A stretch of 64,000 bases of DNA from a virus. Below the pieces are notes generated by a model. It did no database searches and had not been told where the DNA came from. It saw only the letters and a list, made by a program, of their open reading frames with translations. The position numbers and the translations under genes are program-made. Shown one piece after another: positions 1 through 64,000 of the stretch; within the stretch, counting starts at the first letter, position 1; every line of letters begins with the position of its first letter. Where the stretch lies: positions 10,841 to 74,840 of IMG/VR virus record IMGVR_UViG_3300035691_000003. One strand, given 5' to 3'.

Positions 1-1
1 C

Positions 2-220
2 TTCAACTCCGATGCCGCCATCGCACCTATCGCCGCCGCTGCCTGGGACAAGGTACGCGGCAAGGACGACGCAACCTTTAAGTCGGCAGTAGGAGATTTC
101 CAGCTTACCCTGCTCAACCACTGCCGGAGCGCGTTGAGGACCGGCGCACTGAAGGGCGGCACCGCTTTGGCTCGTTTTGAACAGGAAGTGGTCCAGCTTC
201 AGGACCGCGCCAGGAAGTAA
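2..220 (+). CDS. 3' end of hypothetical protein (partial)
   Basis: Open frame from window edge FNSDAAIAPI...QDRARK-TAA, followed by AGGAGA RBS of next gene. Confidence 0.6.
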   Translation, partial: FNSDAAIAPIAAAAWDKVRGKDDATFKSAVGDFQLTLLNHCRSALRTGALKGGTALARFEQEVVQLQDRARK

Positions 221-232
221 AGGAGAATCGCT

Positions 233-589
233 ATGGCCCAACTAGCCGGACTGCACTTTGACGCCCAGCAACTCTCGGAACAGCAAATCGGCGGTGCCTG
301 CAAGGGCGCACTGGCCGCTTACGCTGCTCCGCCATTTCTAACCGATGTCTCCATCGCCGCCGCGAACACAAATGCGGGATTGCAGGCTGCGGTCACTGCC
401 GCTGCCGCCACTCGGCACGCCGACGAGCGCCCGATGGCCCCGCGTATCAATCTCGGCATCACGCTGGGTTTATATTCGACGGAGTTAAGCGACTCGCGCA
501 TCAATGCGCTAACTACCGGCGCAGGGCTGGTGGGTTTAACCTACGCCGACCCGCTGGTGGTGGCGGGTAGCGCGTACCCGCCGGAATAA
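233..589 (+). CDS. hypothetical protein (possibly virion-associated)
   Basis: AGGAGA RBS, 118 aa, co-oriented with structural genes. Confidence 0.7.
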   Translation: MAQLAGLHFDAQQLSEQQIGGACKGALAAYAAPPFLTDVSIAAANTNAGLQAAVTAAAATRHADERPMAPRINLGITLGLYSTELSDSRINALTTGAGLVGLTYADPLVVAGSAYPPE

Positions 590-705
590 TATCAATCCGG
601 GTGGTTCGTTTTCGCCGACGACGCAAGCCGCTTGGGGGCAGGTGGGCCACTCGTTGCTTAGCCTGATGCCACTGTTTGCTCTAGCAAGTGTGAACGATAA
701 TTGAC

Positions 706-857
706 ATTGAACGGTTTAGGGGCCGCGATTCGTGCCCCGAGTTACTTTGAGTATGCCGATCTAACATAGAGTTTAGGAAACTCGTAAGGCCACTGGACTA
801 CGAATCCGATCTGTGGCAGGTAGGTGCCCAAGAACCCTATCACCAGAGCCGTTCAAT
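706..857 (+). ncRNA. candidate structured RNA, about 150 nt, multibranch
   Basis: 12-bp closing stem ATTGAACGGTTT/GAGCCGTTCAAT (G:U valid on +), inner TAGGG/CCCTA, hairpins GGGGC..GCCCC, GAGTTT-AGG-AAACTC and GCCAC..GTGGC; intergenic. Confidence 0.55.
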
Positions 858-867
858 TTAACTGATC

Positions 868-1245
868 ATGTGGATCACCCGTCGTGAACTGGCCCGATTG
901 GAGCGTGAGCTTAAAGCCGCGCGCCAGCGAGCTGACGACGCCGAACGACGGCTGGCCTCGGAACGCGCGTCAAAAGACTGGGTCATCCTGCAACTAACCA
1001 GCCGGTTCGTCACCAAACAGGGGCTGTACGGGTTGGACCACGAGCCACCAACCTCACCACCACCTGACCCACGTGGTTTTACCCGCCAGCCGACCGCTGA
1101 GGATGAGGCCAAGCGCGACTACTACATCAAGTGCTATCGCGAGGCGGGACGAAGCGAGGAGGACGCGGTAGCGCTCTGGGAGGCGGAGATGCGCAACGAG
1201 CCGGTGGTTTATCCTTACGAACAGGAGTCGCAGTCCGAGCAATGA
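868..1245 (+). CDS. hypothetical coiled-coil protein upstream of portal
   Basis: 125 aa ORF ending 3 nt before portal start. Confidence 0.7.
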   Translation: MWITRRELARLERELKAARQRADDAERRLASERASKDWVILQLTSRFVTKQGLYGLDHEPPTSPPPDPRGFTRQPTAEDEAKRDYYIKCYREAGRSEEDAVALWEAEMRNEPVVYPYEQESQSEQ

Positions 1246-1248
1246 TGA

Positions 1249-3870
1249 ATGGCCGCTAACCTAGTCCCATCCCCTGCTCAGCAGCCACCGACGCAAAACC
1301 GCGCGCCGCTCAAACCCCTCGTCGAACTCAAGCGTGGGGGTAAGAAACCGGCCTCTTACATCGCCAAGGCCATCAAGGAGCGCTTCGACCACTTCCATCG
1401 CAAAGACCGCGAAGTCTTCCGTGAAATCATCAACGTCGGCTGGCTGGTCAATCTCTTCGTCAACGGCCAGCAGTTCCCGGTACGCAACCCTGTCACCGGC
1501 TCTTGGGGTGCTCTCCCGCTCACCGGCAACGCCAACTCCGACCAGCGCGCACTCAACATCATGCGCAATGTCGTCACCAACCTGCTGGGCAAGTGGGAAA
1601 ACTCCAGCCCCGACATCATCATCCGCCCCGGTCGCAACCTCGATACCTGCGTCTCCGCTGCCAAGGCCGCCGATACCATTAACAACTTCTACGAGCGCCA
1701 GTTTTACAACCACTGGTTCACACAACAAGAAGGGTTGATGGGGATGACTTTCGGCACCTACGTCGACCGCTACAGGTATGACGAGTCGAAAGTTTCAATG
1801 TCAGTGGTTCAGGACATCTTTGAGACCCGAGACACGCAATTCGGCGGTGGGTTCGGCTACTGTGCTGATTGTGAGCATATAGGCAACGACGCCGAGTTCG
1901 CGGGCGCTCCATCCGGCGACGGCCCTCTCAGCCGTCCCAAATGTCCCCAGTGTCAGTCCACTGCCGTCGAAGTGCTCAACGCTCCCGCTGGTCAACTCAG
2001 CAGCGTCTCCCAACAGCGTCAGAAACAACTCGGCGACCTCGTCTGCGAACTGCTCCCCATGCCCGCGTGCCGTTGGGACTTGTCGAAGCGCCCGGAAGAC
2101 TCCGGCTGGTTCATCTATCGCCAGACGATTCCAAAGGGTGCAATCACCCGCGTGCTGGGCAATGTCCTCCTTCCCGAAGGCAACACTGACACCGACTACG
2201 GACTGGAAACCCTGCGCGCCCTCGGCCACCAGGGCAGCGCCATGACCGGATTCTCGGCCTACGGCACCCAGCGCAGCCGTCGTGATGATGAGATACGCGA
2301 TTCAGCTACCTTCGATGAGATGTGGTTGTCGCCCGATGACTATGCCGACATTACACTGAGAGGCGACGAGGAAGCAGTCGAAGGACCGCCACTACCCAAG
2401 GGCAAGTTGACCGATGTCTTCCCCGATGGACTCTGCGCTGTGGGCCTGAACGGCATGTCGGTCGTCCTTGCTCTCTATCCCGAGCGACACCAGAAGCACA
2501 TCGTCTCCGGCACGTGGTTCATGCAAGCTGCCACCGGTGCAGGCCGGGGTCTCGCCGACTCAGTGGAGGTACAGAAACAGTTCAATACCGGCAACAACCA
2601 AGCCGCCTCCTACATGACCTCCACCTACTCTCCGGCGATTGGCTACGACAACCAGCTCATCTCCGGCAACAAGATGAAGTACATTGGCACGCCGCGCACC
2701 AACATCCCCTTCGACCTCACTAAGCTTCCCGAAGGCCGTTCGATGAAGGATGCTATTTTCCAGTTCGCCCCCACCGCCATGCCGAACCAGTTCTTCAACT
2801 ACTTTCAGGACTTTCTCGGCTTTCTCATCAAGAAGACGAGCGGAGCGAGCGACTACGACCAGGGCGACCCCGGCATCGCGCCCGGCAATCCCACTGCCAC
2901 CGCAGCGGAAATCGACCAAGGCAACGCCGACGCCTTCAACGAACCAATCTTTCTCATCAAAGGCGACTGCCGCAAACGCGGCGCGGAACTGACCATCGAG
3001 CTCTTCCGCCGGCACTTCCCCATGAAGCGCTACTTCGACCTCGGCGGCAAGTACGGTGAACAGCAGGGCATTGAACTCTCCGCCGCCGACCTGCAAGCTG
3101 ACCTTGCCTACGAGCTAGACAAGGGCAGCGTGATGCCGAAGGGGCCGTACACGCGGCGTAAGAATCTAATGGCCTTCTATAATGTCGTCGGAGGCATGGA
3201 AGGGGTGGTGATGGGCGAGCAGGCCAACCCCCGGCTGCTGAACAACACGGCGCAAGAGTTCGACGTAGACCTTGAAATCAACGACTACGACGCCGTCGCT
3301 GAACTCTGCCGCCGACGGCTGGAGCAGATGAAGCAGGCGCTGAAGGTCGGCGTCACCGACCCGCAACTGCTCGTTACTGAAGCTATCCAGCCGCCTATCA
3401 GTGCCAAGGAACTCGACCTCGCGGCGAAGGGCAGGTGGTTTGCGGCGTGGCTCTCGACCGACGAGGGGCTGAACTCCCCGGCTCCGCTGCGCGCGGCTGC
3501 TGAACTGCTCGTCGATGGACAAATCGGTGGTCAGACGCAGCAGGACGCGGAGACGGCGTTACAGCAGGGTGTGGTAGCGGCGGCGTCACAGGCTCCGGCA
3601 GCCCTCGGTGGCGCGGCGCTGGAACAGTCAGCCCAGCAGCCAGAGTCGCAGGAACCGGACGCCACCGCCAAGATGCAGTTTGAGCAGGAGTTGACGCAGC
3701 AGCAGCACGAAGCGCAGGAGTCCGCCGCTGATCGGCAACACGAATTGGCAGTGATTGATGCCGAGGGTAAGCGCGACAAGGACGTTTCAACCCACGATGC
3801 GCAGCAGAAGATTAAGATTGAGCGGGCTAAGCCGAGGCCGAAACCAGCGACAGGAGCGAAGAGGAAATGA
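1249..3870 (+). CDS. portal protein with Zn-ribbon-like insertion
   Basis: 873 aa; position before scaffold/capsid; P22-like portal features (GRGLADSVEVQKQFN, TATAAEI, Gln-rich C-terminal barrel); CxxC...CPQC insertion. Confidence 0.8.
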   Translation: MAANLVPSPAQQPPTQNRAPLKPLVELKRGGKKPASYIAKAIKERFDHFHRKDREVFREIINVGWLVNLFVNGQQFPVRNPVTGSWGALPLTGNANSDQRALNIMRNVVTNLLGKWENSSPDIIIRPGRNLDTCVSAAKAADTINNFYERQFYNHWFTQQEGLMGMTFGTYVDRYRYDESKVSMSVVQDIFETRDTQFGGGFGYCADCEHIGNDAEFAGAPSGDGPLSRPKCPQCQSTAVEVLNAPAGQLSSVSQQRQKQLGDLVCELLPMPACRWDLSKRPEDSGWFIYRQTIPKGAITRVLGNVLLPEGNTDTDYGLETLRALGHQGSAMTGFSAYGTQRSRRDDEIRDSATFDEMWLSPDDYADITLRGDEEAVEGPPLPKGKLTDVFPDGLCAVGLNGMSVVLALYPERHQKHIVSGTWFMQAATGAGRGLADSVEVQKQFNTGNNQAASYMTSTYSPAIGYDNQLISGNKMKYIGTPRTNIPFDLTKLPEGRSMKDAIFQFAPTAMPNQFFNYFQDFLGFLIKKTSGASDYDQGDPGIAPGNPTATAAEIDQGNADAFNEPIFLIKGDCRKRGAELTIELFRRHFPMKRYFDLGGKYGEQQGIELSAADLQADLAYELDKGSVMPKGPYTRRKNLMAFYNVVGGMEGVVMGEQANPRLLNNTAQEFDVDLEINDYDAVAELCRRRLEQMKQALKVGVTDPQLLVTEAIQPPISAKELDLAAKGRWFAAWLSTDEGLNSPAPLRAAAELLVDGQIGGQTQQDAETALQQGVVAAASQAPAALGGAALEQSAQQPESQEPDATAKMQFEQELTQQQHEAQESAADRQHELAVIDAEGKRDKDVSTHDAQQKIKIERAKPRPKPATGAKRK

Positions 3871-4085
3871 CCCCCACGGAAGCGATGAATAAATTGCACC
3901 TTCAGGCGTCTGGCTGGCCTGTAGAGCAGATTAAAGTTGTCAAACCATCACAACAATCTGCTATCATCCCCAGTCGTCGCGACGTTTTGCTTAAGCGCAT
4001 CAACGACATGGAGACTGAGATTGGTCGCTTGGGTAAGTTGCTTGCAGAAGTAAGAGCAGATGTTCTGCACCTGACAGTAAAGTAA
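3867..4085 (+). CDS. hypothetical protein
   Basis: ATGA overlap with portal stop. Confidence 0.55.
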   Translation: MTPTEAMNKLHLQASGWPVEQIKVVKPSQQSAIIPSRRDVLLKRINDMETEIGRLGKLLAEVRADVLHLTVK

Positions 4086-4090
4086 ACACG

Positions 4091-4234
4091 ATGGCTAGAA
4101 TTCCGGCAGTGGAACGTGGCTTAGTACCGCAAACTAACCACTGTCCAGCCTGCGGGGAAGCCTACGTCGTCCAGGGCGGCCATCAATGCCTTTCGTTTTG
4201 GCGACGACTGTACAGGTGGTTCACAACCGAATAG
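4091..4234 (+). CDS. small Zn-finger-like protein (47 aa, not in ORF track)
   Basis: MARIPAVERGLVPQTNHCPACGEAYVVQGGHQCLSFWRRLYRWFTTE; CxxC...HxC. Confidence 0.45.
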   Translation: MARIPAVERGLVPQTNHCPACGEAYVVQGGHQCLSFWRRLYRWFTTE

Positions 4235-4258
4235 GCAACCGACGCCCCGCGCGTACTT

Positions 4259-4321
4259 GCCACTGATTGAGTTGATGCCGTCCTTGACTGGAACCATCAA
4301 CTGAGTCAGTGGCTTTTCTAC
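4259..4321 (+). terminator. long hairpin with T-tract upstream of scaffold gene (terminator/attenuator or processing site)
   Basis: GCCACTGATT-g-AGTTGATG / CATCAACT-g-AGTCAGTGGC followed by TTTTCT. Confidence 0.55.
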
Positions 4322-4342
4322 TTTAGGCCACCGGCGACCACT

Positions 4343-5806
4343 ATGGAAACCGAACTCCAAGACGTAGCTTCTACTCCTGAAGCAGCCTCAACCGAGGTAG
4401 TGGATTCGTCTACCACTGTGATGGAGACATCTGGTGAATCGCAAGGCAGCGTTACAGCCACAGATGCAGCGCAACAAAGCACGCAGGCCGCACAAACCAC
4501 GACGGAGACCGACCCCTTGGAAGGTGTTCCGTCGGAGGACGAGCTAAGCAAACTCGTCGAGCAGAAGGTGCCCTACTCGGAAGCGCTGGCGCGATTGCGT
4601 CCGGCTTACGAAGGGCTAAAAACTAAGCTCGCCGAGTACGAACCACTGGAGCCGTGGAAAGCGGTGGCGCAAGCCGTCCCTGACCCGGCCCTGGCCCAGT
4701 CGTCCTACGAACTCGTCAACGCTCTCTACACGCCATCTACAGAAAATCCCAGCGGGTTTGACCCGCGACCGTTTCTGGAGCAGGTAGAGAAGGACAGTCC
4801 TGGCACTGTCGATCAACTGTTCGCCACCATCTGCTCGTTCCCGGTCAACGTGGACGGACAGGTGACGACGGTTGTCAGGGAGCTTTACAAGGCCCACGGG
4901 CTGAACCCTGACCGCATTGACGACTATCGCAACATCGACAACCTGCGCGCTTCGGGGATCGTCACCGAAGCCGATCTCGCCAAAATTCCCGAGAAGTACC
5001 ACGAGGCGTTCAAGGCACTGCCCGAGGACGCCCGCACCGACATTCTCGCCCTGAAGGAATCCAACCCGGCGCTGGCCGACCAGTACCTACGAAACGCCGA
5101 ACGCTCAATGGCCTCGGAGAAATTCGAGTCCCAGCAGCGTGAACGTGAGCAGCAGGAACAACAGCGGCAGGAGCAACAGTTGGCCCAGCAGGTTGAGAAC
5201 GCAGTCACCCAGGGAGTCTACGGCAAGATCGAAACCTGGTCCGGTTCCATTCACCAAAGTCTCTCGTCGCAGTGGAAGCCTTCCACGGACGAAGCGATCA
5301 ACGATCTGGAATACAGCAAGGTACTGGGGACGCTGGCGGCGCTGCAAAGCCCCGCTCCGGCCTACCGGGCCATTGCTGAGAAGGCGCTGTCTAAAGTCGG
5401 TGCATCAATCGACGGCTTCGACGACCTCGTTAATCAGTGGCAGGCAGCGTACTCCGCCGCCGTGACCTACGAGCAACTAGGTCAAAAAGACAGTATGCCA
5501 GCCCGGCGCGCGGCGGCTCAGGCGACTCAGGCCGAACAACGGCTCCTGATTAAACTGAACGACTACGCGCTGAAACTGGCCCAGCCAACCTCTTCCAGAA
5601 TCGCGGACGCTTCCACCCAACAGGCTTCTCAACTGGCGGCGGCATCGTCGCGGTTTGTCCCGGCAGGTAACGGCACCACGCAGCAGGGGTTCGAGAATCC
5701 CTACTCGCAAAACCCACACCCGGTCGGCTCCCCGGACTACTACGCATTCAATCGTAAGATTGACCGCGAGTACAACCTGACAAACGCTTCGGTGTACGGC
5801 ACCTAA
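4343..5806 (+). CDS. putative capsid scaffolding protein
   Basis: Acidic, low-complexity N-terminus, coiled coil, directly upstream of capsid gene. Confidence 0.65.
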   Translation: METELQDVASTPEAASTEVVDSSTTVMETSGESQGSVTATDAAQQSTQAAQTTTETDPLEGVPSEDELSKLVEQKVPYSEALARLRPAYEGLKTKLAEYEPLEPWKAVAQAVPDPALAQSSYELVNALYTPSTENPSGFDPRPFLEQVEKDSPGTVDQLFATICSFPVNVDGQVTTVVRELYKAHGLNPDRIDDYRNIDNLRASGIVTEADLAKIPEKYHEAFKALPEDARTDILALKESNPALADQYLRNAERSMASEKFESQQREREQQEQQRQEQQLAQQVENAVTQGVYGKIETWSGSIHQSLSSQWKPSTDEAINDLEYSKVLGTLAALQSPAPAYRAIAEKALSKVGASIDGFDDLVNQWQAAYSAAVTYEQLGQKDSMPARRAAAQATQAEQRLLIKLNDYALKLAQPTSSRIADASTQQASQLAAASSRFVPAGNGTTQQGFENPYSQNPHPVGSPDYYAFNRKIDREYNLTNASVYGT

Positions 5807-5819
5807 AAGGAGAAAGCGA

Positions 5820-7097
5820 ATGCCAGCCGTACAATTCAGTCAAATCACTGACCTGAAACGACAGGCGGTGGAGAAGGACGTGCGCCAGTTCTACGAGAAC
5901 AACGACCCCGGTATGCGCGCGTTTGGTAAGGCGGTGGATAAGCCCAAGCTCACCGAGAAGGGCTATCGCCTGCCGGATTACGCTCGCCGTCCCACGGGTA
6001 TGACCTGGTTCACGCCCGACAACAGCGACTTCAACCAGGCCAACGGTCCCCAGACAGTCAGCATGTGGGTCTATCCGACCATGTCTGCGTGGCCGATGAT
6101 CTGGGCCGGTTCCACCATCGAGTCAATGGAAAACGACACCGAGGACAATGTCCAGTCCTACGATCAGGTGATGGTCCAATACACCGACGTGTTCCGCAAG
6201 CGCATGAACCAGTACTTCTACAGCACTGGCAACGGCGCAGTGGCTTACTCGGCGTCAAATATCACCGCCCTCGGCTCCCAGACCCTCGCTGGCACCACCA
6301 CCGCCGCCACCACTCCCGGCCAGACCAAGGGAACAATGTGGCTGTGGGAGGCGGAGACCTATCAAGCCATCAACGCCTCCACCGGCGCGGTGCGGGGCAC
6401 GTTCACTGTCACCACCGCAGGCACAACTTCCTGCACTATCAACGTCCTGAGCGGCACCATCTCGTCAGGCGACCCAATCGTCATCCAGGGCAGCTACCAA
6501 CTTGCCATGCGCGGGCTTTACTGGCTCATCAGCGACCAGAACCGTGTATTGCAGGGGCTGGATACGAGCGTGTATCCCGACCTCAACGTGCCCACTGTCG
6601 ATCTCGCCGGTGCGCTGCTAACCCCAGCCGCCATCGAGAATGGCAAAGCGCTGTTGCAAACCCGCAACAACCAGGTCGAGGCTAAGAACAACCTGACGGC
6701 CTTCATCACTCCGGGCCAGTACTCCACGATCCGCAAGCAGGGCTACAACCTTGGCTACTACCTTCGTGAAGACGCCGGTTCGGACACCATGAAGGGCGTG
6801 CAGGGTGACTACACCGATGGCGACACCCGTTTCATTCTCGACGCCGACAACGACGAGGACCGTGTGCCACTGACCAAAACGTCCGACTACAAGATCTACG
6901 AGATGAAGCCGTTTGGTCCGTATAAGCGCGACGGTCTTGACATGCGTATGCTGCTGGGTGCGAATCAGACTGGTTCGGACAACTGGCAGAAGGCGGTAGG
7001 CTGGAAGGGCAACCCGGCGACACTCAGTGGCCGTGGTTCGGCGCTCATCAAACGGGCGCAGTTGGCCTACGCAACCCAAGTCACGGCAGGGCTATAA
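5820..7097 (+). CDS. major capsid protein
   Basis: 425 aa, strong AAAAGGAG RBS, follows scaffold, strongly biased codons, Thr-rich insertion domain. Confidence 0.75.
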   Translation: MPAVQFSQITDLKRQAVEKDVRQFYENNDPGMRAFGKAVDKPKLTEKGYRLPDYARRPTGMTWFTPDNSDFNQANGPQTVSMWVYPTMSAWPMIWAGSTIESMENDTEDNVQSYDQVMVQYTDVFRKRMNQYFYSTGNGAVAYSASNITALGSQTLAGTTTAATTPGQTKGTMWLWEAETYQAINASTGAVRGTFTVTTAGTTSCTINVLSGTISSGDPIVIQGSYQLAMRGLYWLISDQNRVLQGLDTSVYPDLNVPTVDLAGALLTPAAIENGKALLQTRNNQVEAKNNLTAFITPGQYSTIRKQGYNLGYYLREDAGSDTMKGVQGDYTDGDTRFILDADNDEDRVPLTKTSDYKIYEMKPFGPYKRDGLDMRMLLGANQTGSDNWQKAVGWKGNPATLSGRGSALIKRAQLAYATQVTAGL

Positions 7098-7109
7098 AGG
7101 AGGGCATAA

Positions 7110-7448
7110 ATGAATAACCAGACATCACCTTCCTTTATCTCCGACAACATCAGTTCCACCAACGCGGTGAAGGTTAATCCCACTGCCGCGTATACGGTGG
7201 GGCCAAACGACAACTACATTGTCTGCGGGGGTAACTCGCTGGCAATCACGCTGGATTCAACCAGCAATTCACCTGTCTACATCACGTCCATCGACGGCAC
7301 CACGCAACGTACGGGCTGCACTGTCAAGATAGTTATTCCGGCAGGCACCCAGGACTTTGTGATTGCCGACGGAGGATGTGCAGCCAAGTGCATCCGTCTC
7401 GGCAGCGGGCCGGAATGGATTGTAATTGGAGCCAAGACCGCTTCGTAG
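7110..7448 (+). CDS. putative capsid decoration protein, paralog 1
   Basis: AAGGAGG RBS; YTVGPNDNYIVCG motif shared with 7509..7844. Confidence 0.6.
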   Translation: MNNQTSPSFISDNISSTNAVKVNPTAAYTVGPNDNYIVCGGNSLAITLDSTSNSPVYITSIDGTTQRTGCTVKIVIPAGTQDFVIADGGCAAKCIRLGSGPEWIVIGAKTAS

Positions 7449-7461
7449 TTGAAGCATTGAT

Positions 7462-7496
7462 GGGAAGCGGGTGGGCTTACAACCTGCTCGCTTCTC
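7462..7496 (+). promoter_or_regulatory. intergenic hairpin between paralogs (no U-tract)
   Basis: GGGAAGCGGGTGGG-cttacaa-CCTGCTCGCTTCTC. Confidence 0.45.
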
Positions 7497-7508
7497 GGAG
7501 AACGGTAA

Positions 7509-7844
7509 ATGCCAAATAACATCACCCAGCCCGTTCGTCTCAGCGATGGAGCGGCAAACAAGGCGGCGGGGCAGGTAATCACAGGTGCGACCTACACGGT
7601 TGGCCCGAACGACAACTTTATCATCTGCGGTGAAGATAACACGGTGGTCACGCTGGACGCCGACAGTAACTCTCCGGTTTATGTCAGCACCATCGAGGGA
7701 ACGACTGCCCACACAGGCTGCACGGTCACGGACGGTGTCGTGGCCTTTACGGTTGCTGATTCAGGCTGTGCCGTTGAGTGCGTTCGCTTTGGCCCGACAC
7801 AGGAATGGGTCGTCGTAGGCGCAAAAACAGCCGCCGCCGTATAG
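7509..7844 (+). CDS. putative capsid decoration protein, paralog 2
   Basis: Clear duplicate of 7110..7448 (YTVGPNDNF, SNSPVY, EW..VGAKTA). Confidence 0.6.
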   Translation: MPNNITQPVRLSDGAANKAAGQVITGATYTVGPNDNFIICGEDNTVVTLDADSNSPVYVSTIEGTTAHTGCTVTDGVVAFTVADSGCAVECVRFGPTQEWVVVGAKTAAAV

Positions 7845-7857
7845 GTATCGAAGCAAA

Positions 7858-8796
7858 GTGACCGATTCACCGTATAACGACCAGAAACGATGGGCTGAGG
7901 CTGGCATCTTCAAGGCTCCGCTGTTTGACGCTCCGTCTTTCCAGCGGCAGATCGACAGGATTGTCGGCCTCAGCCCGTCAGGTCAACCTATCGTCCGTCT
8001 GCTCTGGGCTTGGGACGCGCGTCGCTGGGAGAACGTCGCCTGGGACCAGTGGGGTAATGCCACGGCAGGCGAGTGGCGGCAGAAATACCGCGCCCTGACC
8101 ATCGACATCGGCAACGACGACTACGTGGACATTGCACCGCCGAGGTGGGTGCTGGAGGAGCGGTACGAACCGCAGGCCGTGGCCGAGTCATGGGAACTGA
8201 CCCGCTACCGGTTGAAGATAGTCGAGCCAGTCCCTATCGCCTGCCGCTACTGCAAGTCACCGGGGCGCTTCTATAGTATCGACGAGCTAATCTCAATCTT
8301 CGCCCGCTGGGACATCAGTCAGGTTCATGACGGCAAGGTATTCGTCCACTGGGTTGATACCGACCGCTCCGAAGGCCATCTGCTCGCCTGTCGCTTCTGC
8401 AACAATGACACCGAACTTCGCACCGTGCGGCAGGATGTTTGGGGCGAGGTGCCGCGTGATGGGTGGTACAACCTGTTACCACACATCGGCATCATCGCCG
8501 AGCACTCCCACGGGTGCTGCAAGCGCGCGGCGGAGGAGTTTGGCGAGGTCTGCTACGGCACGTACAAGGAGCCTGATGGACGGGAGCTGAAGCGGCTGAA
8601 GAAGGCCATTAGCAAGCGCAACCAGGAAGCAGCCACCAACCCGCACATCCGCCCCGAGCTGGACGCCGTCGCATTGGAACAAGCCAAGCGCTGGGGCTTG
8701 CAGATGATGGCCGACCGGGAAGTGAAGAAGCGGGGAGAACTGGCGGAGATTCGCCGGGCGCATCGGCCCAATAACAATGTTGTTTATTCAATTTGA
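7858..8796 (+). CDS. hypothetical protein with CxxC motifs
   Basis: 312 aa ORF in structural operon. Confidence 0.7.
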   Translation: MTDSPYNDQKRWAEAGIFKAPLFDAPSFQRQIDRIVGLSPSGQPIVRLLWAWDARRWENVAWDQWGNATAGEWRQKYRALTIDIGNDDYVDIAPPRWVLEERYEPQAVAESWELTRYRLKIVEPVPIACRYCKSPGRFYSIDELISIFARWDISQVHDGKVFVHWVDTDRSEGHLLACRFCNNDTELRTVRQDVWGEVPRDGWYNLLPHIGIIAEHSHGCCKRAAEEFGEVCYGTYKEPDGRELKRLKKAISKRNQEAATNPHIRPELDAVALEQAKRWGLQMMADREVKKRGELAEIRRAHRPNNNVVYSI

Positions 8797-8806
8797 AGGA
8801 GGCGCG

Positions 8807-8944
8807 ATGACCACGAGTGAGCTTGAGCGAATAGAGTCTTGGGGCTGGGCGGTTATCCGCTTCCCTGATGGGCACTTTGAAGCCAAGATGGGTAATGCTT
8901 GGATAAGTGGCCTGATAGAAACTGAAAACGAGGAATCAAAATGA
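8807..8944 (+). CDS. small hypothetical protein (45 aa, not in track)
   Basis: GAAGGAGG RBS, MTTSELERIESWGW..., ATGA overlap with next gene. Confidence 0.55.
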   Translation: MTTSELERIESWGWAVIRFPDGHFEAKMGNAWISGLIETENEESK

Positions 8945-10053
8945 GCGCAGTCTTAGACCAACCAAAACCGCAAATCTTCGAGGCCGTCAACTACTTCGAC
9001 AAGCGCGTGCTTGGCTCAAACGTGAAGCGCTGGGTTTGGTTTCCCGGTGACTTAATCGTCCCGGCGCGCAAGTCGGAAATCGACTGGCTGAAGGTGGGCG
9101 GCGAAGAAACCACCTCCCCCTGCCTGCAACGCTACGGGCGCGGGTTTGTACCGCGCGGATTGGCGGCCCTACTGGAACTCGGCGGTGAGCCAATCCCTAT
9201 GCGTCACCTCGGTGACTTGCAGGCCGTCGCGTGGCAGGGCATCCCACTCAACGAGAACGCAGTGAAGAACAACTTCGGCTTTGTGCCGGTCTACCCCGGT
9301 GACGGGTTGCGTGTGCTGCGCCGCTACTCACTCAACGATGGCGGCATTCGCAAAGGGCTGGACGAAGACACCGCGCTGGTGGGCAAGGAATGGGACGAGT
9401 GTCACAACGAAGAGAGCACCGGCATTCTCGACGTAATCGAACAGGCGATGTACGGCGATGGTATGTCCCCGACCCTTAGCGGACTGGAAGACCAGATTCG
9501 CTTCGCCCGCACCGACGATTCCCGCGTGGACCTCGGCAAGATGAAGGCCGACCGCCTGCGCATGTGCGACGAATTTCGTAACTGGGCCTCGCGCAAAATC
9601 GCCTACGAGCACGGGCTGCTCAAGTCCGGCACCGTGGCGATTGCTACCGATGCGGTGGGAGCAGTCGGCGGGTGGTCCTACTCCTACTCCCCTATCACCG
9701 AAATGCTGCTCCAGCAACTTGACATTCCCCGGCAGGATCAGCCGTTGCAGGAGATGGCCCGGATGGTAGCGCAGGTCAGTCAGCAGCCTGCCGCTCAGCC
9801 GCAAGGCATCACTGCCGTAGACATGGAAATCTTCGAGCGTAAGATGGATGAGCGGTTGGCAAAGGCACGGGAAGCAGACGCCGCGCGGATTGCTGAACTG
9901 GAGGCGCAACTGGCAGGCGGCGAGAAGTCCGACGACGCGCCCAAGACCTACACCTGCGAGCACTGCGGCGACGTGGTGAAGGCTACAGGCAAGGGCATTC
10001 ATCTAGGCGTCCACTGCCGCGTGCTCCACCCGAAGACCGAAACAACCGAGTGA
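8941..10053 (+). CDS. hypothetical protein with C-terminal C2H2-like Zn finger
   Basis: YTCEHCG...HLGVHCRVLH. Confidence 0.7.
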   Translation: MSAVLDQPKPQIFEAVNYFDKRVLGSNVKRWVWFPGDLIVPARKSEIDWLKVGGEETTSPCLQRYGRGFVPRGLAALLELGGEPIPMRHLGDLQAVAWQGIPLNENAVKNNFGFVPVYPGDGLRVLRRYSLNDGGIRKGLDEDTALVGKEWDECHNEESTGILDVIEQAMYGDGMSPTLSGLEDQIRFARTDDSRVDLGKMKADRLRMCDEFRNWASRKIAYEHGLLKSGTVAIATDAVGAVGGWSYSYSPITEMLLQQLDIPRQDQPLQEMARMVAQVSQQPAAQPQGITAVDMEIFERKMDERLAKAREADAARIAELEAQLAGGEKSDDAPKTYTCEHCGDVVKATGKGIHLGVHCRVLHPKTETTE

Positions 10054-10061
10054 GGTGATGC

Positions 10062-10826
10062 GTGCCGACACTCCAGCAGATATGCACCAACGTCAGGCTT
10101 CTCGCTGACGATCCGCTTCCGCAGAAGCCTTCGCTGCGGCGCATTCTGCTGGCCGTCACGCAATCCACTCAGTCGCTCTACAATCAACTGGAGAACACCG
10201 GCGCGGCATGGTCCATTAAACCCGACTACACACTGGCCGTCAGCTCCGGCACCTCCGACTACCTGCTCGCCGTTGACTCGTCCTACGGCAAGCCGATTCA
10301 GGTGCTCACCTACTACCCGTCTAATCAAGCCTACATCCAGCGCTACGTTGACTTCGTCGAGATGCAGGACTTGAACTTCGACTGGCCCTACCCGGTCAAC
10401 ATGGCGAACTATGTGCTGAACGATGGGTCGAACTGCACTGCCATGCGGATGGGGTTCTACTATCGCGACGACGGCAGCCGCTGGGTGCGGGTGCTGCCAC
10501 GTCCCCAACTAACCGCCAGCTATCTCATCACCTTCGCCGGGGGCAACTGGACAGAGAACGCCGGGATTGAGGACTCGCCGGTGCTGAGCCAGTTCCACCC
10601 GTTGGTGGAGTACTGGGCCACTGAGTCGGTGCTGCCTTCATGTCAATGGACCAACGACCAGCGGTACAACATGGACCATCGTAAGGAACTGGCTATGGCG
10701 CTGAAGAATGACGAGGCACGTATCGCCGACGAGTTTCAGCGCTACTGTCGCAGTCTCGTTGACGACCGCATGAGCCAACGGATGTCATCGCTGGACGGGA
10801 CGATAGATTATGGAGGCTGGTGGTAG
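10062..10826 (+). CDS. putative head-tail adaptor
   Basis: MPTLQQICTNVR start, VLPRP motif and size typical of adaptor proteins. Confidence 0.55.
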   Translation: MPTLQQICTNVRLLADDPLPQKPSLRRILLAVTQSTQSLYNQLENTGAAWSIKPDYTLAVSSGTSDYLLAVDSSYGKPIQVLTYYPSNQAYIQRYVDFVEMQDLNFDWPYPVNMANYVLNDGSNCTAMRMGFYYRDDGSRWVRVLPRPQLTASYLITFAGGNWTENAGIEDSPVLSQFHPLVEYWATESVLPSCQWTNDQRYNMDHRKELAMALKNDEARIADEFQRYCRSLVDDRMSQRMSSLDGTIDYGGWW

Positions 10827-11567
10827 ATGTCGCTGACCTACAACGATGTGTTACGCCAGCTCGCCCTGACCACTAACTCGTTTGGTGGGGCAACCACTCC
10901 CTCGACGTTGAACTCCACCTACAACACCACTCCGCTGACGATTGCTAACTTCAACGTCGCGACTGGTTCGTCCATCTTCAGTTTCACCTTCCTCAAGGAG
11001 AAGTTGCTCAACGCGCAGGAGGGGTTGTTCATGGCGTTGGCTTCTACGTCAACCAACCCGTTGCGTGTGGCGATTGAATCACAGACCGCGTCTCTCGCCT
11101 ACGGCGCGCAGATACTGACCAATGCTGCCGGTCTGCCGGTAGTGGGAGCCTACGGCACGGTCCGCGACGCGAGCAATAGCCAGCCGCTGACGCTAAATGA
11201 AATCGAAGACATCCGCATCCGAGTGCAGTCGTCGTGGATGGTGCTCAACGTCTATCAGTACGCGATTGTTGGAGACCGTATCTACCCAACGCGACCGGGG
11301 GTGATAGTCGATGTCTGCGGTTATGAACGCCCTGACGCTGACGCCTTGGACCTGACCACCGAAATCCTGCTCCCCGACATCCTTGGCTCAGCGATGGTCC
11401 AGGGGGCAATAGCTGAGTGTTACCGGGACGACGAGTATCTCCAGCAGTCAGGCCGGGCGGCGGAGTTTTATCAGGCATGGATCACGGCTCTGCGCTCAGG
11501 CATGGCGCAGATTCAGCCGCAGAGCAATCCCACTCCTGACGCACAAACAGCTTACGCAAAGGCTTAA
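10827..11567 (+). CDS. putative head-tail adaptor-like protein
   Basis: Similar architecture (IYPTRP, helical C-terminus); abuts previous gene. Confidence 0.5.
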   Translation: MSLTYNDVLRQLALTTNSFGGATTPSTLNSTYNTTPLTIANFNVATGSSIFSFTFLKEKLLNAQEGLFMALASTSTNPLRVAIESQTASLAYGAQILTNAAGLPVVGAYGTVRDASNSQPLTLNEIEDIRIRVQSSWMVLNVYQYAIVGDRIYPTRPGVIVDVCGYERPDADALDLTTEILLPDILGSAMVQGAIAECYRDDEYLQQSGRAAEFYQAWITALRSGMAQIQPQSNPTPDAQTAYAKA

Positions 11568-11570
11568 CCA

Positions 11571-12134
11571 ATGACCTACCAGGAAATCTGCGACCGCATC
11601 CTCCTTGAAGCCCAGCGTGGCGGCGAGAAGGCGGAGCTTGCCAACCTGAACACCCAGTCGGTCATTGAAGCCATCATGCCCAGCGTGTTGCAGGAGGTGA
11701 CGCAGAAGTACGCAAACGGTGACTCGAATCAGCAGTCGCTACTGCGGCAGACGCACACCATCTCACTCACCAGCGGCATCGGCACCATTCCCAACGAGGT
11801 GATGACCACTCTCGTCTGGGGGTCAAATGTTTACATCGACGATGAACCGGACATCGGCCCACTGATGTCCTACTCACCGTGGATTTCTTTCATCAACCCG
11901 GCCAGCGACTTACTCGGCTACTACTCGATTCGCGGCAGTAATGAATTCTACTGGGCCGATCCCGGCGAGAGTTACCCCGACCTGACACGCACGTCGGATG
12001 TCTCGCTGACCATCGCTACGGTACTGACCATCCCTACTGACCCCGACATCGACACCGGCTGGGGCAGCGAACCGGAGAGCGACGTTATCGACCGCGCTGC
12101 CGAATACTTGAGAGGAGCGAAGATAGCCGCCTGA
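11571..12134 (+). CDS. putative adaptor/tail protein
   Basis: MTYQEICDRIL start resembling 10062 protein. Confidence 0.5.
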   Translation: MTYQEICDRILLEAQRGGEKAELANLNTQSVIEAIMPSVLQEVTQKYANGDSNQQSLLRQTHTISLTSGIGTIPNEVMTTLVWGSNVYIDDEPDIGPLMSYSPWISFINPASDLLGYYSIRGSNEFYWADPGESYPDLTRTSDVSLTIATVLTIPTDPDIDTGWGSEPESDVIDRAAEYLRGAKIAA

Positions 12135-13858
12135 TGGGGGAACAACTTCAGCCACGGACAGTTCACGGTGGGGCGTTCATCCCAACCACCCCGCGCTCCG
12201 GCAACCAGGGCGACACCATCTTTCGCGTCGAGTCGATGGCCCTGCGCGGACGCGACGACCACCAGTACTGGGAAGTGATTGCCTCCGAGCGCGACCTAGA
12301 CGAAGACTCACCGCTCGTCGCCCTCACCGGCACCATCGACCTCGTCGCCAACGACCCCACCATCCTCGGCACTGGAACGCTGTTTCTCAGCGAACTACAC
12401 ATCGGTCAATTCGTCGTGGTGGTTGACGCTGCACCAACCCAGGTGCTGGTAGTCAAGCGCATCGTCTCCGATACCGAGTATGAAGCCTGGCGCGCGCCGT
12501 CAGCCTCGCTTTCAGCACAAACCGGCTATCGTATGTCCATCCTCGACACCGTCAACCAGGACCACTACACAATGCTCTGGGGCAGTCTGGTGCGATTGGA
12601 CAAAGGTTCGCTATTGAGCGCAGGCAACGGGGTGGTAAGAATCAACGGTTCCGCTGTGCCGGGGATGTCGTTAAGTGCCACGCCGGAGCCGCAGATCAGC
12701 ATCTATGATTCAGCCACGGGCAACTTCTCCAACTATACGATGGGAATGAACGAGCCAACCGCTCCCACTCTCGCGGCAGTCGGCGGCGGCACCAAGGGGA
12801 TGCAGGGAGGCAACTACTCGCTCGTCATCACGCCCAACCGCACCGCCACACAAGGCTATAACAACCCCTCCCTGCGCGCCGATGTAACCATCGCCACCGG
12901 CGACATGATCGCAATCACCTTTCCGGCAATGGACCTTGTCAACGGGCAGGACTCGTGGGGCGTGTGGGTGACGACCTTTGCCGACACGCTCGGCGCGGAC
13001 CTCAATTATCTCAACGGCCCGTGGCACTTCTACGTCATTGTCGATTCCACGCAGGTTAGCTCAGCGGGCGGTACCTTCAACATCGAGTACTACGACGCGG
13101 AAGTCGAGGCGAATGAAATCGTCAGCTTCAACAACGACCCGCCGCCACAGGCCAGTGGTATTGAACTGCTGAACTTCACCCCGGTCTGGTGGGGTGGGCG
13201 TGGACCATCGTACACCCGTGGGGCGACGACCACCGTTGACCCTGCCCCAGGCCCATTCATCATGCCCGCCAAGCCGAACAACATCGAAGCGGCACCGGCG
13301 GACATCCAGTTCGCCTCGTCGCCACCGGAGACCCTCATCGGCGCGGTATCGGCACAGGGCCGCATCTACCTGCTGACCCCTAACCATCTGGAAATCGCCC
13401 AGGCTACCCCCGACCAGCGTGTGCCTATCATCATCCGGCCCTTCTGGAAGGATGGGTTCAGCAACCCGTACCAACTGGTCTTCGTCAACGGCAATCTCTA
13501 CGGGTTCACGTTGGCCGGACCAACCCGCTCGGTGGGTGACGGAGACGAAATCGAAGCGGAGAAAGCCTGGGCCGGAGACGTGAGTGAAATCACCGACCCG
13601 TGGGCCATGCTGACCGCCGGACACGTGCTGGTGGGGTACTCGCCGTCGAAGGATGCCATCTGCTTCTTCCACGCGGCAGATGAGCTAAACACCGACGGTT
13701 TCTGGACCACCAAAATGCTGATGTACGGGCTGCCGCAACAGCAGTGGATTGGCGCGCGCACCATCAGCCGCTCGGCTGCCGACTCAATCGTCAGCGGAGT
13801 GACGACCGTCGGTGAAAAGATGCTATTAACCATGGGAGGCCGGGTAGCGGCACCGTAG
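12134..13858 (+). CDS. putative tail nozzle / tail tubular B-like protein (N-terminal part)
   Basis: 574 aa beta-rich protein after adaptors; propeller-like segments. Confidence 0.5.
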   Translation: MGEQLQPRTVHGGAFIPTTPRSGNQGDTIFRVESMALRGRDDHQYWEVIASERDLDEDSPLVALTGTIDLVANDPTILGTGTLFLSELHIGQFVVVVDAAPTQVLVVKRIVSDTEYEAWRAPSASLSAQTGYRMSILDTVNQDHYTMLWGSLVRLDKGSLLSAGNGVVRINGSAVPGMSLSATPEPQISIYDSATGNFSNYTMGMNEPTAPTLAAVGGGTKGMQGGNYSLVITPNRTATQGYNNPSLRADVTIATGDMIAITFPAMDLVNGQDSWGVWVTTFADTLGADLNYLNGPWHFYVIVDSTQVSSAGGTFNIEYYDAEVEANEIVSFNNDPPPQASGIELLNFTPVWWGGRGPSYTRGATTTVDPAPGPFIMPAKPNNIEAAPADIQFASSPPETLIGAVSAQGRIYLLTPNHLEIAQATPDQRVPIIIRPFWKDGFSNPYQLVFVNGNLYGFTLAGPTRSVGDGDEIEAEKAWAGDVSEITDPWAMLTAGHVLVGYSPSKDAICFFHAADELNTDGFWTTKMLMYGLPQQQWIGARTISRSAADSIVSGVTTVGEKMLLTMGGRVAAP

Positions 13859-13872
13859 GAAGGACTGGAAAG

Positions 13873-15030
13873 ATGCTCTTATTCGTAGATTCAATGTCCC
13901 ATTACACCGACTCGTTCCTGACGGCGAAGTGGGACGTGCGCGAAGTGGCGGCGGGATTTGGCGGCAGTGTGGTCCAGTCGCTGACCAGTGGGCGGTTTGG
14001 CGGTGGCGGCATCACCTTCGTCACTCCCACCTCCGGCCTGCTCAACGACCACGGCTACTACATCCAGAAGAACTACAACGGCGTCTCGACGATTATTTGC
14101 GGGCTGGCGGTACTGCAAACCACCACGCAGGTAGTGCGCGGGGGACGGCTAGTGACCTTCCTCGATGGCTCTACGACCCAGGTAGCAATCAACATCCTGC
14201 AATCGGGCCAACTGGCTGCCTATCGAGCCACCACCGCCGGGACGGGATTCATCCTTGCCCCCAGTGGCAGCTCGCCGCAAATCACCACCCTCGGCACATC
14301 CGTCAGCGCCATCGCCTCGTCATCCTACGACTTTCTGGAAATCAAGGTGGTCCACCATCCAACTACCGGCTCCATCGAGGTGAAGCGCAACGGCGCAGCC
14401 TTCTGGACATTGAGCAATGTCAACACGGCTATCTCCGGCACTAACCAGTCGGCCTCGGTGATTGTCGGCGGTTACACGTCACTCAACGGCGGTGTTGGCG
14501 CGAACCTCGCGCTACAGGCCGTCATCAGCGACTTCCACCTGCTCAACACCACCGCCAACGGCAGTGACCCCAACGACCCGGTAAACTTCATCGGCGACCG
14601 CCACTGGGAGGTAGTGGCCCCAACCACGGACTCGACCCCGCTCGACTGGACCATCACCGGCTCGGCCAGTCACTTTGCCAACGTCGATGAGATTCCACCC
14701 AACACAACCGACTACAATTCCACCAGCGTCTTGAACGATCAGGACGCGCTCCTCTACACCGACATTACCGGCCCGGCGGCGGCAACGGTGCTGCTGAGTT
14801 ATACGATGTATCTAGAGAAGGACACTGGCGGAGCGGTGGGGGTGAGCGGCCTGATGGTCTCCCCGGCAGGTGGGGCAGGGACGATTGGCAATGGCACGGA
14901 GTTCCAGGTGCCGAACCCCTTTGCCTTCCGGCAATCGTTTCTCTGTACTGACCCCGCCGCACCCGGTACTGACGCGCTGACGGTGGCGACGGTCAACGCC
15001 GGGGCGCATGGCTACGAACGCACGAGCTAA
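13873..15030 (+). CDS. virion structural protein (lectin-like tail appendage)
   Basis: MLLFVDSMSHY start, beta-rich, S/T/G-rich. Confidence 0.55.
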   Translation: MLLFVDSMSHYTDSFLTAKWDVREVAAGFGGSVVQSLTSGRFGGGGITFVTPTSGLLNDHGYYIQKNYNGVSTIICGLAVLQTTTQVVRGGRLVTFLDGSTTQVAINILQSGQLAAYRATTAGTGFILAPSGSSPQITTLGTSVSAIASSSYDFLEIKVVHHPTTGSIEVKRNGAAFWTLSNVNTAISGTNQSASVIVGGYTSLNGGVGANLALQAVISDFHLLNTTANGSDPNDPVNFIGDRHWEVVAPTTDSTPLDWTITGSASHFANVDEIPPNTTDYNSTSVLNDQDALLYTDITGPAAATVLLSYTMYLEKDTGGAVGVSGLMVSPAGGAGTIGNGTEFQVPNPFAFRQSFLCTDPAAPGTDALTVATVNAGAHGYERTS

Positions 15031-15035
15031 TAGAT

Positions 15036-15650
15036 GTGGCAGACACTTCTTCCATCTCGCAGGCGATTGTCGAAGCGGCGGCAGATGACGCGACGACATC
15101 CGTCTCTCAGGCAGTGGTGGAGGCAGGTGTTGACGATGCTGCGACTAATACCAGTCAGGCGGTACTGGAAGCGGCTGCCGCTGACGCCACTGTTTCCGTC
15201 AGTCAGGTCGTCATTGAGTTTTCGTTAGGAGAAGAAATACCGCCATCGCCGCCAGAGCCAATAACCGGGACATTTGCGTTCGACGAAGGCGGAGGCGTGG
15301 AGTGGTGGATCGTGCCACAACTGACGGATAGCGGGGTGGAATTGAGAGACAAGGTGATTAAAGCCGTGCGAGTGACGGGGTTAGTAACCAGCGCCAATGT
15401 CAAGGTCTACACCTACGGCCCCAGCGACCCGGTAGTGGTGGCTGATTTGGAGGACGGGACGAACTCGGTGACAGGTGCAGTATCACTGCCCAACACCACC
15501 AACGTGGCTCAGTCGCCCCGGCTGCCGGTCGATTGTAAGAACGCCATGCTTAGTACCGTGCGGGTGGCTGGCACTTGGGACGGCACCAATCCGCGCAATC
15601 GTATTGATGAGATTCTCTACGAGTTGGCCCGACAGGGGGTGCGACGATGA
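15036..15650 (+). CDS. structural protein with 4x SQAxVEA repeats; C-terminus resembles nozzle C-terminal domain
   Basis: ISQAIVEA/VSQAVVEA/TSQAVLEA/VSQVVIEF repeats, Pro linker, then beta domain. Confidence 0.5.
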   Translation: MADTSSISQAIVEAAADDATTSVSQAVVEAGVDDAATNTSQAVLEAAAADATVSVSQVVIEFSLGEEIPPSPPEPITGTFAFDEGGGVEWWIVPQLTDSGVELRDKVIKAVRVTGLVTSANVKVYTYGPSDPVVVADLEDGTNSVTGAVSLPNTTNVAQSPRLPVDCKNAMLSTVRVAGTWDGTNPRNRIDEILYELARQGVRR

Positions 15651-15973
15651 TCCGCTTTCATATCACCAAGGATGACGCAACCTCCACCACCGACTGGCAG
15701 GAAGAACCCCTGCGCAGCGGCTCCTCGGCAACTGCCATGGTGCGGATGGCGGAACTGCGTGCGACACATGGACCAGCGGCACGTATTAGCATTGAACGTG
15801 ATATTGTCCCGCCGCGCGCGCCGCAAGAGTGGGTCAGGTTCAGCGTGAAGGAGAAGGATGGGGCGATCAGGTTCAGCAACTCGGTACTGAAGTCGCAGGC
15901 GGACGAGTTCGAGGCAGAGATTCGCCGCGATTATCCCAAGGCGGAAATCGCCCGGCAGGAGTGGACGGTATAG
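15647..15973 (+). CDS. hypothetical protein
   Basis: ATGA-coupled ORF. Confidence 0.6.
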   Translation: MIRFHITKDDATSTTDWQEEPLRSGSSATAMVRMAELRATHGPAARISIERDIVPPRAPQEWVRFSVKEKDGAIRFSNSVLKSQADEFEAEIRRDYPKAEIARQEWTV

Positions 15974-16570
15974 ATGGCTTACGACCTCTACAACGTAGAC
16001 CTCGACCCAAACACAATCTACTACAACGTCTACTCCTCGACGCTGGTTCAGCCAACCATCACCACCAACATCAGCGGCGACGTAATTACCATCACCACCA
16101 TCAACGGTGGTGGCGGTGGTCAAGCGACAGGGCCGCAAATCACCATCAGCGGCGGCTTGACGGGTATGAACTTTGTCGCCAGCGGCAATACCATCGCACT
16201 GGAAGGGACGTTGATTATCGCCAACGGCGGCACCGGGGCAACCACCGCAGCAGGCGCGCGCACTAACCTCGGCCTCGGAACAATCGCCACACAGGATGCC
16301 AGCAACGTCACCATCACCGGCGGCTCCATTACCGGCATTACTGACCTGGCTATCGCAGACGGCGGCACTGGGGCTTCAACTGCCGCAGCGGCGCGCACGA
16401 ATCTTAGCGTCCCACGAATCCATACCGCAGCGGTTGCTCCCGCCGTAACCGACGACGGAGCGGCAGGTTTTCCCACTGGAACACTCTGGGTGGATACCGC
16501 GCTGGACGACGCCTATATCTCGGTCGATGACGCCACAGGCGCGGCGGTCTGGAAGAAGATAACGCCATGA
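15974..16570 (+). CDS. tail fibre-like protein
   Basis: NGGTGATTAAGARTNLG / DGGTGASTAAAARTNL fibre repeats. Confidence 0.7.
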   Translation: MAYDLYNVDLDPNTIYYNVYSSTLVQPTITTNISGDVITITTINGGGGGQATGPQITISGGLTGMNFVASGNTIALEGTLIIANGGTGATTAAGARTNLGLGTIATQDASNVTITGGSITGITDLAIADGGTGASTAAAARTNLSVPRIHTAAVAPAVTDDGAAGFPTGTLWVDTALDDAYISVDDATGAAVWKKITP

Positions 16571-17061
16571 TGCGACGGCTGGGTATCAACGATGCTGACG
16601 TACTGCGCGAGGCGTGGGGCTGGGACGAAGGCCGCCCGGCGTGGTACAGGCAGGCTGACCGGGTGTTTAATCGCGGGACAGTGGGGGATTTCGTCGCTCA
16701 ACTGGCCGACACCCAGCGCGTCTTTCTCGGCGTGTGGGGCGAGCGATTAGAAGCGGTCATCTTGGCCCACCACCACGGGAGCGGCATCGTCGAGGGCCAT
16801 CTACTCGCTCGACGCCAAGCCGACACAGCCCTGATTGCCGTAGCAGGCCGACACATCATCTACGAGCTTCTTGACTACGGCTTGACCCACGCTATCGTCT
16901 GGGTGGCAGAAAGAAACATTGGCGTGCGGCGGCTCTGTGTTAATATCGGCCTTGAACCGGACGGCGTGGTAATGTGGCGCGGTTCGTACCACGGGCGGGT
17001 AATCAAATGGGTCAGACATTCGATTCGACGTAAGCAGTTACTAATGGACGTAGCAGCCTGA
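16567..17061 (+). CDS. GNAT-like acetyltransferase
   Basis: WVAERNIGVRRLCVNIGLEPDG matches GNAT C-terminal pattern; podovirus-like position. Confidence 0.55.
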   Translation: MMRRLGINDADVLREAWGWDEGRPAWYRQADRVFNRGTVGDFVAQLADTQRVFLGVWGERLEAVILAHHHGSGIVEGHLLARRQADTALIAVAGRHIIYELLDYGLTHAIVWVAERNIGVRRLCVNIGLEPDGVVMWRGSYHGRVIKWVRHSIRRKQLLMDVAA

Positions 17062-17071
17062 GTCCCCTGAG

Positions 17072-17566
17072 ATGCCAAAGAACACCAGCAACACCACCAC
17101 TTCCGGCTCCACCAGCCAGCAATACGGCAACACTGCCACCTACGGGCAGATCCAACCCGAATCGAACAAGTATATTGATGAGTTTGCGAACTTCCGGCCC
17201 CAGACCGATCCGACGATAGGGTTCCGCGCCGGGGACGCGAAGCGGCGGTTGGCGTCGCAGTTTGCCAACCCAACCGGCGGCTTCATCACTCCCGCCATGC
17301 GCGACGCAATCATGCGCTCCGAAAGCCGGGGTATCGATCAGGATGCCGCGCAACAGTTCCGCGCCGGGACTTACGACACCAACCAGCAACGAATGGGCCA
17401 GCTTGGCTCACTGGCAGCGTTGATGGCCCCGAGACTCGTGCAGACCGGCTCATCGGGCACGTCCAGCGGAACGTCCAGCGGCACGCAGAACACTGAAGCG
17501 GGAAGAAACCTGTTTGGCAACATACTCGACGTAGGCATGGGAGCCGCGTCGATGGCGCTGATGTAG
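17072..17566 (+). CDS. putative internal virion / DNA-ejection protein
   Basis: T/S/Q/G-rich, follows GNAT as in podovirus gene order. Confidence 0.45.
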   Translation: MPKNTSNTTTSGSTSQQYGNTATYGQIQPESNKYIDEFANFRPQTDPTIGFRAGDAKRRLASQFANPTGGFITPAMRDAIMRSESRGIDQDAAQQFRAGTYDTNQQRMGQLGSLAALMAPRLVQTGSSGTSSGTSSGTQNTEAGRNLFGNILDVGMGAASMALM

Positions 17567-17569
17567 GCG

Positions 17570-18223
17570 ATGCTCAACCTGCCACAAATCATTGGTGAAG
17601 TGCTTGACGCAGCGCGCAACCCGGCACTGCTCTGCTCCTTCGGCAGCGACTCGACGCTACTCCTGCACTTCGCCCGACAGGTGAAACGCGACATCCCCGT
17701 CTACTACTTCGGCGATTCACTTCCCAGGCTCGCGCAACAACTGGTCATCGACGACGACCTGATGGTGCTGGGTTACGCTCCCGCTGATCGTTATCTCGTG
17801 CCGCAAGGTGACGGAGTAGCACTCGTCGAGGAATACGACATCAACGGGCAGCGGGTGCCGATGGTGTCGCCAGTGAAGGTTTCACGGGAAACATGTACAG
17901 CAGAGAGTAGCTGGGGGCACACTCCATCCTTCCACTTCCCCCACGACATCGTTCTCTGGGGTTATAAGCGCACCGACCGCCACCCGCTCATTCCCGCCAC
18001 TTTCGCGCGTGAAATCCAACTGGGCCATACGAAGTTTGTCGCCCCACTGTACGATTTAACCGACCAGCAGGTGGGTGATGCACTTACAGCCCTCGGCCTC
18101 GACTACGTGCGTGAGGATGCAGCGGAGTTCTGCGATGAGTGCCTGAACTCGATAATCAACAGCAACTGGGACAGAGACGCGGCCTTAGCGGGTTTCCGCA
18201 GCCGATTCCACTTCAGTAACTAA
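17570..18223 (+). CDS. PAPS-reductase-like (PP-loop) protein, degenerate
   Basis: LLCSFGSDSTLLLH; GYKRTD; APLYDLTDQQV. Confidence 0.6.
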   Translation: MLNLPQIIGEVLDAARNPALLCSFGSDSTLLLHFARQVKRDIPVYYFGDSLPRLAQQLVIDDDLMVLGYAPADRYLVPQGDGVALVEEYDINGQRVPMVSPVKVSRETCTAESSWGHTPSFHFPHDIVLWGYKRTDRHPLIPATFAREIQLGHTKFVAPLYDLTDQQVGDALTALGLDYVREDAAEFCDECLNSIINSNWDRDAALAGFRSRFHFSN

Positions 18224-18235
18224 AGGAGACTCGCA

Positions 18236-18826
18236 ATGTCGATTGACAACATTACCCGGCAGGCCATCACCAAGAACGTCAGCTCGGCCTATACGGCGCA
18301 GTTGGAAGACAACCAGATCATCGGCGACTGCACCAGCGCGGGCTTTACCGTGACGCTCTACCAGGTTGACGACGGAGCAATTCATCGGCTGATTGTAGCG
18401 GTTGACCCTGCCGACTCTTCGGGTAACACGCTGACCATCACCGACGGCACCTTTTCGACGACTTTGAGCGCGGCAGGCGCGGCAGTCACATTGGAAACGC
18501 AATATGACGGCAGTTGGATGATTGTCGGTGAGTACCCGGTGACCAGCACGGCAACCGCGACATCCTCGGCGACATCCGCCGGGCTGGCAGCATCGGTGGC
18601 GGATTCTGCGGCTGTCTCCGCAGCGGCAGGTGGCACCGGAGCCTCCACCGCAACCTCGGTGGCAACGTCGCAGAACACGACCCAGAGCACAACCATCTCG
18701 CAGAACCTGTCCACCACCAATAGCGCAGTTCTCAGTGGCGTGTCAGGGACGGCGAGCGTGGCAACTTCGCAAAATGTTTCCCAGAGCGCAACCGTGAGCG
18801 TGGCGCAGAGCACGGCAGCGAGCTAA
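18236..18826 (+). CDS. structural protein with Ser/Thr/Ala-rich tail
   Basis: AAGGAG RBS; N-domain resembles 7110/7509 proteins; C-terminal SVATSQN repeats. Confidence 0.6.
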   Translation: MSIDNITRQAITKNVSSAYTAQLEDNQIIGDCTSAGFTVTLYQVDDGAIHRLIVAVDPADSSGNTLTITDGTFSTTLSAAGAAVTLETQYDGSWMIVGEYPVTSTATATSSATSAGLAASVADSAAVSAAAGGTGASTATSVATSQNTTQSTTISQNLSTTNSAVLSGVSGTASVATSQNVSQSATVSVAQSTAAS

Positions 18827-18835
18827 AGCAACCGA

Positions 18836-19813
18836 GTGAAGATCGGCCATATTTCAGCCTATAACGGCAGCGGAATGCACCGCGTCGCGGAGTCGTTGGT
18901 AAAAGCCGAATGCGCCCTCGGCCTCGATTCACGACTGGTCAACATGCATGAGACAAACGCAGCGGAGTTGGATGAAGTCGCCACCTGCGACATCTTTGTG
19001 CCGCACACGCACTTTCCCAACGAGATTAAACGCCGCCTGACCAAGCCGCTGAAGATGGTGTTTATCTCGCACGGCACGCCCGAGTACATCGTGCAAAGCG
19101 CGTTCGAGGCCGGAAAGCACGGCTACGGGCATGGCGACGGGCTAATGCTCTGGATGCACTGGATGAAGACGGCGGATGCGGTTTGTACTTTCTGGCCCCG
19201 GCATCAGGCAATCATGCAGTCAATGTGCGATAAGGCCACCAAGGTTCACCTGCTCCCACTCGGCATGGACCACGATTTCTGGAAGGCGGGACCAAGCAAG
19301 GGGAAATTTGCTGGTAATCCATCGGTGATGACTTCAGAGAACAGCCACTTTATGAAATGGGCCTATGACCTGTTCATCGCGTGGCCCTGGGTTTACGACC
19401 AAGTCCCCGACGCCTGCTTGCACGCCACCTACGTCCCCACGGACCAGCATCGCTACTGGTTTCCGATTGTTAATCGCAACGGGGCCAGCTACGGGGCGCA
19501 TATCAGCCCGCTGACATGGCAACATGACGAACTGCGAGGTATTCTCAAATCCATCGACTACTACTGCAATCTCGTCCGCTACGGCGACTTCAACCATATG
19601 GGCTTGCAAGCGGCACTTTGCGGCGCGAAGGTCATCAGCTATCGCGGCAACCCTTTCGCCGACTACTGGCTTGATGAAGGAGACCAGCGGGACATGGCCC
19701 GGCAGCTTATCGCCATCTTCAAGGGTGAAGTGGAGCGGCGGGAGAAAGCGCCGATACCGCAGTTGAGCGAGATGGGGCAGGCGACGAAGGAGATCTACGA
19801 AAGGATTGCATGA
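18836..19813 (+). CDS. glycosyltransferase (GT-B/GT4-like)
   Basis: SGMHRVAESL, ISHGTPE, LPLGMD, LQAALCGAKVIS. Confidence 0.65.
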   Translation: MKIGHISAYNGSGMHRVAESLVKAECALGLDSRLVNMHETNAAELDEVATCDIFVPHTHFPNEIKRRLTKPLKMVFISHGTPEYIVQSAFEAGKHGYGHGDGLMLWMHWMKTADAVCTFWPRHQAIMQSMCDKATKVHLLPLGMDHDFWKAGPSKGKFAGNPSVMTSENSHFMKWAYDLFIAWPWVYDQVPDACLHATYVPTDQHRYWFPIVNRNGASYGAHISPLTWQHDELRGILKSIDYYCNLVRYGDFNHMGLQAALCGAKVISYRGNPFADYWLDEGDQRDMARQLIAIFKGEVERREKAPIPQLSEMGQATKEIYERIA

Positions 19814-20319
19814 ATCAGTTCACCAACGGTGCATTTAACTTCATCGACACCTCCGCAAAGATCGGCGAAGATTCGACCATCTGGCACTATGCCGTCATCC
19901 TGGCCGATGTCGTCATCGGCAACAACTGCTCCATCGGCTCCCGCGCCGAAATAGGCCGGGGGACGAAGATTGGCGACAACTCGCGGATTGGTTCCGGCGT
20001 ATTCCTGCCACCCAACTCATCCATCGGCAAAAACGTGTTCATCGGGCCGGGGACAGTGGCAACCGACGACCGTCACCCCTTCGCCGGGAATGCAAGCTAT
20101 GTCGCTGAACCGCCGATATTCGACGACTTTTGCTCAGTAGGCGCGGGTTGCGTGCTGCTGCCGGGGGTGAGAATCGGCAAGAAGGCGATGGTAGGAGCCG
20201 GAGCCATCGTCACCAAGGACGTTCCCGCCGGGGCCGTGGTCTACGGCAAAGCAGCGGAGGTGCGACAGCGGACTTTTAACCACCTGCGGCGTGAATACGA
20301 CTGGATAGGAGGAGCGTGA
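19810..20319 (+). CDS. hexapeptide-repeat (left-handed beta-helix) acetyltransferase, FdtC/WbpD-like
   Basis: IGNNCSIG/IGDNSRIG/IGKNVFIGPG repeats; VGAGAIVTKDVP. Confidence 0.85.
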   Translation: MNQFTNGAFNFIDTSAKIGEDSTIWHYAVILADVVIGNNCSIGSRAEIGRGTKIGDNSRIGSGVFLPPNSSIGKNVFIGPGTVATDDRHPFAGNASYVAEPPIFDDFCSVGAGCVLLPGVRIGKKAMVGAGAIVTKDVPAGAVVYGKAAEVRQRTFNHLRREYDWIGGA

Positions 20320-20666
20320 TGGCACTGGCACAGGCTGGCGGAACAGGCTACTTCAACGCGGCGGTCAGCGAGACTAAGGTCTCCGTCGTCGCCGGGTCGG
20401 TGTTGCTGTTCAATATCCTTGGCTTTAATACTGGCGCAGCGGCAAGCTATCTTCAGTTCTTTGACGCGCTGGCGGCGGACGTTACAGTAGGCACCACCAC
20501 GCCAAGGTTTGTCATCCCGCTGCCTATCGCCGGTGGTCTCAGTGACACCTACACGCTGCCGGAGGCGTTTCGCACGGGCATCGTCATCGCCTGTACCGTC
20601 ACACCAACCGGAGCCGGAGCGCCCGGCGCGGCGGCGCTGGTGAAGCTCAGCTACGTCGGAGGATGA
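20316..20666 (+). CDS. small virion structural protein
   Basis: YLQFFD..VTVGTTTP..F.TGIVIACT pattern common in phage structural regions. Confidence 0.55.
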   Translation: MMALAQAGGTGYFNAAVSETKVSVVAGSVLLFNILGFNTGAAASYLQFFDALAADVTVGTTTPRFVIPLPIAGGLSDTYTLPEAFRTGIVIACTVTPTGAGAPGAAALVKLSYVGG

Positions 20667-20670
20667 ACCA

Positions 20671-20913
20671 ATGGCGTTCTTTGGCGGCGGCAGTGGAGGA
20701 GGTGGCTCGGTGGCTATAGGACTGGAAACCGCTACGCCTGCGGTGGGTGACGGCATAGAGACCCAGTTTGTCTTCGTCGGTACTCCCGTACTGGTGATGT
20801 GCAACGGGGTGGTCTATAGCCCGGACAACTGCACGGTGGCAGGTACAACGGCAACCATTCCGGTGCCGCCTGAAATTGGACGGCAGATAACAGCGCTGAC
20901 GACCACAGGGTAA
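20671..20913 (+). CDS. small structural protein
   Basis: Gly linker, GDGIETQF motif. Confidence 0.5.
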   Translation: MAFFGGGSGGGGSVAIGLETATPAVGDGIETQFVFVGTPVLVMCNGVVYSPDNCTVAGTTATIPVPPEIGRQITALTTTG

Positions 20914-20925
20914 GGGAGGGTTGAG

Positions 20926-21777
20926 ATGCCGAGAATACAACCGGAGCAACTAAAGGTGGGAGCTGGTCCATGGCATACCGTGCCCAAGTACGGCGTCGGG
21001 CCTCCTTACGAACTGGAAGCGTCGCGTATCACCGACGACGGTACGGACATCAGCCTGCCTACCCTGAGCTTCCAGGTCGGCGATCTCCAACTGGACAGTA
21101 ACGGCACGCGAATCCGGCTGACGGATGTAAGCAAGCTCATCGAGCTTTACGTGAACCGGAATGACGCCGAACACCGATCCACGTTCGCCATGGGCGGTTC
21201 TCCGGGTATCGCGACGCTGGAAGCCAGTGATGGAACGGTAGTCGCTGAACTGTCCCTGGCTCCGGCGTCCTCCGAGGTTCGATTGGGGTTCACCGCCGCT
21301 GTCGGCGTTCTCCGACTGAACGCGGCCACGACCTACCTGCCATCCAGCACGACAAACATCGGGACGGACGCGAATTCGCAAACGGCCATCGTGGGGACCG
21401 TGACACGTAATGGAGTACCGCTGGGGACCGCATCCTACGTGCAGCAGTTGGCGCAGATTGCAAGTATCAGTCCGACTGACATTCTAATCGGCGGCGCGTC
21501 GCTCGGCGCGGGTCTGTACCGCCTCTCCTACTACCTCGTAACCACCGTCGCAGGCACATCCGGCACGGTGAAGGCGACGTTTGACTGGACTGACGCGGGA
21601 GCCGCGCGGGTAGTAGACTCAGCAACCATCACCTTCGGCACATTGGCCGACCCATCCTCGGGAACGCTAATCATCCAGCTAACTGGCGCAGACCCGATTC
21701 GTTACTCAACCACCGTGGCTGCCGCCGTCGGCGATCCACAATACGCGCTGTACATAGCACTGGAGCGATTGCAGTAA
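20926..21777 (+). CDS. tail-associated hypothetical protein
   Basis: GGAGG RBS, beta-rich 283 aa. Confidence 0.6.
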   Translation: MPRIQPEQLKVGAGPWHTVPKYGVGPPYELEASRITDDGTDISLPTLSFQVGDLQLDSNGTRIRLTDVSKLIELYVNRNDAEHRSTFAMGGSPGIATLEASDGTVVAELSLAPASSEVRLGFTAAVGVLRLNAATTYLPSSTTNIGTDANSQTAIVGTVTRNGVPLGTASYVQQLAQIASISPTDILIGGASLGAGLYRLSYYLVTTVAGTSGTVKATFDWTDAGAARVVDSATITFGTLADPSSGTLIIQLTGADPIRYSTTVAAAVGDPQYALYIALERLQ

Positions 21778-21822
21778 GGACTCGATACACCGCCCGAAGG
21801 CGGGCAAGGCAAGGAAGAAGGG

Positions 21823-22308
21823 ATGGTTGAAATGGATAAAAAGATTGCAGCGAGTCAGTTACAGCAAGATGGAGCAATGACCGTGCTTAGCGCAACGGTT
21901 GAACTTACTGACACACAGTTCAAGGCGCTACCCACCACGGTCGCGGAAATCGTACCCAACAGTGAGGCAGGCAAGGTCGTGCTGTTCCTCAGTGCCGTGC
22001 TGCTAGCAAACGTTACCGGCGGCGCTTATGGAAACATCACCGATCGGCAGTTTGAATTCACCTGGGGGAGCGGCAACGAAGGAATAGCCGTCAGCGACAG
22101 GTTCGACATGGGAGTAGCGCTTAGCGGCAATATCGGCACTCCGACACTAAGTACCGTGACGCCGATAACCGCCTCGGTGCAGGCGCTGGAAGACGTAGAA
22201 GCGCGGTCTATCGTGTTGCGCGTGGTGTCAGGCGCAGGCGACTTCACTGACGGTGACTCCACGAACACTGTCAGTGTCACTGTTCTGTACGTGATCCTTG
22301 ACGTATAA
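21823..22308 (+). CDS. structural hypothetical protein
   Basis: 161 aa beta-rich ORF. Confidence 0.55.
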   Translation: MVEMDKKIAASQLQQDGAMTVLSATVELTDTQFKALPTTVAEIVPNSEAGKVVLFLSAVLLANVTGGAYGNITDRQFEFTWGSGNEGIAVSDRFDMGVALSGNIGTPTLSTVTPITASVQALEDVEARSIVLRVVSGAGDFTDGDSTNTVSVTVLYVILDV

Positions 22309-22314
22309 CCAGCG

Positions 22315-24372
22315 ATGAGCGACCTGACTATCTCCGCAGCCGGATTTACCATCCAGCCACTCGTTGACGAGAGGGATGGTCCAGCGGAGATACGCTGGTA
22401 CTACAACCGCGCCTTTCTCGATTCAGTAAACACACAGGTGCAGTGGGGGACCGGGACTACCGGCTTCTGGGTGACGACACCCTGCTCGGTGGCTGCGGGG
22501 CTAGTGACGGTGGACCAGGACACGCTGCTCTGGACCACCGACGATGCCCAAGATCCAAACCCCGGCTCAATCCTCCTCAGCGCCGGGCTGTATTCATCAC
22601 GCGGCAAACTGGTCCAGCAGCTAACCATTATCGGCAAGTCGCAGTGGATTGTACCGTCCTCGCAAGCTCCAACTACCACCTGGGCCAACTTCGTCGCCTA
22701 TAATTCCGCCGCCTTTCTCGCCAATCCACCACAGGTGTTTTACACCGCCGCGCAGGTGGACGCGCTGGTGGACCGCTCCTTTGACGAACATCCAGCCACC
22801 GACGGCGACCTCGGCTCCGTGCTGCTGTCGGTCCCCGCTACCGTACCTGCTCAGCCAGTCGTCTGGGGCGCGAACGATCCGTTAGTCAGAGACGCGCTAA
22901 AGATTCAAGGCGTGGACGTGGTTAGCACCACCCCACTCGACACACAGGTGCTGGCCTATAACCAGTCCAATAACCAGTGGGAACCGTCGAATCAAGCTGC
23001 GGGAACCGGGAATGTCGTCAGCAACGAGATTATCTCAGTCGATGGTGAGATTACGCTGTTTAGCGGGACCGGTGGGAAGACAATCAAGCGGGGTGGGTTC
23101 ACCGGGCTGCTCAAGGCGCTGGCAGGAGTGGTATCAGCGGCAGTCGCAGCAGTGGATTACGTTGTGCCGGGAGTGATTACCGGGAGCGGACTGACACAGG
23201 CCACCGCGCGCCTGTTGGGCCGCACAACGGCGTCTTCGGGAGCAGTGGAGGAAATCTCCGTCGGCACCGGGTTGCAACTCGCCGCCGGGGTACTGTCAAA
23301 TACTGCTGCCGATACAGGTATCACGCAACTTACCGGAAACGTAACCGCTGGACCTGGAAGCGGCAGTCAGGTAGCGACAATTCCCAGTGACACCGTGATC
23401 TACGCAATGATGCAAAATGTCTCAGCAGCGGATAAGTTGCTCGGTCGCGGTAACAGCGGAGCCGGTGACGTGCAGGAGATTACACTCGGCACGAATCTCG
23501 CCATGAGCGGTACAACGCTCAATGCTTCAGCGGGTACTGGGACAGTCGGCAACGTCGGCACGCTGACTACAAACCAAGTCATCCTTGGTGCGGGCGGCAC
23601 CGACATTACCGCGCTTGGCTCACTAGGCACGACGGTGACGGTGCTGCATGGAAATGCCGCCGGTGCGCCGACCTTTGCGGTCGTGACCCCGGCAGACGCG
23701 GCGGGGAATACCAGCGGCTCGGGAAACTTTGCACTGGTTACGTCGCCAGTGTTTACCACCCCAACGCTCGGTGCAGCCACGGCCACATCCGTCAACGGCC
23801 TGACTATCACTTCGTCTACCGGCACGCTGACAATTACCAATGCCAAAGTGGTCAGCTTTAACCACTCGCTGACCTTTGCAGGCACCGACTCGACAACGAT
23901 GACGTTTCCCTCAACGTCGCAAACGATTGTCGGTCTTACTGCTACCCAGACACTTACCTCAAAGATTATCAGCCTGACGGCAGCCCACGGCACGGACGAC
24001 ACCTGTGAGGGGTTGCAGGTTACCGGCCTGAACGCCGGAGCGACAATTGCCCAATGGGAAACTGTTTACCTTGACGGGTCATCGACGTGGCAACTAGCAG
24101 ACGCCAATGGCAGTAGCACCTACCCCGCGCGAGGATTGGCAACGGCTGCCTATGTCAGTACCAACCCAGCGGCAATTCTTGTTCGTGGAACGGTACGAAA
24201 CGACGCTTGGAACTGGACGCCGGGAGGAGCACTCTATCTCTCGGGAACACCGGGAGGGCTGACACAAACCGCCCCCTCCACGTCGGGCGACAAGGTTCAA
24301 GTAGTGGGTTTTGCACTCACCGCCGACATCGCCTTCTTCGACTTCAATAGCACTTACCTGACAGTGACTTAA
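22315..24372 (+). CDS. tail fibre protein
   Basis: LLGRTTASSGAVEEI / LLGRGNSGAGDVQEI repeats, T/G-rich, C-terminal WQLADA..GLA..YLS..PGG domain. Confidence 0.75.
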   Translation: MSDLTISAAGFTIQPLVDERDGPAEIRWYYNRAFLDSVNTQVQWGTGTTGFWVTTPCSVAAGLVTVDQDTLLWTTDDAQDPNPGSILLSAGLYSSRGKLVQQLTIIGKSQWIVPSSQAPTTTWANFVAYNSAAFLANPPQVFYTAAQVDALVDRSFDEHPATDGDLGSVLLSVPATVPAQPVVWGANDPLVRDALKIQGVDVVSTTPLDTQVLAYNQSNNQWEPSNQAAGTGNVVSNEIISVDGEITLFSGTGGKTIKRGGFTGLLKALAGVVSAAVAAVDYVVPGVITGSGLTQATARLLGRTTASSGAVEEISVGTGLQLAAGVLSNTAADTGITQLTGNVTAGPGSGSQVATIPSDTVIYAMMQNVSAADKLLGRGNSGAGDVQEITLGTNLAMSGTTLNASAGTGTVGNVGTLTTNQVILGAGGTDITALGSLGTTVTVLHGNAAGAPTFAVVTPADAAGNTSGSGNFALVTSPVFTTPTLGAATATSVNGLTITSSTGTLTITNAKVVSFNHSLTFAGTDSTTMTFPSTSQTIVGLTATQTLTSKIISLTAAHGTDDTCEGLQVTGLNAGATIAQWETVYLDGSSTWQLADANGSSTYPARGLATAAYVSTNPAAILVRGTVRNDAWNWTPGGALYLSGTPGGLTQTAPSTSGDKVQVVGFALTADIAFFDFNSTYLTVT

Positions 24373-24374
24373 AA

Positions 24375-25175
24375 ATGACAGTCAACGCAATCAACGGAGT
24401 CGCGCTCACTGCCCTCTCGGCAATCGACGGAGTGAGTCTGGCGATCCTGAACGCGGTGAGCGGGCAGACACTGGCAGCGACGACTGATCCGTTCTTCTCT
24501 AGCGTAGTACTACTCGTTCCGTGGAACGGCACTGATGGGCAGACTACGGCTACCGATCTCTCTAATGCGGCCCATACCTTATCGTTTCAAGCCAACGCGC
24601 AAATCGACACCGCGCAATCGTGGTTCGGAGGTTCGTCGCTGCTACTGGACGGCGACAGTGACCGAGTAGAATCTGCCGATAGCGCCGATTGGACCATGGC
24701 GGCTGGTGACTGGACGATGGAGGCGTTCATCCGCGTCAACTCGTTTGCACTGGAGCCAACCCAGACAATCTACAGTCACTACTCTTCAACCAGCAATCAA
24801 CGCTCCTTCTGGTGGCGGTTTAACGCAACCACGATGGAGTTCATTTACTCCACCAACGGAACCGCGACAACAACTATCTCCGGCTCGTTTACGTTTAACA
24901 CCGGAACGTGGTACTACGTGGCGGCGAAGAGATCAACTACGTCGCTGATCCTGTATGCCGCAGTTGCCAGTGACCCAACAACTACCGTGATTCAAACCGG
25001 GGCCGTAGCGACGGACTCCTTCTTCAATTCCACTACCGTGCTTAGAATCGGCTCGGCCCAGTCTGCCGGAGTGAATGCCGCCGAACTGAATGGCTGGATG
25101 AACCAGACACGAATTACCAAAGGCGTTGCGCGTGATGTAAGCAACGTGCCGACTGCTCCATTTCCGACATCATGA
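24375..25175 (+). CDS. LamG/concanavalin A-like tail protein
   Basis: [13 protein letters not shown]; [10 protein letters not shown]; WYYVA; [15 protein letters not shown]. Confidence 0.8.
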
Positions 25176-25182
25176 GACAATT

Positions 25183-26802
25183 ATGAAAACCCTGCTACTC
25201 ATCCTACTGCTCCCCGCCGCGCTGCTGGCCCAGTCGGCCAACACCTTTCGCCAAGTCACCTTTGCCAACCTCGGCGTGCCGAACGATAACAACGTGCGCT
25301 ACGTGACGGACGGCGGGGTTGATTCAGTGACCGGCAACTGTACCAGCGGCGGGTTTGGAGCCTATGCCTTCCGGGTGCAGACCGGCGCGACGACTTTTGT
25401 CTGGCGCTGCTCGGTGTTTGTGCCGGGTGGTGGAGGCACCGGGAATGGCGACGTGTCCAGCGATACGGCTACCGCATCAGTCGGCCAAGCGGCGGTCTTC
25501 TCCAACACCACCGGCAAGCAGATTGGCCGGTTTACTTCGTCGGGCTGGGTCAAAGCAACCGGCGGAGTGTTGACGACGGTGGCGAGTGTCAGCCTGGCGT
25601 CGGATGTCACCGGCAATCTCCCTGTGGTGAACTTGAACTCTGGCACTAACGCATCATCCGGCACCTTCTGGCGCGGCGACGGGCAGTGGGCTACACCGGT
25701 GGGTGCTGGTGATGTCAGCTCCAACACTGCCGTCTCAGTCAACGACGAGTTGGTCCTGTTCAACAGCACCAGCGGCAAGTCGATTAAGCGCGCGACGAGC
25801 AGCGGGCTGGTGAAGCTCACCTCGGGCGTGGCGTCAACTGTCGCTGCTCCAACCGGCACTATCGTCGGCACGACGGATGCGCAACCACTGACCAACAAAA
25901 CGATTGACGGCAGCCTGAACACGATTACCAACGTGTCGCTGGCAACCGGCGTAACCAGCAACCTGCCAGTGACCCGGCTCAACTCCGGCACCGGGGCAAG
26001 TGGCTCAACCTTCTGGCGCGGCGATGGGACGTGGGCGACTCCCGCCGGGGCGGGCACCGTGACGAGTGTCGGCTTAGCACTGCCCAATATCTTCTCCGTC
26101 AGCGGCACACCGGTGATATCGTCAGGGACGCTAACTGCAACCCTCGCCACTCAGACGGCCAATACCGTGTTCAGTGGGCCAACCACCGGCAGCGCCGCCA
26201 CGCCCACCTTCCGCGCGCTGGTGGCAGCCGACATCCCGGCGCTGGGCGCGTCGAAGATTACCTCGGAGACAATGGCAACTGCTCGGCTGGGTAGTGGCGC
26301 GGCATCGTCGTCAACCTTCCTGCGCGGCGACCAGACCTGGGCTACCCCAACCGCCGGGGCGGGAGGCTCGACCACCCAATTTCAGTTCAACCTCACCGGC
26401 GCACTGGCAGGAGCGTCCAACTTCCTCTTCACCCCAGCCACCGGGCAGATGACGGCCAATCAGGCAGGTAATGGCAACAACGTCTTCTACGGCAAGCGCG
26501 TGACCGACACCGGTCCTACCGGCAACTTCTTCCTGTTCCAGAACCAGGCAGGCACGGTGGACTTGTTCAAGGTGGACGTGACTGGGGCGGTGATACTGAA
26601 TTCAGCTACTGGCATACAGGATGTGCTGACGGTGCAGAAGGGGGTGCAGCTCACCACCGGCACGAGACCGACGTGCGACTCGACGACGCGCGGGACGTTC
26701 TGGTACGTGGCTGGAAGTGCCGGGGTGGCCGACACCGTGGCGGTGTGCGCCAAGAATTCTAGTGATGTTTTTTCGTGGGTTAGTATCGCCGCGATTCCAT
26801 AA
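25183..26802 (+). CDS. tail-fibre-like protein with N-terminal signal peptide
   Basis: [17 protein letters not shown]; three LxSG..ASS.TF[WL]RGD..WATP repeats; GTVTSVGL. Confidence 0.7.
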
Positions 26803-26809
26803 GAGAACT

Positions 26810-29728
26810 ATGAGACCTTTAATTCTACTTGCCCTACTCGCCCTCCCCGTCGCCGCCCAAACACCGCCCGGCACCCACATCACCCTCGACGGTTCATCTC
26901 AGTACCTGAGCGGCACTACTCCAACTGGGACGAGGCAGTTGCGCGAAGTGTCATCACGCATGACCAGCGCGCGGATTGGTCACACCACCGACCAAGTGCT
27001 ATTCGACTGGACCGGCGTAGGGACGCTGTATATCAAGGCGGTGAGCGGCACCACCACCAACCTGCAATTTGTTCCCGCCACCGGCACCGGCACCACCACG
27101 GTAAACATCAGCGCCTTCACCACCGGATTCATCTATCGCTTCGCCTATGACGACATCGGGCCGAATATGGCCTACCTGTTGCAAGCGTGGGATGCGCGGG
27201 GTGATCCAAAGACGGTGGTCTCAGCAGTGCAAACCGCCTCGGTCTCATCTATCGACCCCAACAACCGCGCCTTTCGCATCGGAGCGAAGCTCGACGGCAC
27301 GCTCCACCTGCAAGCCGACATCGACTTCTGGCGCTGGCACGACCAATGGATTCCCCAATACCCACAGGCCAGTGCGCCGGGATTACAGCTCCCCTACCCG
27401 ACGTTTGCCGAGAACTGGCTGGCCTGCCACTCGATTAACGGGAATGAGAACTGGGTTGATTATCGGTTTGAGAATGACCTGACGAACTCCGGCACTCTGA
27501 CCATGCCGCTGACCGCGACAGGCGCACCGACATTCGCGGCCAATTCCAACACCCGCCCAACTGCTTATGGCGAGGATCTAACCGGCGTAGCCAAAGGCCG
27601 TCTCCCGCTCAATGGCACCTTCTCTTATGACTACGACTCCAGCGGGCTGGTGCCGACGAATCTCTCCGATACCCTGTCCACCAACTGGACCTGCGTGTCG
27701 GCTCCCGGCGCGGGCTGTGGGGCGCTAACTATCCGCCAGCCAACCCGGCTGTTTACCTGGGCCGATGGCGGCACGACTGTCGGCACCTACACGTTTACCT
27801 TCAGCGTCTCTGACGGCTCGTCAACTGACACCGACACCGTAACCATCCAGGTCGGGGCTGTCACCGCCTCAGTCGGCACCACCACCTGCTTCATCGATGA
27901 GCCATGCTTCATTGACGCATCCGCATCAACCAACTGGGACTCCATCAACGTGGATTTCGGCGAGAGCATTCCCGGCTCCTCGCTCCACTACGCAATGAGC
28001 ATTCCCAAGGGCGTGCATCGCTATCACGCGGCGGGGGACTATACGGTGACGGTCTCAGCACGGGATGCGCAACCGTCTCCGGTGACGGCCACCGCAACCA
28101 CCACCATCACAGTCAGCGCCCGCGCAGAAGCCGACGCCGCCAACACTGAAGACCTAACCAACCCACTCAACGCCAACTACATCTCCCCGGCTAATTGCAC
28201 TGGGGACGCAGCCGGGAATCTCACCAAGGTGCAGGCAGCACTGGACATCGCCAAGAGCCGTAATACCGTGGCGCAGAAGGTGGTCCTGCCTGCCGGGTGT
28301 CGGGCCGATGGGCAACTCACCGCCAAGGTGCCGGTTGGTAGTGCGTATATCACGGTGATTAGCTCCGGCACGCTGCCGCCATCACACAAGCGCATCACCC
28401 CCGGCGACATTGCTCAGATGTTCACTGTGCGTGGGACGACGAACAACCTCTCGCCTCTCATCAGCGACCTGGCGGGTACGTCGCACCATTACAAGTTTCG
28501 AGGGATCGTGTTCGAGACCAGCGTCCAGCAGTTTGCGATTGTCGAACTGGGCGCACCGTCAGTTGAAGATTCAGCAGCGGAAATCTCGCACCACTTCATC
28601 ATTCAGCACTGCATCATTCGCCCGACCGATGAGTTCTCGGTCAATATCCAGAACGGGATTCTCTACAACGCCAATGACGTAGCGATCATCGACAGCTACA
28701 TCTACCCGATGTCTTCATCCGGCATCGAATCCCACAACCTGCTCACCTATTCAGCCGAGGGCCGTCACGCGATTGATAACAATTTCCTCGGCGGCTCATC
28801 CATCAACTACTTCGTCGGCGGTGCAACCACTATTGTGCGCGGCATGGTGCCGTCTTATATCGAGTTCAACGAGAACTATCTGACTCACCCACTGACGTGG
28901 CAGCCTTCTAACCCAGCCTGGGACGGCAAGACGCGCGGGGTGAAGAACCTGTGGGAGCTGAAGACCGGGAGCTATGTATCAGCACGGGGCAATAAGATTG
29001 AGAACAACTGGACTGATGCGCAGCAGGGTATCGGCGCGTTCTTCCAAGCTACCTGCGACTCCGGCAATTGGGCCACGGCGAATTACATCGACTGGGGCTA
29101 CAACTGGCTGTACAACATCGAGAAGGGAGTGGAGTTTCGCGGGTCTGAGTATCGCGGCACCGTGCAGTCGCGCAAGGTGTGGTTCTCAAATATCCTAATG
29201 GAAGCGCTGACGAACCGCGCGATTACCTTTATCCAGGCGTGGGAGCCACGTATTAACCATGTCACCATGCTGGCGGTCACTAACCACTCGGCGGTGATGG
29301 ACGGCGAGATGCGCGGGCCGGGGTTTATGTACGAGAACTCGATTGCTTATGAAGGGGCGTTTGGCTGGTTCGGCTCCGGGTTCTCCACCGGCACGCCGAG
29401 TTTGAACATCTACTTCCCTGGGTTTATATTCACCAGCTCGTTGCAGGTGGGTGGGTCGGCGGGGAGTTACTCTGCACCTATCACAGCTATGCAGTTCCCG
29501 GCCAGTCAGGCAGCGGTGGGGTTTACCGACCCAGCTAGCGGCAACTGGAGCTTGGCGGCGAGTTCGCCGTACAAGGGCGACGCCAACGACGGCACCGACC
29601 CAGGCGTCAACTGGGTGGACCTGCAAGCCCACTTGCTCAACACCGTCAGCGGCAACTGGACGACGGTACGCGGGGCTGGAATGAGTGGAAAAGCGACAAT
29701 TAGCGGCAAGGGGGTGGTAGTTCAGTGA
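26810..29728 (+). CDS. secreted-type PKD/Ig + right-handed beta-helix protein (adhesin/depolymerase-like)
   Basis: Probable start MRPLILLALLALPVAA-Q at 26810; PKD motif DFG..H.Y..AGDYTVTV; beta-helix with VKNLWELK. Confidence 0.7.
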   Translation: MRPLILLALLALPVAAQTPPGTHITLDGSSQYLSGTTPTGTRQLREVSSRMTSARIGHTTDQVLFDWTGVGTLYIKAVSGTTTNLQFVPATGTGTTTVNISAFTTGFIYRFAYDDIGPNMAYLLQAWDARGDPKTVVSAVQTASVSSIDPNNRAFRIGAKLDGTLHLQADIDFWRWHDQWIPQYPQASAPGLQLPYPTFAENWLACHSINGNENWVDYRFENDLTNSGTLTMPLTATGAPTFAANSNTRPTAYGEDLTGVAKGRLPLNGTFSYDYDSSGLVPTNLSDTLSTNWTCVSAPGAGCGALTIRQPTRLFTWADGGTTVGTYTFTFSVSDGSSTDTDTVTIQVGAVTASVGTTTCFIDEPCFIDASASTNWDSINVDFGESIPGSSLHYAMSIPKGVHRYHAAGDYTVTVSARDAQPSPVTATATTTITVSARAEADAANTEDLTNPLNANYISPANCTGDAAGNLTKVQAALDIAKSRNTVAQKVVLPAGCRADGQLTAKVPVGSAYITVISSGTLPPSHKRITPGDIAQMFTVRGTTNNLSPLISDLAGTSHHYKFRGIVFETSVQQFAIVELGAPSVEDSAAEISHHFIIQHCIIRPTDEFSVNIQNGILYNANDVAIIDSYIYPMSSSGIESHNLLTYSAEGRHAIDNNFLGGSSINYFVGGATTIVRGMVPSYIEFNENYLTHPLTWQPSNPAWDGKTRGVKNLWELKTGSYVSARGNKIENNWTDAQQGIGAFFQATCDSGNWATANYIDWGYNWLYNIEKGVEFRGSEYRGTVQSRKVWFSNILMEALTNRAITFIQAWEPRINHVTMLAVTNHSAVMDGEMRGPGFMYENSIAYEGAFGWFGSGFSTGTPSLNIYFPGFIFTSSLQVGGSAGSYSAPITAMQFPASQAAVGFTDPASGNWSLAASSPYKGDANDGTDPGVNWVDLQAHLLNTVSGNWTTVRGAGMSGKATISGKGVVVQ

Positions 29729-29797
29729 CGGGGGCCAACTTTCCCCGTTACAGGTTTGCGAGGGTCTGATACACTGCTGGGGTAGGAGGACCACTGG

Positions 29798-30298
29798 ATG
29801 AATAGACGACAGTTCACATGGCGCGGGATTCTTACCTTCTTAGTCCTCGGATTCGCTGGCAGCGCTTTCAAGTGCGACTCCGATAAGGTATCAATCTACG
29901 TACTGACCATCACCAACTTTCTCAAACAGATTTCCTCTATCATGCCGCAGTGGGCGGCGACAATTACCAAGATTCTGGCAGTCGCAACCGACTTCGATGC
30001 CGCCTACAAGCATGGCGACTTCTCCAGCGCCGACAACCTGTTCAACACGCTCGACGAGAACATCCTAACGCTGACCAAAGACTTGGGCGTCAACCTCAGC
30101 GACCATGTGAAAATGCTGCTGGCGGTGATTGGGGCGACGGTGCAGACGGTGGCTGTGTTGCTGCATGAGCAGATTATGAAGCAACCGGCGTCGGCTATCG
30201 CAGCGGCCCGCGCGGCGAAGTCCAGCAACGCAGTGGAACGGTTGTCGGCCCCAGCGGCGGTCAATGCAACCTTTGAAACGGCTAAACTGAAGCCGTAA
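29798..30298 (+). CDS. putative exported (Tat-type) lipoprotein
   Basis: AGGAGG RBS; MNRRQF, hydrophobic stretch, then Cys26. Confidence 0.6.
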   Translation: MNRRQFTWRGILTFLVLGFAGSAFKCDSDKVSIYVLTITNFLKQISSIMPQWAATITKILAVATDFDAAYKHGDFSSADNLFNTLDENILTLTKDLGVNLSDHVKMLLAVIGATVQTVAVLLHEQIMKQPASAIAAARAAKSSNAVERLSAPAAVNATFETAKLKP

Positions 30299-30431
30299 GT
30301 TTCGGAACGTCTCGGTGGCTAGTAACGAGCACGATGATGAGACGGTGACATGGAAAGAAGGAAGGTACATTCGAGGCGTTCGCAACTGTTGAATCAAGCA
30401 GGTAGACCACGGCACGGGACGTTCCGAGATT
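30298..30431 (+). ncRNA. candidate stem-closed RNA
   Basis: 17-bp stem AGTTTCGGAACGTCTCG/CGGGACGTTCCGAGATT (G:U valid on +) plus inner GTGG/CCAC; intergenic. Confidence 0.45.
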
Positions 30432-30453
30432 AGCAGCACATGGAGCGGCTGTA

Positions 30454-31059
30454 ATGTTCGACTGGTTGTGGAAGATGACCAAGACCAAAGATGAGAGACA
30501 GTTTGAAATCCTCGACCAGCGGCTAATCGACATTCAGGGCAGGTTGAAGAAACTGCGCGTGGAGATCGACCAGCAAGCCAATAGCAACCAAGGAAAGTTT
30601 GACAATCTTACAAAGTTAGTAGTGGCCGAGACAGAACAGATCCTTAAGGCCATTCAGGCAATCCAACCGGCCCCGGTGCCGAATAAATCTCTGGAGGTAA
30701 CATTCGTGTTTAAAGTAGCAAACGATCATCAGGACGAACCGTATTCCATCGCCATCGGCAGCGTGACGGACGCGGAAGGCGAGACGCTTCCCGACACCAG
30801 AGGACTGACCGTGGAAGTCACGTCAAGCGATGATACGGTTGTAAGCCCCGGCTTCGACTCGGCGACGAATTCCGGCATCGCCCACTTCGGTAAATCCGGC
30901 GTTGCGTCACTGAACGCAGTCGTGAAGAACGCCAAGGGTGACATTCTCGGCAGCGGCGCGGCGGATTTTACTGTGACCACCGGCGATCCCGCAGCGGTGA
31001 GCGATGTCAAGATCTCGTTTGGCGGACTGACTGAAGAAGCACCGCCAGTGGAGGGCTAA
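30454..31059 (+). CDS. coiled-coil + Ig-like domain protein
   Basis: N-terminal coiled coil; TSSDDTVV Ig-like segment. Confidence 0.6.
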   Translation: MFDWLWKMTKTKDERQFEILDQRLIDIQGRLKKLRVEIDQQANSNQGKFDNLTKLVVAETEQILKAIQAIQPAPVPNKSLEVTFVFKVANDHQDEPYSIAIGSVTDAEGETLPDTRGLTVEVTSSDDTVVSPGFDSATNSGIAHFGKSGVASLNAVVKNAKGDILGSGAADFTVTTGDPAAVSDVKISFGGLTEEAPPVEG

Positions 31060-31062
31060 CCA

Positions 31063-31236
31063 ATGCCACTCGCATACATCTTCTGGCTGCTCATCATCCT
31101 CTGGGCCATCTTTGGGTTGGGTTATCCCTTCGTTGTGGAGACGCCCAACCGGAGGATTATCAGCGGCGGCAATCTGCTACTGTTCGTGCTCATCGTCCTG
31201 CTGGGTTGGCAGGTGTTTGGGAGTGCAGTGAAGTAG
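31063..31236 (+). CDS. small two-TM membrane protein (holin candidate; not in track)
   Basis: MPLAYIFWLLIILWAIFGLG...LLLFVLIVLLGWQVFGSAVK. Confidence 0.6.
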   Translation: MPLAYIFWLLIILWAIFGLGYPFVVETPNRRIISGGNLLLFVLIVLLGWQVFGSAVK

Positions 31237-31260
31237 TCACACCAACAGGAGACATCGTGC

Positions 31261-31848
31261 TTGCCCGGAAACAGCCGACAGGGAATAGGCGTAGACGCAA
31301 TGGGTGGGCCGGTAATCGACCCAACCAAGAACGTTCTCGACTTAACCAACGCGGCCAACAAGCGGCAAGACGACCTCCGCGAGATGTACAACCGCTTCAT
31401 CGAAGCGTCGATTCGGCGGTTAGATGAAACGGTCAGACGGGTTGAGCAGATAGCGGACCTAAGAGCACAGCACGCGCACGATGTCAGCATGATCCATCAG
31501 GCCCATGACCGTGAAATTCACAAGATGGAGCAGGACAAACTGGCGGCATTTCGGGCCAGCGATGAGATGGCGAGGATCACCGAGGCGAATCGTAGTCTCG
31601 CGGCAATCCAGGTGGTTGAGCGAACATTGAACTCCACGGCAACCGCACTGGCAAGCCAGAACGCCGAGAACAATGTGGAAGTTAATCGACGACTGGCAGC
31701 ACTTGAGAAGTCCAGCTACGAAGGCGCAGGTAAGGGGACGGGAGCCAAGAATACCGTCACCTACGTGGTGCTGGCAGTCGGCATGGTAATGTCGCTAATA
31801 ACAATCGGCTCGGTAATAGTAGCAATCGCTTTCGCAATCAGACATTAG
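31261..31848 (+). CDS. coiled-coil protein with C-terminal TM (lysis-associated?)
   Basis: AGGAG RBS, C-terminal hydrophobic helix. Confidence 0.6.
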   Translation: MPGNSRQGIGVDAMGGPVIDPTKNVLDLTNAANKRQDDLREMYNRFIEASIRRLDETVRRVEQIADLRAQHAHDVSMIHQAHDREIHKMEQDKLAAFRASDEMARITEANRSLAAIQVVERTLNSTATALASQNAENNVEVNRRLAALEKSSYEGAGKGTGAKNTVTYVVLAVGMVMSLITIGSVIVAIAFAIRH

Positions 31849-31868
31849 AACAAGGAGCAATCGCCCAG

Positions 31869-32036
31869 ATGAGTAGCAAACATGAACAAGACCACCCAGC
31901 ACCGCAAGGACTGCCGGATGAGACTCCACCGACAACCAAGCCGGTTGGACCACCGGATAAACCCGGCCCACTCGGCGACGTTCCCATCCCGCCTGAGCCG
32001 CCCAAGCCGCCTGACCCTCCCGGTGGAGGCAACTGA
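31869..32036 (+). CDS. small Pro-rich protein (55 aa; not in track)
   Basis: AAGGAG RBS; MSSKHEQDHPAPQGLPDETPP...PPGGGN. Confidence 0.45.
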   Translation: MSSKHEQDHPAPQGLPDETPPTTKPVGPPDKPGPLGDVPIPPEPPKPPDPPGGGN

Positions 32037-32041
32037 ATCAA

Positions 32042-32509
32042 ATGAGCGCCCGTCCGCTGCCGCAGGTAGATGACACGATCTACACCGTCTCACTATGGAA
32101 AGACGAACTCGACTCAACTTACAAGTGGTGGCAGAAGGCGTTCTATCGGTTCCTCTACCTGCCCTTCAATGAGTTCTCGCTGAAGGTCATCAAGATACCC
32201 AAGGCGACAGAGATTGAACGCGAGGGCGATAAGGTCCGCTTTCGTATCTGGGAAATCATCGGCCACTACGGTTCACCCGACGAGGCGGACATCACCTGCA
32301 CGACTCCTCGGCACTGTTACAAAGACTATCCCTACGGGCGGCGCTTCCCTGACATCAGCGGACAGATAGGCCATGGCCCGGTCTTCCCTCGCGCTAAAGA
32401 CCCTCGTAAGCGTATCCAGCCAATCATGGACACGACGTTTCTACCGCGCCGTGAAGTAAGCCAAATGAGAAATGAAATCGCCCGGCTGAATCAGGTACTG
32501 GACCAATGA
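32042..32509 (+). CDS. hypothetical protein
   Basis: 155 aa ORF in operon. Confidence 0.6.
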   Translation: MSARPLPQVDDTIYTVSLWKDELDSTYKWWQKAFYRFLYLPFNEFSLKVIKIPKATEIEREGDKVRFRIWEIIGHYGSPDEADITCTTPRHCYKDYPYGRRFPDISGQIGHGPVFPRAKDPRKRIQPIMDTTFLPRREVSQMRNEIARLNQVLDQ

Positions 32510-32515
32510 TCGACC

Positions 32516-32992
32516 ATGCAAGAGAACCCGACAGTTCCTCATGTTCTAATACTGGTCTCGAACTTCATTACAGCAATCCTTTCAATTGGCGGAACCCTAA
32601 CCGCTCTATGGTTTAAGGGGAGACGCGAGCCTGCCGAGGTAAGGCGCATAGACGCCGAGACCCATAACCTGCAAGTCACCACAGAAATTGCCCCGATAGG
32701 AATCAGTCTCGAATTACTGCGAGAACTCCAGGCAGTCAGAAAGAAAGCTGAGGACCGTGCTGAGCAGTCGCTATTGAAGGAAGACCAGATGCGCGGGCAG
32801 ATCCTCTTCTGGCGCAACAAGGCTGAAGAGTTGGATGGACAGTTGATTGAGTCTAAGGAAGAGGCCGCTCAGCTACAGACCCGCTATAACCTGAAAAAAG
32901 CCGAACTGGAAAAGGCGATGGGCCTACTGCAAATAAAGCACGTCAGCTACGGTGACGCGGACCAGCCGAAAGATCGCAGCGGAGAAAAATAG
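32516..32992 (+). CDS. N-terminal TM + coiled-coil protein (holin/spanin-like)
   Basis: ILVSNFITAILSIGGTLTALW, then coiled coil. Confidence 0.6.
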   Translation: MQENPTVPHVLILVSNFITAILSIGGTLTALWFKGRREPAEVRRIDAETHNLQVTTEIAPIGISLELLRELQAVRKKAEDRAEQSLLKEDQMRGQILFWRNKAEELDGQLIESKEEAAQLQTRYNLKKAELEKAMGLLQIKHVSYGDADQPKDRSGEK

Positions 32993-33108
32993 AGGCAGCA
33001 CCCGCCTCCCACAGCCAGCACCACCTCGTCGTAAAAGGAGAACAATCTCGGAAACTTAGTCGTTCCGTTGGCTGGAAGTGTAGCACAGGTGGAGCGGGCG
33101 AGCAGATA

Positions 33109-33142
33109 GAAAGACGACGCCAGTCACCCGACGCCGCCTCCC
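33109..33142 (-). terminator. hairpin at convergence of late (+) and early (-) transcription
   Basis: Minus strand: GGGAGGCGGCGTCGG-GTGA-CTGGCGTCGTCTTTC, 15 bp with G:U pairs and a GNRA loop. Confidence 0.5.
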
Positions 33143-33214
33143 ATTCCAAAGTGGTCTAGGTCTGTAGATTTTTGCCTGGTTGTCTCCTCCTTTCAATTGA
33201 TGGATTACGAACAC

Positions 33215-33588
33215 TGGTTGATTGCGTCGTGGATTCAAACCACGTTTGGGACTTCAGTAGTCAGGCACAGTCCCACCGTCAATAGGACAGATGCTGCTAT
33301 CCACGCGAGCATGGTCGCCTGGGGTCCAACTCGGCCCGTTGCTTGCCGATTTTCACAGCAGTTCTCCCCACCTCAAGAAGTCTCTGGTCTCGCCGAATGG
33401 GCTTAGCGTGCTCCAGTAGGATTACTCCACTGGTCCACGGTACTAACGAGCCGCCGTGAAAGGTTGTACTAAGTGCTTAACACCGGAGGATCGTTACCTA
33501 CCTCCCAGCCTTTCCCTCGTGCTCTCCCGCTGCACTCCTGAGTTCCTGTCACTTCCGAGCGCTTTCGTCAGAGCGCCACCGCAATCAA
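33215..33588 (-). ncRNA. large (374 nt) RNA with tRNA-like shell and 3' CCA
   Basis: TTGATTGCG/CGCAATCAA closing stem followed by CCA; D-like GCGCT..AGCGC; T-like CGTGG-TTTGAAT-CCACG; TATAAT just upstream. Confidence 0.6.
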
Positions 33589-33598
33589 AGAATTATAA

Positions 33599-33682
33599 CG
33601 TGGACCACTCCCTCCGGCTTTCACGGAGCAGCGCCAAGGATTCCGATGACAAGGCACGCGCTTATCGCGCCAGTGGCCCACG
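33599..33682 (-). ncRNA. cloverleaf-like RNA with GGGCCAC/GTGGTCC-A acceptor-like stem
   Basis: Three internal arms: GCGC/GCGC, GTGCC/GGCGC, CTCCG-TGAAAGC-CGGAG. Confidence 0.55.
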
Positions 33683-33691
33683 AGATTCAGC

Positions 33692-33943
33692 CTAGTTCAC
33701 AATCGGGCAACCATGGGCTTCCATGCACCCCTTGTAAATACCGGCGGCGTGCGTCACGCATCCCTTGAACTGGTCTGGGGTTATATCGTCTCCGTAGACT
33801 ATTACACAGCTGAGCATGTCGGCGTCGGCAAGGCCCTCACATGCGGCGTTAGCCTGATCGCAGGGAATAAACGCAGCCGATCCAGTGGGCGTGACTAGCA
33901 GCCCTATGGTGAGCAATGCCAGTATGATTAGTTTTCGTCTCAT
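33692..33943 (-). CDS. secreted six-cysteine peptide
   Basis: AGGAGA RBS; signal peptide MRRKLIILALLTIGLLVTPTGSAA; 6 Cys in mature part. Confidence 0.75.
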   Translation of the reverse strand: MRRKLIILALLTIGLLVTPTGSAAFIPCDQANAACEGLADADMLSCVIVYGDDITPDQFKGCVTHAAGIYKGCMEAHGCPIVN

Positions 33944-33981
33944 TAGTCTCTCCTGTCTAAAGGGTTAATGGTCAGGCAGTC

Positions 33982-34069
33982 TCTCAACCCACCAGTTCCG
34001 CCGTCACCGCACTCTACATTGTCACGTCTCCCGAATCGGCGACAGCCACCTCTACGCGGTGGGTTGAGA
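33982..34069 (-). ncRNA. stem-closed RNA unit
   Basis: Perfect 12-bp TCTCAACCCACC/GGTGGGTTGAGA. Confidence 0.5.
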
Positions 34070-34076
34070 AGGGGGA

Positions 34077-34162
34077 TTGCGCGGCCCCCGCAGGCGGTGG
34101 GTTCGACACGTTACGACCACCTCTCCCCGGTCTGTCCTCTCGTGCCAGAGTAAGCCGCGCAA
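34077..34162 (-). ncRNA. stem-closed RNA unit
   Basis: TTGCGCGGC/GCCGCGCAA; internal CTCT..AGAG and GGTGG..CCACC; preceded by TTGACAATTGAAT. Confidence 0.5.
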
Positions 34163-34185
34163 ACTTGATTCAATTGTCAATTCAA

Positions 34186-34261
34186 CCTTGGACCACCGCC
34201 GCCACCTTTTCAGACGGCTTGGGGTTCATCGCCAAAGATGCCGTAACCGAGTGGCCCAAGG
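34186..34261 (-). ncRNA. stem-closed RNA unit with GGGCCAC/GTGGTCC-A stem
   Basis: CCTTGGGCCAC/GTGGTCCAAGG; inner ACGGC..GCCGT. Confidence 0.5.
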
Positions 34262-34265
34262 GTCG

Positions 34266-34346
34266 GTCGAGTAGGATGATTTCAAACCGCAAGTCCGAAG
34301 ACCTACGATGAAGCAGGTGTTACCACTCTGCTCCATCCTACTCGAC
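34266..34346 (-). ncRNA. three-way-junction RNA unit
   Basis: Perfect 13-bp GTCGAGTAGGATG/CATCCTACTCGAC; inner AGCAG..CTGCT and C(TTCG)G tetraloop hairpin. Confidence 0.6.
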
Positions 34347-34351
34347 TGCGA

Positions 34352-34497
34352 TTGCGCGGGGCCGGGCTTGATACCGGCTACGGCATGTCGAGTGGCGTTC
34401 TGCCGTGTTGTCACGGCTCTTAGCTAGCATCTTCGGAACCTGCCATGCCTTCCTATCCGAATACTCAGTAGCGTTTCCTTCAACGCCGTCCGCGCAA
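34352..34497 (-). ncRNA. tRNA-like RNA with expanded anticodon domain (skipping-rope-like architecture)
   Basis: TTGCGCGG/CCGCGCAA; D-like GCGTT-GAAGGA-AACGC; T-like GCCGG-TATCAAGC-CCGGC; preceded by TTGACAACTGAAT. Confidence 0.65.
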
Positions 34498-34515
34498 ATT
34501 CAGTTGTCAATGGCC

Positions 34516-34688
34516 GTTTGCAGTGGCTCAGGTCGCTCGGCGTCCTCGTTCTCGTGCCTACCTCGCAGTTGACTCTACTGCTTCAGGCTTGTTTTTCCGA
34601 GATAAGGCAGATGGAGACGAGAGTCTTTACAGCCTCGCTCCACAGTCGTTTACCGTGGCTTTTACCGCCCTCAATGACCACTGCAAAC
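34516..34688 (-). ncRNA. multibranch RNA unit (about 173 nt)
   Basis: 11-bp GTTTGCAGTGG/CCACTGCAAAC; inner CCACGGT..ACTGTGG, TGCCT.ATCTCG/CGAGGT.AGGCA, GCAGT..ACTGC. Confidence 0.55.
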
Positions 34689-34695
34689 ATCTGAT

Positions 34696-34756
34696 GCGGG
34701 ACTTGTCTGGAGCGCCTTCGTTCTCCCCGCTGGTGTTACCAGCCAGCGAGTCCCGC
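34696..34756 (-). ncRNA. small stem-closed RNA unit
   Basis: GCGGGACT/AGTCCCGC; inner GCTGGTAACACCAGC. Confidence 0.45.
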
Positions 34757-34909
34757 GCAACTATGCCGCGACTTGTATTAACGGCGCTCGCGGCCAACGA
34801 CGAGCGGTTCAACGTAGCCGCCACCGTCGGGTTCTCCGTTCCCGCTATCTGGTCATCCTGTCAATTCAGGCGGTTGACGGGAGCACTTTAATTACATCGT
34901 CCTCCCCAG

Positions 34910-34989
34910 ATCACTGGTGCCCCACCCATCGTTCAGTGTCCGCTTGCGCGGTGAATGCTCAGTCTATTGACGAGCGAGTGGGGCGTGAT
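34910..34989 (-). ncRNA. stem-closed RNA unit with GNRA tetraloop
   Basis: ATCAC.GCCCCA/TGGGGC..GTGAT; inner GCTC.GTC-AATA-GAC.GAGC and CCGC-GCAA-GCGG. Confidence 0.5.
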
Positions 34990-35142
34990 TCAAATATCCA
35001 TCGCGCACTCGTGTGTACACTCAGCGCAACAGTCGCAAAAGTCATCGCTGTCATTGTCGTTTATCTCAACCGCGTAAGGACAGCTATGGGATTCGTCCGT
35101 TGCTTCATTTTGGCAGCCCGCTCGACCTGTGCATTTAGCCAT
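34990..35142 (-). CDS. small Cys-rich protein (50 aa; not in track)
   Basis: MAKCTGRAGCQN...HSCPYAVEINDNDSDDFCDCCAECTHECAMDI. Confidence 0.65.
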   Translation of the reverse strand: MAKCTGRAGCQNEATDESHSCPYAVEINDNDSDDFCDCCAECTHECAMDI

Positions 35143-35148
35143 GGTAGC

Positions 35149-37560
35149 TCACCTTACCTCCGCACCCTGCACCGCCCGCCGCACCCCACGCCGCACCTCC
35201 CAGTCGTCCCGCTCCCTCGTCCCTGGCAATCCCGGCACAGTGAGTCGCTCAGCGTCGGGTAGAGTGCCCAGTGCCACCACCAGCGCCGCCAGTAGTCGGG
35301 CATTCTGCCGTTCAGTAAACAGGGCACTGATTAACGAACCTTGCCGTGCTTCGCGATACAGCAGCAGCGCTTGTCGCAGTCCAATCTTCACCGGCTCACA
35401 TAAGTCGCAGAAGACGAGAGCGACGAGGTGGGTGGATGGTAGGGTTAGTGGTCGAGGTTGCGGCCTCTGGGCCAGCGCGACCAGTAGAGCGAGTTCAGCG
35501 ACTATCATCGTCGTCGTCCTCCCGCTTCCCATTCAACTCATCAATCGCTAGTGCTAACTCTCGCTCATGCTCCGGCATATTCCCCGGCCAGTTGGGCTGC
35601 ACCTCAGCACGCCAGCGACGGGCGGCGGTGAGCAGGCGGGTGGTGGCGTCAGTGGTTAACTCGGGCATCTGGCATCTCCTTTCGCTTTCACCTGTCGCAG
35701 CCGCTTACGATCACCGATGAACATCCCCTGTGCGGCAATCTCGCTGAACGCTACAGCTTTACGGTCTGGCTCCAACCGCTCCAACAATTCCTCCCGGCGA
35801 AACTCACAGAAGAGGCAATAGTCGTCGTAGTGGATGGTGCCACAACAGCGGCATTCACTCATCGGTCGCCTCCCCCACTGTACACAACGGCCCTGGTTCT
35901 CCATCAGGATCGCCGTCCCAGCACAGCCAGCAGCGACGTGGATCGTGGTCCTCTGTCTTGGTCGCATTGCAGTGACGACAAGTTACAGGCTCGCACTCAT
36001 ACGGGTGCATGTCCTCGGCGGTACAGGCGAAGCTCATATCAGCACCTCCGGTTCCGCGCAAAGAAAGCAGGCGACATAACTGCCGTCGGGAAGCGGTAGG
36101 AACCCGTCTTCACAGCAGTGTTCACTATCATCAAATAGCCAGCCATCGCCACGGCAGGTAGAACATCCATCTCCATCAGCCTGTTCCCCGGTCCCGCTAC
36201 AGTCGCGACAAACTACTTCGGCAGGCAGCAGGAATTCAAACGGCCAGTCAGCGGGAAAGTCGAACGATTGCGGGTAAGGGTCGCGAATGTCAGTGTCGTC
36301 GATGGCGGGAATCATTGGGTGGCTCCTGTCTCGTCTTCATTGCAAAGTAAATTACCCTGAATATGGTCAGCGATTGCCCGCAGACGCTCCACGCCGTCAC
36401 CAAACTCCTGAGCGCTGGCCGGGTCGGCCATTTCCTGCACCTGTCGCAATAGTTCGTGGGGTTCCATCAGTCGCCTCCTTCCGGCAGCGCTTGCAGAGGA
36501 TTCGCGCCAACTATTAGATCCACTTCCTCTTTGCGAAGCACCGACGCACAGGAAGCCAGTGAAGTAGCAATCAGCAACGACAGGCCCGCAGTGTACCGAG
36601 CAGCGTCTTGCAGTGCCTCGATTTCAGACTTCCCCTGGCCGATGATATGGAAATCCTCGAACCACACGTCCCAGGGATCGTCAGCGCCCTTCGTCTCGGT
36701 TACGTAGATTGTACCCACGTCGCTCTTGTATTTGCTCATCTCAACCTCCCGTGCTCGCAGCCTGTGTCGGAGCGACGAACTCATGATAGTTCACATACCC
36801 CAGTGTCACATCGTGAATCCCGTCGTTCTCCAGTCCCTTGCACACCTTGCTGTCAATCTCAAAGGCACACTTGTCACCGTTGCTCATCAGCATCTGTAAT
36901 CGCCCACTAACATCGGTGGAGAACTGGTGCTGGCTATCCCCGTCACCGTGGTCCCCGTCGTCTGGGTCGGTGCTGCCACAGATGGCGCACATGGGTTTGC
37001 GCTGCTGGGCCAGATTCTTGTTAAGTGTCGCTGCCAGCCCGGTGGCACGCGCCGATCTGTTGCCAGTGGCGCGGGTGCGCTTCTTGACGCCCTTGCCGGT
37101 TCCCTTTGTCGGCTGCAACGACTCGACCAGGAGATCGCGCTCACTGTCGGACAGCCCGCGCAAGGTGGCCAGCAACGCGGATTCGTCGTCGCTGAACTGA
37201 CGTTGTAGACTGTAGACTTTAAGCACGTTTCGCAGATTCACAATAATTGCTCCTTCCTTTGCTTGTTAGCGGCCCATTGTAAGAACGTCTCAAACTTCCA
37301 GTCAGTCAGGCTCTCAGGGCCAAATGTTACTGAATGACCGCGCGTTTCCATCTCAGCTAGAAACTCTTTCATCAGCGCGCGGAGGTAGTCTAAGTCGGCG
37401 GCAATACCCACTCGTGATGGAAACTGGCGCAGATTGGATTGGGCAGGGGTGGTCATAGATCGTCGTCCTCGCAGCACTTACAGCAGGTAGCGCACTTGCG
37501 ACAGTCGGCGCATTGATAAACTTCGCAGTCACAGCCGTAAGGTGATCCCTCTGACAGGCC
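35149..37560 (-). other. cluster of about 9 small early hypothetical ORFs, several Zn-finger-like (e.g. 36034..36315, 36741..37241)
   Basis: Tightly coupled minus-strand ORFs with GGAG-type RBS. Confidence 0.6.
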
Positions 37561-37577
37561 ACAGCAGTAGCACTCGT

Positions 37578-38075
37578 TCATCCCATTCTCCGCTCATTCA
37601 AATCCGGCCCTGCTCGCCGAAGGTATTCGCAGGCTGTCATCAGGCGTTGTAGGTCATCTCCTAACATCCCCAACGCTCTATTGCAGGTGTCGCAAAGCAG
37701 CCCGCGAACATACCCCGTCTCATGGTCGTGGTCTACGACAAGGCGAGACTTAGATGCCTGCTTCTCCGGTAACTGCCCACAGGTCGCGCAACGTCCGTTT
37801 TGCTGCTTCAGAAGAACAAAGTAATCCTCGACGGTTAATCCGTATTCCTTTAGATAATTCCGGAATCGCCACAAGCGCCGTTGGGTCAATGTTTGCTCGT
37901 CAGTATATCTTCGCCGCTCAGCGCAGCGCTGACATAGACCATCTTTAGTGAACCGCGCTCGATCAGGACAACAAGATGCTCGTGGCAGAAATGGCTCTCG
38001 GTCTTTTACGTAACAGCCACTACATAGGCCCCGTGCCTTTAGTCGTCGTTCGGGATGACAGGTTGCTGCTCTCAT
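37578..38075 (-). CDS. recombination endonuclease VII-like (His-Me finger) nuclease
   Basis: YGLTVEDY..L..QNGRCATC; LVVDHDHETGYVRGLLCDTCNRALG. Confidence 0.85.
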   Translation of the reverse strand: MRAATCHPERRLKARGLCSGCYVKDREPFLPRASCCPDRARFTKDGLCQRCAERRRYTDEQTLTQRRLWRFRNYLKEYGLTVEDYFVLLKQQNGRCATCGQLPEKQASKSRLVVDHDHETGYVRGLLCDTCNRALGMLGDDLQRLMTACEYLRRAGPDLNERRMG

Positions 38076-38581
38076 TGATCGCAACCTTTTCCGGTCTGCC
38101 CGTAGTCAGCAGGAGACGTAAAATCCTTCCAATGAACCCAACGATCTTTGCAGTGAAAGCCCCAGTCGCGCGTTACCCGGCCCGTGACTACCAGTGTCCA
38201 GCATGGTAACGAGCCTCCACCCAGCAGCTTTGACAGTACGACCCGATGCGCGTGTCTGGCCCTGCGAAAAGCAATAGACGGAGCGCGACGAAACAGGAGG
38301 TCTTGGTCCACGGCATCCCCGACAATCTCGCGATACTCCCCTTTGAGCATCACCGATACAAACCACCACGGATGATCGTGCAGCGCTCGGTCCTCATCGT
38401 CGTGCAGGAACTTGTGCAGATAGACATTTAGCCACGGGTTGCGCGGAATGACGTACCAGCGCAGGAGGTAACGGTCGCCGATGATGAAGTGAGGCTTGAG
38501 CGACCACCAGCCGCGCGCCCACTGCACCACCGAGGCTCGCAAGCTGAATCCACTACCGCCGCTTCTAGTTCCATAAGCCAT
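38072..38581 (-). CDS. cupin-like phage protein
   Basis: YLHKFLHDDEDRALHDHPW..H.HRV..WTLV.TG. Confidence 0.65.
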   Translation of the reverse strand: MAYGTRSGGSGFSLRASVVQWARGWWSLKPHFIIGDRYLLRWYVIPRNPWLNVYLHKFLHDDEDRALHDHPWWFVSVMLKGEYREIVGDAVDQDLLFRRAPSIAFRRARHAHRVVLSKLLGGGSLPCWTLVVTGRVTRDWGFHCKDRWVHWKDFTSPADYGQTGKGCDQ

Positions 38582-39428
38582 CTGTCGTCACTCCTCCACG
38601 CACTCCAACCCGGCTATTCGATCAGCAGGCCACCAACCGTCAGCCCCTTGGCCGACCTCCGAGTGAATATTCTCGTCGCCACGCGCGGGCCTTCGCTCAA
38701 CTTCACTTCCAGAATGTTCCCCTTGCACCACTTCGCCTCCTTCACCGCCATCGGGTACGGGTAGCCGTCAACTTCCGCGAATACAAACAACCCACTGGCC
38801 CACGCCTTCTTGATCAACGCCGGGCCGAACTTCACGCCGCAGTGCGTAGTAGGCCAGCCTTCAACGCCGCCCTGGTGGCTGTAGTCGAACTCGTAGGACA
38901 CCTCGGTCGGCGCACTTACCTCGAACTCGCCCGGTCCTTGACGATTAACCCAGTTCAGCCTTGGCACGTTGTTTCTCCACGTACTCCATCGCCGCGTCCC
39001 AGCCGGCACAGAATTCCTCCCGACCCAGCGTGGTTCGCAACGGCCACTCGCGGTCGTATTGGTCGGCGGCCACTTCACGCGCCAGCAGCGCCTGCTCGTT
39101 GGGTGATAGTTCCACGTCAGTAGCAATCCCTTCGACTGCCAAACTTGCGCTCGTAGTCGTCTTCGTATCGCCGTTGCTGTTTCTCTTGTCGCTGGCGGTG
39201 ACGATTACCGGCCATGAAGCCTGCGACGAAGATCCGCTGGTCCGTAGTGCTGTAAGTTCCCTTGGCGAAGTCCAACCACGCGGCTTGGGCCGCCGCTGTT
39301 AACGGGTCGATGGTGCTTGAGTCAGTCATTCTCTCTCCCTCTATCCTCCCCAACCACCCCTCCCTTACCGCACTCCCGGCAGTCTCCTCTATTCCACCGG
39401 AGCACGGGGAGGAGGGGTGGGTGGAGCT

Positions 39429-39896
39429 TTAAGTCGTCGTCGCTGTCGTCGCTGTCGTCGCTGTCATCGTCTTCACCATCACCCTCTCCCGGACGACGAC
39501 TTCAACCTTCTCCTCTGTCGAATCCACTGCATCCCATGAACCAGCGCGAACCAGGAAGTCATTAAATCCACATTTCTCCGCAATTGTATCGATAGTTAGC
39601 TTCAGTAGGTTGGCGACATCGAACACTCGCGGTTTCCCGTTCTTGTAGTGAAACGGGAAGTGGTAAGTGGCATGGATCTCCACTGATGAATCTTGAGCCA
39701 CTTTGAACCTTGGTACATATCGCTTTGATTCCGACTTCCATCGATAACACTCAGGGCGCAAAAACACTTCCCTAGTTGAATACCGGATCTGATACAGGCT
39801 ATTAACCGTGACAGGGAGCGACGGGAGAGTGAAGCGGACCTCGTTGGCCGTTACCGCTTCTATTGCCCTCTCTATCTCTCCTATCGCTCTCTCCAT
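39429..39896 (-). CDS. rusA: RusA-like Holliday junction resolvase
   Basis: LPVTVNSLY; FDVANLLKLTIDTI..FND. Confidence 0.7.
   Translation of the reverse strand: MERAIGEIERAIEAVTANEVRFTLPSLPVTVNSLYQIRYSTREVFLRPECYRWKSESKRYVPRFKVAQDSSVEIHATYHFPFHYKNGKPRVFDVANLLKLTIDTIAEKCGFNDFLVRAGSWDAVDSTEEKVEVVVRERVMVKTMTATTATTATTT
39433..39471. repeat. short tandem repeat (GTCGTCGCT)x3+
   Basis: Directly visible; encodes the TATTATATTT tail of the RusA-like protein. Confidence 0.7.
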
Positions 39897-39912
39897 CACC
39901 CCACGTCCCCCT

Positions 39913-40479
39913 CTACGCGGATTCACCACCGTCGGCGGATCGAAAGTTAGTCAACTCGTTCTTAAAGTCCCCGGTTCCCTCGTATTTCCCGTTGACCTTC
40001 GTTTTGATCTCCCGCCGTTTGATGTCGGCGATGAACTCACGGCCCAATAGAGAGCCGAGGAACTCGTCGTTCACCCGCACGTTGGTGACATCTTCGCCCA
40101 TCGCTTTGAGAAACTGCTTCGTCGGAAAACGGGCTTCGTTCTGCCACCAGGGGGATTTGAAAGCGTCGGGGAAGTCGCGACTGTTGAAGGTCAGTACTAG
40201 CTCGGGGAACAGAACCTTCTTCGCGTATTTCCCTTCACCGTCCACTCCCTCGGGACCGACCTGCGCCTCCACTACCAGCCGCTTCACCATCCAGGTCTTC
40301 GTGTCTTTGTCTTCGGCGGTCCTCACACTGGCCTTCTTGATCGAAAAGTGGACCTTAGCCGCCGGTTCCAGCACCCCTCCCTGCTGGTCGGATAAATCAC
40401 CGACATCAACCTCATCGGTCACGTTGAACGGCACCGTTCCGTTGTCGTCTTCAACTGTTCCGTAGTCCAATTCAGGCAT
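39913..40479 (-). CDS. putative ssDNA-binding protein (DUF669-like)
   Basis: Acidic N-terminus, OB-like beta pattern, follows Sak4-like gene. Confidence 0.55.
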   Translation of the reverse strand: MPELDYGTVEDDNGTVPFNVTDEVDVGDLSDQQGGVLEPAAKVHFSIKKASVRTAEDKDTKTWMVKRLVVEAQVGPEGVDGEGKYAKKVLFPELVLTFNSRDFPDAFKSPWWQNEARFPTKQFLKAMGEDVTNVRVNDEFLGSLLGREFIADIKRREIKTKVNGKYEGTGDFKNELTNFRSADGGESA

Positions 40480-40556
40480 GGCTGTATCCTCGCTTCTGTG
40501 GTTAGTTGTTTAGATTGTCAAAGCTCACATGTAAGCTTCGGTTAGAGCAATCGGGT

Positions 40557-41441
40557 TTACGACGATGCTGGTTTAGTCGCCGCCGCTGGGGCAGGCGGTG
40601 TCGCCACCGCTTTCGACTGACCGTTCCTCGCTGTCGCCGTAAGAATGTCGTAAAAACTCTTGTTCGTGATGTCGATCTTCGCCGGCAGTCCGTACTTGTT
40701 CTTCGCCTGGATGATCGTCTGCATCGCCGGGGTCTTCTGACAGTAGGCCCAGTAGTTGAGGGTTTGATTCCCTTTGTCGTCTTTGGCGACCTTATGCTCA
40801 AGGTAGATCACGGCACCGGGAAGTCCGTCGATAGTGTTCCTGAACGAGCCGATGATACGAGGCGCAATGTCGCTGTCCTTCACCGTTTTCTTCTCCATCG
40901 CCTCATCGCTCTCCCGTTGAATATGACAGGTCATTACGACATTAAGCCTGAGTCGGGTTGCCATCGTCAGAAAGTCGGCGCGAATGAACTCGTTCAGAAA
41001 GATCGACAACGCCTCAAACGCCGCAAACTTATTCGTCTCGTTCGCCGGGTTCGCTTTGATCTGCGCCCACTTCATTTGCATGAAGAAGGTCAGACCATCG
41101 AGCGTAATGGTTTTGACTCGACCCTCTGTCGCTAACTGTTTCGCGTGAGCCAGTATGCCGTAGATCGACGACCGCTCGTTCGGGTCTTTGGTACGCTTAA
41201 ACGCATCTTTCAACTCGCTCGACTGTTCGCTATTGAACTCTTCCAAATGGACCAAGTTCTTCGCCAGTTGAACCGACCGGGGCCGTTGGAGCTTTAGAAA
41301 CTCCAACCCCACCGGGTCGCAGGCGATAACATAGTTATCGGGAAAGGTTAGCGCCAGGTCTGTTTTACCTGCGTCCGGTGGCCCGTTGACCAGCAGGATG
41401 TAGATTGGGTTTGATTTTAGAAACTCTTCAGCGGTTGGCAT
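40557..41441 (-). CDS. AAA_24 / Sak4-like recombination ATPase
   Basis: Walker A GPPDAGKT; Walker B TITLDGLT; NVVMTCH; AKNKYG. Confidence 0.75.
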   Translation of the reverse strand: MPTAEEFLKSNPIYILLVNGPPDAGKTDLALTFPDNYVIACDPVGLEFLKLQRPRSVQLAKNLVHLEEFNSEQSSELKDAFKRTKDPNERSSIYGILAHAKQLATEGRVKTITLDGLTFFMQMKWAQIKANPANETNKFAAFEALSIFLNEFIRADFLTMATRLRLNVVMTCHIQRESDEAMEKKTVKDSDIAPRIIGSFRNTIDGLPGAVIYLEHKVAKDDKGNQTLNYWAYCQKTPAMQTIIQAKNKYGLPAKIDITNKSFYDILTATARNGQSKAVATPPAPAAATKPASS

Positions 41442-41476
41442 TGGTCCCTCTTACGATGATTATAATTGCCGGTTGT

Positions 41477-42415
41477 TTAGACTTCGACCACCACTTCCAT
41501 CGGCGCGTCGAACAGCGTCACTGGACTACAGGAGCCGTCGTGGCCCTGGTCCAATACGCATCGCCTCAATTCATCGGTCATCTGATTACAGATCCTCCGG
41601 TATTGGACTTCGATTAGCTCACTATCCTGTGGGTAGCTCCACCCGGCACCGCAGATGGCTTTATACGAACACCATCGACACGAGTTAGTGTTAATACGCC
41701 AAATCTCCGTTTGGCGACTGCGTTCTATATCCGCTATCCAGTCGGTCTCTGACGCTTGCTCAATAGCTAACTGCTCACCGTTGCGATTGAACATCTGCCG
41801 CTCGAACGCATTCCAGAACCCGGCAGGCTCTCCCTTGTAAGCATGTTGACGAAAACGAAAGCTTAAGGCGTTGATATAGAACCCGTCACATTCCCCGTAC
41901 CGCTCCTTGATAAACTTGTAATAACCTGTGATTTGACTATTCGGGTTGAACTGACTCCAGTAGTCGGCGTTGAGATACTTCCCAGTGGTCTTGTGGTCGA
42001 ACCCGTAGATGCCGCCTTGTTCTAAATTCTCCATCACGAGGTCTAAGTGGACCACGTGGCCGTCGTCGCGGGAATCGGCCTTCTCGCAACTTATCACCTT
42101 CCACTTGCGATCCTCGTCCCGCCAGCGACGAGCATAAGCCGCCAGGGCGACGACGCCGTTCTCCCTGGTTTTTGCCAGATCTGTCGGGTCCAACTGAACC
42201 GGGTAGATGGAGAGAAACGCCTCTTGCGCTGATTTTAAACTGCCGCCCAAGTAGAGGTGTCGTAGCCCTTCGTGAATCGCCTCGCCGAATCGTAGATGGT
42301 GATCCGACGATTCGTCACCACGCTTCCGTAAGCCGACCTCATACTCGTAGAAGTAGCGAAGAGGACAGAGCTTGTAGCTGTCGAGCTGACTATGGGAGTA
42401 GGAATAGGTCGTCAC
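41477..42415 (-). CDS. PD-(D/E)xK (RecB/Cas4-like) exonuclease
   Basis: SHSQLDSYKLCP; FGEAIHEGL; HLDLV..FDHKTT; CRWCSYKAIC. Confidence 0.8.
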   Translation of the reverse strand: MTTYSYSHSQLDSYKLCPLRYFYEYEVGLRKRGDESSDHHLRFGEAIHEGLRHLYLGGSLKSAQEAFLSIYPVQLDPTDLAKTRENGVVALAAYARRWRDEDRKWKVISCEKADSRDDGHVVHLDLVMENLEQGGIYGFDHKTTGKYLNADYWSQFNPNSQITGYYKFIKERYGECDGFYINALSFRFRQHAYKGEPAGFWNAFERQMFNRNGEQLAIEQASETDWIADIERSRQTEIWRINTNSCRWCSYKAICGAGWSYPQDSELIEVQYRRICNQMTDELRRCVLDQGHDGSCSPVTLFDAPMEVVVEV

Positions 42416-42543
42416 GGCTTCTTCTTTCCTGTCTTATCCCACGAGTATGACTTACAACGCGGGCAAACAACCGGGCGCGCCATCAACGACAGCCATCTGT
42501 GACCACAGTTGGGTCGCCGGCATTGATGTTCAAACATTTCCAT
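42412..42543 (-). CDS. small Zn-ribbon protein (43 aa; not in track)
   Basis: CRRPNCGHRW...PVVCPRCKSYSW; GTGA overlap with nuclease. Confidence 0.65.
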   Translation of the reverse strand: MEMFEHQCRRPNCGHRWLSLMARPVVCPRCKSYSWDKTGKKKP

Positions 42544-42569
42544 TGAAGCTTTCCGTTTCATGGGCGGAC

Positions 42570-42598
42570 AATCTACTACTACGTGGTTAAGGTGTCAA
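42570..42598 (-). promoter_or_regulatory. sigma70-type promoter for recombination operon
   Basis: TTGACA-N17-TAGATT. Confidence 0.65.
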
Positions 42599-42622
42599 TA
42601 GTCAAAGTGACCGATCCTCCGG

Positions 42623-44002
42623 TTAAATCCACCGGACTACTCGCGGGTCAATCTTGCATCGAGTGGCTAACAGCTCCGGCGTACCGACGATCCTCAGCCC
42701 CTCTGGCGCACGACAACGACTGACCGCCACGTAGGTCATCGCCGGCGTGCCGAAGAAGAAGTTACGCAGGTCGAGTTGAACGCGATCCAGGGTCAACCCC
42801 TGAGACTTGTGAACAGTGGAAGCCCACGCTAACCGGAGGGGTAGGTACTCCACTGCGCCGATCACGTACTTCTCCGCCTGTTCGTCAAAGTACGGCTGTC
42901 CCCAGGTGGCCGACGATCCGATCGCCCCGCACTCGTCAGGGTCCACCGTATGCACCTTCCTCGTAATCACCCCGACATTCACCACCGAGTCGTTGCGCGC
43001 CAACCGTACCTGGATATGCTGACTGTCACGACCAACGATCAACCCGCAGTCACCGTTCGCGTAGGTAAACCCCTTCGTATCGTTGGCGAGAATCATCACG
43101 TAGGCACCGATCTTGAGTTCAATCTTGGGCGGAATATGGGACCATTCACCAGGAGGGCGGTTGACGTGCCAGCGCTTCGAGTTCACGGCAAACTTCTCCC
43201 CGCGCACCCGTTGCAGCGCCTGCCAGTTGAACCGATCCACTTCGTCGTTCTTTGCCATGATGGTAGTGCCGGGGAAGTGGAGGTCGAGGGCGGAGGAGAA
43301 GTCAGCGGTGGTCGAAGCCAGGAGTTCGGCTCCAGCCACGCCTTCACCGGCTCGTAGATAGTTAATCGCTGCCAAAAAGTCCCCATCCCCCTGTCGCCAG
43401 TTCTTCTCCAGTCGTTCGGTGCCGCCATCGAACTCCGGCCAGCACTCGGCCCCGAAGATCCATCGCGCTTTAATCGGCGGCAGTTGACAGAGGTCGCCAA
43501 CGAGCACTAACCCAATCCCTTCCGGGTTTTTTGACTTCAGCACTGCCTTCCGCTGATTCGCCTCCCGACAGGCTTGATATAAGGTGTCCAACTGTTCCGC
43601 TGGCATCATTGACACCTCGTCAACGTAGAGGTTGCGGGCTGATTGCGCCAGCTTCGCCAGTCTCGTGACCAGCCGCCCGCTGACGAACGCGTTGATCAGC
43701 GACTCGGTATCGAAGTAGCGAAGGAGAGAGTTGATCGTCACTGTGCCGAGGTTCACACCCGCGATCCCCGTAGTGGCACACAGCACCCCTTCGCGTGGAT
43801 CGTCATGAATCGCCTCTCGCACCTGGTACGTCTTACCTGTTCCAGCGGCCCCGGTAATGAAACGACAACGGGGCGGTGGCGTGTCGTCGGTCAGATCGAG
43901 GTCAAATCCACCATCGTCGTCGGTAGTGACGGTAGTGTCGGTAGTACTGTCAGTTGTCGTAGTCGCTGTGGGCCGTAGCTGATCCAAGTCTTCATTTACC
44001 AT
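42623..44002 (-). CDS. Pif1/RecD-family SF1B helicase
   Basis: GAAGTGKT; DEVSM; GDLCQLPP; LPLRLAWASTVHKSQGLTLD; start at 44002 after GGAGG. Confidence 0.9.
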   Translation of the reverse strand: MVNEDLDQLRPTATTTTDSTTDTTVTTDDDGGFDLDLTDDTPPPRCRFITGAAGTGKTYQVREAIHDDPREGVLCATTGIAGVNLGTVTINSLLRYFDTESLINAFVSGRLVTRLAKLAQSARNLYVDEVSMMPAEQLDTLYQACREANQRKAVLKSKNPEGIGLVLVGDLCQLPPIKARWIFGAECWPEFDGGTERLEKNWRQGDGDFLAAINYLRAGEGVAGAELLASTTADFSSALDLHFPGTTIMAKNDEVDRFNWQALQRVRGEKFAVNSKRWHVNRPPGEWSHIPPKIELKIGAYVMILANDTKGFTYANGDCGLIVGRDSQHIQVRLARNDSVVNVGVITRKVHTVDPDECGAIGSSATWGQPYFDEQAEKYVIGAVEYLPLRLAWASTVHKSQGLTLDRVQLDLRNFFFGTPAMTYVAVSRCRAPEGLRIVGTPELLATRCKIDPRVVRWI

Positions 44003-44202
44003 CTGTCGTCGTCCTCCTATCCCCAAACTCCCCCGCGATAATCTCAGTCAACACCCGGCTCTCATCAACCGACAAAGGCTGACAGCAAGCTGTGCGGTAC
44101 TCGCTGAACCTGGTTAGAACCCGCCGCGCTCGTTCGACCGTGTCGGTGGTCGTCAGCCTTCATTACTTACACCGCCTTTCTTACCGTGTTGGGCCAAGTT
44201 AG

Positions 44203-47200
44203 TCACAGTTCCTCGCAAGGTCGTTTGTGACCCACGTCATAAATGTCGATTGCGTCCAGTAGCGGACCAATGCGATAGGCGAATTCATCCTTACGTTCAT
44301 AGCCGACACGTCGCCATTCAACGGCGGCATCAACGACCGCTTGCAGCCGGTCAATCTCAGCGATGAGAGCGAGGATGAGCGACGGCGAAACATCCACCAC
44401 GACGCGGCTATCGTCCTTGGCGTCTTGCACCTGCTTCCTTAGGCGCTCCATCCATTCCTTCAGCTCATCAGTTGGCATATCTACTGCTCCGTTTCCAGCA
44501 CCTTTACACCTTCAAGCGACTCATGGTGATCACACGGGTCTTCTTCAGGGCAGCAATCCGTAATGCCGATTCGTTTACCTTCGGTGTTTAAGCAGGGCTT
44601 CAACCAAACGCGTTCGCCTTCATGGTTGGTGATCATCATGTCCTCTTTCCAGCGGAGCCCCTCAAGCAGCCGCTTTGCCTGTCGCTGTTCAGGTGTTAGA
44701 ACTAGATCGTCGTCAGTTGGCATTGGAATCCTCTGGTCAGTAACCCTCAAACTCCGGCAGCGCTTCATACGCCTTGCGATTCATCTTTCCCGTTGTGATC
44801 GTTAGCGTGATCGGCTTATCGTCCTTGCTCCAGTTCTCAAGCTCGCTGCGCATGTCATCAAGGACGCCCTCGATCGTGTCCTGCGTTGGGCCGCCCATGC
44901 CGTCGTTATCGAATCGGTAAACGGCTATGTCGGGTTCGTTCTCACCACACATTTTGGAATCCTCACTTATCAATGCGGAGTTTCGAGTAGAGTGCGCGGG
45001 CGCGTTCGCAGTCCAGTGTGTGATCCGGACTGCCGGCGTTGGGCGGCAATGCGCACCAGCAGCATTCTCCAGAAGGAAAACTAACTACCAGCCCACGCAG
45101 CACTTCGCGGACTTCTGCAAGTTCAGCGTCGATCAGGTCTTCGTATTCAGTAGTTTCAAGCGCGACCAGCATGCCGTCACCTTGATCGATCTTCTCTAGT
45201 AGTTCGGCGGCTAATTCACTTGCCATCAGCGCTCCCCTTCCGGCGGTGTGTACTTCTCTGCCAACTTGTTCCACGTAAAGCAAGCCTGTGAACAAAGGAC
45301 GTTAGCGCAATTGGCAAACGCGGGCTTGTGTTTCGCTTCGACATGGTAGGAAAACGCGGTTTCCTTTAACAGTGCCGCCGTGGCTCGTAGATGCCGCGCC
45401 AGCACGTCTCGTTCTCTTTCCAGGTCAGCGTGAGAGGAGAATGATTCCGGCGTGATCGGACCAAAGAACTCGCCGACCGATACGCTCGTCGGATCTGGTT
45501 CAGCAACGGAGTAGAACAAGCCGTCTCTTACCTCAACGATTTCGGGCGCGTAGGTCTGATCGTAACGCCACCAATAGACGCCATTGGCGTCAGGCTTAGC
45601 CCATCGCCGTTCCCCTGTCTTGCGCTCTTGAGAAGATTTAGTCATAGCCCTCAACGTGGTACTTATTGCAATGCGCAATCGTAGCTTCGTGATCGTGGTT
45701 CAGGTCTGCAACGTGGTTCCGTAGTTGCCTTATTTCGTCGATGAGCAGTTGCACGACCGGCGGTTTAACCAGTGCGTTAAAATCTTCCATCGCGGCGAAG
45801 CGCCGAAAGATAGTGGCGCGGAGCGCCCGGTGCGTTACGCGCTCGACCTCCGCGATTACAGAATCGATATCCCGCGCTGTATTGGTCATTCAAGTACCCT
45901 CGTTTCAATCCACCTTGCAGAAAAAGCAACTTCCCGCTTCGGTTGATTCACAATCCGCACAACGCTGATCGTCTTCAATTTCGATCCGCGCGGTTCGTTC
46001 CACCGTCTCCTGTTCGCCTGTAGAAGGATCAATAGGCGTCGAAGCAATCATGTCGATTGAATCCTTTCTGGGTTGCGCAAGCCTGCTGGCAGACGGAACA
46101 AATCAGCATCCGCCTGCGCCGAAGATAATGCACTGGATTACAACCGCTGCAAGCTTGCGGCTGAGAACTATCAGGATGATCGTCCGGCTCCCACGTTTCT
46201 CCCACAGGACACCAGCGGACAAGTGTTGATTCAGCCCGTCGCTCACCTGTAGAAGAAGTTGATTTACAACACTTGCTGTAATCGTTAGCGCATTCCAACT
46301 CGTCGCAATCGAAGAAGTAAAAACAGTTCGGGCAATTGTGGCGATGGGTCGTCTTCACTGTCTCAGTAGCCATTCCTATGCAGTCTCCTGATTATTCCCC
46401 ATACACCGGTCGTCTCGGATAGTTGTGCGGCGGGTGTTGGAGTTGGGTGATTCGCAATAGGACCGCATCGAGAAAGCGGCCTCGCAGTTCGGTCTGCTCG
46501 TCGCTTTCATCCAACCAGAACAGCCACGGCATCGAACACTGAAACCCAACTGGGGTTGTGCTTGGATCACCTGCGTCCAGCACGTCGGCTATGGCAGCGC
46601 GCACTGTCGCTGCATCAGCCCAGAGGGGTGGTGGTTGCTGGTCCTGGCGCTTATCATCATCGCTGTGGGTCAGCTCATGACAGGGACACTCGGGGATGGA
46701 GCACTCACCGGTCGGCTGCGCACCCACCCGCCATTCGTCGTTGGGTTTGATGTGGGTCATAGGTACTATCCGTCCTCTCGAAGCAACTCAGCCAAAGTGT
46801 CGGCGTAGTTCGCGACCTCGCTAAAGCCTGACGAATGACCCTCTTGCCACGCAATGCGATATAGAGCGTCAAACTTTGGGTGTCCTTCGAGCCTTAGCGC
46901 CCTAGCCAGCTCGGTCTTAAACCACTGCTCGGCTTCCGTTTGACCGTCTTCCCACGCACGGCGCTGAGCTGTTACGGCCTCTTTCGCGTCCTCGTAGTCA
47001 CCAACGGCTCTACCGTATTCTCGTCCAGTTTTGTAGTCCTCGCGTTTTGGAGCTTTTGGCATTTCGGGGTACGAGAACGACCAAGCACGTCTCTCGGCCT
47101 CTTCAGCTACGTCCCAGGCCGTTTGCAATTCAGTCGTCATTACCTAACTCCCATCCATTCAAGTCTTCGTCATCTGATTCAATCTGACTAAAGCACTGCG

Positions 47201-49759
47201 AGCATGCGCCCTCTTCTAAGTCGGCTTCAGTAATCTTCCCGCCGCAGTTCTGACAATAGCCATCCCCAATGTCATACCCAGCATCCTCGGCCCGTTCCCG
47301 CAGCCGCGCAAGTGTCGCGTCGAAGTTGAAGGTGGCGGTGGTAGTCATCGCACGCTAGCCTCCATGTCGAGCTTCGTCATATCGTAGAATCCCAGCCGCT
47401 CACAAATCCGCATCATCTGATGAGGCGTTTCGCGCTTCTCGTTGAAAATGAGCGCACCGGCACAGTGGACCGAGTTTTCAGTTGCTTCGTAGCCGCCGTC
47501 TAGATCGTCGTCGTTCAGCTTTGCAGTCTTATGACAGGGGAACTCGCCTTGCGCGAACTCTCGTAGTCGTCGCATTGAGAATCCGTGTGCCATCGACTTG
47601 AGAAAAGGACACGCATCGCAAGGTGTTGTCATCGTATACTTCATTGGCCCATCACTCCCCTCCCGCTCGCGTGGTGGCGTACCTCATCAGCGCCACGCCG
47701 CGCACGACGCCCATGTGCCACCATTGATAAGCCAACTGCTTCGCCAGTTGCAGGTCGGCTTCGGCTATGTCGCGCGGTGCGTCCGACAGCCATTCCAGCC
47801 AGCGCTTCTCAAACCCGTTATCACCGCGCACTATTGCGTCTGCTGCGTCAATAATCGCCATCACTCACCTCGTTGTTGGGATTGGTCACTGGGCCTCTTC
47901 GTCGATTAGCTTCTGAATCCGAGCGGCGGCATCGTACGGCGTCTCAAGACTCCAGTCGTGAAATAGACCATAGGCTGCATTGCCAGACTCTCTCTGATAG
48001 TTTAGGCCAAGCTCTTTCGCCGCCCTCGCAAGCGGACTTTTTACCACACGCCCCGAAGGGTCGATAAAATCAAAGTCAAGCACGCTGGACCTTTCATCTT
48101 CCGGTCTTAACTGCCGCTTGTAACCAGCCAGATCCAATGTATGTCCAGCAATGCACATGACTGAGCCGCAGTCTGACTTCACGGCAATCACGTTCATGTG
48201 AAAGTGCTCAGGATGCCGCATTCGCATGAACCGCGTCTTCAACCGCTTCAATAGCTCGATGTTCAATTTAGTTTTCGCCATCATTCACTCCTTCGCTTGT
48301 TATTCTTCAGCAGACGCAGTGGTTAGTAAGCGCCATCATCGACGCCTGTCGATACCGGTCACGTTCCTCGTCGGTTGTAATCACCACGTCTGCCGGATGC
48401 ACGTAGACCTCCAGTCAGCCGTTGCGCCACTCGGTAGTAACCTGCCCGCCGGTTTTCTCGGCTCGATACTTAATCGAGTTGAGACTGCAATAGTTGCAAG
48501 GTGTTAGTTCGCTCATCGGTCGTCACTCCCGCTCGAACACATGCCAGACGAATGGGCTTTGCTGGACCGTGGCAATGTAACGCCGTCTGATGTCGCCGCC
48601 GCTAACCACTGGGCCACCTGTGCCGATAGTCTCGAACACTCGCTCGTCGGTTGGTGGTAGGTCAAGGTTCACAATGGCCCACAGGTAAACTTCGTCTCGT
48701 TGAACTTGTACGGTCAAGACTTCCGCGCCTGCCGGTAGCCAGAGGGTTTGCAGGTCAGTTATCTGTAGTGGGTACTTGTAAATTGTCTGCACCGTGTCAC
48801 TCCTTCACTCGTTATCCGCCCGGCAGCACCGATAACACAGGTCGCCATAGGTCGCATCGCGCGTAGTCGGCTTACCGCACTTGCAACAGGGAACATGCAT
48901 CGGTTTGCCGTCGTTAAGGTCATCATCTGTCGCCATCATCCATCACTCCTTTTTCAACTGGTGGGGGAAGGGTTGGTTAGGTATTACTCCCCTCTGCTCA
49001 GTCTCGCGAGCTTTTCTGGTGACAAACCGAGCGGCTTCTTGCACGGCCACTAAATCCGGGCGATCAAAGAAGTCCTTGGCATCCGTAGTCGTATCCGCCA
49101 GCGCGTTCACAAGTTCGCGATAAAACGTGAGTTCTGTTCGCTCACAAGTCTGAGCGAGACTCAATGACCATCCTGAATCCATCGAGGAATTCCGCTCTGC
49201 GTCTTCCGCGTTCGCCGCCAGCCGCCGCTTCCACGACTCAAGGTCGAATGTTGTCATTGTCTCCGTCATTTGCCCTGTGCCTCCATCCATCATTTTCCCT
49301 GACGTTGCGGAGTCTAGCGTGCGTCTAGCGGGTTCCCGCCGCCTTCCTTGCCGCTGCTAGGACTTCGTTCAAGTTGGCCATCTTTCGCTCAACATGCAGC
49401 AGCGCATCCCGCACCGCGCGGTTAGGGTCTTTGAATTGAGCGCACCTGCTCGGCGTCCACATTGCCAGCCCGCCCGGACTACCCTTTACCCTGTCGCCAA
49501 TCATGCACCAAAACTTCGTCCCACCGTCTGTCGGGTATACCTGCACCGGCCCAGATACCGCCCGCCAGTGCCAGCCCATGTTTTCAAAGACCAGCGGCTT
49601 CCAGCCGGTCCCGCGCAGCCGCTTAACCAGCGCAGCGGCATTCGCCACGGCGGCATCGTACTCAGCTCGCGTACAACCCCGGCCACAAGCGGGCGCGCAG
49701 TACCTCGTCCCGTTGGCTTTTGGCCTCCATGATGGCGTTCGTTGCTTGGTCTGTTTCAT
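44203..49759 (-). other. cluster of about 18 small early hypothetical ORFs (e.g. 46766..47140, 47345..47644, 47886..48284, 48523..48792, 49325..49759)
   Basis: Coupled minus-strand ORFs; no recognisable catalytic motifs. Confidence 0.6.
48307..48516 (-). pseudogene. Cys-motif small gene interrupted by in-frame TGA (48415-48417)
   Basis: MSELTPCNYC...EWRNG*LEVYVHP...LTNHCVC*; frame continues across the stop. Confidence 0.6.
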
Positions 49760-49768
49760 AACGAGCGC

Positions 49769-49842
49769 ATCCTAGCACCGCCTGTTATGCTTGTCAACGA
49801 TTATTTTTCCACTTGACAGAAAAATCTGATTGCTGTTACCCT
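49769..49842. promoter_or_regulatory. divergent sigma70 promoter pair, near-leaderless
   Basis: Minus TTGACA-N17-TAGGAT; plus TTGACA-N18-TACCCT; ATGs 8-9 nt downstream. Confidence 0.7.
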
Positions 49843-49850
49843 GCGACACT

Positions 49851-50054
49851 ATGGGACGACTGAAACAGAAACAAACCAAGGCGCAGATAGCGGCGCGGGT
49901 ATCTCCTTTGGTGAAGATTGCCATTGAGTCGGTCGCCAAGGAGGAACGGCGCACCGAGTCGCAGACTATCGAAATCCTGCTGGAGGAATCGCCGCGCATC
50001 AGAGCGAAACTCAGCCCGTCCAACGGAACACGCAAGCAACCAGTCTCGGTCTAA
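49851..50054 (+). CDS. ribbon-helix-helix (Arc/CopG-like) regulator
   Basis: QIAARVSPLVKIAIESVAKEERRTESQTIEILLEE. Confidence 0.7.
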   Translation: MGRLKQKQTKAQIAARVSPLVKIAIESVAKEERRTESQTIEILLEESPRIRAKLSPSNGTRKQPVSV

Positions 50055-50063
50055 TAGCCAGCG

Positions 50064-51050
50064 GTGTCCTACTTTGAAGAAGACATACCCCGCAGGCCGG
50101 AGATTGTGTCTGGCCTGTTCAGGGAAGGGCAGATTATTACCTTTGCTGGCCCTTTCAATGTTGGCAAGACGCCCTTGCTGGCTGATTTGGCCGTGCATGT
50201 TGCGTCGGGGACCAAGTGGTGCGGGCGCGAGGTAGTAAAGCGCCCAGTCATCCATTTTGACTTTGAGTCATCCGATCCAGACTTTCGCCGCACCTACCGA
50301 AACATCGCCAACCGACTTGGAATCAACCTGAAAGTCCCAAAGGACATTGCCCCGTTTCTCCTTAACAGCACGATAGAAGACCCGCGCACGAAAGCGCTGC
50401 TGAACGTAAAAAACAGCGCCACGATGGTCAAGCTACTGGACGCGCTATTAACCAAGGCTCCTGACAGTCTCATCCTATTCGACCCGGTTGAGATGGCCTT
50501 TCCCATTGACGTACTGAAGAAGGCCTCCGTCTTGGCTCTTTACCGCCTCCTGCGTGAGCTTCTCGGCAAGTTTCCCCGTTCGGCAGTTCTGAACACGCAC
50601 AATCTCCGTAAGGACATGCGCCGCCCAGGGCCACAGCCGGATCTAATGCTCAACCCTCACGACTGGCTACAGGAAGTCGCCGGGTCACTCGACCTGATTA
50701 ACCGCAGCGACGTGAGACTGGGTGTTAACCGGCATTCCGACAACGTGGTGGTGGTAAACGGCGCGCGGCGGGGTGAGGACATGTTTCCCATGCTGCTGGC
50801 TCCGGTTGATGACGATCCTGATGAACTGGCCGGATTCAAGCCAATAGCCTCATCTAAACAAGACCTCCACGAACTCCTGTCACACGCTCAAATCGGCTAC
50901 TGGAAAGAGCTTCCTGAAAAGTTCCGCTTCATCGACCACGCCAACAACGGTATCCCCAAAAGCAGTCTCTCCCGGCTGATAAAGCGCTGTAGTTCCTTAG
51001 GTTTACTGACCACCGATGGCTCGTGGTTTACTAAGATTCCCCTCAAATAG
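50064..51050 (+). CDS. AAA_25 / RepA-type replicative helicase
   Basis: Walker A GPFNVGKT; HFDFE; ILFDP; HNLRK; winged-helix-like C-terminus. Confidence 0.75.
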   Translation: MSYFEEDIPRRPEIVSGLFREGQIITFAGPFNVGKTPLLADLAVHVASGTKWCGREVVKRPVIHFDFESSDPDFRRTYRNIANRLGINLKVPKDIAPFLLNSTIEDPRTKALLNVKNSATMVKLLDALLTKAPDSLILFDPVEMAFPIDVLKKASVLALYRLLRELLGKFPRSAVLNTHNLRKDMRRPGPQPDLMLNPHDWLQEVAGSLDLINRSDVRLGVNRHSDNVVVVNGARRGEDMFPMLLAPVDDDPDELAGFKPIASSKQDLHELLSHAQIGYWKELPEKFRFIDHANNGIPKSSLSRLIKRCSSLGLLTTDGSWFTKIPLK

Positions 51051-51072
51051 CCAATTCTCCACGCACGCAGAT

Positions 51073-51225
51073 AACTGGAACCAATGGAACAACTCTTTTA
51101 CTGGCAATTACTTAGTCACTGGAACCAGCACTGGAACTAACTGGAACTTGGTTCCGGTGAGGTTCCACCCTTGGTTCCATTACGTAACTACAACAAACTA
51201 CTGGACTTAGGTCATTGGTTCCACA
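51073..51225. repeat. iteron-like cluster, putative replication origin
   Basis: 5x TGGAAC followed by 4x inverted GGTTCC, directly after helicase. Confidence 0.6.
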
Positions 51226-51274
51226 ATGGGGTATGCGTAGAGGTTTTTTGGGGGCAAAAATCCAGCAAAATCGA

Positions 51275-54200
51275 CTATTTTGGCCTTGGTCTGAGCCGGT
51301 TCGCTATTTGTCTCCACCACCGCAGACCAGCATCCCCGTCGGTCGGCATGGCGATGACCAGTCTGAGCCTCCTCGTCGTGTCCTCATCCACCGGCCAGGA
51401 CATGCGACTGGTCTGGTGCCGGGGTCTGACGGCGAGCAGTTGGTCAATGTCGGCCAGGTCGGTGGGAGTTAGAACTTTTCCCATCGTTCCTCCTCGTCAA
51501 GTAGTACCAGCCAACGGGAGAGCAACGCTGCTGCCTCGTCGTCGCCATGTTTCAGGCAGTAGACCATCGCGCTGAATACGTGCTCATAGGGAGTGCGCCG
51601 GTGGCGGCGGATGCGCGCGCGGGAGTCGTCGAGGCGTGGGCCGGGGATGTCGGCGGTTCTCACCGGCGCACTCCAGCGGCGGCGGCGTCAACCGCTTTAC
51701 GCAGCTCGTCACGGCCCTTGATCAAACCCGGCGTGGTTAACGCGAATTCCGCGCGTTTGATAAGTTCGGCAAGCAATCGCCTCAACTTCACTACTGCATT
51801 GTGGTCGGCGACGATTTGCTTCATTACCGCCCGGTCGTCAGTGTTCAGTTCACCGTTCGGGCCATGCGCTTCAACTCGCGCCATAAACCGAAGGTTACCA
51901 GTGCGGGTGACTGAGACGATTAGTCCCGACTCTCGCGCTTCCCATTCATGCCACTCCCCCAGGCCAGCATTCGGGGCGGGTTTAAGGATGTCGTCGGTGA
52001 CGTATTCCACCCTCCCGCGCATGCCTCGCCCGGTGAATCCGCCAGTCGCAACGGGTCCGCAGCCGTCCTTCGGCCTGAACCCTGCCGCTTGTTCGGCGTT
52101 GACGAACTGCTCTTGTGTGACTTCCTGCCATTCAGTCTGATGGTCAGCTTTCAGGTAGTAGCGCTCATTCATCATCGTGTTCCTCTCACCGCGACTCAGC
52201 ACAGCATTCTGATAGGGTTTATCGTTGAACATTGGTTGCTAATCTCCTTCCTCGTCTTCCGTTGCCGACTCCTGAATCTCGCGCACTACGTCGTCTTCGG
52301 CGTAAACAAAGTGCAGGTTCTGTTCGGCGTCGCGCCAGATTTCATCATAAACAGCCTGCTTAATGGCGACAGTATCCATGTCCCGGTAGTCTTCCGGGTC
52401 GATGTCGATGGATCTCGTTGTTCCCTGCCACTCCCATTGGTCAAGTTCGTATTCGACTTTCATCATTGTCCTCGTCTCTGCTCAAATAAGCCTCTCTCAG
52501 CCGTTTTCCAAATCGGCAGTCTGATTTCACCTATCGCCACTTCCGACGCCTCCAGCCCGTTCTAATCGCTCGCCAGAGGCATCGTAGCAGCCTCTCACAG
52601 CCCGCAGGAGCCACGATTGGCCCCAGAGACGGCTTGCGCCTTGTCCGGCGGGATTCTGACGCCCCCGCCGTCCTAAACTCGCCTCTCTCGCAATAGACGC
52701 CGCATAATTGCCACGTTGACGTTCATCCACTTGTCACCAAACGGGAAGAAGTACCAGTTACGCCACAGAGCGATTTTCTTTTGCCGTGACCGAAACGGGT
52801 AAAAGTCAGGCAGGCGCATCCATTGCGGCATTGCAGCCATGTGCTCTGCCAGTGATTCCGAAAACCGTTTACGCCAGTTACGGCGATAGTTACTACGAGC
52901 CCATCCGAGAGCTTGTTGCTCACGTTCTGTCAGTGGTTGTTTCATTATCGCCATCACTTCCCGCCCCGCGCCTGCCTGAGCGCCTGTTCAATCTTATCCA
53001 CGCTGATTGCAAATCCTTCGCGCAGATCATGGATGTCAAAGTCACGCGCCTTTTGCCAGGTTCGCAGGGCGGCAAGCTCATCCTCCAGCGCCCGGACGAG
53101 CGCGGCGTGAATCGGCACCGCCAGCGCGATTGCTTCTGCCGTAGTATCAGTTTTAATACCCGTTGCAACCACGTTTCCAAAATGGTCGAGCACTTGGTAG
53201 TTCTCGTCGCCGTACTTGCGATAACTCCAACTTGCTCCGTCACCCTCCCGCAGTCCAGCATCGGGCGCGGGCGAGGATGTGACGCAATCCTGACAGGGGA
53301 TATAAACCGCTGTCTGATGTCGTTCCGGGTATAAACAAGTGTAGCGAATGCCGTTAGTCGCCTTGCCCGCCGTCGCCGTCTTCGTTATGGTGGTAAGCCT
53401 TCGCCGTTCGATGTCTGACTCCGCTACCTTCTCTCGCTCGTGGTCAGCCAGCATCGCGGCAGTCTCTTCCTCTGTTGCCCGTGTTCCTCGCATGGTGGTC
53501 ATCCCCATCCCTCCTTCACGCTGCCATCGGCATTCAATCCCGGACAGTCATGCGCCGTCCGCTCGTTGGTTATCGCGTCAACCCGCTCGCCGGTGTCATC
53601 GTCGATCCAGTAGTTAGCCGGGTCACAGGGATCGCATGAGCCGGACCATTCGTTTGTGGTTGTCGTTGTTGCCGTGGTGGTCATAGTCATTCCCTTTCAA
53701 ATGTAAAGTGGTTTCCGGTATAGCTGAGGCAATTCCTCGTAGGGTTTCTGATCCAGTGAATCGATCATCGCCTTTACCTCGCGCAGTCTGAACGCCCATA
53801 TCAGCTTGCCGTCTTTGAACGCCTCGAAACGGCTCATCGTGATATGACCGCCGCATTTCATGATTTCCCATCCCTTGTAGCTACGTGTCGTGCTCATCCC
53901 TCACGCTCCTTCGTTGTTGGTTGCCGCTGCTTCCGCTCAACCTCCCGGCACAGTGGGCAATGGTTCTTTGCGTGAATCCCATTGCCGTAGTAGTGGTCTA
54001 AACAAATCTTCATCTCAACCACGTCGGCAACCTTCACGGAGAATCCGCGCGCTCCAGTGCCGGGGTTTGAGAACTTCATCCTGTAGCCATTGCCGTTGTG
54101 TTCAATCGTTACCATTGTCATCACCTTCTCTGCGTTATCCATTCCGAATGCGCAGCCCTCGGACTTGAAAATCTCAATCGATTACAACGTTGCCCGCTCT

Positions 54201-57017
54201 GCCAGCTTCTCGGGTATGTCGCCGTTACGCTGAAGTTGATCAATCCAATCGACGAACGACATACGTGTATCGACAGGCTGCTTGTTCTGTCGTAGCGGGT
54301 TGCCGGTGTTGTGATTGACCCGGCATTCCAATTCTGGAAACGTCTCCCAAAACTCATCGCGCAATTGTTTCTGAGTTGTAATTCTGTAGCTCATGGTTAT
54401 CTCCTTCGTTATTTGAATCTCCCTCACCCATCACAGACCAGCATCGTGGTCCAGTGGTCGTCCAGTAGTCCAACCTAAACCCACGCTGGCCGCTTATCCG
54501 TAACCGGCAGCGAGCGCAGAAAGTCCAACACGTCAGCGGGTACTTCCTCACGCAGCCATTTAGTACCGTAGCGATAGCCGCATACGTCGCAGGGTTTAAT
54601 CAAGATTCCACGCGGGTGTTCGTTGGCGATGACCCAACCGGCACTTTTCGTCTCGCGTTTCTTAACCTCGTAACAGCCAGACAAAGGTGAATCTGCGTCA
54701 GGTGGTTCATGGCGGTCTTTATACCAGTCGTCCATGCTCGCCAGAGCGCGTTCAGTGTCGGACAACTGTGCCGCGTTACCGTCGAGTCCAGCCTGTGCAG
54801 CCTTGGCGAGTGCCCGTTCGCGTAATCTGTACGCCTCGGTTGTCAATCCGTAAGAGACAACCTCCAGTTTCTCACTTGGGTTCCATGTCTCGCGCTGATG
54901 TTCACAACCGGCCCGCATGTCGTTTAAGTGCCAGCGGTCCCAAACCTCGAACAACCGCTGTAATTGCCCGCCGGTCCAACCCGGCGCAAGCCGCAGTTCG
55001 TCTACCTTCATTCCCATATTGATCTGCCCACACGATCCAGCACAGTCGCCATTACTTCGTGGTCCAACTACGCCAGTCATAGACAATCGCCCATCATTGC
55101 TGTACTTAACCTCGACGAACACCGGCACGAAATGATTGCCCATGTGTTCGTCTGCCGGATGCAGCACCTTGGTAAACGCTGCCCGAGTTGTAATCGTAGT
55201 GTTAGACACTGTTTCCGTTGTCATGGTTCTATCCTCTCCTCATTTGTACTCGCCTGCCCGAGTCTGATTGCCGGTTGCTACCTCGCCTGCTCACCACGCG
55301 GCGGCAACTCCAAAAACTCCGTCAACCATAGCCGCGAGCGTGAGTTGAGCGCATCCTTGCCGTTTAGCCACTCAACGTGATAAGCCAGCTCCAGCGTCGC
55401 CGTGCTAAGCTCCTGCACCATGCCGAGCAGTTGGAATAGCGCCTGCCGTGAATCTTCTGAGTTGCCACTGGCAATTGCGTTGTAAGTCTCTCTCGCGTTC
55501 ATTGTCTTTCGATCTCCTCACTTGGGTTTAGTTCAGTGTCGATGCTCCGCGTTGCGCGAACCGTCGTAAGTAGTCGCTGCCTGTGTTGCGCGGAAATTGT
55601 CCTAACCGTTGCAGGTAGCTATCACACTGTTTACGACTGCGTTCGCCTGCAACTTTGAGCGTGATACGTCGCTGTAGTGCTCGCGTAAATTCCCGCTTCC
55701 AACGTTGCGCCGCCGCAGAGTTTTCACCTTGCTTGATAGCTGCAATCCGTGGCCGCACGATGGCTAGATAGTCTGCGACGTATTCATACTTCGGCCATTG
55801 TGGTCTAAGGAATTGTCGCTCACAATCTGCGCGACACTCCTGGCAATCGTTGTGACTGACACGCAAGCTGATATGCTGTTTATGTTCGTTGGTCTGCATC
55901 GTCCTCTCCCTTTCAAGTCGAATGGTTGGCGTGGTGGTTCTAATAAACGTAATGATCAGGACTAGCCCACCGTCGCCGCGTGCCGTGGTCTACGTCCTCT
56001 ACGAACGTCTTTTGCCTGCCGTTCTTGTACTTCCACGGAATCGCGGACGGATTAAATAGAATCTCCTGCAGTGAGTAACGGGCAGTCACGTTGCCAAAGT
56101 TGTTCAATGTAACCGCGCCAATCACTTTCCACTCGCCAGACGGCTGCATTTGAATCGCGGGCCGTCCCACGCTGCCGTCTACGTATAAATCCATGTGCTC
56201 AGAACCCTGTACGATTGTTGCTATTGCTTTTGCCATCACCATCCCTCCTTCTCCTCAGTTTCAATCTCACGCCGGGCAGGCTACGCGCCGAACTCCCGCA
56301 CTAGCGCCACGATGCGCGACTCCTGTGTTCCCGGCTCAAAGGCTAGTGGGTGTCCAGCTTCCACGAGCATACGATCAACTTCGTCGCGTTCAGCCTGCGT
56401 CATGCGCGACCATGCTTCATGGATAAACCGGCCATTCTCGTAACTCTTGAGATAGAACACTCGTTGTAACTGTGGTAATTCGTCAATAGTTGTCATTACT
56501 CACTCCTCTCTCAATTCCCGCCGCCCTGGCTAGTTAATCACCTGTCGCAAGTCCTGGTAGCGCCGCAGGGCGTCAGTCAGCTCGGCCAGCGTGGCATCCG
56601 CCGCAACCTTAGCGTCATACAGTGCCCGCATCTCGGAACCAACCGCGCCACGCGCCGCTTTTGAGTAGCGGTCAATCCTGAGCCGATCCAATTCCGCCTG
56701 CCACGCATTCTCAGCCGTTCTAGCCGCTTCGTACGCTTTGAGAACCTCGTCACGCACGCTCTTTACGCTCTTGATAACCATTGCCATCCTCCGATTCCCG
56801 CCGCCGTGGTTGGTAGCTACCACTTAGGCGAAGCCAGCGCCCGACTAACGCGGATTTCCTGCTTTTCCTTATCGTTATGTACGTTGCAGTCAAGGCGACC
56901 GTTGATAAGGATATTGGTGTCGATTCCGCACCACCGACACTTGCCGATAGCTACGCTGTAGGTTTCTCGTGGTCGTTGCTGCTTTGGTTGCGTATCATTG
57001 TTAGTTATCGTCATCAC
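51275..57017 (-). other. cluster of about 20 small early hypothetical ORFs (e.g. 51660..52232, 52954..53508, 54475..55224, 55528..55899)
   Basis: Coupled minus-strand ORFs with strong GGAG RBS. Confidence 0.6.
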
Positions 57018-57036
57018 TCAACCCTCCTTCACCGTC

Positions 57037-57474
57037 TCAATTGTTTAAATTTACCGTCGCACTTCTTAGTTCTGAGTGTCTAGCCATATGGTGTTGCGAA
57101 CAAAGCCAGACAACATCTAACGGCCTGCTATAGTCTTCATGGTGCGCCTGAGAGCGAGTACTACCACAGATCGCGCAAGGTTCTTTGGTTAGTCTGCCAT
57201 GTTGCAGGGCGTATTTTACGGCGTCGTAAGCAGCTCGCTTATCCTTGTTGTTCCGATCGTAATTCCGATACCGCTCTTGCCTGCTTTTCCGATGCTTCAA
57301 GTAGCTTCTTTTAGCTGATGCCCTACGAACCTCGCGGCCAGTTCTAGCTTCGTGCTCGCTGTCTGCTTTACACTTACAGATACGGCAGTAATGATGCTTA
57401 CCATCTTTAGCTGAGCGGTTGTTATTAAACTCGCTCAACTCTTTATCCTGCCCGCATCGTGAACAACGTTTCAT
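57037..57474 (-). CDS. HNH-like endonuclease
   Basis: CSRCGQDKELSEF; PCAICG..QAHHEDYSRPLDVVWLCSQHH; start MKRC after AAGGT. Confidence 0.75.
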   Translation of the reverse strand: MKRCSRCGQDKELSEFNNNRSAKDGKHHYCRICKCKADSEHEARTGREVRRASAKRSYLKHRKSRQERYRNYDRNNKDKRAAYDAVKYALQHGRLTKEPCAICGSTRSQAHHEDYSRPLDVVWLCSQHHMARHSELRSATVNLNN

Positions 57475-57486
57475 GGCTACCTTTTC

Positions 57487-57824
57487 AATCGAACACCGGC
57501 ATCCTAGCCGACAAATATCTTCCGCCCGCGCACACGGAACCACGTCGATCCCGCGTTCCCGTACTGCGTCACGTACAGGCGATATAACTTGTCCTCGAAA
57601 TTGATCTTGTATGGCGACGTGAGCTTTGCGCCGTAGCCGGTAGCGGTTTGTTGCAACCCGCGCTTCTGCCAGTCGAGCGGATCGTATAGAAGTTCGTCAG
57701 TAGAGGCGAACAGCTTACCCGCGCCGTCAATGGCGGTATGAGCGCGAACGTCGGATTCCAAGAAGTGTTTTAGCATTGCCTTAGCTCCATTCAGCTATCA
57801 AGTTAATCGAACACCGGCATCCTA
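57487..57824. repeat. 20-bp direct repeat AATCGAACACCGGCATCCTA (57487-57506, 57805-57824)
   Basis: Exact duplicate flanking ORF 57504..57776. Confidence 0.85.
57504..57776 (-). CDS. hypothetical protein, first gene of leftward early operon
   Basis: TATGYGAKLTSPYKI..RLYVTQYGNAGS; GGAG RBS. Confidence 0.7.
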   Translation of the reverse strand: MLKHFLESDVRAHTAIDGAGKLFASTDELLYDPLDWQKRGLQQTATGYGAKLTSPYKINFEDKLYRLYVTQYGNAGSTWFRVRGRKIFVG

Positions 57825-57889
57825 CGCCTCCATTATTTCACTTGTCAACTACTTTTTTCTTGACGAGCAAACTTTCTTTATGGTAGTCT
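57819..57889. promoter_or_regulatory. divergent promoter pair
   Basis: Minus TTGACA-N18-TAGGAT; plus TTGACG-N18-(TG.)TAGTCT with ATG 7 nt later. Confidence 0.7.
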
Positions 57890-57896
57890 CCGAGAC

Positions 57897-58442
57897 ATGG
57901 AAGCGGATGACCTATATCAAACGATTAACGCGCTACCGGCAGCGAGCGGTGTTTACCGGATCTGGAATGAGCGAACAGGCGATTCATATATCGGAGCATC
58001 GAAAAACATCCGCGTGCGCTGCTTCCAGCATTTTTCCCGTATGTCTAATGGCCAGGCGTCAAAGGTGCTGGCTGAGGCTTTCAGACCGGGCAACGGCAGC
58101 GCGTGCATTGAAGTGCTGACGCTTTGCGATCCGGGAGAACTAGACCGCGAGGAGCGCCGATTTATCCGGCAGTTAAAACCGTCACTTAATAGTCATCCGC
58201 ATAAACGCTTGAAGTCGGCAATCGACACGAAAAAAGAGATGGTCACGATAGCGGAAGCCGCAAAGCTGAAAAACTGTTCAAGACAGGCAATCCATGCAGC
58301 TATTCGCAGTAACCGCCTTGAAGGAGTGCCGGAGACTGTTACGACAACGATTTGGCATGTCACGTCTAAGTCATTAGCGCAATTTAAACCTAACCCAAAC
58401 ATGCAACGAAGCGGCAGACCGCGAAAGGATACGAGGAAATGA
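57897..58442 (+). CDS. GIY-YIG nuclease domain fused to HTH DNA-binding domain
   Basis: SGVYRI..SYIGAS..R..QH..E..FI..LN; VTIAEAAKLKNCSRQAIHAAIRSNRL; GRPRK. Confidence 0.75.
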   Translation: MEADDLYQTINALPAASGVYRIWNERTGDSYIGASKNIRVRCFQHFSRMSNGQASKVLAEAFRPGNGSACIEVLTLCDPGELDREERRFIRQLKPSLNSHPHKRLKSAIDTKKEMVTIAEAAKLKNCSRQAIHAAIRSNRLEGVPETVTTTIWHVTSKSLAQFKPNPNMQRSGRPRKDTRK

Positions 58443-58644
58443 GACTGGACACTAATAATCGCAGGGCGCAACAACGGGAAGCGCGACTACGCCGTGAGAT
58501 TGAAGCGCCATTACCAGACAATGGCCATCCACGCTATCAGCCAAGTGTCGGGTCTTTGATTGACTGCAAAGGCAACTGCGGCAAAGTAACCATGCCCAGC
58601 CTGAGAAACGGCTACTGCCGCGACTGCGCGCAGCCGAACGAAAG

Positions 58645-58905
58645 GTGAAAGGTGAAAGGGAAGTGATGGACTACAGAGCAGAAGATGACGCGATTCTACG
58701 CAAGGTGACAACCGACGCACTCAAACGTGTCGGCGCAACGGTCACACAGGGTAACAGTTATCTCAGTGTCGGCTGCGAGGACGAAGGCGAGTTACAACTG
58801 GCACTACAAGGCGCTGATATCCTGCAACGTGAATCATCCGGCGCAACGCAGCGCAGCTATTACAATCTCGGTTGCGCGATCAGGCGCAGGCTCGGTCAGC
58901 TATGA
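58645..58905 (+). CDS. hypothetical protein
   Basis: ORF in rightward operon. Confidence 0.5.
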   Translation: MKGEREVMDYRAEDDAILRKVTTDALKRVGATVTQGNSYLSVGCEDEGELQLALQGADILQRESSGATQRSYYNLGCAIRRRLGQL

Positions 58906-59214
58906 GATACAAGCACTCAAAGCGCGAACGACGCAGAATAGGCCGTCAAGTGCGGCGGTTGCGTAGATTGCGCGCGGTAGTAGCTGCGCGACACGTCAAT
59001 CTATTCTCTGCCGTGATCAGCCGGCAGCAACCACCGCCAGCGCGGGAAGGGTGAATGGCTATGAAAGATCTACTGGAAACAACCGTTAGTGTAGTCCTTG
59101 CAATCGCTTTAATCGCAGCGACTTACAGCTACCTCAGCACATGGCTGACGGCGCTTGTCAGTAGCCAGTTCGACAAGGTATTGCCATAGGTGCCGCTCAC
59201 TGTGGTAATCTCAG

Positions 59215-59847
59215 GTGCCTATGAGCACTGCTTTCACGCCTGAAATTGTCAGTTCCGCGTTACCGCAAGTCTCCGCCGCGTCATTCCTCAACCTGCGGCA
59301 AAAGTCCTTTATCGACAACTACATAGAGTGCAAGGTACTTTGGCGCGCGGCGGAACTGGCAGGGTATAACGGCAATCAGAATACCCTGGCCCAAACCGCT
59401 AACGACCTCCTAAAAGTTCCTAAAGTGCGTGCTTACTACGAGGAAAGGTTGCAGGAAATGCACTTATCCTCATCGGAAGTATTGGCGGAAATTGCCATCG
59501 TTGGCCGTTACGACGTGATTACCAATCCGACCGGACCAGTGCGAGCAACTGACAAGCTCAAGGCCCTAGAATTGGCAGGAAGGTATCACAAACTGTTTAG
59601 CGACAAGTCCGACACCGACTCCACCTTCTCCGCCGCCGACATCGACCGCCTGGGCCAATCGTTGCTGAACGCGATGATTGAAGCGAGCGCCAGGATGCGA
59701 CAGGCGCAAGGTGGTGGACCTGGACCAGTGGACCAGCAGCAACTTGGACCAGCGACGAGTACACCTATCGGCACCGTGGACCAGATGGCCCATCAACCTC
59801 TCGACACACTCCCACTTGCGAGTACACCTATTCCCGACAGCGAGTAG
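59215..59847 (+). CDS. terS: terminase small subunit
   Basis: RQKSFIDNY..RAAELAGY..ANDLLKVPKVRAY..EVLAEI..DKLKALELAGRYHKLF. Confidence 0.85.
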   Translation: MPMSTAFTPEIVSSALPQVSAASFLNLRQKSFIDNYIECKVLWRAAELAGYNGNQNTLAQTANDLLKVPKVRAYYEERLQEMHLSSSEVLAEIAIVGRYDVITNPTGPVRATDKLKALELAGRYHKLFSDKSDTDSTFSAADIDRLGQSLLNAMIEASARMRQAQGGGPGPVDQQQLGPATSTPIGTVDQMAHQPLDTLPLASTPIPDSE

Positions 59848-60148
59848 CGTGGGCCATGGATCATCGCCGGTCATCGTCATCCGTGACCATCGTCACTACT
59901 ATGTAGCACATACGACATATAGACCATCACGCTCACTCTCGCCACCACTCACCACTGTGCGTAGCAGCCAGCAGCGACGATAGCAACTTGACAGCAGCAA
60001 CTTTTCGACGGGGGGGGGCGTCTCTCGGCCTGGTGGAAAGGTGGTCGCCCCGGCAGAACCGGCGGGCGGGGTGGAACGGGACTCGATGCGGGGGGGGTGG
60101 GGCCACAGGCGAAAGCATCGCTTCTCGGTTCCATCACGGTGATTGCAG

Positions 60149-60487
60149 TTACTCACAGTTGTCGATGCGTTGTCCGGTGATCTTGATAGTGATAGCAGGC
60201 TGTCCCGTCAGGTGTCCCTGAATGTGAACTGAGCCGTCACCGAATGACCTGCCTGTACATTGAAGCGCAAGTTCATCGAGCGGGCCAAAGACTGACTTTC
60301 CTTCGTTAAAGCGTTTTACGTGAATGTTCATACTTGCTTCCGTGTCGTCAGTGGTAGATGTTTGGATCTCGCCGGTGTAGTAATAGGCGAAGTCCCCGCC
60401 GTAAATCTTACTGCCAACCACAAATACAAGACCCCAGCCTTGATTGCCGCGCGAGTTGAATTGAACTTTATAGATTCCGTCGTTCAT
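60149..60487 (-). CDS. GrlR-like beta-barrel protein
   Basis: MNDGIYKVQF..G.G.V...IYGGDFAYYYTG. Confidence 0.55.
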   Translation of the reverse strand: MNDGIYKVQFNSRGNQGWGLVFVVGSKIYGGDFAYYYTGEIQTSTTDDTEASMNIHVKRFNEGKSVFGPLDELALQCTGRSFGDGSVHIQGHLTGQPAITIKITGQRIDNCE

Positions 60488-61449
60488 AGTTGACTCCCTT
60501 TTAGTGACTTTAGTCCTTTTCTTCTCCATCTGTACGATCCTTTTCCACCAGCGGATTCCCCATCAGCGTCACCATCCGGCATTCCCCGCACCAGAGTTCC
60601 AGGGTGCGCAGAGTGGAGACCGGCACGCCCTCGGGATAGTTGGCCCCAATCAGCAGCGGCAACCCGCACCCGCCGCACTTCATCGTCGCCCGGCGCAGGC
60701 GAGATTCGCGGGTTTCCTCAGTCGTCATCGGCAAGCATCCATAGGTACGGCTTCGGCGGACGGTTTGCAAAATCGTAACCAGAGGGCCGGAGGTCGTCGT
60801 GCTTATACCCTTGCCGGAAGATATAAGTACCGTAACCGCTGGCGGTCGTTGCAAAGGTAAGTATATCCTCGGTGGTGGACGCAGCTATACGCACATACGA
60901 CGGGGACTCGCGGGTTTCTTCGCTGGTGGTCATTTGAGCGCCTGCTTTATTATCTCGCGCACCTGATCCTCGACTACGTTGAACCGTTCGCGCGCTGACC
61001 GTTCCGCTGCCATGTAACCGTGGACGAAGAATAGCTTTGCCAGTACCCGTGTGGCTTCCTCCTGCTCGGGGTCAGGCACGGGGCCGCGCCGGGCAATGGT
61101 GGGCTTGAGCGCAGCGTCCCATGCGGTAGTAAACGCCGCTTGGGCCTCGACCGGCAACGCGCCAAATATCTCGCTGGTCGCTACGGACATCTCGCTCATC
61201 GCCTACTCTCCCTTGTGTTCAGTTGTCGATTGGCGGGGTTATTCATCGCTCGACCTCCTCCTCAATTCCTCTCCTCCCACAACCCCGCCGCCACCTCTTC
61301 CGCCCGCACTCTGAGCGCCACCGCCAGCGACTGGTCATCGACGCCTTTCAACCCGGCGAACAGGGCGGGGGCCGACTCTGGTCTGTAGTCGTCGTCGTAC
61401 CACGCCGCGCACGGGAGCCAACTGTCGATGGTGGGGTTGTTGTTCCGGT

Positions 61450-61845
61450 TCATAGATACCTAAGCGCCAGTCCGTTGATTGTAATGTGCATGATGTTGTC
61501 TGCGATTATCAGCAGCCAAACGGCGAGAAAAGGTGGCGTCTCCGCTGGGTAGCCTGTGGCCGTGTCGAACCTGCACTCCATGCCGACCATGCACCGTGGG
61601 CCTATATGGTTCTTGATTTGTACAACGAACCGCGCCAGTCGCCAGCGGTCGATGGCGAAATGAGTACTGATGATCACCACCAGCGCCAACAGCGATGGTC
61701 GTAGTAATAGAAAGGGCAACCCGTAGGTGACGACATGTACCAGCGCGGCAATCGACCTCTTCGTTTTTCCTGTCGCCATCCAGTCGGATTGCAGGATGTA
61801 GTCTCCGACTGCGTGTGCTAGTAGCTGATCCGCTGAGATAAACAT
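61450..61845 (-). CDS. DUF3307-like membrane protein
   Basis: LLAHAVGDYILQSDWMA..K; THFAID; DNIMH. Confidence 0.7.
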   Translation of the reverse strand: MFISADQLLAHAVGDYILQSDWMATGKTKRSIAALVHVVTYGLPFLLLRPSLLALVVIISTHFAIDRWRLARFVVQIKNHIGPRCMVGMECRFDTATGYPAETPPFLAVWLLIIADNIMHITINGLALRYL

Positions 61846-62335
61846 TAGACCAATACCGCCGATTGGTAAGCGTCAATGGCGGCGATTACAGCGTCCCGTA
61901 GATATTGCCTCGCACTGGCGGGTAACTCATTCCACTGCAAGTTGAGCATCTGCTTTTGCGCGTCGTCCAGTTTTTCCCAGTCATAGTAGCCGTTCATTCC
62001 GTTGATTGTCCGCGTGCCGCGCCATCCAAGCTCGGCCAGTCCGTCGTAGTTGGTCATCGACACACCGCCTGTCTCAACTGCTGACCCCCTCGACTTAGAA
62101 GAAACGTAAGGTGATCATGGTATTTCTCAGGAAAGAACACTGGACCGAGCAGTGGGTGGCCATTTTCCAGCAGCAGATTCTGACAGGTGCGACAGAACGG
62201 GGCACCGCGTTGTTTTGGTCCGTCGCATCCAGCGCATACGATTGATGTCAGTTCACGAGTCGCGTTGCGCCGCTGGCGTTCGTTGATTGTGGTTTTCACC
62301 TGTCGTCACCCTTTCTCATGAAGACTGAAGCTCGC

Positions 62336-62539
62336 TTACTCCCTCTCCTTCACAAACGCCCAAACCATCGCCGCCGCCCATCCTATCACCGTCCAGCCGA
62401 GCAGCAGGTTGAGCACGAAGATGGCTCCCATCTGCCGCCGTCTGAAGGTCAGCGCCAGCAGCGTGGGCAGCAAGTAGATGAAGAACCCGGCGAGGAAGAT
62501 GATCAGCGCGAACAGCAGCGAGCCTGCGTTGTCGTTCAT
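62336..62539 (-). CDS. superinfection immunity protein (T4 Imm-like)
   Basis: IYLLPTLLA..R...IFVLNLLLGWTVIGWAAAMVWA. Confidence 0.85.
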   Translation of the reverse strand: MNDNAGSLLFALIIFLAGFFIYLLPTLLALTFRRRQMGAIFVLNLLLGWTVIGWAAAMVWAFVKERE

Positions 62540-62546
62540 GTCGCGT

Positions 62547-62598
62547 AGCGTAGCATGGAATTTGCCGCTTGACAAGTAGGTGAGACATAGTCTACCAT
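62547..62598. promoter_or_regulatory. divergent promoters with overlapping -35 (CTTGACAAG)
   Basis: Plus TTGACA-N18-TACCAT; minus TTGTCA-N17-TACGCT; both near-leaderless. Confidence 0.65.
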
Positions 62599-62606
62599 CT
62601 TAGACA

Positions 62607-62813
62607 ATGATGATAGGCGAACTAATGCGTAGCTGGCGGCAAAAGCGGGACATCGGCGTGCGGGAAGCCGGACAGCAAATCGGCGTCTCCCACGGCACTG
62701 TGTCGCGGATTGAACGGGGCGAGCAGATTGACGCGGCGACGATGATGAAGTTACTGACATGGCTGTTCAACGTGACCAACGGCACCCCAACCGAGCGGAG
62801 GAAGAGGCGGTGA
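62607..62813 (+). CDS. XRE-family HTH regulator (Cro-like)
   Basis: IGELMRSWRQKRDIGVREAGQQIGVSHGTVSRIERGE. Confidence 0.85.
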   Translation: MMIGELMRSWRQKRDIGVREAGQQIGVSHGTVSRIERGEQIDAATMMKLLTWLFNVTNGTPTERRKRR

Positions 62814-63544
62814 GCGCGGTAATGGCCCACATAGTTGCATTGTCAGGCGGTAAGGACTCCACGGCGATGGCTATTGGCTTAGCTGAGATTGAGCCACGAG
62901 AATATGAGTACGTCTGTACGCCGACAGGGAACGAGTTACCGGAGATGCGAGCGCACTGGGATCGTCTCGCGGAACATTTCGGCAAGCCGTTAATCAATCT
63001 TCCGTCGGAGTCTTTCGCTAGTTTAATCTACCGCCAGAACGCCTTGCCAAACTGGCGAATGCGCTGGTGTACGCGGATGCTGAAGATCGAGCCATTCGAG
63101 CGGTATATTCTTGATCGTCAGCCTTGCACTGTCTATGTCGGTATTCGCGCTGATGAGGTAGAACGAGAAGGCGTTGCATACGAGAAGTTGAGCGATGGGA
63201 TCACCCGCCGCTATCCGCTGGTCGAGTGGGGCTGGGGTAAGGGAGACGTACTGCGCGTGCTAGATCGTGAAGGTATTGTCATTCCCGAACGAACGGACTG
63301 CGCGGTCTGCTTCTTTCAGACGCTGTACGAGTGGTATCAACTTTGGCTTAATCATCGAGCCACGTTTTTCCAGCAGGGTATTGAGTGGGAGCGATTCACG
63401 GGACATACGCTTCGATCTGAGCAACGCGACACGTGGCCCGCGTCTCTTGAGGAGCTAGCTAAAGAGTTTGAGAGCGGGCGAATCCCTAAGCAGCGACAAA
63501 CCATGAAGGATCGTAAAGTTATGTGCTCAGTATGCGCGAGATAG
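62810..63544 (+). CDS. PAPS-reductase-family (PP-loop) protein
   Basis: LSGGKDSTAM; TGNELPE; RWCTRMLKIEP; GIRADE; CAVCF. Confidence 0.8.
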   Translation: MSAVMAHIVALSGGKDSTAMAIGLAEIEPREYEYVCTPTGNELPEMRAHWDRLAEHFGKPLINLPSESFASLIYRQNALPNWRMRWCTRMLKIEPFERYILDRQPCTVYVGIRADEVEREGVAYEKLSDGITRRYPLVEWGWGKGDVLRVLDREGIVIPERTDCAVCFFQTLYEWYQLWLNHRATFFQQGIEWERFTGHTLRSEQRDTWPASLEELAKEFESGRIPKQRQTMKDRKVMCSVCAR

Positions 63545-64000
63545 TGGCGATGAGTCACAGCGAAAGGAACGGTGAGAGGGTGAGCGCTAGCATTATTGGT
63601 CTACGCATTAAGTGTCAAACCCTTGGCCGGATTGTGAACGTGCCGCGAGAGGACTTTGCAATCGGCCCTCGGAGTAAACCGACAATGGCCTATGTGGTTC
63701 GCTGCCGTTGCGGTGGTCTACATCGAATTCCGGCCCAGAAGGTGACAAAACCAACAAAAAGTAAGCAGGCGATACCGATTGCGCGCAACCCCGCAGGAGA
63801 ATCCAAGTGAGTGAGCGGCGTGCATCCGGGTTGCTTTGGCTTATTGCTGTCATCTCGTTCATATGGGCCGCAACGTGCATGACTATGAACCTCAATCAGT
63901 CAAGTGTAATCCGCGACCTCCAGCGCCGAGTCAGCCAACTGGAACAGCAGGTGAAACGATGAACAACGACGACGATAACGATAACGATGACCAGTCCGGT

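Follow-up and report, generated by a model that had tools for sequence, protein, structure and literature searches.

What is encoded in a stretch of phage genome that appears to hold almost no genes? Phage annotation rests nearly entirely on proteins, and "empty" stretches are usually ignored. The window that we analysed is 64,000 nucleotides of the IMG/VR virus record IMGVR_UViG_3300035691_000003 (positions 10,841 to 74,840 of that record). In it, the leftward early operon of a soil phage, which carries replication and recombination genes, ends in 1.8 kb of such sequence, at 33215-34989 on the minus strand. We found folded RNA modules lined up along this end of the operon, each with a closing stem of its own, and one real gene among them. 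Comparison with related sequences indicates that at least four of the modules are kept by selection as folded RNA, and thus one stretch of the kind that is normally passed over holds several selected RNAs.

A first-pass annotation of the sequence had described the region as about 10 structured RNAs around a single credible open reading frame. The units are present where it had placed them, and the only credible frame is the 83-aa ORF at 33692-33943 (minus strand). This gene encodes a secreted cysteine-rich protein with five homologs of 57-68% identity, and the protein belongs to no Pfam or PHROG family. Scans anchored on the protein found nothing in the metagenome collection and only the locus L003 in IMG/VR. 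The seven other ORFs of at least 61 aa in the region have no Pfam match and no homolog in seven related phages, and the longest of them, 122 aa, has no homolog in 5.8 billion proteins. The region was also correctly seen as neither CRISPR nor a simple repeat; it contains no direct or tandem repeat array and no regularly spaced repeat family, which excludes both a CRISPR array and a ToxI-type repeat antitoxin. Cultured phages yielded nothing in a blastn search with the region. Both loop types that had been pointed out, C(UUCG)G and GCAA, are present. The count of about 10 RNAs, however, was too generous. Four units stand by comparison with relatives, and five are indicated by thermodynamics only; the unit at 33215-33588 is weak, and the piece at 34765-34886 drops out.

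Each unit was folded singly on the minus strand, and z scores were obtained against dinucleotide shuffles. Of the 11 stretches, 10 gave a negative z: 34910-34989 (-5.2), 34696-34760 (-3.9), 34516-34688 (-2.6), 34352-34497 (-2.6), 34264-34348 (-6.5), 34186-34261 (-3.3), 34077-34162 (-2.8), 33982-34069 (-4.7), 33599-33682 (-2.6), and 33215-33588 (-1.8). The spacer at 34765-34886, which had been listed as smaller hairpins, gave z = +0.6 and is therefore unsupported as a structured unit. All of the units had been assigned to the minus strand. This holds for eight of the ten, which are stabler on that strand, but 34696-34756 folds better on the plus strand (z = -5.1) and 34352-34497 folds equally well on both.

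Stem-closed units were then counted throughout the window; a unit had to have a closing stem of 10 bp or more, with no more than 2 G-U pairs, around an interior of 30-170 nt. On the minus strand, 33200-35000 contains 8 (4.4 per kb) and the remaining 62 kb contain 71 (1.1 per kb); on the plus strand, the region is not enriched in this way. The 71 units from the rest of the window served as the control for having chosen stem-closed stretches. The z for whole units is -4.1 in the region versus -2.2 in the controls (Mann-Whitney p = 0.0015), and for interiors alone it is -1.6 versus -0.13 (p = 0.004), a difference driven mainly by 33982-34069 and 34266-34346. Equally good folding is also seen elsewhere in the genome, so thermodynamics alone does not set the region apart. 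Furthermore, the searched sequences contained no homolog of five of the units, and shuffles fold as well as the interiors of these five.

Further evidence comes from relatives. When each unit was searched with nhmmer in the eight related genomes, three units gave leads, all of them weak. Compensatory base changes are seen in structural relatives of four units: 34264-34348, 33599-33682, 33982-34069, and 34352-34497. The first is a three-way junction on the minus strand (model R1), in which a 13-bp closing stem leads to two hairpins, one with GUAA in its loop and one capped by UUCG. In the three phages that carry it, the window phage, G005, and G006, 10 of the 28 pairs are compensatory. The R1 model scores 34264-34348 at 99 bits on the minus strand versus 25 bits on the complement. 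The copies in G005 and G006 have other positions, either on the late strand or in a gap between divergent genes, and R1 was not found in 26 more distant phages of the clade, in IMG/VR as searched by pattern, or in the metagenome collection.

The unit at 33599-33682 (minus strand, model R2) is an 84-nt cloverleaf. Besides the closing stem it has three hairpins, the first of 4 bp with the loop GAUAA and the other two of 5 bp, with a loop of 17 nt and the loop UGAAAGC, respectively. Its homolog in G006 (L044 2136-2215) is a 77-nt cloverleaf with the 7-bp end stem TGCCGTG/CACGGCA followed by ACCA. The two score 84.5 and 77.2 bits with R2 and are separated by 8 two-sided compensatory changes, 5 of them within the 7-bp closing stem, which has been fully replaced. 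The model found no third member. The unit at 33982-34069 (minus strand) is an 88-nt long hairpin with a 12-bp outer helix, a conserved internal loop, and a 10-bp inner helix. It ends 38 nt before the start of the 83-aa gene, and its homolog in G007 (L003, about 5842-5940) is in the same place. The two sequences, read directly against each other, show 6 two-sided compensatory changes, and pairing survives each of the 5 one-sided changes, in 4 cases as G-U on the minus strand. Each of these three families is represented by only 2-3 sequences.

The fourth unit, 34352-34497 on the minus strand, belongs to a large phage-borne family with a tRNA-like chassis, which we call R3. An R3 model made from 28 other phages, without the window sequence, scores this unit at 67.5 bits (E = 1.2e-11). 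The family layout is a closing helix, a GGCGUG-GAWGGA-CACGC hairpin, a variable cargo of 40-400 nt, and a GCCGG-UAUCAAGC-CCGGC hairpin. The closing helix is stacked on the last of these, which resembles a T-arm; the first hairpin resembles a D-arm, with an invariant GG in its loop, and the variable structured cargo sits at the position of the anticodon arm in tRNA. In the window unit, the closing helix TGCGCGG/CCGCGCA abuts the 3' hairpin, with one extra C before the 3' strand, and is followed by a GGCGUU-GAAGGA-AACGCU hairpin, about 85 nt of cargo, and the GCCGG-UAUCAAGC-CCGGC hairpin. The unit thus has the features by which we recognise a member: a terminal helix of at least 6 bp abutting the conserved 3' hairpin; a 5' hairpin, 1-2 nt past the closing strand, whose 5-bp stem covaries in the family and whose loop is GA(A/U)GGA; and the exact 3' hairpin motif RUA-GYYGG-UAUYAAGC-CCRRC together with a significant score.

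In the R3 alignments, 99.6% and 98.8% of cells are paired, with two-sided changes at 13/17 and 14/17 pairs. The observed score was reached by no shuffle, and the ten column pairs with the highest mutual information coincide exactly with predicted base pairs. Helix 1 of the seed alignment was picked by complementarity. The D-like helix was neither chosen for pairing nor part of the search pattern, and all 5 of its 5 pairs covary. The closing helices vary from 6 to 21 bp, without a fixed 7-bp/CCA end, so processing of R3 by RNase P is not implied. Closing stems also vary among the units of the window array, and what stays constant in R3 is the pair of inner hairpins rather than the stem. A short member, in L160, has a core of 78 nt.

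How widespread is this family? We found the exact 21-nt motif in 77 viral stretches versus about 2 expected, and the model gives 82 matches in 80 loci, most of them retrieved by the exact motif, plus 16-17 bacterial genomes. The motif also occurs by chance in coding sequence, for example in a TonB-receptor gene in Trabulsiella, and of the 29 exact-motif matches in bacteria only the 16-17 confirmed by the model are counted. The family has at least about 100 members. They come from uncultured phages, from three cultured ones (Caulobacter phage DMCA and the Komagataeibacter phages phiKX1 and phiKX2), and from regions resembling prophages in Alpha-, Beta-, and Deltaproteobacteria and in Acidobacteria; none was found in complete E. 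coli genomes. The DMCA member (PQ480021, about 25554-25686) is in a phage of Caulobacter CB15, so R3 is directly testable at the bench. No conserved neighbour gene was found among 102 sites. The 21-nt and 17-nt blocks are near-invariant across phyla, which, together with the lack of a partner gene, suggests contact with something universal in the host. R3 has no Rfam family and is unannotated in the cultured phages, and a literature search with the exact motif strings found no paper describing it. Judged from its sequences, R3 appears to be a widespread, previously undescribed tRNA-shaped phage RNA family with a different insert in each phage.

The array had been likened to the tRNA clusters of phages. 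tRNAs are nearly absent from the window phage and its seven close relatives, with none in seven genomes and one in G005. In other phages, R3 is within 1.5 kb of a tRNA at 13 of 78 sites, and members are found in or beside tRNA arrays, such as the one after tRNA-Met in Komagataeibacter phage phiKX1, which fits the comparison.

Are the units simply known RNAs that diverged? The checks for tRNAs and Rfam families that had been proposed gave neither in the region. ARAGORN finds 0 tRNA genes in the window, with only noise-level calls at 80-85% thresholds, RF00005 matches none of the units even at E 5-10, and no unit has an anticodon-like 7-nt loop. A role as tRNA decoys or as sponges, which the first-pass annotation had raised, would be conjectural for units with these properties. 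The pre-tRNA-like substrates of RNase P have a 7-bp acceptor helix followed by RCCA. Two window units, 34910-34989 and 33215-33588, and the G006 homolog of 33599-33682 have a 7-bp helix with ACCA directly after it; this end is absent from R3 and from the window cloverleaf, ACCA not being kept between the two R2 homologs. A loose descriptor of a T-arm, a 7-bp stem, and NCCA has many chance examples genome-wide and is uninformative, as is a loose "tRNA chassis" descriptor, with 720 matches in eight genomes. A match of one R3 member to the c-di-GMP-II-GCG riboswitch (RF03170) was rejected, as it has 23.9 bits versus a gathering score of 47.9, other members have none, and there is no conserved downstream gene.

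In tmRNA and in engineered "tRNA scaffolds," a tRNA-like shell of acceptor-type helix, T-arm, and reduced D-arm surrounds a large non-tRNA insert. R3 differs from these in that its closing helices have no fixed length and no CCA. The 374-nt unit at 33215-33588 has the length of tmRNA and an ACCA end, but its acceptor pair 3:70 is A:U rather than the G3:U70 alanine identity pair, and no tag reading frame was recognised. With no ARAGORN call at default thresholds and no Rfam hit, tmRNA was rejected. The tRNA gene cluster of phage T4 includes the stable RNAs species 1 and 2 (rnaC and rnaD), small structured RNAs of unknown function, which are co-transcribed polycistronically with tRNAs and matured by the host tRNA-processing enzymes. 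Like these, the units in the window occupy the slot where phages keep tRNA genes; they differ in being more numerous, unrelated in sequence, and accompanied by almost no tRNAs, and their processing is a prediction.

Polycistrons of irregular tRNA-like sequences, including the allo-tRNAs, have been described from soil bacteria and metatranscriptomes; standard tRNA finders overlook them, and some were judged to be non-decoding and possibly regulatory (Mukai et al. 2017, PMC5389517). The allo-tRNAs are cloverleaf-like: the acceptor-type stem is long, the D-arm is reduced to a stem capped by a tetraloop, the acceptor/T branch has 12 bp, the variable arm is long, and the anticodon loop still has 7 nt; several are active in decoding in E. 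coli (PMC5389517). The window units resemble them in their soil origin, in including cloverleaf-like RNAs that tRNA finders miss, and probably in polycistronic arrangement, but lack the anticodon loop, and R3 has the large cargo instead. The YrlA-type Y RNAs, which are found in phages, have paired 5' and 3' ends and hairpins like a T-arm and a D-arm, and one member is an RNase P substrate to which CCA is added (Chen et al. 2014, PMC4201824). Their order is T, acceptor-like stem-loop, D; they are within 4 kb of Ro60/Rsr, and GNCGAA marks the stem (PMC4201824). R3 is likewise an end-paired RNA enclosing T-arm-like and D-arm-like hairpins, but its order is D, cargo, T, it has no conserved neighbour, and the GNCGAA motif is absent, and this identity was rejected. 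The TROVE/Ro60 family has no representative among the 86 window proteins. A 493-aa gene beside the G005 units was considered as Ro60, and the candidate was dropped, as the protein has only a weak Sortilin/BNR-like match.

Is the array transcribed as one unit? No sigma-70-like promoter was found inside it, and a terminator-like hairpin at 33112-33129 (minus strand), with a second such hairpin at 32991-33009, is likely the end of the leftward transcript. Similar sequence is also found after the arrays of L002 and L003. The lack of an internal promoter and the hairpins downstream fit one long transcript, as the first-pass annotation had assumed. The only hint of expression is in a soil metatranscriptome, which contains a 195-nt contig, 100% identical to 33990-34184, that covers two adjacent units and the spacer before them, and starts 2 nt after the end of the upstream unit; the contig is unstranded, and DNA carry-over is possible. 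No other part of 31000-37000 is covered, which is no sign that the other units are silent. Long-range antisense pairing of the array to other phage transcripts was also considered and rejected, since the best case, 16/17 nt between 33083-33099 and 35116-35132, is within chance.

Our preferred reading, which we consider probable, is that the locus is an island of minus-strand RNA genes forming the distal end of the early operon, in which self-closed modules are made as one long transcript and cut apart by host RNases. The terminal helices and tRNA-like ends would be the signals for cutting or protection by these enzymes. RNase III might act on the long stems, and RNase P with 3' trimming on the ends that have a 7-bp stem plus ACCA. 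The cut and protected modules would then accumulate as stable small RNAs. In R3, the invariant chassis loops may engage a host component that recognises the tRNA elbow or the acceptor/T-arm; this target would be universal because the loops are kept across several bacterial phyla without a partner gene. The cargo would be the part whose function differs between phages.

The tRNA-like layout with exchangeable cargo suggests a general phage route to expressing functional RNAs. As a tentative extension, R3 could be a natural "tRNA scaffold," one invariant elbow mimic that serves phages of many bacterial phyla to have cargos excised, stabilised, or delivered, and the island could be a collection of such mimics, an RNA-based toolkit for counter-defence or take-over early in infection; we regard this as possible, with the odds against it. 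If true, the delivery could be to a tRNA-binding machine that is conserved in all hosts, such as RNase P, the ribosome, or a tRNA-targeting defence enzyme.

What is the relation of the units to the small protein genes? The units may be cis-acting mRNA parts of genes for small secreted cysteine-rich proteins, that is, 5' or 3' stabilisers, RNase III sites, or translational regulators, rather than free-standing RNA genes. The 33982-34069 hairpin is 38 nt before the 83-aa gene both in the window and in G007. The cloverleaf is just 3' of the 83-aa gene in the window and just 5' of a gene for a 98-aa secreted protein in G006. Furthermore, genes of this kind at the end of the operon are flanked by the non-coding stretches in the window as well as in L002 and L003. 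However, the R1 copies in G005 and G006 are not beside these genes, R3 has no conserved neighbour at its 102 sites, and the R3 unit of the window recurs with unrelated flanks. There is also about 1 kb of units upstream of a single small gene, which is far beyond the needs of a leader. We therefore regard the cis-acting reading as rather unlikely for the array.

Less plausible, and in our view improbable, is that the units are selfish mobile elements resembling cassettes, which move from one phage genome to another and collect in a permissive gap between convergent operons without benefit to the phage. The R3 unit, including its cargo, is 80.7% identical in L182, a locus otherwise unrelated to the window. 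R3 is sporadic in bacteria; within one family, 3 of 61 genomes carry it, including one that has two copies. The DMCA member is located between a transposase and an integrase. The content and position of the arrays vary even among close relatives. Gap-based mapping of non-coding islands in relatives was too noisy and is left out of these results. Against this, there are no target-site duplications at the unit borders, and no transposase or homing endonuclease travels with the units. The invariant loops, the compensatory changes in stems, and the strand-specific G-U pairs point to selection on the folded RNA. Mobility and function are, in any case, not mutually exclusive.

A self-cleaving ribozyme in the R3-type unit, and perhaps in others, would cut the array itself and would explain invariant nucleotides across phyla without a partner protein or fixed gene context. 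R3 has a context-free distribution in phages and bacteria, with members also in pairs or arrays, and both are typical of small ribozymes. Twister (Rfam clan CL00120) has one near-identical hairpin, GCCGGU..CAAGCCCGG; its P4, GCCGG-UCCCAAGC-CCGG, differs from GCCGG-UAUCAAGC-CCGG at only two loop positions, and cmscan gives a partial twister-P1 alignment. We consider this reading very improbable, since the match is in one R3 member only, is not significant (12.3 bits versus a gathering score of 67.2; E = 4.6), and covers 37/68 model positions, since the R3 consensus lacks the remaining core elements of twister, namely its UA cleavage site, AAGCNGCC loop, and AUAAAAG, and since no ribozyme family is found even at E 5 in seven other R3 members or in the window.

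The remaining units of the array, all given here on the minus strand, are as follows. The unit at 34910-34989 is a stem-closed three-way junction (z = -2.7 on the plus strand) with an inner 7-bp helix GCCCCAC/GTGGGGC, ACCA directly after it, an outer helix ATCAC/GTGAT around both, and a GCAA-capped hairpin; nhmmer found no homolog. The unit of 61-65 nt at 34696-34760 has an 8-bp closing stem and no homolog was found; its hairpin loop UGGUAACA is also that of the first hairpin of 34264-34348, within a shared 13-mer. The 173-nt unit at 34516-34688 is multi-branched, with a closing stem of 11-13 bp and an interior z of -0.8, and again no homolog was found. In the 374-nt unit at 33215-33588, the ends pair as TGATTGC/GCAATCA with ACCA next, a T-arm-like hairpin CGUGG-UUUGAAU-CCACG is near the 3' end, and a GCGC-UCUGACGAAA-GCGC hairpin is near the 5' end. 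It has no homolog, no tRNA call, no RAGATH-27 match, no tandem or phased repeats, and no partner gene for a helical protein.

Two further units share closing stems with conserved ones. The 76-nt unit at 34186-34261 (z = -1.5 on the plus strand) has a closing stem that includes GGGCCAC/GUGGUCC and then A, as does 33599-33682; the R2 model does not match it despite this common sequence. The 86-nt unit at 34077-34162, which lies in the metatranscriptome contig, has the closing helix TTGCGCGG/CCGCGCAA and an upstream motif, both as in the R3 member; it lacks the two conserved hairpins of R3, and the R3 model does not match it. The ATTGACAACTGAAT motif is located at 34498-34511 (minus strand), with a second copy at 34168-34181, and has 4 matches in the window versus 0.47 expected. 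The motif is probably what is left of the 5' strand of a closing stem that was once longer; the homolog of 34352-34497 in L182 is closed by ATTGAATTGCGG/CCGCAATTCAAT.

The stretch 33215–34989 is an island of structured RNA modules on the minus strand; comparison supports four modules, including a member of a large undescribed family, R3. The IMG/VR virus record of which the window forms bases 10841–74840 is 74.8 kb long and rated complete, and the single DNA run containing the window is a rhizosphere metagenome. Rightward late genes reach as far as 32992, and the island sits where they converge with the leftward replication/recombination block, at its distal end. This block encodes a PIF1-like helicase, a PD-(D/E)XK nuclease, an AAA_24 ATPase, and endonuclease VII. 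The first-pass annotation had recognized one credible ORF here, and we agree: only the gene at 33692–33943 (−), for an 83-aa secreted cysteine-rich protein with five homologs, is credible. Among the remaining ORFs of at least 61 aa, counting both strands, none matches Pfam or has a homolog in seven related phages, and the longest (122 aa) has no homolog among 5.8 billion proteins. No promoter-like site was seen within the array, which is followed by terminator-like hairpins at 33129–33112 and 33009–32991 (−). Immediately upstream, a 50-aa cysteine-rich ORF ends at 34990. The 17 nt at 33083–33099, after the array, are 94% complementary to 35116–35132, the start of this ORF; both lie on one transcript, 2 kb apart with the ORF upstream, and the match is within chance expectation.

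The stem-closed minus-strand units proposed for this region are real, as 10 of the 11 stretches listed fold better than shuffled sequence, with z from −1.8 to −6.5. The exception is the set of 'smaller hairpins' at 34765–34886, with z = +0.6 on the minus strand. The tally of about 10 RNAs is an overestimate: four units are supported by comparison and five by thermodynamics only, 33215–33588 is weak (z = −1.8), and these hairpins are unsupported. The minus strand is more stable than the plus strand in 8 of 10 units. An objective count gives 4.4 long closing stems per kb on the minus strand in the region and 1.1 per kb elsewhere, with no comparable excess on the plus strand. Because selection by closing stem pushes the z-scores down, the units were compared with 71 stem-closed units from the remainder of the window, and they are the more structured (p = 0.0015 whole, 0.004 for interiors alone), most of this signal being due to two units. 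An RNALfold scan found a handful of spots elsewhere in the genome as stable as the region, so the claim cannot rest on thermodynamics alone. Other very stable local folds (z = −5.4 to −6.7) lie at 4253–4322 (+), 7838–7994 (+), 10010–10206 (−), 51056–51244 (both strands), and 51590–51674; one occupies the gap preceding a 487-aa gene at 4343, and the last is an inverted repeat of 14–15 bp. In one soil metatranscriptome, a 195-nt contig matches 33990–34184 with full identity, and it is the sole match from 31000–37000. The contig begins 2 nt past the end of the unit at 34186–34261 and covers a spacer motif and two units. Since it is unstranded and assembled, it is no more than a hint of expression and is uninformative on processing either way.

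Sequence similar to the region was not found in cultured phages. Protein anchors identified seven close relatives in IMG/VR (helicase 65–85% identical), whose whole genomes formed the close comparison set, and 26 more distant phages. Six stretches of the array have no homologs and are candidate modules. The unit at 34264–34348 (−), modeled as R1, has homologs in relatives G005 and G006 that retain its three-way junction, in which the closing stem joins one hairpin whose loop includes GUAA and another capped by UUCG, with compensatory changes in 10 of 28 pairs (three sequences). The three members score 83–99 bits on the given strand and 15–25 bits on the complement; this asymmetry, together with G-U pairs, settles the strand and bears out the original minus-strand assignment. 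R1 was not found in the 26 more distant phages, IMG/VR, or the metagenome collection. The cloverleaf at 33599–33682, R2, has its sole detected homolog in G006, ahead of the secreted-protein gene (84.5 and 77.2 bits for the two members). This homolog, a cloverleaf of 77 nt, has a 7-bp terminal helix that runs directly into ACCA. Two-sided changes affect five of the seven pairs in the closing stem and a single pair per hairpin in all three hairpins, while the loops are kept. The unit at 33982–34069 has a homolog in relative G007 in the equivalent position, directly ahead of the 83-aa gene, with six two-sided changes and five one-sided changes that keep pairing, four as G-U on this strand. Covariation, which the first-pass annotation had put forward as a check, is seen in four units' families, three of them with only two to three sequences each.

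Array content varies strongly between close relatives. Where the window has 1 kb ahead of the 83-aa gene, G007 (locus L003) has about 270 nt; in G006 (locus L002), the stretches flanking the secreted-protein gene of that phage measure about 140 nt upstream and 400 nt downstream. G006 also carries a second ORF-poor island of six to seven stem-closed units on its late-gene strand (IMGVR_UViG_3300035088_000004, bases 25870–26700, minus strand; L044 5870–6700). In that island, a TGCGCGG...CCGCGCA unit is the immediate 5′ neighbor of the R1 copy, as it is in the window. In the window phage, L002 (6867–7163 (−)), and L003 (5431–5703 and 6001–6258), the RNA regions enclose genes for small secreted cysteine-rich proteins of 83–98 aa, which belong to no known family. 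On a rival reading, the units could be cis-acting mRNA elements serving these genes; for R3, no conserved neighboring protein was found among 102 sites. Downstream of the secreted-protein genes, L002 (about 6610–6690 (−)) and L003 (6270–6345 (+)) share a 73-nt element at 78% identity that includes the hairpin GYCA-GCGGCA-UGRC, where one change is compensatory; the window repeats its first 13 nt only (34110–34122).

The R3 family was recognized from the unit at 34352–34497 and two G005 units, which have a hairpin GGCGUK-GAAGGA-MACGC immediately past the 5′ closing strand and a hairpin GYYGG-UAUYAAGC-CCRRC immediately ahead of the 3′ closing strand. A 21-nt pattern matched 77 stretches in IMG/VR, where about two are expected by chance, and almost all have a common layout. 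A terminal helix of 6–21 bp, different in sequence in each phage, is followed by one linker base and the 5′ hairpin, then by a variable, mostly structured cargo of 40–400 nt, and finally by the 3′ hairpin, which abuts the 3′ closing strand. A model seeded with 28 members, leaving out the window and its close relatives, assigns 67.5 bits to the window unit (E = 1.2e-11), detects both G005 copies and a divergent G004 copy, and gives 82 matches across 80 loci. Pairing is kept in 99.6% of cells of the seed alignment, with two-sided changes in 13 of 17 pairs, although the seed terminal helix was picked by complementarity and part of the 3′ hairpin was constrained by the search pattern. The 5′ hairpin, outside both, covaries in five of five pairs. 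Across 75 distinct sequences, 98.8% of cells pair and 14 of 17 pairs change on both sides. Controls made by shuffling or sliding score far lower, and the predicted pairs rank first in a blind mutual-information scan.

A second R3 copy lies less than 1 kb away (about 100–900 nt) in six loci, L153, L188, L166, L186, L196, and L141, with L153/L188 and L166/L186 as near-identical pairs; thus, small R3 arrays exist in several unrelated phage contigs. The model also confirmed 16–17 of 29 bacterial genome matches, in Alpha-, Beta-, and Deltaproteobacteria and Acidobacteria. R3 was not found in E. coli, and in one bacterial family its occurrence is sporadic, with 3 of 61 genomes carrying it. In cultured phages, it carries no annotation: Caulobacter phage DMCA (temperate; PQ480021, about 25554–25686, 80 bits) has it in an unannotated transposase–integrase gap, and Komagataeibacter phage phiKX1 after tRNA-Met. 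A 71.6-kb IMG/VR phage (L182) has the window's R3 unit, cargo included, at 80.7% identity between unrelated flanks. The units might, on such grounds, be read as selfish cassettes. In the L182 copy, the closing helix spans 12 bp, ATTGAATTGCGG/CCGCAATTCAAT, so the ATTGACAAYTGAAT motif ahead of two window units is taken as a longer-stem remnant. Ribozymes are a further rival reading. For R3, twister was rejected, as a partial twister-P1 alignment (E = 4.6) in one member is absent in seven others, even though only two loop positions set the R3 hairpin apart from that of twister P4, an unexplained likeness. Likewise, c-di-GMP-II-GCG was rejected (E = 0.017, half the gathering score, one member; absent in seven others). 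No Rfam family matches R3, and a full-text literature search with its motif strings returned no paper describing it.

R3 resembles tRNA in the order of its modules. The terminal helix is stacked on a 5-bp T-like stem, followed by a 1–2-nt linker, and the D-like hairpin keeps GG in its loop, whereas the cargo replaces the anticodon arm. Three other units, namely 34910–34989, the 374-nt unit (33215–33588), and the G006 cloverleaf, terminate in a 7-bp helix with ACCA immediately after it; a CGUGG-UUUGAAU-CCACG hairpin is also present in the 374-nt unit. GGGCCAC/GUGGUCC with a following A is common to two of the window's units. We suggest that the modules are co-transcribed with the early operon, that their terminal helices and tRNA-like ends would serve excision and stabilization, and that the invariant R3 chassis may engage a conserved host tRNA-binding component. 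The ARAGORN and Rfam searches proposed earlier gave no tRNA or tmRNA in the array and no Rfam match at gathering thresholds, only noise at E up to 5–10. By these tests, the units are neither tRNA nor tmRNA, since they lack anticodon loops and neither the finder nor Rfam calls them, nor are they Y RNA, as the YrlA module order is different and the search for a Ro60 protein was negative. Among published RNAs, the nearest parallels come from soil: irregular tRNA-like RNAs, some of them non-decoding, and the polycistrons that they form (PMC5389517).

The cargo of six R3 members (L145, L155, L157, L168, L192, and L193) contains a canonical-looking T-arm of the GGUUCGAAUCC type, and ARAGORN calls a 'tRNA-???' within the L145 member (3751–3883 (−)). 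tRNA genes lie less than 1.5 kb from R3 at 13 of 78 sites, and some R3 copies are within tRNA arrays. In the window phage and its seven close relatives, tRNAs are scarce, with one across the eight genomes. G006 encodes an RNA ligase (Pfam PF09414, E = 2.5e-19) at 20878–21492 (L044 878–1492 (+)), with a homolog in G005, and its gene sits a few genes ahead of the RNA region in these two relatives; the window phage yielded no such ligase.
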